Shown here one piece after another: positions 1 through 64,000 of a stretch of 64,000 nt of DNA. The notes under the pieces were generated by a model. The model did no database searches and was not told the origin of the DNA. It saw nothing but the letters and a program-made list of their open reading frames with translations. This DNA is from Nageia nagi (lineage: Eukaryota > Plantae > Pinophyta): NCBI GenBank assembly GCA_050084985.1, contig JBITNC010000001.1, positions 5,642,001 through 5,706,000 of the forward strand. Direction: 5' to 3'. The position numbers and the translations under genes are program-made. Numbering within the stretch: position 1 is the first letter of the stretch; each line of letters opens with the position of its first letter.

Positions 1-130
1 GATTTGATCTATATGGGCAGTAGTTATGTTTTGAATCATAGCTTCAAGGTCGATATGATGTACGAGTTTGAAATGAAGGATTTGGGGCTGAAGCATTATT
101 TCATTGGCATGGAAGTGCATCAAAACAAAT

Positions 131-2060
131 TGTAAATTTGAGCACACTAAATCATATTATATTGCTTTATTAAATAGAAAGGGAGCTACAAACAGGTACG
201 GAAGTTACATTCTAAAGAAAGAAAAAGGAGTTACATTCCCTTAATAATAGCTACCCTTACAACACTATCAAATATCTTTAACACAAATATTTCTAGCACC
301 TGCCCCCTTAATGAAAAATCCCTAAGATTTTGTCATTACATCAACATTATACTCAACAGCAATGGGCTCATTTGAAGTCTCATACCAGGAACCTTATCAC
401 ATTTGTTTACAACTGTATCAAATCAACATCAATGGTTGGGAACCCACACATCCAACCAATGAAGGTGATCGAGGACCAAGCACATCAGATCACTACTAAC
501 CATGTATGAATGGGGACCAAGCACATCCCATCACACAACCTTGAAAGCACACATCAACTTCATGACAATACCTTCATCATTTTTCACCATAGAGGGGTAC
601 AGACTCACACAAATACTCAAACTCTCCAACACACACAAACAACATGTGTGAATGGGAACAAATATATCCATTCACACTTATTAATATCTCTATACATTTA
701 GAAAGCAATTCTTCCTCATCATCCTCGAATGGAGGATCACTGGTATGTGCTCTAAACATACATTTATCATCATTGACCACCATTGCTTCTTCATCATCAG
801 TGGCAACCAGAGCTTGATTTGGCTTTAGTTTATCATTGAGTAGATCCTTTGCCCGTTGCTTGCAATTCATAATAGTATGCTCTGGCTGTTTACAATAATA
901 GCACACAATTCTAGTAGTAGATCTAGAGGAATATTTCTTGTACCCAAAAAGATATCTTCAAGAGTAACATTTACCTTGTTTTATGTGAACACAATATTGT
1001 CATAGCTAGAGGGAATGCTATTTAATAAAATGGCTTTTGCATCATCATCATCTACCTTAGCTTTTATCCCAGCTAGTTGATTCAACAGGGAACGAAACTT
1101 ACTAATGTGTTGAACAACATTATTGCTTTCCATCATCTTTAGCTCAAATAGCTTGTGATTCAAGACCATCTTTGCATTTGATACTTGTGAACTGAACAAA
1201 GTACTAAAAGCATCTGAGACTTGCTTTGAGGTCTTTGAAAAATCAATATGGTGCAGGTATGCATCTGAAAATCCAAGACCAATTAAAGTTGTTGCCCTTC
1301 GATCTCCTATCATCCACTTTGAGATTTCATCTGCATCAAATGGCTTTCATGTAGTTCCACTCACTACATCCCATAGATCTTTTTCAATAAGAATCAATTG
1401 CAGTTTGATTTGCCAAGTGTGAAAACCATTTCCCTCAAATTTTGGAAGAGTGATAACTTTATCCATACTTCAAAAACATCACAATACACTAATCTCTAAA
1501 AATACACCTTTCACACTATACGGAACAAACTCCTCTTATCCTCAAATTGGATGCTTTGCCAAAGACTTCACCTTGAATGACAACAATCACAACTCCAAAC
1601 AACACATCGTCAAGCTATGTGCACCAACTAACTTACAGACAACTTGAATCACAATCACAAGGTAAATCAACATACACACCAAACAAGCCAACACTCACGA
1701 AAGATGGAAAACCACACGCGTAGTCCAATCTCACTCTTCGCAAAATGAACTCTTCAACACAAATCCTTCTTTCTAAAAGCAAATGACATCACCAGAAAAC
1801 AACCCTACGCTTTGTTCCTCTCACAAATATTACACGAAATGGGCAGTTTCACATGGGGTTTTTCCAACTTCCTTGCTCTGATACCAAATTGTAAATTTGA
1901 GCACACTAAATCATATTGTATTGCTTTATTAAATAGAAAGGGAGTTACAAACATGTATGGAAGTTACATTCTAAAGAAAGAAAAAGGAGTTACATTCCCT
2001 TAATAATAGCTACTCTAACAAAATCACTAACAAATATCTTTAACACAAATATTTCTAACA
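131..2060 (-). mobile_element. Non-autonomous Copia-derived gag-only element (TR-GAG-like), 1.93 kb
   Basis: LTRs 131-298 and 1890-2060 (TG..CA; about 8 substitutions plus a 3-bp indel by eye). Met-tRNA PBS GCTCTGATACCA at 1875-1886 and PPT at 299-310, both on the minus strand. Flanking duplication AAAT (127-130, 2061-2064). Confidence 0.92.
577..1465 (-). pseudogene. Copia gag (UBN2/gag_2-type region plus CCHC zinc knuckle), disrupted
   Basis: ORF 981-1313 (LFELKMMESNNVVQHISKFRSLLNQLAGI..AILLNSIPSSYDNIV) and ORF 577-906 (CYYCKQPEHTIMNC). The N-terminal gag motif (FEGNGFHTWQIKLQLILIEKDLWDVV) is readable at about 1360-1450. Confidence 0.85.
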
Positions 2061-5000
2061 AAATAATGGCACAATATTCATTTGTCAAACCAAGTATGCA
2101 ATTGATATGCTCAAGAAGTATGGATCGAAAAGTTGCAAGTTGATACCTACACATGTTGCTCATGGTGCATTGTTGTGTAAGGATGATGGGACTAAGAAAG
2201 TAAATGTAAAAGAGTTTAGGAGCATAGTTAGGAGCCTTATGTTTCTCACCAACACTAGGATTGATATTGCTTTTGTTGTCTCAATGATTTCAAGGTATAT
2301 GAGTGACCCATCTCTTTTACATTTGAAGGCTGCAAACAGTATTCTGAGGTATGTGAGGGGTACTCTTGATTATGGAATCCATTATTTTCATTTTGAGACA
2401 ATAGAGTTGTTTAGTTTTAGTGATTCTGCTTGGGATAGTAACTTGGATGACCGAAAGGCGACTTCTAGTAATTATTTTTCATTGGAGTCTGGATTGATCA
2501 TGTGGAGCTCCAGAAAGTAGGGATGAATGGCAATCTCTTCTATTGAAACAAAATACATAGCACTCACTTTAGCAAGTGTTCAAGCATTGTGGCTCCGAAA
2601 GGTTTTGGAGGAGATAGGTGAGAACCAAGATAAACCTACTTTATTGTTTTGTGACAACTTTAGTGCCATTCAATTGACACAATAACCAGTCCACCATAGC
2701 AGGTCAAAGCACTTTGATTTGAAATACCACTTCATTCGTGGCATGGTGGAGAAAGGACAAATTAAATTGAGATATTATAGCAACCATGACCAAGTAGCAT
2801 ATGTATTTACAAAAAGCGTCACTAAATCTAAGTTTTTGAAGCTAAGGAACTCACTCGCAAGTCCACTCAACATAAAAGGGGAGTATGTTGGAGATAGACT
2901 TGATCTCATGACATCTATTTTGCCAACGTTAACACTTACACCAACACTCTTGCCAGAGACTCAACATCAATGCTCCTGCCACCACCAATGCTAGAGTTCT
3001 TGTCAAATTGATTCTTGAGGTGTTAATTATAGATTCTTTTGTGATTATAGATTCCATATAACATAAGAATTCTGATTGTAATTGTTCCTTCACGAATCTT
3101 AGGGTTGAGGTAGACATAGGATAGTCATTCATTGTGTTGATTCTAGATTTTTTATTCTTGATGTATTGTATTGAGCTTGTTTAGATTGTAGTTGTTAGTT
3201 TAATACTTCCTCCATTATTGTATCTCAATTTGGGTTGCATTGCCACCATTTGTAAGCTCTTTATTTCAGTTAATATAGTTCATATATTCATCTCCATTGT
3301 TGGTCTTGATTTGGTGAATGATAGTTCCATTTAGTTGCTTCATCTTCATGAATGTTGTTTGAATTTATATTATATAACTCATAGCTAATGAATTTTGGTT
3401 CGAAGTAACAAAGCTAGTGATGAGAAGAATTGTATTGGCAGCTTCACAAATGAAGATACCACCAAGTACAATAGAATGTCATTGTATGATGACTATGATG
3501 CTGACGATGGTATTGAGGAACCATCTAAGCTGACAAGAGATGCTGGCAAGCAGTGACAAAGCTGACCGGATGAAGATGGCACTTGTACTCTAAGGAATAG
3601 CTACAGCTTGAACTGGCTTACATTGTGAGCATCATAGATGCAAAGCTATGCGGGAAGATCTAACATTCAAGCGTGGACCCAATTGCTTGAAAAGTTATAT
3701 AAGGTTCAATTTCTTATGTTTGATTTGATACGCTTGCTTCTCCTAGTGAAGTCAAACATAATTGTCCAACATGGAAAGAATGAGGTTTTAAATGCTCATA
3801 ATGAAGAGCCTTATATTTTTGCCCAAGTACTAATCAATTTCCAGAATTTTCAAGAAACTATCTTTAATCCTTTTGTTGGAGAAGAGAAACTAGAATCTTC
3901 TATGGCACCAAAGCTTCAAATCCATAAAACACAAAGGAGAATGCGTTGTAGAAACATGGGTTGATTGGATGTAGCTATGATGAATGATATGCACATAGTC
4001 ATCCCATTGCTTATTCTACCAACAATAAAGAGACAAAATAAGATGTGGTTAATAGTCTTAGTTCAGCCATCAGCATGTGGATAAAAGAAGGTAGAAATAA
4101 ATGCAATTGACAACCCTGAAGTTAACACCACCACTATCAAGAGTGAAACAGAACGAACAAAGTCCTGATTGGAAGTTGGTATTCCAAAATTACTTCAAGC
4201 ACACTAGAAGAACAAGTCAGCAGCCTGAATAGCATCATCTACCTTGGGTGCATGGTATATAGATTGTTAATTTGGGGAACTGGTTGATACTGATTGATAT
4301 GCTAAAGTTGGCTACTACACGTCAAATCCATGAACCAAATGTGTTGTAAAGTATGAACATCCATCAAGAAGGAAGCTCACAAAAAATGTGTGCACATATA
4401 TAGATATGAGCATTCATCCAAGAGAAAGACAAAATATGAGATCAATAAAATTAATAGTTTGTGTTGATAGAAGTGGGTACTACAAGTCTCTTTGTAGAGA
4501 TGTCTAGCAAGTTATCTTTATGTGATAGACATCTTCCATTGTAAACTCTATGTAGTGAATTTGAAGTGATGCTTCTCCACCTGCTAAGTGTAATACAACC
4601 AAAGTCTAGCTTGACCACCATTGATGACTAAAATGCGAGCACACTCCCAAGCCAAAAAAGGGTAGCACCATGGTTGTTCTTGCCACAATGGCTACTAGGA
4701 TTCAAGTTCCAACACTTGCTTTCCCACGACCTTTCCTTTAGGAATGTACGCATATATACCCAAGACCAACATTCATGGGTCTTTGTCTAACCTCAAGAAG
4801 TTTCTTGATGCCTTGAGAGACCTCCAAACCTTGACCCTCTTGATAGGCTATCTTCTTCATGAATTGAAAACCAATCCCTTGCTCAATTGACTTTGATTGA
4901 TTTGTAATCACCAAAAGCATGTGGCTTACTTGGATCCGCAAACATAGATTTTACAAATTATTTTTTTTCTATACTATGCCCTTAATACTTCAAATGCAAT

Positions 5001-6245
5001 GATTGTTCCATAATAACAACATGAAAACAATATTTTCACTACATAGAAATGCAAAATAAGAATATAGAAATATGTAGCTAGATTCAAGAGCATTCATATA
5101 TTATTATTGCATAAGAAAATACATTACAACCAAGAATTTTTTTTTTTTGCACTTCCCAAGGCTTGTATCTTTTCTTACACAACATAATCCACTCTCCTAA
5201 TTTCTACAATGAACAAAATTCATTTTTCCTTTTGGCTAATCTTTTCTAACCTCTAAATATTACAAGAAATAGGTTTATATAACGTCTTGGCGACATTCTA
5301 GATAGAAAACCAAAGCCTTTTGGCTTTTCAATGGCTTCAATAACACCCAAACTGCTTCAACTTCCCGCGAGCTTGTTTTGGACGACCAACGTTGGCGCTA
5401 AGGTTTTTACATGGAAATTTGAACAAAAAGCAATAAAAAACTATTACAGTCATATTTAAGCTCAAATTCCAAAACTAAAGTTGTAACTCCAAAGGATCCT
5501 TAGCGTTGGCACTCAACCCAACGTCAACGTTATCGAATAGTGTATTTCTTCAAGTAACAGTTGAATCGAGCTCCCCATGTAAGGTCTTAAGGTCGGATCA
5601 ACACATCAGGAACCGATTCACGAAATAGATTATGCTAGATAAACTCTAGGACTATCCTTGTTGATGCTAACACCTCTCTCACAATCCACTAAAGTACTGA
5701 AACCTAATTATGAAAGAATCCCAACGTTGGTGCTACCAATAGCAATGATGTTGAATCCCTTTATTCTTTATTGATCCATTTTTTAATCACACCTCCCCAA
5801 TGAGAACACATTTGGTCTCCAAATGCTTAAAACATATAAGGATGAGGAACATAAGTTCCCCAAGGAAATCCATACCATTCTTATCCTCTTGTCAGATGTG
5901 TTGTAATCATCCAAGGATTCCATGGCATAAATCCCCCAATAGGTATGAATAGGTAGTAAGGCTTTGCATTCCTCTACACTCCACTCCACTTCTTGGTTGC
6001 TTCTTCTTCTTGCAATGAAACACTTTCTTCTTGTTCTTCTTGGCTTGTCTTTCCAAATTCTGATCACGTTGTGGTTGAATTGTTGGTTGCTTGTCCTCTT
6101 GGTGCTTAATTGTCATAAGTGTTAGTTTTCTAGAAGGATTACTGATATTCTTCACTTTTCCCATTGCAGCAACGAGATTTGTTGTTTTATTCACACAAGA
6201 CCTTACAACAAATTTCCTATTATCTTTTACAAGACAATACTTATT

Positions 6246-7669
6246 CTACTTCCTATAATATATAACATCCTTATCAAATAAAGGACTTACCAACACTATA
6301 CCAATAACATCAACTAGTACAACATCAAATACAACCTCATCAATGAATTCAACATTAATGGCAAACTTCAACTTGCATTGGTGTGTGACTCGCATCTTTG
6401 TCATATTGTTCACCCACCCAAGTGGATAAGGATGTGAATGAGGATGAGTCTCCAGTCCTAACTTCTTCACCAAGTCCTTTGAAATCATATTCACTTGAGA
6501 ACCAGGATCAACAAGTGCATCAATCTTGATCTTCTTTGCTTGAACCTTGATGTAAAACAATTGCATCATCCTCTCCTCTTCTTCACCTTTTGACAATAAG
6601 CCATTCAAAACCATGCAATTAAGTGTTTCATCAACTTTAGAAGCATCTTTTACCTCAGACACTTTTTATTCCTCCCGCGTTGGCACTGCCCGTAGCGTTG
6701 ACATTGTCTTTTTCTCAAGTTTCTCCTTAAACCACTTCGGTCTAAGTTTTGTATGTGTATACCAACACTTATCTTCCTCGTGCCCTTCTTTCTTGCAATT
6801 TGAGCACTAAGTCTTCTTATCATCTTTCTTTGTTGTGGCATTGATCTTGTCCTCTTGTAGCTTCTTCTTGGAGTCTTTGTCCTCACTTTTGGTCTTCCAC
6901 TAAACCTCCAAGTGTTGTGCTTGAACACAAACTTGATCCAAATATGAAGAATTAAAAAGCAATAATGTATATTGAAGTTAACTATGCAAACCTCCAATAT
7001 ATTTGAGAATAATATCTTAGTGTTTCAAGGAAACCCCAATCAATCCAACCCTCTTTTTGAATTCAGTTTTGTACTTTTGGACACTTTGGCCCTTCTCTTG
7101 CCTAAAATGAAGCTATTTCATTTTCTTCTTTTGTTGATGGCCAAGAGGATAGAATTGACCTTGCAATAGCTCTTTGAAACTCCTCCAACTTGTACTAGAG
7201 AATTCCTCACCAATCTTGACAGCATAGTTTGCTTTCCACCATACCAAAGCATGTCCTTCAAGTTTGAGTGCAGCAATCTCAATCTTTTGTTTTTCATCTT
7301 CAACCTTTTGCAATCTAAAAATACCTCCAGTTGCTATAACCATTGGTTCAACTTTTCAACATCAATCTCTCCTCCAAATAATTTGAGATCAAACTTCACT
7401 TCCAACTTCAAAGGCAACTTCCTAGCTTGATGTGAGTTCTCTCCACTACCAGATTCCCCTCTTGCATTAAAAATTTGGGTCTTTAATCCATTAAACTCTC
7501 TGCTCATTCCTTGAAGTGCTTCTTCCAAACCCTCAATCTTCCTCTTCAACCCATCATTCTCAATGGGAATCTCCTTCTTCAACCAAATTCTAGAACCAAT
7601 ATCAAGGTCAGCCTTAAGCAAACCACCTTTATTTCTTGATCTGATTATAGACATACAAAATAACCACAA
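6246..7669 (-). pseudogene. Gypsy gag, zinc knuckle and aspartic protease, frameshifted; no RT/RNase H/integrase
   Basis: KLFGGEIDVEKLNQWL; KIEIAALKLEGHALVWW..WRSFKELLQGQFYP; CSNCKKEGHEEDKC at about 6765-6810; ALVDPGSQVNMISKDLVKKLGLETHPHSHPYPLGWV (CRM-type protease signature). Confidence 0.88.
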
Positions 7670-9420
7670 CTCTACAACAAATTAATAAATGTCCAACAAT
7701 AATCTCAACCAACTTTGATACCACATGATCTATAATCATCGAAAGCCTATGGCTTACTTGGATCCTCAAATACAGATTTTACAAGTTATCTTTTTTCTAT
7801 ACTCTGCCCTTAACACTTCAAATGCAATGGTTCTTCCATGAAAACAATATTTTCACTACATAGAAATGCAAAATAAGAACACAGAAATATGTAGCCAAAT
7901 TCAAGAGCATTCAAATCTTATTATTGCATAAGAAAATACATTAGAACCAAGGATGGCTCTGTTTTGCACTTCCCAAGGCCTGTATCTTTTTCTACACAAC
8001 ATAATCCACTCTCCTAACTTCTACAATGAACAAAATTCATTTCTCCTTTTGGCTAGTCTTTTCTAACCTCTGACTCTTACAAGGAATAGATTTATATAAC
8101 ATCTTGGGGGCTTTCTAGACAAAAAACCGAAGCCTCTTGGCTTTCCAACAACCTCCATAAAACCCAAGAAAAATTAGTAACACCCAAACTACTTCAACTA
8201 CCAGCAAGCCTATTCTGGACAACCAATGTTGACGCTAAGGTGTTTACATGGAAATTTGAACAAAAAGCAACAAACAACTATTACAATCATATTTAAGCTC
8301 AAATTCTAAAAATGAAGTCGTAACTCCAAGGTATCCTCGACGTTGGCACTCAACCCAACATTAACGTTGTCGAATAATGTATTTCTCCGAGCTCCCTAGA
8401 TCAAGTCTTGAGGTGGGTCAACAGGTCAAGAACCAATTCACGGAACAGAACATGTCAAATCAACTCTACAAATATCCGTCTTGATGCTAACAACTCTCTC
8501 CACAATCCACTGAAGTACTTGTTGGGGTGTTTTTCTTTCCTACCCTAGAGTAGTGAGAAAAACTCCAACACCTCAAGTGAAGGGACGTTACTCCCTCCTG
8601 CTATGGGGCCTGGTTACCCCAAAGGTTAGCTCCACGAGTTGGCGAAGATAACTCAGGGACTGGTTGAGATGTTTGAAGCTGCCACCAATATGAATATCAT
8701 GTGTGGATTCAAGGGACTCTTGAGTTCTGCACATGTGCTTCAACTAGGTTGTTTTCAAAAAATGCTAAGGGAAATAAGGGGTGCGAAAACCACGAAAAGA
8801 AAGTGTAAAATAAAAAAAATAAAAAAATAGTAGAAAAACCGTAGGTAGTAAAATGCAACTACAAGCATGCAAACTCACGAGCTTGGGATAATGTCCTCAA
8901 AAGTCGACTTGTTGGGTCTCAATGTAAGTTCCAAGCACCCTCTATCCATCCCACTAGCCAACAACACGAATGGTCTAGTGGAAGGAGCGTGAAGCTGTGG
9001 CAAGGATGAAATAGGATGGGATGGAGGTAAGCCTCAATGATCCGGGTGAAGTTCCTACCGTGAGCAACATCAACAAGACATTCTGAGGTATCCAAGCCTA
9101 AAATTGCAAATGACAAAATACCACAAACAAGATGCTAATCAACCACTTCACAAGATTTCCAAGCATTCTCTTATCCACTCCAAATGAAATTTACAAGATG
9201 CATCAAGTGATTAAAATCAACACAGAGCAATACTAGAACAAAATAGATAGCACAATCATTCATTCATTTAGATTTGACATTACAACATGAGAAGCATCTA
9301 ATCATAATTGCATTCACATACACCACATTTAACAAGTTTAAAGAATTTTTGTGATGCAAACAAAAGTTCTTTCCAATTGTTAAAAATGTCAATCCCCCCT
9401 TTACAAATGAATCAAAATGG

Positions 9421-9430
9421 ATATAAATAG
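9421..9430 (-). promoter_or_regulatory. Putative canonical LTR TATA box
   Basis: The minus strand reads CTATTTATAT followed by CATTTTGATTCATTTGTAAA, about 900 bp from the LTR 3' end. Confidence 0.45.
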
Positions 9431-9650
9431 TTTGTGAGCAACGGACAATGTTGCCCTAACCATAATTACGAATTCCAAGAAACCAAAATTTGGTCCAATA
9501 AAAAGATACCACATGGCATTACAAGATTCCTTCCAAACTGGTGGGAGCAAATCCTCATTCATCACAAGTTTGGGAATAAAATAATATTATAAAGTATTTT
9601 GCTAAGAATAAATAAGATTTTCTGAAATTAAATAAAACTAAAAATAATGG

Positions 9651-12367
9651 CTAGGGCAATGGTGGGCCCAAGGCCACAACTTGCTCCTCGAAATCCTCAC
9701 CTAAGAAATTCGCCGTAAGCTCCAACTCATGCAACATCTCTAAAAACTTGGGCTTGTTTGCAACTGCACAGCATCCAACCTCACCAATCAACTTCTACAT
9801 CTCGCTCTTCCATCTGTGGGCTCTCAACATGTGTCTAAGGTGACTCCTAGATTGTTAGGTATTCACAACTTCGATCATGAACAAGTTGTGGAGAAGATCC
9901 TTGACCTTTGTCGCTACTATATCTGCCTCCTTGATGGTGGTGTCACCCTCTAGAAACTTCACCTGGAAGTCCATTTGTTCAAAGCTTGTGTTAACCTTGT
10001 CATTGATCATAGTCACCTCTTTCTTGACCTCTTGGAAGCGAGTAACTATTTGATTGATCACCACTAAGTAGAACCAGTAATCTTCACATAACATCTTCAA
10101 ACCTTTGAGCCTATGCCATCTCAAACCGCACTATCATAGGCTTCTAGGACTCCAAAATCCTGAGGAGTCTAACCCTTTCAATCACAATGTCTTTCAACTT
10201 TCGCTCCTCGAATGAGACTCTTTTTTAGGCACCAATAAACTGCTCCACCACTATCAGAACCTCATTGATCACTTCTTGCTTTATTGCAATCATGCCCTCC
10301 TTGAGAGGCTTTACCCTTCAGAGTTCCTTTGGTGGTACTCTAGCAAACTCAATCTCTCGAGTCAATCTCCTCTGGGCGGCTAACTACTTGAGGCTCTTTA
10401 TTTCTTTCTCCTTCAGCAACCCATCTTTGGCAATTGCCTCTATATTGGAAATGATTTTGTGCTTCCTTCCAACCACACCAATAAGACCTGTGTTAATGAT
10501 TTGGTTTATCTGCTTGAGGTCTCGAGGACGTTAACGGTTGTCCTTGTCAACAATTATGGTCTTGATGTTGACCGCATTATCAATCATGTGCACATAAGTC
10601 TAACTCTTCCTTGGACAAGTGGAGCTCTCTCCAACTTGATCATTGACTTCTCTCTATGGTGGCAACAGATCCTTCTCTTTGTTCCTGACACGCCTCATCA
10701 TCTTGTCAGTGGCCACATGTTCCAGCTCTCTCATGTCATGCTCATCCATGATGTTTCTAACTTACTACGCAATCTACTCAATTGGATTCTTGTCGTGCAT
10801 GGAGGCATACTAGCCAACAGGCTCCTCAATCGTTGGGGGAAACTAGGTGACTCTAGGCGTGGATTCTTGTGGTCTTCTCCCTCTTGATTGTGATAACCTC
10901 TTGCCAATGGTGGCCCCCACGATCTGATGTTGTTTTTGAGTGTCCCGTGCATCTTGGCATGGATTTTCTTCATCTCCACCTCATTACTTATGTTCTTGAA
11001 AGGCTCCTCCTCTCTACGTAGCTTATGTTCATAACCTCTCTTTCTCTCCATGTAGAAGTTGTGGATTATGTGCTCAAGATCATAGTAGCTTACGGCGAGC
11101 ATCTTTTTGAAATTGAATTTCCCCAACTCCTCTCTCATGGAATCAACTTCCGCCCAAGCTCTACAGTAATATTCTCCAACTATGATTGGCAAATTTGAGG
11201 TGGCCAATTTCTTTTGCTAGACATGCTCATGCAAGTGGGTCAACTGCCTCATCATTTCCATCAAGAGCAATGTGTTGCTCACATATCTGGGTAGTTGATA
11301 TGCCTCTACGGCTAACCCATAAATTCGAATGTAGGAATAGTGTTGGTGATGGACGAAGAAGTCCCATGCTTCTTCAATGCATCTTGGGCTCAATTTGAGA
11401 TCCTAGCAACCGTGATCTCTCCCTTGAGCTATTTATAGATCTCGCACTCCCATCCATCATTCTTCATGGTGAAACTATCCCATCTTCTTTCAACTTTCCA
11501 CTTAGGATAGCACTTCCAAACAACATGTGTTCCCTTTTGAATCCAGTTTGCTTCCCCTAGAGCCATAGGCCTATACTTGCCATGGAGCAACAAGTACACC
11601 AAGTAAGAGTTGAGATAGAACTTTCTTGTGGTCCTCAAAGATGACGGTCTACAATGGTATCGCTCAACACCTTGCTCCACTTGTTCTTTTTCCCTCTAGT
11701 GATCTCTATGATGAAGCCAAAGAACTCCTTCCTGAATTTGGATCAATCTTCTTTACCCAGGACTCTTGAGAACATTAGAATCATCAACTCCACAGAAGGG
11801 TAGAAGTTGGAGCGAGGGGCGTTGATGAGGGCATTCCCCTTTAGACCATGATGCTCATCCAACATCTCGTTCCTAATGGCCACGGCAGCCATGTTTGTGT
11901 CCTAATAGCATGCAAGTGACTCTGCTTCAGTATATTCAAAGTTTGCCTCCGAAGTCCACTAGAATGTTGTTCTGATGGCTTCAAGGCTGAAGTGCATGAT
12001 GATGTTTCCCTTGATGTCTCAAAGCACCCTCTCTCCCTTTTGCCAATGCTAGCTAACTTCTAGGCACAATTCTGGGAAAGGGGCTGTGAAGTGTGAACGA
12101 GACAAAGGCACAATTAGAAAGCCCGAAGAAGAAAACAAGGTCTTGTTTCAGGTCACTGATTTGCATAACCTATATCCTATCCCTCATCTACAGGGGGCCT
12201 ACCTTTTGCCAGTCTGTGTCTCCAATTGTGGCAAACCCATTTTTAGAGAACTTGGCCCCTTGGGGTAAGGGTTCTTTCCTCTTGCAGATGGTAATGATGC
12301 AATCTTGCCTTAGTGTTTCTAGGTCCCTTGCAAAGTCTTTGGTCGAACTGCTCTTCGAGGTGGTCAT
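9651..12367 (-). pseudogene. Decayed accessory ORF of about 900 codons inside the solo LTR (plant-transposon-protein-like N-terminal half, coiled-coil C-terminus)
   Basis: Collinear minus-strand fragments 12188-12397, 11429-11680, 10731-11207 and 9855-10124 join by read-through: MTTSKSSSTKDF..IGDTDWQK..PFPELCLE..MFSRVLGKED..FFGFIIEI..KWSKVLSD..TRKFYLNSYLVYLLL..ALGPPLP*. Many stops look like deamination products (TAG/TGA). Confidence 0.7.
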
Positions 12368-12587
12368 GATGCTCAAGTTAATAATGAAGGATCTCAAAGG
12401 TGATGCGTTGGCCTCCCAAGGATGCTATGACTCCCCGTTGCCTTGCTTGGCCTCCTAATTCCTTGTGCAAGCCTAACCAAGTGGTGTGACGGATTCCGGA
12501 ACCCAAATTTTGTCTTATACCTTAGAATTTGGTGCAAGAGCTAAAGAGGAGACAAATTTGAATTTGAGAAAAATGAGCCTTTGGGCT

Positions 12588-12600
12588 TCTATTTATAGGC
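12588..12600 (-). promoter_or_regulatory. Putative TATA box of the LTR-internal ORF
   Basis: The minus strand reads GCCTATAAATAG, about 220 bp upstream of the ATG at 12367. Confidence 0.55.
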
Positions 12601-12743
12601 AAATTCAAGTCTCCAAGAAACCCTAGTCGGTCATGCACAAGGAGGAATTGATCTTGGCCGACCTCGCAATGCATGCATGCCCAAACTTCCATGCTTGGCT
12701 ATCGAAAATTGGACGTGGGGAGTCTGGGGCTCGTCTAGGGCTA

Positions 12744-13705
12744 GCGCATGCCTAGAAAAGACAAGATTTTGTCTTTCTAGAGCGCATATGCGCTCACCCT
12801 AAGGATGCATGCTCTTTGTGTGCTAGCTCTCCTTGCTCCACACTCGTCCGTTTTGATCCTTCATGCTCATGATGAGACCTGAACTTGTCCGATTTTACCC
12901 TTCCTAGTGTTCGAGCTTGCCAAATTTGCCCAACGTACTCAACCAGAAAACCCCCAAGTTGAGACCATGTCTCAAAAAGGCAAGATTTTGTCTTTTCGAA
13001 ACGTGCACCCAACTCTCCAACTCCCCCAGTTTGGGTGCATGTCCCAAAAAGACAAGATTTTGTCTTTCTAAGACATGCGTTGGGTTGTGGATGCCCAAAT
13101 TGACTAAGTTTCAACTTTCTGCTCTCAAGGCTTGGCCAAATTTTCATGTTCTTCCCATCCTGATGTCTCCTTGGGCCTAGCAATGCTCCCAAAAGTCAAG
13201 ATCTTGTCTTTTCAAACCATGCACTAGCCCTTCCGGTCCTATTGAAGCTGCATTCGGGCTTTGAGGCTCCATGCCTTAGCCAAATTTCATCTTTAGATCA
13301 AACTAGATACCCTCTTGCCCTAAGCGCATGCCTCAAAAAGACAAAATCTTTTTGAGGCATGCGCTAGCCTCCTGGGTGGATATACTTAACTTTCTCGATC
13401 TTCAAACTTGTCCAAGCGACCTCTCTCAACTTGAGCGCATGCTCCCAAAAGACAAGATTTTGTCTTTTTGAGGCATGCCCTCGCCAAGCTTGGAATCCTT
13501 CTTGCTTGCCTTCTCCATCTTCCATTCCGATCCAAGCGCCTCCCAGACCCAAACGTATGTCCCAAAAAGACAACATTTTGTCTTTTTAAGGCATGCGCTA
13601 GGCCTAGAAGTGGCCCAGTTTGCCTTTCCAAACTTAGATTCCAACTTGGATGACTCCCTAGTCCGAGCGCACATCCCAAAAAGACAAGATTTTGTCTTTT
13701 TGAGC
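12744..13705. repeat. Array of 8 palindromic repeats of about 45 bp with unique spacers
   Basis: Consensus GCGCATGyCyCAAAAAGACAAGATTTTGTCTTTTTGAGGCATGCGC at about 12744, 12966, 13035, 13183, 13324, 13435, 13554 and 13667. Confidence 0.92.
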
Positions 13706-15683
13706 CCTAGGCCTAGGAGTGGTCCAAACTCACTTGACTCACTTCCGACTCAATGTGGGTTTCCTTAGTCCATCTAGACTCGACTTGAATTTCCATACTT
13801 AGCCTTTTTTTGGAGGATTTTGGCTTTCATTCTAACATGACTAAGACCGGGCGATTTAGCACACTCAGGTGACGGGATGATAAAAGTGGTTCCCAATTAG
13901 ATGGAGTTGGGAAGGCACAATATAAAACGTGGTGTTGCACGGACATGAGTTGCAATGCATCCCTAAAATTGCATGATTTTGGGGTGAGTTGTATAGGGCA
14001 CAACAATATTGACACCTAATTATGCAGGAATCCAAGCGCTAGCGTTGGCAACAACGTTGACACTATATCCCTTTATTCATATTGATCCATTTTTGGATCA
14101 TTGATGGAGGTCTACAATATTTTACCCTCTTGAAACCATAGGGTTTAACCTTTGAAGGACTATCTAAAAAAAGAGCATGTTGCTCTTGTAAAAACATCAA
14201 TCACTCCATGGCAAGGCTGAAAAACTTTTCTTTCTGTTTTATGTTTTTGTAACTCTTCGATCTCTTTCTAACTTTTGAATAACTTATAGAATGTTCTCAT
14301 TAGTTTTCCTCTTCCTTTGCTTGTTGGCAATGGATCTTCTTGCTTTCTTTCACCAAGAGCAACATAGCAGATATGACTTTAATTGGAAATTTCAATTCTA
14401 ATTTTTCGTCGAATGGCAGCCAAACAATTTTTGCCTATTCCAAGTTTGACTAATATTGTAAAAACAACTAAGAGGAAGCTCAATTGAATTAAGCATGCGC
14501 AAATGGAACAAGCTACACAACCTCGAAAGGTCTAGATTCTAAATAGCAAAATACATTGTCAATTCAAGATTTGGTAAGCTACTCTACCTTGATCACCTTC
14601 AATTTGCAACTCTTCCCTACTCCACCTCAACTCCCAAACTGAGACTCTATTCGCTCAAAAGTTCAAAATCGTAAACTCACAATTCAAAACTCCTCCTAAA
14701 GGAATCTTCATCCAAGATGATTTGCTCCCTTTATAAACTCTAAAGTGACCTTCAATCTTCCACCAAGATTTTGTAGTTGAATTGTTTTTTTCTGATCAAC
14801 TAGCATGCCAACATAGCTATCCTCGTCAGTTCACATTCCCTTGGCAACTATTCAACTACTTTATCTCCCAACAGTAATGATTCGACATTATCCCAATTGT
14901 CCAAATGTTTCCACCACAAAACTTCGAACTTCTGTTAGTTTCGCATTTTGTTGGACATCTTAAAGGTATTGATGTCATCTTCATGGCTTAACTCAATTAG
15001 GTGACAATCTTTGAGTCAAAAGATCTAAGTATTACTTTGCAAATGAATGTTGAGAGAGCCAAAGCGCCCAATCAGGTCAATTGCACATCAAATTGCCATT
15101 GCTAAATTGTGTCGCCAAATCACCAGCTCGATATCCCCATCACACATCTCCAAAATGAAAGTGCAATCAAATGCAAAAAATAATCACTAGGTTGCCATCG
15201 CATTTCTCTATCACAGAACAGCAAATCATCACATATCATCAATGCAAATAAAATGCGAAAAGTGCGAGAGTTATAACTCACCATAGTGCCAAATTGCCAT
15301 TTTGATAGATCGGTTTCATCATATTGCCAAAGCAAAAATCAAAGTTTAAAAAAAAACATAGAAAACAAAGGATTAAGTCCAAAATTCAAATTCAAATCAG
15401 ACCTCCCTTGTGAGAAGCTTTTGGCCTCTCAGAAGTCTATTGAAAACAAAGATAAGGATATGTATCATCACCCGATTGAAGGGTATCCACTTGGCTTTGT
15501 TCAGCATCTGACCTTTAGAAGAAATTAGCCAATACTCCTATTCCCCTCGTCTAGAAGATCTAATATGTTCTTTAGGCCCTTTATGGTATTTGTGTATTGT
15601 TTTTCTTAGTTTGTTTCTAGAGAGGACCCTCTAGGAACCCACATGTTGCTTTATAAATTTGTACCTCATAGTCTGATTGACCA

Positions 15684-16706
15684 TGTTTACAAATAAAATT
15701 GAGCGTGTAAATAAATAAATAAGCAAATATCTACAAACTCAATATTATCTGTATTTGAGCTACGGATAGCAATTTATTCTCACAAATGTTTACAAATAAA
15801 ATTGAGCATGCAAATAAATAAATAGGTAAATATCTACAAACCCAATATATTTGTATTTGAACTAAAGATAGCAATTTATTCTAGATAACAATAAACAAAA
15901 TAACCAATTCAGAAATGTAATTGTAATTATATCAAACAAGACTGTGGTTTGTATACTTACCTCACGGAACATACCTGACAACGAAAGATGAAGATGTTGG
16001 CGATGTACTGATGATGAACTGCCTCTCAAAAACGTAGTGACCTATGAGGATGCAAAAAGAGGACCGCGGGTGGTCCGTTTTAGAGATAATGGAGCGCCGG
16101 CGGTGTTCTTGGTTCATAAGGGAGCGCCGGCGGCCTTCTTTTGATGATTTTTGATCTCTCAATCAAGTCCAGAACTTTAATACAGATGTCTCAGATAGCA
16201 GTGTGATATCAGAATAGATCGTGGATGTCAGGATAGCTCGCGAAAGGAAGCACACAAACCACAGCCTTGTAGGCGGTACCAAGAGATACCTTAAGGGGTA
16301 GCCACTTACAAGACCATACGCGAGATCATGTGTATCCTTGTTATTGTGGACTTACTATTAGATCCCTTATTTATATAGATAATAGATAATACCGCCCATA
16401 GGTCGGCATGCATCCACATAAATAAGGTTAATTCACAAGATTTAAGATAAACACATCAATAAACAAGATAATTCATGCAATACTCAAGATAATCCATGCA
16501 ATATTCAAGATAACCCATGTAATATTCAAGATACCCATGCAATATTCAAGATAACCCATGCAATATTCAAGATAACCCATGCAATATTCATATTCAAGAC
16601 AAACATTGATATTATCACTTTAATACATTCAAGACATATATTTAGGCCAAGCATATTTCATTAATTTATTGATTTAAAAACATAAATTCATTTTTATGTG
16701 TTAACA
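15684..16706 (-). mobile_element. 1.02-kb solo LTR
   Basis: TGTTT..TAACA with perfect TSD GACCA (15679-15683, 16707-16711). Minus-strand TATA CTATATAAATAAGGG at about 16364-16378. Contains a duplication of about 103 bp (15684/15787) and 20-bp tandem repeats. Confidence 0.88.
16465..16600. repeat. Minisatellite, unit of about 20 bp (AATATTCAAGATAACCCATGC), about 6 copies
   Basis: Direct inspection. Confidence 0.85.
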
Positions 16707-16727
16707 GACCACTTTTGGTCGCCAACA

Positions 16728-18895
16728 GACGTTAATATATTTTGTCTCTTTCTTTCTATCTAGTACCATGTCTTCCACTACTTCAAAGTTTGTTCGATCC
16801 AATTCATCCACTTCAGGAAGAATGAGAGTCTCTTTGTCATCCAACATTAACGACTCAAAACAACTTTAGATTTCCACATTGACCATAGAGTACATCTTAA
16901 TGTAGCTAGGTAATTCGAGTTTAAATGCATTTTCACCATATTGTTCCAAAATCCTAAAAGGCCTATAGTGTATGGGCTTCAATTTCTTACTTAGACCCTG
17001 CATATGCTCGTTACTCAAATAAAGCCACACCAAATTGCCAACATGTAATTGATATGTAGTCTAGTGTTGGTTGTGGCGATCCTTGTATTGTTGTTGAGTC
17101 CTCTTCAGCGTCCCTTCAATCCTCTAGTGAATAAGTTGAATTCATTGAATGAATTGAAGTGTTCGATTTTCCTTCAGCATAAAGCTCTTTGGTTCTCGTT
17201 GGCAATTTTCAAAAGCTCCATCAATTATCAAATAAGGAGAAAACCCATAACTTATCTCAAATGGAGAAAGTTGCATGGACATGCGTATTTCCCTATTATG
17301 GTAATCATAGTTAGAAGAATCAACAATTATTCACCAAAAGTGAATCGGAATTGAGGTTGTCAAGGTAAACGATTTTTTTGTAACTGATTTCACTTTTTTT
17401 ATGCTGATTTGGCGATTTTTTTTAGAAAACCGTAGTTTTGATTCTTCAAAAAATCATGATTAAATCATGATTCCTGATGGGAAAATCACTGATTTTTTAC
17501 AGGTGGCGGCTGAGAGGTTAAAAACAACAAAAATCACTCATTTTTCACTTTTTCTTCCAACCAAAAGCTGAGAGGAGCTAGGGGAAACAACATTTTCCAT
17601 GATTTCATCGAGATTCCAACACATCCACGTAAGTTTCTAAAGCTTTTTCCAATGGTTTTTGAGTTTTGTTGGGTATTTTTCTCCCAAGGTTTTCAGCTGT
17701 TTTTTTTTTCTAGTTTGTCTATGAGTTTTAGTGGGTAACTTTGTTACTTTTTTCCAATGCATATGGTTGCTTGCCCCTTGTGAGTTGTGATGTTGTTTTG
17801 CTTGTTTTTGTTCTTTCTTTTTTTATTTTACAGCTACAGTCTGCAAGTATGAGTTCTTCAAGGGGACAAGGACAAGGGCAAAGGAGGGACCCTTGTTGGG
17901 CTTATATGAGTTCTTATTTGCCGATTTTTTTGCCTATTATGATATGATTCTCAATTAATCCGAATCCTCCAACCAGACGATTCTGATCTGATTCTGATTC
18001 TGACAACTTTGATAACAATACTGAATATAGGGCAAACTTTAATCACAAGTCTTGGGATTCTTCTGGTTGTAGGCCCTCAACAAATGCACTAAAGTTTGAT
18101 TGGTGACTTCAATCTAACCATTCATCTGCAAGTGAAATGTGTAGATCTTTTTAACTTTGTGTCAAACATTCTCCAAAGTGCATTCCAGAAAGTACAAGAA
18201 AACTTGTTACTCCATTTGTTGCGACAGTTTTCATGCAAGGAATGACAATTGCCATCTTGTTGAACCTATGTACTATCAAAAACAAATAGTCACTCCCCTT
18301 TCAAGTGGTCAGCACTCCAATCAGAAATTCATCAAAATGTTTTCCCAAGGTCGACAAAAATTGGTAGGGGAGTGTACATTCTCAATTGTCAGTGACTTGG
18401 CTTACCGATACTGCATTTTTAACAACCTCTGACGAATATTGGAACTTCATTCCACATATTTGGCCAATACACATACCTCTATAAATTTGCCAGTCTTGTG
18501 CATGCCAAAGTATCCAGCAACTAGTGATGTATGAGCTTCTCGCATCAACTGAATCCAACTATATCGTTTTGGAATACAAATCTTTCTAGCTTTAAACAAT
18601 AAACTCTCCTCCAAGTGGTAATATTCCACCAAGTTGGATTGTTCTCCTGCCTTTAGCAATCTGTTTTTGGCTCCAAATTCGTCATCCTCCACATATCTTT
18701 TCTTGCAATCATAAAATGGAAATGGTTCCAGTTCCATAACCACCAATGCAAGTTTGATTTAAGATCAAAATAGCATGTCAACAAGTATGTTGGTCTTCCC
18801 CTTCTTATACTTAATTAGGAGATTAAATTGCTAAAGAAAACCCATTCATTTGAAATGTCTAGCTTGCTGTAAATTGATTTGAGTTTGCAAATACA
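16728..18895 (-). pseudogene. Ty3/Gypsy pol remnant (RNase H end, integrase, GPY/F region)
   Basis: LMREAHTSLVAGYFGMHKT (integrase zinc-finger start); TLVHLLRAYNQKNPKT..LPYIQY..SPFE; KKLKPIHYRPFRILEQYGENAFKLELP. Confidence 0.88.
17306..18011 (+). mobile_element. hAT-family internal deletion derivative (706 bp)
   Basis: Imperfect TIRs CATAGTTAGAAGAATC / GATTCTGACAACTTTG. 8-bp TSD ATGGTAAT / ATAACAAT (transitions only). It retains a GT..AG intron (about 17629-17832) and the transposase start MSSSRGQGQGQRRDPCWAY (onset of a BED-finger-like motif). The integrase frame rejoins across it. Confidence 0.78.
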
Positions 18896-19978
18896 CATTC
18901 TCCATGTTCAGTCTGTTTTGGGGACCAAGCCCATTGGAGATCCCGTTGGGCAATGAATGAGGCCAAAAAACTCTTGATCCAATTGCCTCCCTTCAAGAAA
19001 TTGACACTTTAAATTGAAAATTCATGGATCAAGGATAAATCCCAAATCAAGTTCCTCCGCTCCCGTATTAAAAGATTTAACATAACAAAATTACACAAAA
19101 AAGTAATTTTATAAAAAAAAAAATTGTACAAATTACTTCACATTAAAATGAACATAACAAGCACATGAGCCTTCTTTGACTCTTTCATACATGAACCAGC
19201 TACTGCAACTCTAAAATAACGCTATTGAAATGCCATACATGGCCCTTGGGTGTAGAAGACCATCAATAATAAACATATTTCAAACTCCTACAGACTTCCA
19301 TACATTAAAGTGAAAGCCTACACACATTTATATAAGTATTTCCATGACTCTTAATGTTTAGGATATAAAAGAAACGATGCTTGAGGGCATGACACTTCAG
19401 TTGCAATTCTTTTATAAATCCAAAATTAAGGCTTTATTCTCTTATTCCGTCAAAAGAAATAGCCATCGCGATTTCACCTGTTTTCTTGCAACTACAACTC
19501 CTAACAATTCCAACAGCAAGTAACGATACTATCCACATGTATGTTTTCATAGTTTCAAGGATATGAAAACTTGAACTAATCAACCTAATATAAAGTTCAA
19601 GGATATGGAAACTTGAATTGCTGTGCCCTGTATGAAGTGAAAAGTTTTCATTGTTCCAACAGAGGGGTCTCATTTGCCTACAAAGGTGACAGTAAAGGGA
19701 AATATTTGTTGTTCTCAACAAGGTTTGCTACACCTTGAGAGAAATTTTATTGATGTGCAGTCGAGAAAACATTACTAAATGGGGTTTGCCCAAACAAACA
19801 ATATGTCCTATTTAATCCAAAGGAACTATAATTTTATTACGAATAATTTTTTCTAAAAACATTTTTGTGTTATAGAAGCAATGAGAGTTACCTATTCCTT
19901 TAGTATAATAAAAGTATTCCTCTAGAATAATATTATATTGAAACAGCCAAAGTTCAAGACGGTGGATAGAATTCTTAC

Positions 19979-20109
19979 CAGTAAGCTGTATAAGCTGTAA
20001 ATTTCTTGTCAGTAATCATCATGACAACTGAAGCAGCAGCAAATACAAATTGACCTATGCGGAGAAATAGACCGCTACACGTCCCCGGTGTTCCAGGCAG
20101 ATTCTTCAT
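19979..20109 (-). CDS. CASPL5: CASP-like protein 5 (CASPL5B-type, MARVEL/DUF588 membrane protein), first coding exon
   Basis: Translates MKNLPGTPGTCSGLFLRIGQFVFAAASVVMMITDKKFTAYTAY-C, matching the CASPL5 N-terminus (PGxPGTxxGLxLRxxQxxFAAAS..TAFC). The 131-nt exon ends in phase 2 at a TG|GTAAG donor. Too short for the ORF track. Confidence 0.92.
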
Positions 20110-21240
20110 TGCAACTCTAACAAAAAAATCCCTTCGCAAATTCTTTACAATATTCCAATTCGCTATAATATACTGCAGTTTCTCACCGCTGTCAAAACCC
20201 TAATTGATAAGGACCATTTATCTCACAAATCCAACACGATACAGTGCAAAATTCCTTGCAATACTTGCACGTAAAGACCTCAAACTCCTATTGCAGCAAA
20301 ATACCCCGCATAACATGTGTAGAAATCTTAGCAACCCCAGGATTTCACAGAAAATCATGCCGCTAAATGCGATCATCGCTTCATATCAAAACATACCCAT
20401 TCTGCGGTGAAAAATAATGAACATTTTCGAACACTGCATATCCTGAGTTTATTTGAAGCCACAAAAAACCTAAGCTTCCACAATAGCACAAAACTCCGGA
20501 ATCTCACCCAGGGAAAGCGTAGGTACTCGCTCAGCCAAAAAGCGCCAGAAAAACCCTCACTCAGCTGAAAAAAGCACTGTAAACCCCCTAAATTAGCTTC
20601 AGACTTCGGTTCTCACGGATTTCTTCGTCGAATTATTTAGCTTTATGTAAAACTATTTACTCGAATTTGCCGGCTTAAAATCAATAGCTTCGAAAATAAT
20701 CTAAGACTTTTGAAAAATAATACTCTCTTTGTTGTCGTACACAGTCCTCTTTTACCTCAATTACTCTCAAAGCTCTCAATATTCACTCAATTTATCGTTA
20801 AAGACATGAAAACGGCGGCCGATCTAGACCTGACCACTATAGACACTTCAACTTACATTGGAAGTAGAAGTATATCAATCCCTGGTCGTTTTCTGCCGGA
20901 AAAGTGCAGACTATGCCCTGAAATATGTCGGAAAGAGGATTCGATGTCGGGTTCGCCAAAATTCCGATCAAATCGGCGTCGGAAACATCGCACACATCGA
21001 AAAAACCGCCTCCAAACCATCAAATATCATCACTTCTAGCACCGGTTGTTATCGTGTCACAATATATTTTGTTTCGAATACAAACCTACGATGACGTATT
21101 TATTTTCTTGTGTATTATACGGAGTATAAGAAAAAAGACATTGAATGCTGCTTGAAAGAAGGGCCTTGTGTTGTTGTCCACTATGTTTGCTTTCCGTTTA
21201 CGTGGCCATCCCTTCAAAGAAAAGATACCTATCTTTTGGT
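20110..21240 (-). promoter_or_regulatory. CpG-rich 5'UTR/promoter region of CASPL5 with a probable 5'UTR intron and an ABRE/G-box-like site
   Basis: CG dinucleotides are abundant compared with the flanks. Acceptor TTTTTTGTTAG lies 7 nt before the ATG (exon start 20116). Candidate donors at about 20508, 20755 and 20856. ACGTGGC at 21200-21206. Confidence 0.6.
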
Positions 21241-21858
21241 GTAAATTAAGATTTAGCTTTGATATAATCTTTTATAGAGCACTTAGAGATATCATTTCAG
21301 AGGTGTTTATATTTTAGTATTTCTTCGTGAAATTGATTTATTGATTTGTATTTGTAATATTGATTTTTTTTTGTTAAATTTTTTCTTTTATGATAAATAT
21401 TTAAAATTATTCATATAGTTCATTTAATTTTAAAAAATTTATAAATATTAATATATAGTTTAATAAATTCATTTTAGAACAATCAATCCATTGGATATTA
21501 TGAACAGTAAGATTGTAATTATAGCAAAAGGAATGAGCGAAGTAAATGCAAATGGGTGAATAGAAAATGGAATATAAACGATAGAGTTACAATAATATAG
21601 TTATGTAGGCATATTAAATTTTATATTAAAATAATTAATTGAGTTGATTATTGATGATAGACATATAGACGAAAAGATATTTTGGCTCCCCTACCCCTGG
21701 TTGCCCCTATGAGAACGCCTCTCGACATAATTAAAATATAAAGATATACATGAATAGTCGATTGATACGTATGTGTTTTTTTTATTAGTATTGGGTTTCT
21801 AAGTTTGATTATGGAAGAAGATTTTGTTATGACCTTCCTTTAACCACAATTAATTTTA

Positions 21859-22349
21859 GGGAAAATATCCAAAATACTCATAATTTTCCATAATTATGAA
21901 AATACCCCTATATTTCAAAAATTGTGAAAATGCCTTTATCAAATAAAAAAATTAATATACTTTGATATGTGTGTAATTTTTTTTATGATACATGCACCCA
22001 ACGCAGAGATTGGATATGTGTGTAATTTTATTAAGGATGTCATCTGTACAATATCTTTCAATAGAGGTCAATTGTTCATCACGAAATTTTTTATACTCTT
22101 AAAATATCACCAATTTTCACATCACATAAATATGGAACCAATTCGAAAATATGTGACATGGAAATATGTGATACTTTAAATTATAAGAACTTTTGTGATT
22201 AATAACTACTATCTCTATTGAAATATATTGTATGGGTGGCATCATTAATAAAATTACATATAAATCAAAGTATATTAAAGTTATTTTTTGTTTGATAAGG
22301 GTATTTTCATAATTATGGAAAATTATAGGGGTGTTTTGGATATTTTCCC
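21859..22349. mobile_element. Mutator-like fold-back MITE (491 bp)
   Basis: TIRs GGGAAAATATCCAAAA / TTTTGGATATTTTCCC, with inverted similarity extending nearly to the centre. 9-bp TSD TTAATTTTA / TTAAGTTTA. Confidence 0.88.
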
Positions 22350-22479
22350 TTAAGTTTAATATTATTGGAAGTTGATTTCAGCCTATAGGAGTTTGGATTA
22401 GATCCATACACATCATATTATCTAATTCAGTATTTTTATAAATTAAGGTCATCCTTTTAAAGTGGTAGTCGATTTTTAG

Positions 22480-25400
22480 ATCTTTTATTGGTTATTCATT
22501 ATGAATTTTTATTATTCATTATTCTAATTTTGGTAATCTTATAATGTATTCTATTGTTGTTATTGGTTGTTTTTAAATTATTGAAATTATGGAATTCATA
22601 TATTGTTTCATATATCAAACTAGTAGTTGTGCAAAAACTATAGACTATCAAGAGATCTATGCCATTCATTTCATCGAGTTGATAGTAATAATGTGTATCT
22701 TCAATAACACTCCTAGTAGAGTTAATACAAGATTTACCCCTTTGGTATATATATGCCATTAGATTCATCTCATGAAGATGATCATAATAAAATGTATTCA
22801 TAATCATACCTTTGACTGTTATGAATCTTAACAACCGTAAATTGATAAAACATGTTGAATATCCATAAAGAACCATGTTAAGTAAGATCACCCACATTTT
22901 ATAGATTGATTTCAAATTAAAATTGAGGATGAAAAAGGATATAAACTCATAACATGCAAAAATCCCATAAACAAAATCAACTCATAAAACTTTGATAAGT
23001 AAAAATCAACAAGAATTAAAATAAGTATCAATAGAATATATCCTTGGTAATTGGATAAATGTAAGATATGTCAAATAAGAATGAATGCATCATATTGCAT
23101 AAAAAGTACTAACAAAAAAAAAATGAATGTTAGAAATATCACATCATGCATAGTGTTGATACTAAAAATGATTTTACTCAATTAGTAATATTAATTATAA
23201 TAAATAAAATGATAGATAAAATAAGTAAAATTATACACGATGGATATCAAAAGATCTAAATTATTCTATGCTCAAGACTTTGTCAAATCTAAATTGAAAT
23301 GTACTACAAACCTATCATTTACCTATTATGAGTACATTGCAACCTAAATTTATACCTCACATGATCAAGATGACTCACCTCCAAAATTTGAACCTCCTTT
23401 CCTCCCATGTCCATGTCTTGGAAAGCACCATCGTACATTGGTTCCTTCATAGTGCCTTTAAATTCAAGTTTATTATCAAGTGTTCCTAGCAAGATATCAA
23501 ATCTAATCTACAATATCATGAATAAAAAAATGCAATAAGCTGTAAAGGTGCAAATCTATACTTGATAAGTGGTGTATAGAGTCACTAAGGATAGAATATA
23601 TGAGTTTAACTATCAATGTCTAAATTATAAGTAAGATCACAATCATTCCTCCCTTTATAAATAAATAGTCCACCATAGGCTAAGCCTCCTTACTTAGCAT
23701 GCCTAAGACCTATTACTAAAAAAGGATAGAAATGAGTGAAATGCATTTTAATAAAAAATATAACTCAAATATAGAAATCATTCAATTCAATTAATGAATT
23801 CACTTAGATATCTAAAATATGATTTTTAGTTAAATAGAAACCAAATTTAAGCATGAAGAGATGATCCCCTTTGAATATATTTTGACAAAATCAAAATATA
23901 ATTCAAAGGATAACTATAATCAAATCAACAATACTTCCTTGATAAATTTTCATAATGGTAGCTTGGAGTTCCTCCTTTTTTCTACATATCATGCCTACTC
24001 TTTCTCTTGGTGGTTGGAATGAAGGCCCAATTGGATGGAAGGAACCAAGGCAAAGACAAGGAACCTATAAAAGACATCAGATAAAGAACTCTAGAAAATA
24101 ATATATCATCTCAATAAAATCATCATAAGGTAGTTCATCATACATCATAGATTCTAGAGCATCATTATTTTATTAGTTGTAATAAATATCTTCTCACTGT
24201 AGTGATGGAGAGATAGTGTGATAACACCAATACTTTTCACATATCCCCAAGTGAAATGAGCATTTTGAATACATCTGTCACATACTTTGCATTCCAATGA
24301 AGAATAATCCCATGTCAAGACCTTTCATACCATGGTTGAGATGGAGAAGTTGAGTAGGTATTTAATTGAGACCATTGATTACCATCATAAGAAGAAAGGA
24401 GCTTTCTTGCATAAATATATTTATCAACATGAAGATGACCTTCATGAAAGGATATATCATATATATATTTGCATGTACATCATTATGTTGATAAACACCA
24501 TTCTATATAATGATAAAAAATATGAATATTTTCTATTGGCATGATCCCAATTATCAAATATATCACTCTCCATGGCATCTCATATGCTTAAGCTCCTTGC
24601 ATAATATCCCAACTCTATAGGGATCTCCATTCCTTTATCACCATAAAGGAGAGGGTGAGAGTGGTGACATATTCATTCCTTTTTCAATGTTGGGCCTATG
24701 AACACATTTCCATAGCACAACTTAATTTTTCTCTAAATAATATCCTTGATGCCAATTTATTCGAAATAGGATAGGTCTAGCATAATCATAAAAATATTTT
24801 TGACACATATTTTTTAGAGCAATGGTGGGTTCTCTTTAATGACATGGATGATAATGACATAATGTGGACTCCATATGGATTTGGAGGAATATGTAGAATC
24901 AAAAAAATGAACTTTATTGTGTTTCCACTTCATGTTATATTCAAGCTCATTCCAAAATTGTAAAGCCCTATAAACCTAAGAGATTTCTTCACCAAGTTGG
25001 AGTAATACATGATGTTATAGGTAATTGGCCCACTATAATCTGCTTCTATTGGAAACATAACTTGCCTCTAAGCCTTGTGGTTGTTCTTGAGTTCACTGAG
25101 GCATGGAAATAACTTGATGATCACCTTCCTTTTTGGGTTAATGAAGATCTCAACTACACTGTTGATTATATGTCATAGTGGGAAGGTGTTCAACTTGCTT
25201 GCTTAGGTCTTATTTATAATATGGATGAGGAGGATAATAATGAGAACGGAGAATAGGAGGGCATGAAGAAGGAAATACCACAACCATGTATGACCCCCAC
25301 AGGCCTACTCACTCAACCACCTACTCCACTTTTTTATGTAGTAGACATGATAGATACCTTTCTCAAACTTTATGTTAATCCTTATAAACAATAATACTAA

Positions 25401-27397
25401 CACACGTATCAACTTTCACTTTTTACATCAAAATGTATAACATAAATAAATTTTTGCAAATTATACAAAAAATCAATGATCTATAATTTGAAGTTGAAAG
25501 TTTAAAATAAATGAATGATAACCTTTAACAAAACTATAGAAACAAGAGGTAATGAAATTGATAGTTTGAAAAGAACAACAAAAGTTAGATGATGCACATA
25601 CAAACATCATGGATCTATTTAAGCTTATTGTAGATAAGGATAAAATAATTACTACACTCAACAATCAAATCCTATAGTTGAATCAATAAATGATAACACA
25701 AATCTTTAGGAGAAAGTCCCATACGTGAAAGTCTAGATCTCCTTTTGTCCATCAAAGTGTTGCCTGTAAGAAAGAATGTTAGGATTGTACTTAATTTTCA
25801 AATGAAACATATCAATGTACCTACTTTTTGTGCTATGAAATAAAAATTCTTTGCAGAAGAGAATTATAACCCAAAAATAGAAGTTGAATTTGACTCTTTA
25901 ATGAATTAATAAGTATTTAGTGACTTGGTGATTCATGGTGATTTGAACAAACATATATAATCTAGCGATTAACTAATGAACTTGGTGATTTAGAAGATAC
26001 TAAAGACACCATGACCACCCATTTTATGAATCACCACAAGTCTTAGTAGATCGTCATATCTCTACAGGCCATAGACCAACAATATATAAGCAGTGAAGAT
26101 AACAATTAAGAGAAAAATGCCAATCAAGAAGATATAGAAGTTGTTGAACCATATTAATAATAGGATAAAAAATATATTGGTGTACCATTATCTTATTTTG
26201 ATAGTATATCTATGTATTTTGTAAACTATTAATATAAGTTATAGCCCCTTTTAAATTTATTTTATTTAACATTAAATATTAAATATTCCCCATTCTTATT
26301 TGCTTTTTCTTGTTCTCTTTTGTAGGAAAGAACCCCAATGACCAAATTTATCCATATTGTTAAACTACTCAATAGTTCCATTACCAAGACTCCTACAAAT
26401 TAGAGACATGAGACTCTAATGGAATATTGAATGAAGGCTACAAAAGAACATTATTCAAACCATCTGTTTGATTGGTACAAGTTTGGTTCTCTAAGCAACT
26501 AAGAAATTTTAAAAAGTGGGTTATTCATTTAACCAAATTTAATAAATCAAAAGAAGCATAAATAATATTTGGCAATGGAAGCTACAAAATATTTTGCTGC
26601 AAATTTTCAAAGTTTCATTCTTGGATTTCAATATAACCTAAATTCGCTACTCAAATTGTAGTTCCTAAAATTAAGTGGGAAAAAGATACAATAGTCTAGT
26701 TAAGAAATTCATAATGATCTTAAACTAAAAAAATTAATGATTAGGTTCAAAATACTCTTGATAATTATACAACTGAATTTTCTCTTCAAGATTAGGTGTC
26801 TTAGGATGTAGGTAAAGAAATTTCTTTAGGGGACCTCGAAAGATTTTTTTAGATAATTTATCCTAGATCTGTAAAAGATATTTTATTAAGCAAGAGGTTT
26901 CCCTTGACACTTTCTTCTATGTGTAGGAAGAAAGGCATCATGGGATAGGTAGATAAACTAGGGTGATGAGGTTCAATTAAGAGATGTCAAGTATGAAAGG
27001 ATGTTATTCAAAAATAAGACTGGAAGAGACATAATGATTCAGATAAAAAGGCTACAAATAGTAGATATAAGAAGGAAGTTTATAGAAGTTAGAAGCTTAT
27101 TTTGAAATCAAATCAAGATGGGAAAAAAGATCACTGATAAACAAAGAGAAGAAGAATCAAGAAAAAAATATAGGGAAATGGTGAAGAAAAGAAGGAAGGA
27201 TGCATTTCTACATCCATGAACTATTTCATATTTTGAGCTCTAAGTTATATATATTCTCTAAGTTCATAGCTTATATCTCTAGAAAAAACTAGGTTGTAGT
27301 GAATGATAGATTGAACATTATTTGGTCTTGAATTAATAGGGAGTTTATTTCATAATTTAATAAATATGTTGTTAAATTCTTCAATCATATCATTATC

Positions 27398-27442
<45 letters not shown>

Positions 27443-28900
27443 GGTGAGTTATGTAAGTATGATTGTTCATTTTTATTTCCTCCATATTGTTTTCAAAACA
27501 AATCCTCCATATTATCATTTAAAGTTATGGAAGAGGCGAAAAGATAAAATAGTCTCAAAACAACATCTTCATATTCTACTTCTAGGGTTTATAAGGCATG
27601 CAAAAAATGCTTTTATGTGCTTCTCATTTGTAACAATATTATTACCTTGGAATATGGGCAAGTGCTTTGAGTTCTTCTTAAGTAAATAACGTAATTGAGA
27701 CTAAGCAATCAAATAAAATGCCCTTATATATTTTATCTCTACTTATCTACAACCATTTGTGAGATATGAATCATAAATATTTATGGATAAGTTATAACTA
27801 GGTTAGATGAAAATGCAGGAGTTGGAGCATTTTATGGTATTTGAATAATACTTTGATTAAGAGGATATGCTAAGAGATTACTTTTAATATGTTTGAATAA
27901 TACCTGAGAATTTGGAAGCTCTGGCAGTAGTGGTTAACCTCTTCTTTTGGTTTTAGCCAACTTTAAACACATTTCTCCTTCTGTGTTTAGATTAATGGAG
28001 TAACCAACACTCTGAGGAGTGTAATATACTATAGAGTCTAGGTTCCCTCAATCATGAAGCTAAGGAGTGTATCATTTTGTAGTAAGGATTTAACAAATAA
28101 GCTTATTCCTCCTCGAAAATAATGATAAAAAATATTATGATGGATTTAGGACCCTTTTAAAGCTTGTTTGAAATGTATGTCAATAGCCCTATTTTCCTCT
28201 TTTAATTAATTAAAATATAATCAAGCAATAAGGATCCCTTTTTAGGTTAATCTTAGGTTATCTGTTAATAACCCTAGATATTCAATGTAAATGCCTCAAA
28301 CTGCAATCTATATATGTTATTTTCTTTTCTTAGGGTTTGAAATTAATATATCAAAGATTAATTGGTAAAATAACAAAGTAAAATGTATTTTTTATATAAA
28401 AAAAATGGATCAAGGCACCAAGTATTTGCTAACAAACCAAATCAAGTAGATCAATGCCTATTATTCTAGATCCAAAGTGGCTATGGAGTAACACATTAAA
28501 TACTTAATAGTAAATAATATGAAAGTAATATTAAGTGGAAAGAACTTGTCTATATCATCTAAAAATTCCTTTATATATATTGATTAAATATAGGATGTTT
28601 GGCTTTTTATATCTCAGTTTGTGATTAGTTCAATATCCCTACAACTTTTGAGGTCATTGATACCTAGTTTCCCTGGTTTTCTCAATCATAAAAGTAAGGC
28701 TTCATATTCAATAACATTGTTAATACAAGGAAACTATAGCTTGTAAGGGATTCCCAAATAAATTTTTTATAACATCTTTTATTAAGACCCATACTTTATT
28801 ACGTGTATGAGAGTTTGCTCCATCAAAATGCATTGTTTATAGAGTACTTAATAATAAATATTCTATTTTGGCATCAACTTTGGCTTTGAGTTAAATATTT
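22480..28900. mobile_element. Highly decayed, unclassified retroelement-like debris
   Basis: CpG-scoured sequence with coding-like strand bias but no motif I can assign with confidence. Confidence 0.3.
27400..27442. repeat. (TTA)n microsatellite
   Basis: About 14 perfect units. Confidence 0.95.
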
Positions 28901-29492
28901 AGTTTATCTTATTCTATCAAATAATATGACAATAGCATGGGTGTATGCCAAAGTGAATAAACTCCATATACATAATTTTCAACATTTTCAATAACTTCCT
29001 TAATCATGTTTACTCACTAGACCAAAAAAGAATTTTAATGATGGTTTTAAACCATCACCTATTATATTTTTTGGTAGTTATCTGCATGTCACCTTTGAGC
29101 CTGCCACCAAAAGTTCCCTCTCTATGATAACAACTACACACTATTGATATATGGCGCATGAAATCACCTTTTAATATCACATAAAGGTAGTTATAAATCA
29201 TCGCTCTATTAACCAATGCAAGCAACTATAATTGCCCTCATAATTCCCTTATTATTTTTAAAAATTGGTGGTGTTAGTTATCACTTTATGGATACATGCA
29301 GTAATTTTAAATCGCTACATAGTTATCATATTTTTAAAAAAATAGGGTGTATCCTACAAGCATTATTTCAAATGGAAGAATGATTCCAAGCTACGTTGTC
29401 CTCAGTTACTTGAGGCACCCAAGCTCAATCATAGTGAGCCCAATTATGATATTGGCCATAAACTTCCGAAGGATGGCCCAATGGAATTGGCC

Positions 29493-29493
<1 letters not shown>

Positions 29494-29562
<69 letters not shown>

Positions 29563-29603
29563 ATATATATATGTATGTATGTATATGTATGTATGTATGT
29601 AAT

Positions 29604-29639
<36 letters not shown>

Positions 29640-29680
29640 GTATGTATGTATGTATGTATATATATACACACACACACACA
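29494..29680. repeat. Compound microsatellite (ATC)n(AT)n(ATGT)n(AC)n
   Basis: Direct inspection. Confidence 0.97.
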
Positions 29681-30879
29681 AATGATGAAAGATAAAGGCA
29701 TGTTCATGATCAAGTGCACCATATATGATATAAAAATATCCAAATTGCACTGACATATGATATGAAATTATATAATTACACCATATTGGTATGAAATGAT
29801 GCTACAATATCATATGATATGAAATGACAAGTCCATCATATGATATAAAATTATCTAAATGCACCAACATATGTTCATGATCAAGTACACCATATGATAT
29901 CAAATGATCTAAATACACCAACATATGATATGAAATGATCTAATCATACCATATTGGTATGAAATGATGTTATTGTACCGTATGATATGAAATTATTCAA
30001 ATATTCTCTCTAGTACTACTACTAGACTATTTCGATTTACAATCATCAAGTAGACACATCCACACAACCAAGTAGCATTTTTTGAAAAAAAATGAAATGG
30101 AACATAGAACCTGATAAATATGAATGCAAAATATGGATGATGCATGATGCAGACATAGTCTCATAGACTACAATGGTTAGAGGAAATGCAATTCATGGAT
30201 ACAACAAGTATTCCCTTAAATTTTGATATGATGAACCGCTTGGGAACCACATGTTTTTTCTGCATTTGTCTAAGTATTACAATCATATTTTTACCAACTT
30301 ATCACATGTCATAATTTATTTGTAAAAAAGTTATGATACATGTCATGCAATGAAGGAGCCCATAACATATTCCATTATTTTGGTACTTAGGGGAATTTGG
30401 TGTATTGGCGAGGCAAGATGAGAGGAGACAAGGTGCAAGTAGGTATTTCAATTCGTGACCTTGTAATATTCTTCCATAGTCCTTGAGCTTGTATTCTTCT
30501 ACATTCTATAATATATGTTCATGTTTTGAATTTTTCTACATTCTTTTAGAAAACTTATAAATCCTGCAAATATTGTAGACCATAAAATTATGTTTGTATC
30601 ATGCATTTTTTTAAACTTATTCTAGGTCTTGTGTATTTTACCACATGTTTCATGAGTCTGTGGACCTTTTTTGAAAACTTATTTTGTGTATCACATAATC
30701 ATTATAGACTTTAAAATTGTGTTTTAATCATGCATCTTGTAAAATAAATCTCAAGTCTTGTTTTATTCTTCCACATATTTTATGTGTCTATGGGCCTTTT
30801 TTCAAAAACCCCATTTTATGTATTATGTAATCATTACAAATTATAAAACTTTATTTGTGTTATGCATCTTGTCAAATAA

Positions 30880-31320
30880 ACCCATAACATCCAATTTACA
30901 AGTACCAAGTAGACACATCCACACACCCAATATAGGGTTTATGGGTATTTTGGCAATGAAGTTCAATACTCCCATAGCCTGCAAAAACCACAACATTTGA
31001 TTTACGAGCACTAAGTAGACACATCTACATATCCAATTTAGGGTTTATGAGTATTTTGAAAATGAAGTTAAAATCTTCCTTAAGATATCCTTCTTGAACC
31101 ATAACATTTGATTTACAAGCACCATGTAGACACATGCACACACCCAATTCAAGGATTATGGGTATTTTGGTAGTGAAGTTCAAATCTCCCTCAAGATAGC
31201 CTGCATAAACCACAACATTTGATTTACAAGCATGAAGTAGACACATGGACACACCCAATTCAAGGTTTATGGGTATTTTGGCAATGAAGTTCAAATCTCC
31301 CTCAAGATAACATGCATGAC
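30880..31320. repeat. Tandem repeat of about 105-115 bp (ACAACATTTGATTTACAAGCACCAAGTAGACACAT..GGGTATTTTGG); further copies at about 31705, 32080 and 33325-33515
   Basis: Four adjacent units are visible. Confidence 0.85.
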
Positions 31321-34300
31321 CAAGAAGGTCAACAATGCATGTATAATGATTAATCCTACAATTTCAAGATATGCATAAAATGAAAGACTTGTAGAGAATT
31401 TTAAGCAGATACAATTATTAGGTGTAAAACTGGATACATTATGAAACATTATACTTTAAGAAAGTATCATTTCATATCACATCATGCATCTTGTGAAATA
31501 AATATTAGGCCTTATGTATTGTTCATATTTTGCATACATGTATATTAGATTAGTCACAACCATAATATTCAAGGCAAAATCATTTTCAACTACTCTTTGA
31601 TGGATGTCCATACCTTCTTCTAGAGCTCATATTTTGCATACATGTCTATGGGCCTTGAGTATTGTTCCACACTTTGTATACATGTCTATCTAGGAATTCA
31701 AAACCACAACATTTGATTTATAAAGCACCAAGTAGCCACATCCACACACCCAATTCAAGATTTATGGGTATTTTGGCACCTTAACTCAATCAAAGTGAGC
31801 CAAATTATGATGTTGTAAATGGGCTACCAAAGGATTCATCATTTATATATATGTAAATGATGAAAGATAAAGGCATGTTCATAATCAAGTGCACCATATG
31901 ATATAAAATGATCGAAATGTACCAACATATGTTCATGATCAAGTGCACCATATGATATAAAATAATCCAAATGCATCAACATATGATATGAAATTATCTA
32001 ATTACACCATATTGGTCTGAATGATGTTATTTTACCATATGATATGAAATTATTTAAATATGCTCTACAATACTGCTACTACAACATTTGATTTATAAGC
32101 ACCAAGTAGATACATCCACACACATATTAGAAGCATTTTTTGAAAAAATGAAATGGAACATAAAATTGATAGAAATGTATGCAAAATATGGAAGATAAAT
32201 GATGCATACACATTTTCATAGACCTCAATGTGGAATACGTATTGTGTAAACACAATTTCATATCATATGTCATAATTTATTTGTATAAAAGTTATGATAT
32301 AGGCTAGGAAAGGAAGGAATCCACAATATGTTCTATTGTTTTCATCTCATCATTTTGTATATACAACTAAACATCCACTTAGGAACCACATATTTTTTCT
32401 ATGTTTGGCTAAGTATTACAAGTCAAGCAAAGAAGGAACCCACAACATGTTCTATTATTTTTGAGCACTTGAAATGTTTTCATCATTTCAAGTTTTTTGA
32501 GTTGAGGGTTGGAGGAGAGAGGTACATTTAGACCATTTCATATCATACATATAGTGCACTTAGCATTTGGTGTATTGGCGATACCAAAGAGATGAGGCTA
32601 GACTAAATGAGGGGATACATGGTGAGACCAGAGGATACAAGGTGAGATGAGGGGAGATATGGTATAAAGTATTTTTCTTCATCTTATATGCCTATGTCTA
32701 TAGGGAAAAAGAATCTCATATCATATAGTACAGTTGTAATTGCCTCATCCTATTGCAAACTCTACAGTTTAAGCATCTAGTTTGGTTGTGTAAAATTATG
32801 AACAATGTTGAAGCATAATGATGATATATCTGTTGAGATCTTATAAATGTAGCTAACCCTAAATTTTCTAATTCATGTTATTTTGTATAGATTATACATG
32901 AGAAAAGACATTGAACCTTTATATCTTTTTGTACTTATTATAGAGGTAAGCAACATAGCATATAAAATATGATAATGTAGATAGAATTGTTAATAGATAG
33001 CATCGATTAACAATTATGCATGTATCATTATCATACTTATCATAGTGGTTTTTCATAAGTTAATACTTATAGTCATGTCATTATTGTTTATAATTTGCAA
33101 GTCTAAAAAGAGCACCAAGTATGTCATTTTTCATCATGCATCTTGTAGACTGTAAAAATATGTTTTCATCATGCATCTTGTAAAATAAATCTCGAGTCTT
33201 ATTTTATTCTTCAACATATTTTATGTATCTATGGGTCTTTTTTCACAAAACCCATTTTATGTATTATGCAATTATTACAAACTATACAACTTTATTTGTG
33301 TTATGCATCTTATCAAATAAACCCATAACATTTGATTTACAAGTACCAAGTAGACACATCAACACACCTAATTCAAGGTTTATGGGTATTTTGGCAATGA
33401 AGTTCAAAGCTCCCATAGCCTGCACAAACTACAACATTTGATTTATGAGCACTAAGTAGACACATCTACATATCCAATTCAAGGTTTATGGGTATTTTGG
33501 AAATGAAGTTAAAATTTACTTTAAATTTAAATTTACTTTGGGACTATCAAAATTTGAAGACCTTCATTTCCATAAAGTGATTCTAAATAAATGATACCAT
33601 AAACCATTTACTTGTTAGTTCTAACCCTAGAATTATCATTGATATAATAGCAAATTGCTCACCATTGCCTATGGTAATTTGGCTTACAATCATAAGAAAA
33701 AGGGGAAAATGAGACAAGGTTAGACTCAAAAAGGGGTTATAACCCATTTTAAGGTAATTACTTAGTAAACCCTCATTCAAACAGGTAGAATATGATCATT
33801 ATTACTAATGATGGTATTAGCCTAAACCAAGAAATAACAAAATCCTAAACGTTAACAACATACCCACCTTGCATTCAAGTTTCAAATAAGAAATTAATGC
33901 ATAGAAAATATGGAATTACCACTTTAGAGATGATAAAGAGGTGAATCAGATAGTCCTCTAAATGAAAGGCAAAGTTAGGATAACAGAGATGAGGTGTTGT
34001 CGCACTGTACTTCCAAAGTAATGATGCCTCCCATATCTAGCCTCGATAGTCCCCTTTCATTATAAAGAAAACCCTATTTATATTCCTTATTGAGATGTTC
34101 TTGTGAAAGGATAAACACATCACATAATTAATGCCTATTATCTAGAACTCCATAATTTTATGTAAGATTCTCAAATGTCTAATAAGATGAACATAATTTA
34201 GAAGTAGCATGGATGAGGACCTTGAATCATTGGAAGAACCTCTAGCCATTATTACACCTCATTCTAAAATATTGCAACACCATTCAAATCAATAATGTTA

Positions 34301-36107
34301 GCATGCTCTAAGTTACCTCAATGCCCTTCATCAATATTCCTTCTCCTCTCTCATCTTGCCAATACACAAATGTCCCTCTCTCATCCAACCCCTCCCCCTC
34401 GGATCTCATTTGGTATCTCATCTCCTCTCTCATCTCTCCAATAAACCAAATACCCTTCTCTCCTCCAACCCTTGAGGTAAAAAAAATAAAAAAAAAATCA
34501 TGAAATTCCAAGTCCCCTTATGTGCCTTTTTTTACTTTTTCTTATTTTCACTAAGAAGCGGATTTTTGCCACCCTAGAAATATTTTTGGGGACAAGGAAA
34601 AACCAACCCAACAAAACCACTACTTAATAGAAAAAATAGAGGTGGTTAAAAATTGCCACAACAAAACCACCTCAACATGCTTGCCCCTAAAGCCCTTTTT
34701 TTGGTCTAGCGGTTGCATTACCTTATTGCTTTACCTCAATTGAAAGTTTGTAATAAGGATCTCTTCTTAGTATAGTTGATTATTAATTAAGCATAGGAAT
34801 AATAACATATGACTAGTACATTTATATGGCTCCTCCTATTAATATTTCCCAACACCTAGATACTAATAGTGAAAAATAAGGTTATAATTATACCAAAAAT
34901 AAGGTTATAATTATACCATCATCACATCCATCAATAACCTTTTTCTAGAGTGTTGATCCAAGTAAAAATGGATGTGTTTAATTACTCCAACATAATGCAC
35001 ACTTCTACTATCCATGATTGAAATAAGAGTATGATCACCAATACAAACCAAATATAACATGTTTGCAACTTATTTTGGTATTTCATTTATGGATGCATCA
35101 TTATCGAACATGCAATTATGAATGATATAGTGATTATGGTGATAATTATATCTTAAATATATATATAGAATAATTTATCATAGGAAAGGGCCTTTGATTT
35201 ATAAGTGTTAATTTTATTTCCTAGAAACATAACTTTTTGCTCTAAGAATGTGAATGTTTTGCATACTTGATCTCTATACGTAGGTACAATCATCAACTTC
35301 TCCAAAGTAACTACTACTTTTTGTTTTTCCATCTCAAATCCAATATCAAACAAGGATTTTCTATAATTAGTTAGTTTTTTTCATAAAGCTCTCTTCATGA
35401 GGTACAAAATCTTTGTGTGCTTCTTTTCTTTTCATTATTTGATAATCAAGATTATATTTTATAGTATTGTTAATGCTAGGATCATTTTTAGATATGTTGT
35501 GATTGCTTTGATCATGAATAACTTTGTTTTGTAATTTTGCTATCATAGCCCACCTTATGGACCATAGTATCAATATACTCATAACTTATGTTATGATAGA
35601 AATATGGACCTAGTTGTTGTATGATGGCCATAATTGATGTTTTGATTTATGATGGATTGTTTCTACTATGATGCATATTTTGCTATATCATTGCTTGCAT
35701 AAATATTATTGATAGTGTGTGATTTACAAGACATGATTGGTTGGGATGATGTTGGAGATAATGATCAAATGCATTGATAATCATCTCCATGGATGCTATT
35801 TGGTATCTTTATACTTCATCTTGCATAACACAAATTTATATTTCAACATAAATTTTCATAAGGTCTAAATCATTGCTCGAATCATGATTACATGAACAAT
35901 TTAAAAAATTAAACTTATGACATAGATAATTAGTATATTTAAATCATTTGCATTTCATACTACACATAAGAAAATCATCTTATGTATCACAAGACTGCGA
36001 TCTTAAACATAAAATGACTTCTTAATATTTCATATGCATATTTGGTAGTGCAAATAGATTTATTTTATGGTTGATGGTTCATGGCATATCTTATAACTTG
36101 TTATCTA

Positions 36108-36141
36108 ATATGTATGTATGTATGTATGTATATATATATAT
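36108..36141. repeat. (TATG)n(TA)n microsatellite
   Basis: Direct inspection. Confidence 0.85.
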
Positions 36142-39100
36142 AATATTATATTGCATTATTATATAATACTAGTACTGTAAATATTTTGTAATCTTGCAAG
36201 AATACATTGGAAAGCATTTATGATTCATATTTATAAGAGCTTCAACATGGTATCCAAACATGAGGTTTGCATAAGCATGGAAAAGTGGTTATTATATTTT
36301 ATATATCTCATTCCTATATTGATCATATACTTTTAAGCATTATTACATGGCATTTGCTGTTAAATACTTCATTTTTGCATATCATGTGAAATACCACTTT
36401 TACACATGAAAAATATCATTCTGTTTAGATCATCTTGTAAATTACACCATTGGAATCATCATAGTTGCATATGATACCATGAACAAGCTGCATTAATTAT
36501 TATCAGATATGCATGATAATAAAAGAAAGAAAGAGGTTTTTGACATGAGTATAATATTTTGTACTATCATAAGAAGTTGGCATTTGCTTTCTATCATTAA
36601 GAAAATAAAAGTATCATGAATACACATAAAACCCTAAATTACATAAGTGAAAAAGTCAAGCCTATTATGGTTCCCTTAGGTCAAAGAATGAGTGTTCAAC
36701 CTACAAAATGAAAAGGCAAGCTTAGTGGATTGTAGGAAAAATAAAAAAATAAAAAAGGAAGAAATAAAATTTCTAAGGCCTTGTATCTCCTAAAAATCCC
36801 TAACACCTAAGAAACTAAGGTAAATACCAAATAACATAAGCTAAATTAAAATCACTAAGTCCTAAACCTAACCTAGACACTACATTATGAAATAAACTAA
36901 TTAAAACCTAATCTACCCACCTTCTAAGCACTACATCTTTACCAACCTAATGTATCACTACATGTAAAGGAGTCAAGGGAATGAGTGATGGTCTAAGGCC
37001 TATCTTAAATATTGATACCCTGGCCATCATTAGATTGAGGGAAGTTAGTGTGAGGAATTAATCTACTTGCCAATCTGTGTAGGGATCACATGATGAGGTT
37101 TGATGTGGATGAACCACAAGCATTAGATACAAAAACTTAGTACATTGAAGAATGCTCTCAAATTAGGTGTAGAGGATGTTGGGAAAGTATTTCTAAAACC
37201 CTAGGATAATGTTGGCCATGTTTTTCTAGTTTGAAACCCTTACCATATCATGATAAAAAATATTCCAAGGAGCTTGGACACCATGAAAGATAACTAGAGT
37301 TGTTTATGCCTCATTATGATGATTTATGGCCTTTGAAGATAAGAAAATCATGGCCAGGATAGCCATACGCCTTCATCATCATGATTTGCTTATTTAATAC
37401 TCTACAACTCATCTAAGAAGCAAAGCAAGCTCATTAAGAGTAAGTATGGGGTATCTCATCATTCAATTAGTTGGTGAACTTGCTATGTTTAGTAACATGT
37501 TATCTTTTTATGGCCTACTAGGTTTGGAAAATCATGGGTTAAATGGGGACCTACGTTTAGGTTATGGGCATGCAAACAAAAGGAAAGGAGCAATGAGAAT
37601 AGATTGGAGTTTAGAGTGTTCAATTTTCCTTCACTTTAAAGTTAGTTCATTCCTTTCAAGAAAAATGGCATGGACATTGAGTTATTAGAACGCCGTTGTT
37701 ACAAATAACTTTGGATATAAGTTTATATTATCTACACTTTAATATTTGAATGAATGGTTCAAAAACTTGTAATACTTCTTTAAAAATTCATATGGTTGTA
37801 GCTTTAATTCATATGGGTTAAGGGAATATTTATAATATTCTTTGTAAACTCTCTACTAATACTACAAAGTTGAAAATGACTATTAGGTAGTTTGTAACCT
37901 TGTTTAAATCATTTATCTATGACATGAAAACTAGTTTGACCCCTGTAACATTATATTGTATAACATTTAAACAACATCGAAGGAAATTAATGCTGAAATA
38001 ATTAAAAAATTTCTAAGGTTATTATTTAAACTTGATAGAGTGAAATAGGTTATGATTATGCCTATAACATAAAAATGAGTTCGTCCCTATGACATTATAC
38101 TATTTATTGTTAAACAAATTTGAAGGTAAATAATGTTTGTAAATGTTTATGGGCTTCTTGTTAAACTTGATAATGCGAATGAGTTATGAACATAAACATC
38201 TATCTACAACAAAAGAAAATGCCATACTATTTTATTGACAAGTAATATTAAGAAACAAATTTAGGGATTTGTAAGGTACTTGTTGAACCTAGAAACCAAT
38301 TGTGTAAATTCTATTATTATCTAATTGATTTGATATTAAAACAAATACTCGAACCTTATTATGTAATCAATATAGTACTATATTAAAAGCAAATCAATAT
38401 GTGATCAATATAAGGTAATGAATTTGTATTATATAAGCTTCACTCTAAAGGAGTACATGAATTATAGGTATTACATAGGGATTCTTGTATAAACTTAGTA
38501 ACTATTTGGATAAAATAAAATGTTACCTACATTGTTCCAAATACAAAAAAATGGATATGCTTCTGTAAACAATAATTGTTAGGTGTAGGGCAATAAACTT
38601 GTAAAATAAAATATTGTTACAAATTAGAAAGTTTCCCAAACTTAGTATTTATAAGAATAAATGACAATTGTAGAATGTTGTGGTTTAACTATTCATTTTG
38701 TAGTATTAAAAGCAAAGCAATAAGCCAAGTTTATTTGGATTATGGTTTTAATAAATATGTATTTTTTCTTTATTTATAATATGATTTGTTACAACAAAAC
38801 CTGTCAGTTGCAATATACATTGAGTTATTCTTGCTAGGAAAAATATATGAAAAATTGGTATTTTGTAGGGTTCCTATCTAAACTTAATAATTAGTTGGGA
38901 AACATAGTTATACTTTCTAAGTCATCCAAGTATGGAAGAAATAATGTTTCATCATCTGCAATTGATATTGTGAGTTTTTAATATTAAATAAAGAGGTGTA
39001 GAATAAAAACTTATATAGTTAAATATATATTACTCCAAGTTTATAATATTACATAGAATTACAAGATTTAGGGAGCATATGGACAAATGACACTTCATAG

Positions 39101-42100
39101 GGTCACACTGTCCAACTAGGATAGGTATTCATAAATATTTACTTTGTAGGATATAACTCGAAGGTTTAGACCAAGTTGACCTAGGTTAATTTACAACCAT
39201 AGAATGATTAAATTATTAAAATACTTTGTTTACAATATAATACCATGGTAATATTACAACTTGAATGAAGAACTATTTTCAATTTATTTATTTTATTTGG
39301 AAAGGGATTCAAGTATGGTTTGAACTTTGTAGATAAGGTATGTTCAAGAAGTAATAAAACTTGTGAATACATAGATAAATGCAAGTGAGTATACCTATAA
39401 CAATTCCTAGGGTCCAATTTGAACACCAAGAAATAGGTATTTTACATACAAATGTGAAGGTTTATCTATAGTTAACCATGGCTTTAATGAATATTTAAAT
39501 TATTATAGTCCAATAACATGAATCAATTGACATTATGATTATTATTGGTAAACATTATCTACATCATATTATTATATTGTATAAACCACAAGTAGTTGAC
39601 TTTTAGTTTAAATTAGAATTCTGTTCTATCAAGTGTTTTATGTTGGATTGATTTGGCAACTTGATTATGAAAGGTTGAGTTTGTGAATATGTAAGACTAG
39701 AGGTTAATGCTAGAGACTATTAAGAAATGCTTAACAAAGGCCAATATTTACAAATATGGTAAAACATTTTAGGTAGGTTATCCATGGGGACCATAGAATT
39801 ATGTTCATACCTTCATTCATAAATAGAAAGTTGTAGCATAGGAAGATTATTTGTGAACAATCATGAATCCTTGTAAGCATTATTTGTGAACAATCATGAA
39901 TCCTTGTAAGTTGTGAATCCACCTTTATATTAAATTTATGAGTGTGAAATAAAATACATGGGATATGAGTAGGATGCATGGTCAATACATTTATAGGCAT
40001 GGTATGCATTGCATGTGATCAAGCATATATGTATATAAGAGAAATAAATATATCACCACTCTATCCCATGTTTGGGGCAACTGGGTTGTCTATGGAGAAA
40101 TTTTCTCAACCCTTAATTCGATCAAATAGTTCTATTTTCAGTTTATAATCTTAAAAACTGCTAATTATTTTCTTGTATAGGGATTTTATTTCCATGGACA
40201 TGTATTCTTCAAAAATGGAATTACTATGGTGATAAATTTGGTTTACTAGTTAATTGTAGAATTCAATATTAATAAATTAACTTTGAATAAAATAGAAGAT
40301 AACTTAACGAGAAATATATGAAGATATTATTAGTTATACATGAAGTTCAGATTAGTTGTTGTGAAATGTTTGTTAAAATAATTATTTTATGCTTGTTATA
40401 ATGTCAAAAACATGTTAATAAATGGTTTGCAAAAAGAAATGATGAGTTTCAGTCTATGGGTTGGAATATGTAAGTTCATGATTGGTTTGATGAATGAAAA
40501 TTTGCATGGATAAGAAAAATAAAAACTACAATATGTAATTATTTCTATTCATTTATTATATATAGATGCTCTTATCGAATGAAGGTTTATTTCTTTTTGT
40601 GTAAACAATAAAAACAACTATGGATCTTTGTTAAAATGGAAAATTGTACGTATCAAATTCCAAATGAAAAATTTTATACCCAATGTAATATTTCTTACTT
40701 ATGGGAAACTGATATGTGTAAAGAAGACACACATTGCTCTAACTAGAATACTACTTGGGCTCTTATGTGAGAACTATTTAGTTGAATCAAGTTCAAAACT
40801 ACAAATATTAAAAAGGGATTATTATCATTTATCTATTATATGATGTAATGTAACATGAATTGGTGTATCTCCTATAAATAATAAGGTATTAATGGGAGAG
40901 AAAGATCCACAACCTACTATTAGTATCATAGTATGCTTGGAAAACTAATAGTATGGTCACTTGATATTACTTAGTAAACACTATGACTAGTTTGTCTAAT
41001 TGATTATGTAGGCTTGGTAAACTATTGAATACATAATAATGTATAGCCCATGTGAAATTTTGGGATATATGTAAATAAATCTATTAGATGCTTGATAATG
41101 GAAAACATATGATCTTATACAAAGTTTTGTATAAAATGACACAAATATAGAGAATGGATGGCATATGATTCTATGTGAATCCTTATTTAATTGCTTAAAA
41201 TAGTATGTAGAAAAAAAAATTGATATATTTGATTTTTTGATAGTGTAAAGTTTTAATATGAAAACACTTGTATATTTAAATAGTTAACATGGAATTATTA
41301 CAAGGTAATCTAACAACCTGATATATAAGGATGAATTAAAATTATAAAATTATAATTACAAGTATATATCCCATGAATCATTCAAAGATAATAGTTAAAT
41401 ATTATATTGAAAGATATGAAAGATTCCTTAAACTCCACCCAAGATCACCTTGGATGTAATTTTCCTAATCTTAAGAACACATAGATCATTCAGATAAAGA
41501 AAACTCAAGCATGTATAGTGGCTCCTCCAACCATGGGAGTACATCCATTTGAATCATCTGAATTCTATCATCTCAAGAACTATAGCTCTCTATAAAACTA
41601 GAAGCATATTCAAGCTTTCTCCAAGATCAAGCTCTCCTCAAACTACAAGCATTAGAGTGCTTTTCAAAAGTGTATTTTACATCAAGCCCAAGCCCTCCTT
41701 TTATAGGTGAAAGTCTCACCTTATCTCATCCTTTTACCCAAGGGGAATACAATAGACTAAAGGTCCTTACATAAGGATAATAATGGAAAAGTTTCATGCT
41801 TGAGTGTAGGAAAAGATTCCCAATATTTAATCCACTTAAATACTTAAAAGGTATTTAGAAATACTTTTAAGTATTAAGTGATTGAATAGGTAGTTACATA
41901 AAAGAAGTATTATTCCTTAGATACTATCTAAAGAATAACTTACATAATAATACATTATATGTTCTAGCACTCCCCCTTAATGTAATATTGGATAAGTAAG
42001 AAGAAAATAATGTAAGAGAGTAAAAGAAAGTTCTTCTCCATAGAAAATACAATTGAAGATGAGAACTTAATAACATAGAATTGAGATGGTTCTACAAGGC

Positions 42101-42544
42101 TCAACTACTTAACCATTTAAATAAATGGTTTACAATACAAAAATCATCAACCATAAATGGTTCTAATGTACATGTAGTAGTCATTCAATAACATGTTGAC
42201 ATGATGAGCCTCCATGAGAATGCATACCAAAGTAACCTGCAATCTCTAGAAGAAATTTGTAAGCTACAAGCAACTCATAGACAAAATCAATAAAATACAT
42301 CAACCATGATATATAACAAAGTTATACTTACACATCAAAAAATAAATCATGATATCTAATAATATCACATGTGCACAATAATATCTATGACAAAGCACTC
42401 ATATAACAAAAAACTCACTAATAAGAGGAAGTTGACATCACAACAAATACTACTTTCTCCCCCTTGATGAAAACTTCACCTATGTAGAGAAGATAAAAAA
42501 AATGCTACTTTAGAATAATTCATAAAGTTAATATATGTCAATAA

Positions 42545-43350
42545 AGCCACACAATATCAAATGTTAACTTGACTATACCACCAAGTAAAGATTTACAAGA
42601 TATAAGCTACAAGATAACAACTTGACTATGCCACCTAGTTAAGATTTACAAGCCAATACCACAAAATGCCAACTTGACTATGCCACTAGTCAAGGTTTAA
42701 AAGCTAATGCCACAAAATACCAACTTGGCTATGCCACCTAGTCAAGGTTTACAAGTTAATACCACAAAATGTCAATTTGATTATGCTGCCTAGTCAAGAT
42801 AATACCACAAAATGCCAGCTTGACTATGCCACCTAGTCAAGATTTACAATACAATGCCATAAAATGCTAGCTTAACTATACCACCTAGTCAAGATTTACA
42901 AACCAATACCACAAAATGCCAACTTGACTATGCTACTAGTCAAGATGCATATGATGGAAGAAGGTAGCACTTATCCATTAACATGGATTCAATTTCCATC
43001 AATGGGAGTAAAGTGGTAAAAAAATTACAATTTTGGAGAAGGGAAAACCTTTTTAATCACTCCAATAATTTACAACTTTGGAGAAGGGCAAACCTTTTTA
43101 ACCACTCCAATAATTTGTAGTCATGGATAAAGGTGAACCTTTTTAACCACTCCATAAATATGTAGTCATTGAGAAGGGTGAACCTTTTTAATCACTTCAT
43201 CCATAAACATGGATATTATTACATCAATATGGAAGAAAATAATGTGATATCCATCCATAATTATTAATATTCCTCCATTAACATGGAAACAAACAATGTG
43301 GCATCCATCCATAAATATGGATATTCCTCCATCAACATGGAAGCAAATAA
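42545..43350. repeat. Three consecutive tandem arrays (about 50 bp x8, 46 bp x4, 55 bp x3) in the element's 3' region
   Basis: Units CCACAAAATGCCAACTTGACTATGCCACCTAGTCAAGATTTACAA; GGAGAAGGGyAAACCTTTTTAACCACTCCA; CCATCCATAAAyATGGATATTCCTCCATCAACATGGAA. Confidence 0.88.
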
Positions 43351-46300
43351 TAAGATTTATTTAGGTTGACTAGGTTAGGTATAATATTTGCATACCAAGA
43401 TATTTACAATATTTTATTTTGATTTTTGATATGTAATCATTTATGATTATCATATAAAAAATATCATCCACATGTCAAGTTATCTAAGTCACCAAAGAGA
43501 CTTTTCACACTTGAGTATCTTTCAACCTTAGGTTGTTGAAAGTGCAAGTATTATAACATCTTGCAATTTGATTAAAAGATTAACTTTATATTTTTGAGTA
43601 AGATTCTTAATATTTTATTCATATTTCTCAACTTGAAAATTTGAACTTAACCATTTTATTTCCAATTATATTCCTCTCAATTTGATATGGGACTAAGCAC
43701 TAAGTTCCATTTGCATGGGTTCATAAAGGTCTAACTTCATAGCTTCCATTCAATAACAATGAAGAGAAGTTTGAAGGTTCATTATGACCTTTAAATTTAG
43801 AAAAGATAAATATACTCAACTTCATATTTATAGTCATCTTTTGAGCTCTTTAGATGACTCATTAAATATTTGGTCCAATGATTAACCCCCTTTTTGAAGG
43901 TTTCACATGAAATAAGATCCCATTAAAATTCCATCAATATTTATTTCACTTGCAATCAAATTTTGATCATGAAAGATAAAAAAATAACCTTTAATATCAT
44001 AGATCATAATGATATACTATATTATGTAACTCCTTCCTCTTGTAAAGAAGACTTTATATCCAAAGGAAAGTCAAATCCTTTTAATTTTTTTGATATATTT
44101 TCTTCCTTAGTTTTGATTCTTAAGAATAATTTTACTAAGGTCATAAACAAAAGTTAAGACAAAGGATACTTCCCTAAGGGCACTAAAGAGGAACGGTCCC
44201 AAAAATAAAAACTTAAGTGACACTAGTGGCTTAAAAATTGCTTACTTATCTTCCCTATGATACAAATGTCTAAAACAAAAATTCTTGGGAAGATATTTTA
44301 GTTAAACTTAAAAAGTTATCAACAATGAGTGTACGAGATAAGATTATTAAGCCAACTAAATTCTCAATGTGAAATTTATCATAATCCATCATATGCCAAG
44401 TCAATGACCATAATTTAGCACATGACTTTATCACCACCATAATTATTTTATCCAAAGCCAATCATCATGAAGGTTTGACAATCATAAGTTTTAGTAAACA
44501 AAAGGTGAGGCATATATCCCTAAACATGGATACAAGATCAAGGGAGAATACAAATTTTTAAGTTTCTTACAAATATGTTTACTTTAAAAAGTAGTCTACC
44601 ATATTTTTATTATACCTTGAGATTTTATTAACTAAACTCTAGGAGCCTTCACAAGGCTATATAAAGATTTTTAAGGCTATTTTCTTAATATTGCCAATTC
44701 TATTGATCGTACAATTCAACATCTAATCCTTAATTATGATTACAAATATTTATTTTAAGATCTTTGCATTTTAATTCCAAGACTTAATCTTTCAATACTA
44801 CATCCATAAACATGGAAAATAACCTTCCAATATGGAAGTAAATGAGGTACCAAGTAGTGCAGTGTAAGTAATTATAAAGATGTTAAGCCAATATTTATAG
44901 TCACCTAAGTTATGGTTAATGTATAATAAATGTATACATAATCAATAATTACATCAACCCTCCTAAGGATGAATTAGTCATTCTAAGAATTCATACTTTA
45001 ATCCTTCTTGAGGATAATTTCACAAACCTAAACAACTAGGGTTTAATAACTGTAAAATCACATCCAAAATTTCCTCCTTGATAAAAGATGATTAGATTTT
45101 GAAATATGCTTTGTTATGAAGTTATTAACTCTCCCTCTTAAGGGTAAATTCATTAAAATTATAGCATATATATATTTATCTTTGTTAAGCTCATGACAAT
45201 GATAATAATCAAATGCAACAATGGTGATATATGAAATATCCACCTTTTGAAGGAATTTTACACTACTTCTCACTTCAAACAACGATATCAAAAAATGTCC
45301 ATAGTAATTCAAATTTGGATAAGGTTCACACGACTCTCCACTTCTATTTAAGGATATCTAAAATGTGCATAAGGAAATAATGATATCAACAAGTGCACAA
45401 CCAAAATTGAAGAAGAGTTTCTATCTAACCAAGGATATCATTACAAGTGCAACCATTTTAACTAATGTGCAACTTAAACATTTAGGAATAAAGTTGTTAT
45501 CAACTAATCATTCTAATTAAAAAATATTTATTTATCTAAACTCCATAAATTGAGCTTAAAGTTGCATTAAAATCTATTATTTGAACAAAACATTAGAATA
45601 ATATTGTTTATCCAAATGCTTGCAAGATTTATCTTAAAATTGCAAAAAGTTATATTAAGAAGCCAAAAGAGGTAATTATCCAATTGTAAACTTTAAAGCA
45701 TATGGTAAACAAATTATTCAATTAATTATTTTGCAAGTTACAAAGTAATTTTACAATTGTAAACCACTTGTGCAAGTTGTAAGTTGTAAGTCATGGATTG
45801 TAATGTTAGTGAAACCTATTCTTCCATTAGTTAACAATTATAAATCAAATTTGTTGGTTTAGAGAAATATAAATTACATTTTTTAGTTTAGTAATTATAG
45901 AGTAAATTGAGGTTAGCGCACTTTTATTACGTTTATTGTAATTATTGTAATGAATTTAAGCACTTTTTCATTTTATTTAACAACTTAAATACTAAGAAAA
46001 TCAACTATTAAAAAGAGTTAGTAGTTTTCCTTAAAGTTAGTTGTTAGTTACAAATATGCTTAAGAGCTTGCTTTTAAGAGACATTACATCATGATCTTGT
46101 TCAAGAGCTCAAAGAAAAAAAATCTTGCATAGTGCTTTTCCAATGACATTATCAAGAATTTTCATTTTTCTCAAGCAGGGGCAAATTAACTAAATTTTTA
46201 TTTTGAAAAGATTCATCTTTTTCTCATTTTTGCACCTTTTCCATCTTGATTCTTCTCCTTTCAAAACCTTAAATATTGCAAAAAGGAAATTAGACATATC

Positions 46301-47239
46301 TTATTTTCCTTTGAAGATAAGGTTAAATCCAAAAAAAAACTAAGAGTTAGAAAAAGAAATAAGAGACTTAATTTAAAGACAAAATAAGCTTATCTTAAAA
46401 ACATCTAAGGTTACTTAATAAGATTCAAGTTTTAATTTTTATTAAATAACTTTAAATCTATTAATTACCTTTTAAAAAACAATCTCTTAGAACTTAAAAA
46501 AAACATCTTTAAGAAAAAAAAACATCTCTTAAATCTATTGGTTCAAATGAGAGATAAAAAGATATAAGCAACGAGATAAGAAATTAACTACTTAAAAAAG
46601 GAATACCTCCTTAAAATATTAAATTGATTTCTTACACCCCCCTTTTAAAAAAAAACATTAATTCTTTTTTTTTTTAAATAAAAATATAGCTTTAAAAAGT
46701 TTCTCCTTAAAAAAAAAAGATTAAATCTCCCCTCCTTTTTTAAGCTTTTAAAATTATCTCCCTTAAAAAAAGGTTTCAAAAAATATTAAGTCTAAAATAA
46801 TTCCTCATTTTTATTTAAAGGAAAATAATTCCTCTAAATATTTACTCCACTTCCTTTTCTTAATAAAATTAGGACTAATAATTACCACCACTCCCTAATT
46901 ATGCCTTCCTCTCTCCTCCTTTTGTTTTGCTAAAAAAATAATTCCACTATGGCTCCGTTGATTAAAAAAAATAATACAAAATTATTGTTTGAACATTATT
47001 TCACTAAATACAATAGGATTCAAAGAAGGTAATTATCATCCCATCCACTCCATGAAAAGAATTAACATAAAAGTGTACTATTTCACTAAATGCATTAATC
47101 ATGAAGGGCAAGCATGCATTCCACTTGAGGTTTTTTTTTTATACAAAAAAATCAATGGAAGAGAGGAGAGGAGTTAGTCATAAAAAGGGTCACTAGAGAG
47201 GGAGGTAATAAGTGGCCATTTAATACTAGAAGGCAACCA

Positions 47240-47655
47240 AGGTGTGGTTGGGCTACATAAGTAGGGTTGGGAGGTGGTGGCAGGATTGCAAGCTCCCAAT
47301 AGGGTTATGCCCTAGGGGTTGTGTGCCACCAGATCCCAATAAGGTCATGCCCTAGGGTAGCATGCTGCCCAAATGGGGATCATTAGCTCCCAATAGGTCC
47401 ATGCCTTGACAGGATTATGCACCACCCAAAAGGGGGTTGTAAGGTCCCAACAAGGGTCATCCATCACCCAAAAGGGGGTCATGAGCTCCTAATAAGGGTC
47501 ATTCCCTAAATGGGTCACATGCCACCTCGTTGGGGGTGATAGGCTCCCAATAGAGGCCATGCCCTAAGGGGGATGTATTCACCCCATAAGGGCCATGTCA
47601 TCTTGTGACAGAGGTAGGATCCCATGCCTATTGAAGGGGGGGTTTAGCCCCTTTC
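47240..47655. repeat. GC-rich degenerate tandem repeat of about 50 bp in the element leader
   Basis: Recurrent GCTCCCAATAGGGTCATGCCCTA..GCCACC, about 6 copies. Confidence 0.7.
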
Positions 47656-49569
47656 AACTTTGCTAAAAAAATATTCATATATTTTTTATTATTATAAAAA
47701 AAATTTCATGTAAATTTGGTTTGCCAAGTAGGTACAAAAATTAAAAAAAATATTTCAAGTAAAGATTATATATTTGTAATAAGCATTTAGTATGAACATT
47801 ATAAAAAAATATATCAATGTTAGGTGTAAAGGTAAACCCTACAACCTTTCATACAATGTTCAATTTCAATGGAAATCCATACCAATTTATATAAAACCAA
47901 TGTATATAAATTGTTTGTAAAATATAATAATATTATTAAAGATATTGTGTAATATATTTCATAATAATATTGGTAAATCATTCCACTCTTTTTACAAAGC
48001 TTTCTATTTGTAAAAAAGATAGTATCACAAAATAGATAACAATTTTGTAAAAGAGCTAAAAAAATTTGCAAACTTTCACAAAACATTACATAATAACATA
48101 TTGTGATATATGCATTAATTTTGTAAAGGATAATTTAATGAGGCAATTTGCAACTTTGAAAAATTAATTTCAAAACTGTACAAACTTATAACTAATATAA
48201 TAACAAATAATTTTAAAAACTAACATATGTATAACAATACATAAAATTGCACACTAAACCTTTAAAAAAGGTTAATCTATTAAATAAGAGGATTGTAGTA
48301 CCCAAAACTATTGGTTGGGAAGCACCAACATCCTTCTTAATTTTTAAGCTATTTTTACACTAAGAAGTTATTTTAATATATATAAGCTTAAAGCTTAATT
48401 TTAACAAAAAATAGCTTGTGTAAGGAAAAAAAGAGCAAAATTTTAGCAAAAAATAGCTTAGAAAATATAAGAGAGTGAGAAGAAAACTTATATCTCAATA
48501 TAATTTTACCTCATAATATGAATAGAAGATTTCCAAGGGTGGCTCTAATACCAAATGAAGGAGTTTAAGGATTCCTTAAACTACACCTAACATCACCTTG
48601 TATGTAATCTTCCTAATCTTAAGAACACATAGATTATTCACACAAAGAGAACTCAAGCATGTATAGTGGTTCCTCCAACCATGTAAATACACCCACTTGA
48701 ACTATCTCAATTCTATTATCTCAAGAACTCTAGCTCTCTCTACAACTAGAAGCATATTCAAGCTTCCTACAAGATCAAGCTCTCCTCAAACTACAAGCAT
48801 GAAAGTGATTTCCACAAGTGTATTTTACATCAAACCCAAGCCCTCATTTAATAGGTGAAAGTCTCACTTTAGCTCATTATTTTACCCATAGGGAATATAA
48901 CAAACCAAAGGTCCTTACACAAGGATAAGAATGGACTAGTGTCATGCTTGAGTGTAGGACAAGACTCCTAATATTTAATCCACTTAAATACTTAAAAGGT
49001 ATTTGAGAACACTTTTAAGTATTAAGTGATTAAATAGGGAGTTACATAAAAGAAGTATTATTCCTTAGATACTATCTAAAGAATAACATACACAATAATA
49101 CATTATATGTTTGAACATATATCATCCTACATGAGAGAGAACAAGTATGATACAAAAAAAACATAATTAAGTAGTGAGCATGAAGTTCACTTGTATATGA
49201 TGAACTCATACAATAATCGTGGAATCTTATGATAAAGGTAAGTTCCATTATCAAATCTTGATAATATAAAATATACAAATAATATTGCAATGTTCATTTA
49301 TTTAATGGTTAAGAATGATGAATTTGCATAGTGCTTAAGGTTGAGCAACCTTCTAAAACCTCTAAGTAGAGAATATATTGACAATAACTTATACAATGAA
49401 TAATCTACAAATGAATGAGGGTAAATAGAATAATAATTCTCACATGCACTTAAACCTATCCTTATTCAAGGTATTATTCAATTGTTGCCATGATTTATAT
49501 TGGTGTTAATGTCATTATTATGCAAATAAGAAAAAAACTTTAAGGTGGTTTTTAGGTGGATGTGGAATA

Positions 49570-51700
49570 TGGTATCAGAGCTTAGGTTCAAACTCTTGGA
49601 CTTAAGGCCCAACTATTTGCTATAAAAATATAAAAAGAAATCAATTATGAGTGATAGCAATTATTATAATGTTGTTCTTGGTGATCAAAAGCCAATGTGT
49701 AAGTAGGTCTGGTCAACCTATACTTATCATATAAAGCTTAAAATACCAAGGTAAAATGGGTAGTTGACCTATTGGTATGCTATGCTAATATAGTTGATTG
49801 CTAAAAATATACCTAAATATTGGGTGCCTTAACTAAAAGAAATATTTTAACTTCATGTATGGATGCATATTTCTAGTAAGATAAACCAAATGGGGTCTTT
49901 GTAAAGGAGAATAACATGAAGACATTCCAATTGGGATCTTCGCAGGGGTGAATATCTAAGGATCTATGGCTATCATAGGGAGGAAAATTATCCATACCCC
50001 TAAGAGGTAACCATAGTTAAGAAAACCCTTATTTCTCTTTTGAAATCATTGGTGTATGATGATGAGTTTGTATGGGTGGAATTGAGGTCATACCATATTG
50101 ATGAATAATAGTGAACTAAACAATAGTTGTTGCTACACAACAACAATTGTTGCCAGGCACTAGGAGGTTATCTACAACAATTCTAGTGCATGTTATAAAA
50201 ATTGCTTACTATAATGAAGGTAAGATTTACTCTTAGTCAATAGATCCCAATACCTAATTATTATTGCTTGAGGAAGATAGAATATAAATAATGCTAAAGA
50301 AGGAAATTTATATGCATGAACAAAAAGATAGAACAACTGCTCAAGATGAAATATACTAAGAAGTATTTGCATGACCTTAACAGGAAGGATTTGCTAACAA
50401 AAGCACCAAGTTTGCTTGGAAGTATATGTGCATTCCTAATAGGGTTCTCTATATTTAACTTGAAGAAAGCCAATTATTTGTGAGGTGCTCCAAGGATATA
50501 GAACCAAGGTTGTCCAAGCTAGAAAATGAATTCCTCTATGGAATGATTATTTCCTAATGATTTGTAGATGCTCATATTTATGAATAGACCTATTAGTGGG
50601 TATGATACTTAAGGGGGTGATAAAACATGCTTCATGAAAAAACTTAATATTCCAAATTGATATGAATCAATAGAATCATAATTATACCTTGTTGAAGTTA
50701 AACTAAATACCATGATAAGGTCATGATAACTTGTAACTATCATTGATCAATATTAGATCATGAGTAGTATGTTGATTAACCATTTTCCCAACATAAAGTA
50801 GACATTTATAAGTGTTAATTGTTAAGTAGCATGGATAAAAATAGCCTATAAGAGTAGGCATATTCCTTGAATAACTTTAGTAATAGGACTAGAGGTTCCA
50901 AGCTAAATTCAAAATATGGATCAAAATTGGTACCAATCGAGTTTATAATCCATTGGGATAATTTATTAAGATAAGAAAGGTTAAAAAATATTTTTTTATT
51001 ACTAAAGTTAAATTGGTTACTAATTTAACTACTGATTTATTTTAGCACCATAGGGGTGAATTCTTTATTACTTTAGGAGAGATGAGCAAATTTACTATCA
51101 ATTTTGTGCATTATATGGACTATTTCTATAAGTTAAATGCTTGGTGAAATTTTTAGAAGAAAACTATCTATGCAAATTGATAAAATAAATCATACTATCT
51201 TGAATATATATGTATAAATAGAAGTAATGAGGTATGCGAGGCCTCCCTATGTTAAATGTTAAGTAACAAAATATTTTGTAGGAAAAACATGGACTTAACA
51301 CAATTAGAAGAAATATTGAATCAAGTACTTCAAGCTTGGGAACCTAAGGAGAGTAGTGCTAGAGGATATAAAAATCATGAAAAACTTGAGAAAAGTAATA
51401 CATTGTGTAAATAATAAATATAAACACAAAATAAATTAATATAAACACAAAATAAATCCATAAAGATGACACTTATTTAAATATACAATTAAGTAAATGA
51501 AAAGTGTGCACCTGACTATGATGTGACAATCCTCAAGATGTGATAAGGGGATACGAAGGATTGGATCATATCAAATACATAATTCGATGGGATTGATGAT
51601 TTATGCAGACTAAGTGATGATGTCTCCTTTATTTCTAGCTCTGGATTGCAAATGCACATGATGCCAACAACATCTTGAATCTAGGGCACTAATGTTGGTA
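49570..51700 (+). mobile_element. Decayed LTR retrotransposon internal region beginning at a Met-tRNA PBS
   Basis: TGGTATCAGAGC at 49570-49581, followed by eroded purine-rich coding-like sequence. The right boundary is approximate. Confidence 0.45.
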
Positions 51701-52501
51701 AACCTATAAAATTAGATAATGTACAAAAGATAGCATGTATAATAACTCAAAGTAAACATATATTCCAATAGGTGGCATAAAGAGCCACCATAAGTATGAT
51801 GTATGGGACAACCAACTATCAGAGAGATCCAATAGGGATGTCAACCTACAACTTCTATATTTATAACTTGCAAGGAAATAGGGTGGAGTGAAAGTCAACT
51901 CATAGCAATAATAGAATCATTGTTATATTCAAGATACTTTAAAAATATGAACCATGGTAAATAATATTGCATTTAATATAACACATGGCATTGCATTGTA
52001 ATATCAACTTTATCTTGACATTTATAATATTGCTTTTAATATTTTTAGAGAAATACAAAATATGATTTAAATAATAAATCATTTTTAGGTGTCTACATTT
52101 TTCCCTTCTTTGGATATGAAATGAAAAGCATTGAAATTGTGTAATCGAAAGAAGTTTAAAGATGTGAAAAATTTTCAGAGTTAAAGTAAGCTTCCCTTTC
52201 ACAATCCATATGCTGTGTATGATAACTCATTTGCCCACTTTTGGTCTAGAATTTTCCCATGCTTTTCACATCAATGAGGTAATCAGGACAAAATGATATC
52301 CTATGTGCAGAGTGATATTTTAGGTACTGTGGAAATCCTAATCTCCAGGATACTCTATGGAAACAAAGGAAATAATAGTTGCATAGATCACATCCATGAT
52401 ATTGATATTCAAATTAAAAAGAGCAAGGATGAAATTAATATAATATTCCTTTGTGGAATACTATTATTTCAACTCATAATCTACAATTGTTTAGCTGATG
52501 A

Positions 52502-54584
52502 TGTTAAGAACCCACTATTTCATAATAACCAAATTATTTGCAAATATACATAAAACCACTCTAATATGCAAATACGATTCAAATATGCAAAATCATTACA
52601 AAATATCACTTACTTAAGTAATCAAATAGCTTACACCATTTTAAGGGGGCACCTCCTAGAGAATAAATTTTCTTCTTAAATGCAATATATTTCTTTAGCA
52701 CTTGGTTATTACATGTGGGATAGATACTAATATAACATAAATAATATGTTATGGGGTAATAACATTGCCACCCTCTTAAGCAAGCTTTGTTCTCAAAGCT
52801 TGTACACACCATACATGAAAACATAATAACCTATACACATAAACATGATCATTACCAATCCATTTGAAAATATTTAACCTCAAAGTTTTCCAAAATAAAG
52901 TACAATTCCTCCATAAATAATAGAGGGAGAAAAAAGCCAAGGAATCCAACTTGTCAAAGTAGCCAATAATGCTCCAATATAAATAGGAGCCCATATGAGT
53001 ATCAAAATCCCACCAAGGTAATGATAATGTTGCTATTGAGGAATTATAAACAAAAAGAATGATCCAAAAGAGTAAAAAAAATCACCATGCTAATGTTGTT
53101 CTCTAAATCCCTCCTATAATGCTCTAAAGTCTATCTACTGCCCTCTAAAATCTTGGTATGAATACTCCCTGAAATCCTATTGCTCCCCCATGTCCATGCT
53201 AATATAAGTGAGAGGGATATCCTCACACTCTTCAACATGCTCTAATAAACCTAAAAAAATTGGACTCACATCATCTACACTAATACAAGCTAGATGAAGG
53301 GCCTCACACTCTACAACATACTCCAATAAACCTAAAAAAATTGGTTCCACATCATTTGCACTGATACAAGTGAGAAGAAGGGCCTCATACTCTATAACAT
53401 ACTCTAATAAACCCAAAGAAATTGAATCCACCTCAACAATAAACCCTTGAAGAAAAGTAAATTTCACCTTAAGAGTGATTAATGTATCAAGCATGTCATT
53501 AACCATGTTATAAAATTTAAGTTGATCCCTTTCAAATATTTTCCAAAGTTTATTATTATACTCTTCATTCTTATATTGTTCCAATGTATGTGTATGTAAA
53601 GGTGAAACAAAAGCATCCATTTTTAGAAATTAAAATGACTATAAAATCAATTGATTTTTTTTTTTTTAATTTTTTTTAAAATTTTAGATATGAATAACCA
53701 TCCATATCTAAAATTTTATCCCAAATTGATTTCATATGCAATAGTTATGAAGATTTTACCTTTGCCCCTTTGTTTATCGAAATTGCAATCACCAACTTTA
53801 TCATAAATCAAATAATTCTTCTTAAAGTAACCTAAAATATTTACTGAACACTTATGATAATAATATATGAAAACCCACAAAATTTCAAAAGCAAATTAGA
53901 ATGGGAAACACAAATCTTCTCATAAATCAACCAATATAGATCCAAATAATATGAAATTTTAACAAAATTATTCTCTTATCTATACCAAACTTGTCTATAA
54001 ATTTCAAAAGTAAAAACACCTTATTTCACTCTATATAATCACTTTATTACGATAAATAAAATGCTTATAAAATATGCAAATAAGATTCAAAATACCTAAA
54101 AGTTTTAATAAGCCTTCTTGATGTGATTATCTACAAACCCTCAAAATTTCAATAAAAAATTCATTTGGATGTGTGAGCTATTAAGGATTCAATTAGAATA
54201 AACCAAAATAAAAAGCCTTCAACTTCTCCAAACTCACAAGTGCCAAGACCATGTTCTGATGCCACTTGTTAAGAACCCACTATTTCATAATAACCATATT
54301 ATTCTCAAATAAACATAAAACCACTCCAATATGCAAATATCATTCTAATATGCAAAACCATTACAAAATATCACTCATTGAAGTAACCAAATCGCTTACA
54401 TCACTTTAAGGGGGGCACTTTGAGAGAAGAAGTTCTCTCCTCAAATGAAATGCATTTATTTCTTGATTATTATAATAGGGAAGGCTTCATATAAATAGCC
54501 CTTTATGACCATTCACCTTAGAAACCTATTACATGTGGGATAAATACTAATATAACATAAATAACATGTTATGGGGTCATAACA
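52502..54584 (-). mobile_element. 2.08-kb non-autonomous LTR element (large TRIM-like)
   Basis: LTRs 52502-52764 and 54267-54584. Perfect TSD GATGA. PBS-like GTTCTGATGCCA at 54253-54264; PPT at 52765-52777. Confidence 0.9.
53177..53620 (-). CDS. 147-aa hypothetical ORF with three 27-aa repeats inside the mini-element
   Basis: ATG-initiated and sense to the element. Repeats VxxIxLGLLEYVxExEALxLxCISxxD correspond to an 81-bp DNA unit. Confidence 0.4.
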   Translation of the reverse strand: MDAFVSPLHTHTLEQYKNEEYNNKLWKIFERDQLKFYNMVNDMLDTLITLKVKFTFLQGFIVEVDSISLGLLEYVIEYEALLLTCISANDVEPIFLGLLEYVVECEALHLACISVDDVSPIFLGLLEHVEECEDIPLTYISMDMGEQ

Positions 54585-55939
54585 GATGAGGTACTTGATA
54601 TGTCGTAAGTTGTTTTTAGTCTTTTGATCATATTGACCTGCAATTTTGAAGAAATTATGCTCATGGGGTTGCCATGGCTTAGAAATTTGAAATATTATTA
54701 GTACAATATGCATTCTTTTACGAAAATAATCAGGAGAGAAACGTATGCATTATTATTTTTATGCACCAAATATTCATAGATATAATATCCTTGATTCATA
54801 ACAAAATATATATTTTTTGTGGTATTTTTACAGTGCTAATGTCTTGAATTTGATTTATAGAACGTCAATGGCGTGTTGATTTATGTGGAATTAACAAAAA
54901 TTTCCTCTTACAAACTTGATCATTATAGGGCATATTTGGGAAATAATGGCATTTTCAAAAACCCACTACATGAGATAATAATTTTACCCTCTTATTTAAA
55001 ATTGCATGTAAAACTAGGGCATGGATGTCATTATTTTCTAAGAACTAGCTTTGTAAAAAATAAATTTTATGAAGATAATATAATTTTCAACTTAAATAAA
55101 CATTAAAATCATAATTTCCATCCACCATTTTAGAGAAAATAAAAATAAGTGCATACTTAGGGTTTGGGATTGAAAAGTGATAAAATTTGATTTTGACCTA
55201 TCATTTTCATTTTTGTTGCTATTCATTGAGCTGGAGGTGTTGAATGACTTTCTCACCAATCAACCCTTCTAATTGGTCTGCTACCTATTAGGATTACTTC
55301 CTATTTATTGGTTGCATGGGGCCCTCTAACCTTTGTTTGACCCTCATCTTTTGGTGTGCTTGTTGACATGGCTGATTGGCGGATAGTTGAGAGGCTATTA
55401 TCTCAAAGATGCGAGCATGTGGTGGAGTATCTAAGGAGTTGTCTATATAATCATGTGGTGATTCAGCTTTGTTGATTTTTTCCTATTCCATTTATGAATT
55501 TTGACATTTTTCTATTTATTTTTGTGTTTTCATTGAACTAAGGCATGAACGTGGGTTATTTTTTATATTTTTATCTACAAAAAAATATGATAGGGAGATT
55601 AGGGATTTTATTGTTGTATTTTATGATTTTAAGTTGCTTATAGTTGGTTTATTGTGAGGTTTGGGACTTGCATGTGTATTATTGTAAAACACACAGGGGT
55701 AGGGGGAGAAATTTGGCTAAAAACCCTAGGTTTAGGTATTTCACAAGGAATACTTAATATCAAGGGTGATTATTCTTATTTATTGTAAATTATTTTAAGT
55801 TTTTCAAATTTGAGGGAATTTCTTATTCACATGTCCCTATTTTATTTATCTTGTGTGATTAAATGGATATATTTTTGCAATTTTTAATTTATATCCATGT
55901 ATTCTACATGTTATTAAATTAATTTGTTGTTTTTATGGT

Positions 55940-57202
55940 AAGATCACAAGCATTTGATAAAGGGGATCCCATGAAGCTGGAAGTACTTAACAAGTCGCAA
56001 CTTTGGGCTAGATTGGATTGAGATAATGAAATGTTAGAGATGGTGGGGTTGTACGATTTAGCCATAACAAGGTATATGTGGATTGTTTTTTCTTTGCTAA
56101 TGGACTTGGTGGAGCAATGGGAGCTTAACTCCAACACATTTCACCTTCCCACAAGTTAAATGATAGTTACTTTAGTTGACATTTACAGGATTTGATACAT
56201 TCCTATTCAAGGTAGGCTTATTTATCATGCATCCATTGGGAGTCAAGAGGAGAGAGAAAAACTATCTATCTGGTTAACAAGCAATGAGGACCATGATTAG
56301 GATCATTGAGAAATATACTTGCTTTCAACCTGATAGGTTGATCCAGGTAACAAGATTCTTTAGTTATTGGTGGCATCTATTATAGCTACATTCTTATGTC
56401 CGAACAAGAACAATTCTATATTTGCACTTGGATTGGTATACATAGTATGTGATATATGAGCTATGGTCACTATTTATGCATAGGGGCCATGCATACTCTC
56501 ATAGATATATCATGACTTGCATCACGTGGTGATTATGAGCAAGTCTAATGTTACTATGGCTCACATGGGTCTACTTCAGGTATGGGTATATGAACACATT
56601 ATTATTTTCAAACAAGTACGATTGGTTAGGGAGCAGAGTGATGCTACAAATCTCACCATGTACTGTTAGGTTTCTATTCTTTGATATTTTCAGGCACTAT
56701 GCAATATTGAGGCATTAAGGAGAGAGGTAGATGAACTTCAGGCTGATGATATTATTTGGGTAGTATATTGGGAATATATATAGGATGAGGATGCTTACTG
56801 GACTTCCTAGGTGAGAAATATTATTTTCTTTAGACACGATGCAATGCAGTTAAGTCATATTAACCTAGATGGGTGTTATGGCAATTTGGGTTGACATAGG
56901 ATATCCCATTAGGAGTGGATTACTACCTTAAATAGAGACATGAGGTGAAGGTATCTCAAGGTGCTTTAGCGATGCTCGTATGGATGAATAGATGGAAGGA
57001 GCTCTTCGAGGTTGATGGATCGGTAGTTGTATCATTTGCCCTTGATGTTGTACTTGGGTATGAGGCATGGTGGGAAGGTATCAAGCTTACCCCTCTTGGT
57101 ATTCTTGAGATGGATGATGATAGGATGGAGGTAGAGATTGAGGAATCATCTGATGAGGAAATTGAGATTCCAACTTATGAGCCACCTCCTCAATTCCCCT
57201 AG
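55940..57202 (+). pseudogene. Plant mobile domain (PMD, MAIN/MAIL-like aminotransferase-like) pseudogene, TE-associated
   Basis: LLMDLVEQWELNSNTFHLPTS*MIVTLVDIYRIL (cf. LVERWxxETxTFHLPxGEMTVTLEDV); GPCILS*IYHDLHHV; LLQVWVYEHI; PRWVLWQFG (cf. PDRVxRQFG). A possible Mutator-type terminus GGGAAATAATGGCATTTTC lies at about 54938. Confidence 0.85.
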
Positions 57203-59819
57203 CTTGAGGATCGCACTCAACCGAGATAGATCTTGTTAAATTTATCTTATTTTTTCTGCAAATATATGTATTTAAGTTTTACATTCATGTTTTATATGTG
57301 TTTTTTATTTTAATGTTACAATTTTAATATTTATTTTATATTTTTAGTGTTAGAATTAATAATGTACTATAGTAAATATTATTATTTAAGAAGGTATCTA
57401 AAGAATAATATTTTCACTCTTTATGTAATTGATTATTTAATCCACTACATACTTAAAAGTATTTCTAAATACCTTTTAAGTATTTAATGAATTAAATAAT
57501 CAAATTTGGCCCACATGTAACTTGTCCTACACTCCATCTCATGAGCATGCCCCTTGGGTAAAAGGATGGTGGATGAAATGATTTTATACAGTGGTTAAAA
57601 GAGTGATCCAAGGGAGGATTTTGCGTTATAAATAAAGGGTCCTCTCCTTGAGACCACTCACTCAAGTTTGTAGTATTGTTATGCTCTAGGGTTGTTAGGA
57701 GAAAGGAGAAAGAATTATTGTAAGAGAGTTTTGTATCTTGAGAAGTAATAAAATTTAGTTTAAAGTGGAATACTCTCTTGATAGAGAGGAACCACTATAC
57801 TTGAAGGTGTGACTTATGTGTGTGATTGTTTGAGAGCTTTCTTGAGTTGTTTCTAAGGAGTAGAGGATCACTCCAAGATGATCTCGGGTGTAGGAGCTTT
57901 CAAGTGGTACCATAGCCATCCTTGGAGTCTCTTTTATACTCTTCTTTCAAGCTTGTGAGAGGTAAAATCATATTGAGGTACAATTTTCCCACCTCTTCCT
58001 CTCATTTTGAAGACTAAATTTGCAATATTTCTTGCTCATTTTACAATTTATTAAGATAAAACTAACTTGTTTAAACCATTTTTCTTACATATAAGCTATT
58101 TTTGCTAAATTTAATTTTAGCATTCTTTTGCAAAAAGGCTTACATTTGTTGTAAAATAGCTTTTTTTTTCTGTAAGAATAGTTATTTTTTGTGTGATAAC
58201 ATGTTGCTATACAAGTTTATGATCTTCTACTTGTTAGTCACAAATGTTTATGCAAAAATTTGCTTAGTTATGCAATTTTAACATTATTTTATTAGTTGTA
58301 AATTTTTTGAGTAAGATATAATAATAATGTGTTAACTTGCAATTTATTCTTACTATAATATTTTTGGGTAGAAATGTTTACAAGAATTGCATTTTTTTTT
58401 TTACAATTTTTTTTACACAATTGTTATATGCATTCTTCTATACATTAAAAAAAAAAGGAAGATATTTTTTTTTAAATTTTTATATGTTATTTCAAAATTA
58501 CATTTCTTTTAAGAATATGCAATTTTAAAATGTGTTATTGAAATAATAAAAAAAATATTTTGTTTACATGCTCTTATCTTTTTTTAAAATAAAAAAAGAT
58601 AATACATATTTAAAAAGCATGTATTATTTTTTTTAGATGCTATTTTCAACAATAAAAATTCTATATTAAAAAAATTATATTGATTTTTTTTTAATATATT
58701 AAAAAAATCAAATTGAGGGCATTGTTGTAAAATTTTTAACAAACATTTTTTTAGTGAAGATAATGTTGTCTCATCGCGACCTTCCACCATCTCACAGGCC
58801 AAACCATGCAATTGAAGGCCTACTTAAGCTTCAGATGGTGGGGAGGCGGAGTTGATGAGATTTTTCATTACTTTTTGAAATATGAAATTTTTAAATACGT
58901 ATTTGCTAGATTTATAATTATCTTTTGGATAATTTGAAGTTCATTTATTATATTATTTTTGAAAAAGAAAAATTATTTTTTTTAGAAGTACTTATTAAAA
59001 TAATTAGAATTTCTTTGGGGTTAAGTAATTTTAAATAAGGAGAGTTTACTTAATATTTCAAGGAAAGTTTAATTACTCGTTATTATGAAAGTTATTTTTT
59101 TTTTTAAATGGGGGTGATTCCTTGTTATTTGTTTAAAAAAAGGGGGAGTTAAATTTTTGAAAAAGGTAAATCTTTCTAAGGGGTTTTTAAGCAAGATTAT
59201 TTTTTTACTTTCTCAAAATTAAGGGGGAGTTTTATCTTAAGAAAGGTATTAATTTTTTGAGAAAGTTGTTCTAACCTTGTTTTTACAACAAGATTACCTT
59301 ACAATGTCTTCTAAGCATAGGAAAATAAGGTATCCCATTGCAAGAATGAAGGTAATCGAGAAAACGAAGAATCGACTTTGGAAGAAGGCAAAGAAGAGAG
59401 AAGAAGAAGTCAAGTCAAAGAAATGGTCGATAATTACTGAGAAAATTAAACATACTATGATACTTCTTCAAAATCATCATATAGCTCATCCAAATGAGTT
59501 AATGGCCATAGAGATGACTCATCCTCTAGAGTTGTATTTTCTTTAAGATAGTTTGTATTTTGTTACTTCTTGAGGTGTTAGGACTCTTGTATTAGAGTAT
59601 GTTGAACAAGCTTGTAGAATCATTTCCATGTAAACTAACCACTAACCAAGGAAACTACTAACCTTTTCTTATGTGGTTGTTTCTTTTTTATTGACTCTTT
59701 ACATTGTACATATGCTCAAGCTTAAAGTAAAATGCACTAATCAAAAATCGTAAATTAGATATTCTAACCTACAACTATTTTAGTAATAAATGCACTTACA
59801 AGCTACTAACACAATGATC

Positions 59820-59920
59820 CTTCAAAGTTACTAACCTACAAAGTTACTAACTTGCAAAGTTGCTAACCTACAAAGTTACTAACCTACAAAATACTAACAC
59901 AAATTACAAATTGCTAAGCT
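59820..59920. repeat. 16-bp tandem repeat AAAGTTACTAACCTAC, about 5 copies
   Basis: Direct inspection; lies in the Copia leader. Confidence 0.8.
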
Positions 59921-60258
59921 ATTAAAGTAATTATACAAATTTATACAAGTTTCTTATAATTGCAACAATGATAAACAAGTTGGTTAACTTTATACAAATT
60001 GGTTTAATTTAACATATTTTATTACTTTGATTAATATTACAATGTTGATTGAGCAATTTGATTAGTTACTTGGTTTGGTTAACAACTTGGTCAACTTGCA
60101 ATTTCTTGTTACAAAAGTGCAATTTTTTTTACAAAGTATAAATACTTCCTTAATATCTTTATCTAGTGATTGATCAACCTATAAGTTTTTATCTTCTTAT
60201 GTATTTTTTGAAAAAGTGTAATGCTTTCTTAATCTAAATTGATATTATTGTATAGAAA

Positions 60259-63200
60259 ATGGGTGAATATTTCACACTAAAGGACATCCTCAATGGTTTC
60301 AATAATGGCATCTAGGAACCTAAGATGAAGGTGAAGCTTCAAGTTCATAAGATTTGATAAACTGTTAGTGAAGACCAAGTAGCTCCGATGGAAGCAAGAG
60401 CCATAGAGATTTACAATTACAAGAATGAGTTGTCTACCTCGATGATTTTTCATGTTGTTGTCAATGAGGTCTTGCTTATGATATCAAATACAACTTCTGT
60501 AAAAGAACCTTAGGATTGACTCAAAAAAATATATCTTTGATCAAAGTTCTCAAGAAGGTTCACCATGATCCAACAATTTTTGCAAACTTGTCAAGGGGAG
60601 GATGAGAGTGTTACAATATTCTTGATCAAGATCATTGATCTTAGAACCCAACTTGTGGCTTGCAGTTGTAATTGGATCTATGATGAATTTATGATATTCA
60701 TCATCCTTTAAAGCCTCTCATCCAAATTCAGTCACTTTATGAATGTTGTTGAGAAAAGGCTTGATGATGAAGAGGAACCTTTCTCTTTGGAGAATCTTTC
60801 TAGGCTCTTTTTTAAATCATGAAGATACCATCAACAAGAAAGCATTGGGATCCACACAAAAGTATAACAACATTGCTTTATGTGCAACTAAGCCTCACTT
60901 CAAAAAAAGCATCATAAGAGGTATTCTCATGCTCATAAGAATGGTAAGAAAGGTGGCAATAAGGATCATGAGGGCAATGAAAAATCAAACAATGGCAAGG
61001 CCAAGTTTGATGGGAATTATAACTTTTGTGGTATTTATAGCCACAAGGAGTCTCATTTCTTCAAGAAAAAGAAATAGAAAAATGGAAAAGGGAAAGTGAA
61101 ATCAAATAAAGGAAAGAGAAATAATATAAATGCTTTTATTTCTGGTCTTTATTCCATGTCTCATACTTTTTCAAATGATTGGATAGTATATTCTGGATGC
61201 ACTAACCATATGTGTTTAAAAAAAAACAACTTTCAAAATTTTCACAAACACAAAAAGGATAGGGTTGTGATTGTTGATAACTCTATGCTTGAAGTCCATG
61301 GAATTAGGAGCACTTTTATATATGGTAAAGTGATTGAGAATGTGCTTTATGTGCCTCAATTGAAAATGAATCTACTTATAGTCATTCAAGTGGCAAGAAA
61401 AGGATACTCCTTTGAGTTTACTTCTAATTCTTAGAGTATAAAGAAGGGTTTGTCCACTTTGGTAAAAGATTCTCTCAAAAATGATCTCTACATAGTTGAC
61501 CAAGAGCCTACAAAAATGTGCCTAGCTACAAATGTTTTCTCTAATTGAAATCTTTGGCATCAAATATTAGGCCATATTAATCACAAAATCATTCAACTCA
61601 TGAAAAATTAAAATCTTATGGAAGGATTGCCTTCAATATCACCCATCATTGGCCTTTGTGAGATTTGTATCTTAGGAAAAATGAAAAGGAAAAAGTTTAA
61701 GAAGGATAAGGCAAAAAGTGCTACTCAACTCCAACTAATTCATTCAAATTTGATGGATCCATTTCAAGCTAAGTCTCTTAGAGGAGCTTCCTATGTTCTT
61801 GCCTTCATAGATTACTTAAGTAGGATGACCTTTGGTTATGTAATTGAGCACAAAGATCAAACCTTTGAGATGTTCAAAGAATTCAAGGTCTTTGTTGAAA
61901 ATCAAATCAAATTAAGAATCAATATGCTAAGATTAGATAATGGGTGTGAGTACATTAGCAATGAGTTCAATAAATTTTGTGCAAGGCAAGGAATCAAAAG
62001 ACAATTCACCATCCCTTATAGCCCACAACAAAATGGAGTTGCAAAAAGAAAGAATAGGTCCATAATGGAGATGGCTAGATGCATGTTTAGGAATCATCCT
62101 AAGTTTCTTTGGGGTGAAACAGTAAGCACAACTATCTACACCTTGAATAGATGTCCCACAAAAGCAGTTGAAGTAAAAACTCCTTATGAGGTATAAATAG
62201 GTAAGAAACCTAACATCTCTCATTTAAGGATTTTTGGTTGTGAAGTCTTTTCCTTCATAGTTTTAGAAAAGAGGAACAAGCTAGATAATAAATAAGATAA
62301 ATGCATCTTTGTGGGATATGATAGTCAACATAGAGGGTATAGTATTTACTCTCCTTCAGTAAAAGTAGTATTTGTTTCAAGGGATGTGAAGTTTAATGAG
62401 GATCTTAATGATTCTTCTTCAAGTGAAATCCTTGAAGAACCTTTAGAATTGCCTATGTGGTTGGATCATAATTTAGATAAGTTACCAAAAGAGCAAAATT
62501 CTCCAACTCAAAGGATAACTAGAAGTATGACTTTGTATAAGTCTCTTATTTCCAATATTGAAGATCATAATGAAGCTTCTAACTTTAAGGAGGCTTCTAA
62601 ACATTCTTTTTAGATGGATGCTATGAAGGTGGAATATGAAGCTCTTATGAAAAATGGAACTTGGGACTTGGTTCCATATCCAACCATAAGGAATGTGATT
62701 AGAAATAAATGGATTTACAAAGTCAAGTTCAACTCAAAAGGTGAGATTGAGAAATATAAGGTAAGGTTGGTGGCCAAAGGTTTTGCTAAAAAAATTGAAG
62801 TTGACTATGAGGAAACCTTTGCTCCAATTCCAAATATGTCTATAGTTAGACTCATTTTTTCCCTTTCAGAAGCCCAAGGTTGGAAGATATTCTAACTTAA
62901 TGTGAAAAGTGCCTTTCTCAATGGTGATTTGGATTTTGAGATCTACATGAGTAAGCCTAAGGGGTTTATTATTCTTGAAAAAGAATAACATGTGCGTAAG
63001 TTGAAGAAGACTTTGTATGGACTTAAGCAAGCACCAAGAGCTTGGTATGAGAAGATTTTGGGATACTTTGAAGCTATTAGATTCTCCAAATGCTATATAG
63101 ATTTAGATCTCTATGTGCTCAATGAAGGTAAAGACTTGGTCTTAATCGTTCTTTATGTTGATAATATTTTTACATGGAATAATATATGTATCATCAATGA

Positions 63201-64000
63201 GTGCATATCCAAGCTTAATTCAAAATATGAGATGACAAATCTTGATCTCTTGCATTACTATCTTGGTATGCAAGTATATCAATATAAGGATTGTACCTAC
63301 CTTAGTCAATCCAAATACACCTTAGATATTCTACAGAAGTTTGAAATTAAAGAATGCAAGTCGTTGGATATTCCTATGTCTCTTGGAATCAATTTAGAGA
63401 TTGGATCTAACTCTTAGTTGGAAAATGCTAAAACTTATATGTAGTTAATTTGATGGTAAGGTTAATGCAAAAACCTTATGTTGAGTATCTCTCTATAGCT
63501 AAAAACATATTGAGGTATATTGCAGGCACTAAGGATCTAGCCCTCAAATATACCAAGTTACCTTTCTTTGTTCTTTCATAATTCTTAGATTTTGAATATT
63601 GAGGTGAAAAAGAGGATATGAAATCTACTTAAGCTTATGTGTTTAGCATTGGTTTAAGCACTATCGCTTGGTCTTCCTAGAAGCATCCCACCATCACTCT
63701 TTCCACTATAAAGGAATAATATAGAGCTATGATAGTTGAAGCTTAGGATGCTATTTGGTTGAAAAATATTCTGAAGAAAATTGGGTTTGAACGATCTGAT
63801 CCTACCCAAATTTCTTCAAATAATCAATCAACCATTACTTTAGCCAAGAAGTCTATTTACCATCAAAGAATGAAGTATGTAGAAATCCAAGCTCATTTTA
63901 TTAGGAAGAAAGTTTTAGATGGGACTTTGTAGCTTTAGTATTGTCCATCGAACTTGAACTCTGATGATTTATTCACCAAACCTCTCTCAAAGGCTTAGTT
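60259..64000 (+). pseudogene. Copia gag-pol polyprotein (gag, protease, integrase, RT, RNase H) with many stops
   Basis: DWIVYSGCTNHM (protease); LWHQILGHIN; LRLDNGCEY..PYSPQQNGVAKRKNRSIMEMARCM (integrase); KYKVRLVAKGF, LYGLKQAPRAW, VLYVDNI (RT); DLFTKPL (RNase H). The PR-INT-RT-RH order is Copia. Confidence 0.96.

Follow-up and report, generated by a model that had tools for sequence, protein, structure and literature searches.

The stretch of the Nageia nagi genome analysed here (64,000 nucleotides, hereafter the window) contains a unit that holds, between LTR-type ends, a decayed accessory gene and an array of palindromes. The unit is quite probably an LTR. The fuller reading, held with about as much belief as doubt, is that it represents the solo LTR of a Ty3/gypsy element with giant LTRs, and that the predicted VANC/PMD-fold protein of its gene bound the array and thereby prevented silencing of the LTR. 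The features are listed in Table 1.

Table 1. Coordinates of the unit, its parts and its immediate context in the window.
Feature	Position	Strand	Basis or remark
Whole unit, TGTTG...CAACA, likely solo LTR	8520..14005	-	5,486 bp; ends, TSD, contig depth
Left TSD copy, 5 bp, AATAT, decayed	14006..14010	-	comparison with right copy
Right TSD copy, AGTAC, the empty-site sequence in the host's other LTR	8515..8519	-	
Palindrome array, 8 units of ~44 bp, likely protein-binding sites (predicted)	12745..13711	.	core-motif search
Telobox, AAACCCTAG on the plus strand	12618..12626	.	18-20 bp before TATA1 in 3/3 copies
TATA1 CTATAAATAG, likely accessory-gene promoter (predicted)	12589..12598	-	same place in window copy, L001 and L002
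Decayed accessory ORF, ~905 codons here, ~1,100 in family	9651..12367	-	frame tracing, relatives
N-terminal globular domain of ORF	11170..12367	-	VANC21-matched part ~12235-11465
C-terminal charged region, likely helical/coiled-coil, after spacer gap	9654..10650	-	homologs, composition
T-rich 3' UTR-like stretch	9431..9650	-	42% T
TATA2-like CTATTTATA, then CATTT and G run; likely LTR promoter (predicted)	9394..9430	-	motif conserved in distant unit
R/U5-like T-rich tail, end GGAAAGAAAAACACCCCAACA	8520..9393	-	weak similarity to L002 distant unit
Host Gypsy 5' LTR, portion after insertion; context, outside unit	7726..8519	-	self-comparison
Host Gypsy 5' LTR, portion before insertion; context, outside unit	14006..14100	-	self-comparison

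Elements that are reverse-transcribed and then inserted by an integrase carry two LTRs; a lone TG..CA unit that is flanked by a target site duplication (TSD) and has no terminal repeat is a solo LTR. On the minus strand, the unit opens with TGTTG at 14005 and closes with CAACA at 8520, which are TG...CA termini. The insertion site is within the 5' LTR of an older Gypsy element. Of the two flanks, 14006-14100 aligned to 5695-5789 at 74% over 95 nt and 7726-8519 to 4898-5698 at 81% over 822 columns, while AGTAC was present once in the host's other LTR (4898-5789), at the corresponding position. Given the fact that both flanks match this other LTR and that it holds a single AGTAC, the unit is a true insertion and its TSD is real though decayed: the two copies are equal at three of five positions, and both mismatches are transitions.

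Self-comparison of the window revealed neither a terminal direct repeat shared by the ends nor another copy of the unit. TGG, as the mark of a PBS, did not occur 0-5 nt from the 3' end, and the 15 nt preceding the 5' end, where a PPT was sought, contain only 8 purines. The host Gypsy and a Copia element, both in the window, have in contrast a clear PBS and PPT. PBS, PPT, gag, pol and a second LTR were all missing at the locus, as in a solo LTR. The original prediction, namely one TG..CA unit that has a TSD but lacks PBS, gag, pol and second LTR, was thus upheld by the ends, the empty site and the self-comparison. A Pfam search detected no enzyme gene inside the unit, and there were no Rfam matches in 4800-14500. 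In four public runs, contig depth was high across the bins 8434-8650 to 13859-14075 and approximately zero outside.

A search with one ORF segment found the proteins P0001 (77% identical) and P0002, and P0001 as query yielded two loci (L001 and L002) out of 24 candidate stretches. L001 aligned to 13854-10799 over 3,103 columns at 71%, and L002 aligned piecewise to the window unit at 63-71%. Both begin TGTTGTG, both have the ORF and a telobox 18 bp before the TATA, and both stop within or near the ORF, the 3' end being reached by neither. The upstream part of L002 (1-2817) is the 3' end of a distant family member, whose ORF matched the profile of five C-terminal homologs (E 4.8e-6, ~20% identity). 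This distant unit ends GGAAAG...AACA, like the window unit, and has CTATTTATA with the G run. The order at the family level is 5' end, array, telobox, TATA1, ORF, TATA2 and tail. A profile search with alignment A1 returned three proteins only, and cluster names were informative for one of 20 proteins, a Cryptomeria gene with a weak match over the first 83 residues. Repeat context, together with this weak match, suggests a conifer host. No relatives were found in viral contigs or prokaryote genomes; a viral-contig candidate (L003) was discarded as a chance palindrome match. The proposed placement of the gene inside an LTR stands insofar as, at the family level, it lies within one integrase-type unit; neither a full element in which two copies of the unit flank PBS-gag-pol-PPT nor a linked pol or PBS was recovered from the two loci, the viral contigs and the prokaryote genomes.

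The accessory ORF begins at an ATG at 12367 and ends with a stop at 9653-9651. The start, the stop and the decay agree with the originally predicted ORF of about 900 aa, but the frame is broken and the size holds for this copy only. The 905 codons are spread over six frame segments, which were set by eye; they contain 24 stops, at least five frameshifts disrupt the frame, and the longest stop-free stretch is 161 aa. The window copy of the gene is dead. Near 10655 it also lacks an acidic spacer of ~570 nt that is present in L002 and P0088, and the family protein is therefore nearer 1,100 aa and the unit ~6 kb. The dN/dS ratio between the window copy and L001 was 0.14 (0.10-0.20) over 432 codons; the comparison with L002 was saturated (dS at least 2.9) and was not relied on. 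This codon comparison indicates that the gene was formerly under purifying selection. The outcomes named earlier as refuting the prediction (no long frame, dN/dS near 1, a one-off chimera) were not seen. At the C-terminus, the homologs P0085-P0089 showed 62-69% identity and the region consists of 30-34% E/K/R/Q, a composition that suggests a coiled coil.

Among the structures in the VIA lists, the predicted fold of the N-terminal domain matched VANC21 (PDB 9lnk), a reported structural relative of PMD, over 205-231 residues at 4-9% identity, and the domain is predicted to have a VANC/PMD fold. Foldseek against the PDB (two models) and against viral structures gave no match at E 0.001, and a PDB sequence search gave one row only, by chance. 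The Pfam families PF09331 and PF10536 matched none of 49 alignment members and none of six window segments; the proposed Transposase_32 or PMD hits failed to appear, as did any other meaningful Pfam match, in the six segments and 49 homologs. Atlas leads for extra-ORF domains (PMD, Transposase_28/32 and ATHILA) were all under 0.9. At the level of the modelled fold, the VANC21 match nevertheless lends support to the earlier guesses of a PMD-like protein and an anti-silencing role.

The unit begins with a 290-bp tip, which is followed by the palindrome array. Each palindrome has a half-site GCATG, a variable linker and AAAAGACAA, with a spacing of 72-256 bp. Seven palindromes lie at most five mismatches from a 22-bp core, and a shortened extra unit was found at 13323-13365. 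The core was absent from the other 58.5 kb of the window on both strands and from 100 shuffles. The relatives contain 6-7 palindromes in L001 and 6-7 in L002. All three copies therefore carry a motif array of 6-8 palindromes in the element's own non-coding DNA, as VANC-type systems do. The arms showed no covariation, with 249 of 360 matches against 248 +/- 6 in shuffles, a count that covers 18 of 21 units (three short-centre units being omitted) and in which the core columns were set by the search pattern. Protein sites hence fit better than hairpins, and a hairpin or cruciform role was set aside. Identity within palindromes exceeded that between them (0.81 vs 0.68; 0.74 vs 0.65), an excess not used as evidence because the units were chosen by core match.

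The array was found as the original prediction described it, and the first TATA lies within the span given there. A private promoter, also predicted, is consistent with the conserved telobox and TATA1 that the gene has for itself in 3/3 copies; the telobox motif follows the definition in the available text of bioRxiv 10.1101/2024.09.27.615353. The second TATA, expected at about 9425, was located as a TATA2-like CTATTTATA at 9430-9422, with CATTT and a G run 20-35 nt further, and it is conserved. Read along the plus strand it is also TATAAATAG, which makes its direction something that we infer. The TATA2/G-run pair lies 938 nt from the end in the distant unit and 911 nt from the end here. The T-rich tail is also kept in the distant unit, with a weak similarity that scored 411 (50 shuffles: mean 351, maximum 383). 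The G run at 9399 was considered as the PPT of a short 0.87-kb LTR and rejected, as the TG after the G run is absent in the distant unit.

These features suggest a mechanism. TATA2 would start the genomic RNA, and everything upstream would be U3, reverse-transcribed into both LTRs; TATA1 would drive a separate transcript for the accessory gene. The protein may form an oligomer via its C-terminal helical region and bind the two-fold palindromes in U3. The bound oligomer would oppose DNA methylation or Polycomb silencing, and TATA1 and TATA2 would stay open, a positive feedback by which the protein sustains its own and the element's expression. Copying of U3 to both ends would double the gene, which would also persist in solos, and LTR-LTR recombination would have left the window solo.

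Given the modelled fold, the balance tilts towards a DNA-binding anti-silencing role, and our verdict is that the accessory gene would work like a VANC/PMD-type gene with its own predicted site array. A common fold by itself proves no function, and it is unlikely, though worth real consideration, that the solo LTR encoded a protein with another task: an activator or repressor of the LTR that leaves silencing marks alone, or a protein with a structural or RNA-handling role, with a host factor binding the palindromes. The PMD proteins MAIN and MAIL1 are required for silencing according to the available text of PMC5418596. The available text of PMC4408406 calls the function of the PMD-CC extra ORF unknown, and the role of extra ORFs in plant Ty3/gypsy elements is similarly described there and in the portions available of PMC7264820 and PMC11963269. 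This other task is at odds with the sole solved fold match, which is a DNA-bound anti-silencing factor, and with the array and gene staying together in 3/3 copies.

The ends of the unit bear on a different explanation, in which a stand-alone element with integrase-type ends, carrying the accessory gene only, was moved whole in trans, either by the integrase of a different element or by an enzyme related to it. We consider this quite improbable. It keeps some weight because none of three 5' ends has a PPT and neither of two 3' ends has a PBS, because the contigs crossing 8520 in the four runs (75, 53, 65 and 6) have unlike flanks, none in common among those listed, and because conifer solo LTRs are scarce (1 per 4 to 7.5 complete elements in the available text of PMC5751070). 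The flank figures are contig counts, behind which a single deep PBS junction could be hidden. Five ends are, however, too few, since 5/5 outward-facing ends would occur among complete elements in only ~1 in 32 cases, and long LTRs may recombine more often. Moreover, the terminal inverted repeat is just 5 bp, there is no enzyme gene within the unit, and the polarity is U3-R-U5-like, with a second TATA ~0.9 kb from the end that is kept in the distant relative.

Returning to the unit, its ORF could also have started as a normal extra ORF of the internal region (of the TatII/Athila sense or TatIII antisense PMD type), the unit being a deletion chimera in which this ORF is joined to the start and the end of an LTR, and the true LTR perhaps an ORF-less 2.3-kb form. 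Such internal ORFs are carried by gymnosperm TatII and TatIII, in TatIII with PMD (PMC4408406 and PMC6317226, available parts); one contig in each of two runs joins 9593 to 12738 and skips the ORF, but with 34-38 letters on the short side and unknown letters between; and the PPT-like G run at 9399-9394 is followed by TG here, although not in the distant unit. This explanation is very improbable: after a single deletion, a whole LTR would remain beside an internal ORF, which is not seen, so two are needed, and two deletions common to copies with dS of at least 1 and a relative of ~20% protein identity appear unlikely.

The solo LTR with its gene and array has wider implications. Tentatively, a very abundant gymnosperm retrotransposon family may have taken a VANC-type anti-silencing gene and its own site array into the LTR, each LTR or solo then being a self-activating cassette that acts in trans family-wide; we regard this as possible but somewhat doubtful. 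If true, VANC-like counter-defence would not be confined to dicot DNA transposons but would include LTR retrotransposons, and cassette LTRs could help explain the filling of giant conifer genomes. A ~1,100-codon gene within an LTR goes against the rule of non-coding LTRs. Hosts usually rid themselves of element genes through solo-LTR formation, a route by which an LTR-borne gene would be retained. The family would be missed or misread by annotation tools that set an upper limit on LTR length or assume non-coding LTRs. With a predicted VANC/PMD-fold protein beside a well-delimited candidate site, the anti-silencing idea becomes testable.

A gene within U3 is known from MMTV, whose sag is present in both LTRs and in solos. 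MMTV is an animal retrovirus, however, and sag encodes a short membrane protein that is unrelated in sequence and role. Our literature search, which covered titles and abstract starts and subscription journals thinly, found no report of a gene in a plant LTR or of a VANC-fold gene on an LTR element. LTRs of up to ~5 kb are known in the Tat/Ogre/Athila lineages. In Tat, Ogre, Retand and Athila, the extra ORFs are internal and either precede gag or follow pol, and the one of gymnosperm TatIII is antisense with PMD (PMC4408406, PMC6317226, PMC7264820 and PMC11963269, available parts); the part available of PMC13468544 has nothing on extra ORFs. The window ORF, in contrast, is enclosed by the TG and CA ends, and neither side of it has a whole LTR. 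It resembles the PMD-coiled-coil extra ORFs of the Tat III, IV (Ogre), V and PMD-A clades, Athila ORF-1 and the Transposase_28/32 extra ORFs in being a large accessory ORF, here of a probable non-chromovirus Ty3/gypsy element, with a globular domain that is PMD-like by its predicted fold, a probably helical C-terminus and repeat arrays nearby (PMC4408406, PMC6317226, PMC5418596, PMC7264820 and PMC11963269, in part).

VANC21 of VANDAL21, a Mutator-like DNA transposon of Arabidopsis, shares with the window gene the predicted fold and the status of a transposon accessory gene. The protein binds to motifs that are densely arrayed in non-coding parts of VANDAL21 itself, as the palindromes are arrayed here, and strips methylation (PMC5735166, available text). 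A C-terminal or adjoining coiled coil, to which the probable helical region of the window ORF can be likened, is reported for VANC in the available part of PMC13547354, where VANC is MuDR-encoded and dicot-specific; the window gene is instead on an LTR-type unit in a gymnosperm, with a 5-bp TSD, TG..CA ends and no transposase. The VANC21 site is a 9-bp direct motif, whereas the window unit has long palindromes, and the fold-match identity is as low as given above. VANC co-evolution is mentioned in the accessible part of PMC12859917. The PMD-C proteins MAIL1, MAIN and MAIL2, with their M1M/M2M motifs, belong to the PMD/VANC fold family and oppose silencing, but they are host genes that counter Polycomb at cellular promoters, and direct DNA binding is not demonstrated there either. 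According to the available text of bioRxiv 10.1101/2024.09.27.615353, the targets of MAIL2 have a palindromic motif in common, in many cases accompanied by a telobox, and are shielded from Polycomb; these motifs are palindromic promoter elements close to the telobox and the start site, an arrangement that recurs in the window unit near its predicted TATA1 promoter.

The unit, a likely solo LTR with a decayed accessory ORF, showed a high contig depth at its 3′ tip. The summed depth over the terminal 40 bp reached 35,000-134,000 in three sequencing runs, far above that of the neighbouring bins, so the tip is common to a very abundant repeat group. In addition, a joint from 9593 to 12738, which skips TATA1 (the likely accessory-gene promoter) together with the ORF, was found in one contig each of runs X3 and X4; as read from these sequences across a short overlap, it faintly hints that a gene-less 2.3-kb form of the unit may exist.

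Features of the window, with position, strand and basis of assignment
Feature	Window position	Strand	Basis
Small Copia-type element, 1.9 kb	126-2060	minus	
High-depth tip stretches	8520-8560 and 8600-8630		Summed contig depth
Gypsy integrase-like remnant, then LTR-like stretch	16100-18900	minus	Read by eye
Decayed Copia pol	60743-63417	plus	Pfam Pol_BBD, rve, SH3, RVT_2

At locus L002, the 3′ end of a distant family member (1-2817) lies head to tail with the 5′ end of a close member (2849 onward) across a gap of 31 bp, an arrangement that may reflect chance or an insertion preference near kin. At locus L001, the 5′ end of the unit is preceded, at a distance of ∼3 kb, by photolyase/cryptochrome exons (PF03441, Pfam) at 4850-5260. 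The first 83 residues of P0077 (XP_057824563.1), a Cryptomeria mannosyltransferase model, matched the accessory-ORF protein family (E 5.5e-4), and this family-like start probably stems from a fragment of an element that was exonised or joined to the model in error.

The host element of the unit is a decayed Gypsy (4898-14100, minus strand) with LTRs of ∼0.89 kb each, 81% alike. A PBS-like TGGTATCA occurs near 7723, and the interior holds gag and aspartyl protease (Pfam), followed by the 3′ LTR. As no RT, RH or integrase was found between the LTRs, the host is an internally deleted or non-autonomous copy.

Regarding the tabulated remnants, the 1.9-kb Copia-type element retains 175-bp LTRs (94% alike), a PBS and a PPT, and its only coding content is a gag remnant (PF14223); RT/RH-like sequence adjoins it on the opposite strand (∼2059-2900). 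The LTR-like stretch following the Gypsy integrase-like remnant contains seven 21-bp tandem repeats (16436-16590), and a Pfam search with one ORF of the 16100-18900 stretch gave no match.

Two direct repeats of 556 bp (41408-41963 and 48556-49111; 89% alike, 7.1 kb apart) enclose tandem arrays of 52, 45 and 54 bp and no long ORF; they may represent an LTR element without coding capacity or a segmental duplicate. The stretch at 21871-22326 consists of nested inverted repeats with arms of 42-57 bp, an architecture characteristic of MITEs and foldback elements.
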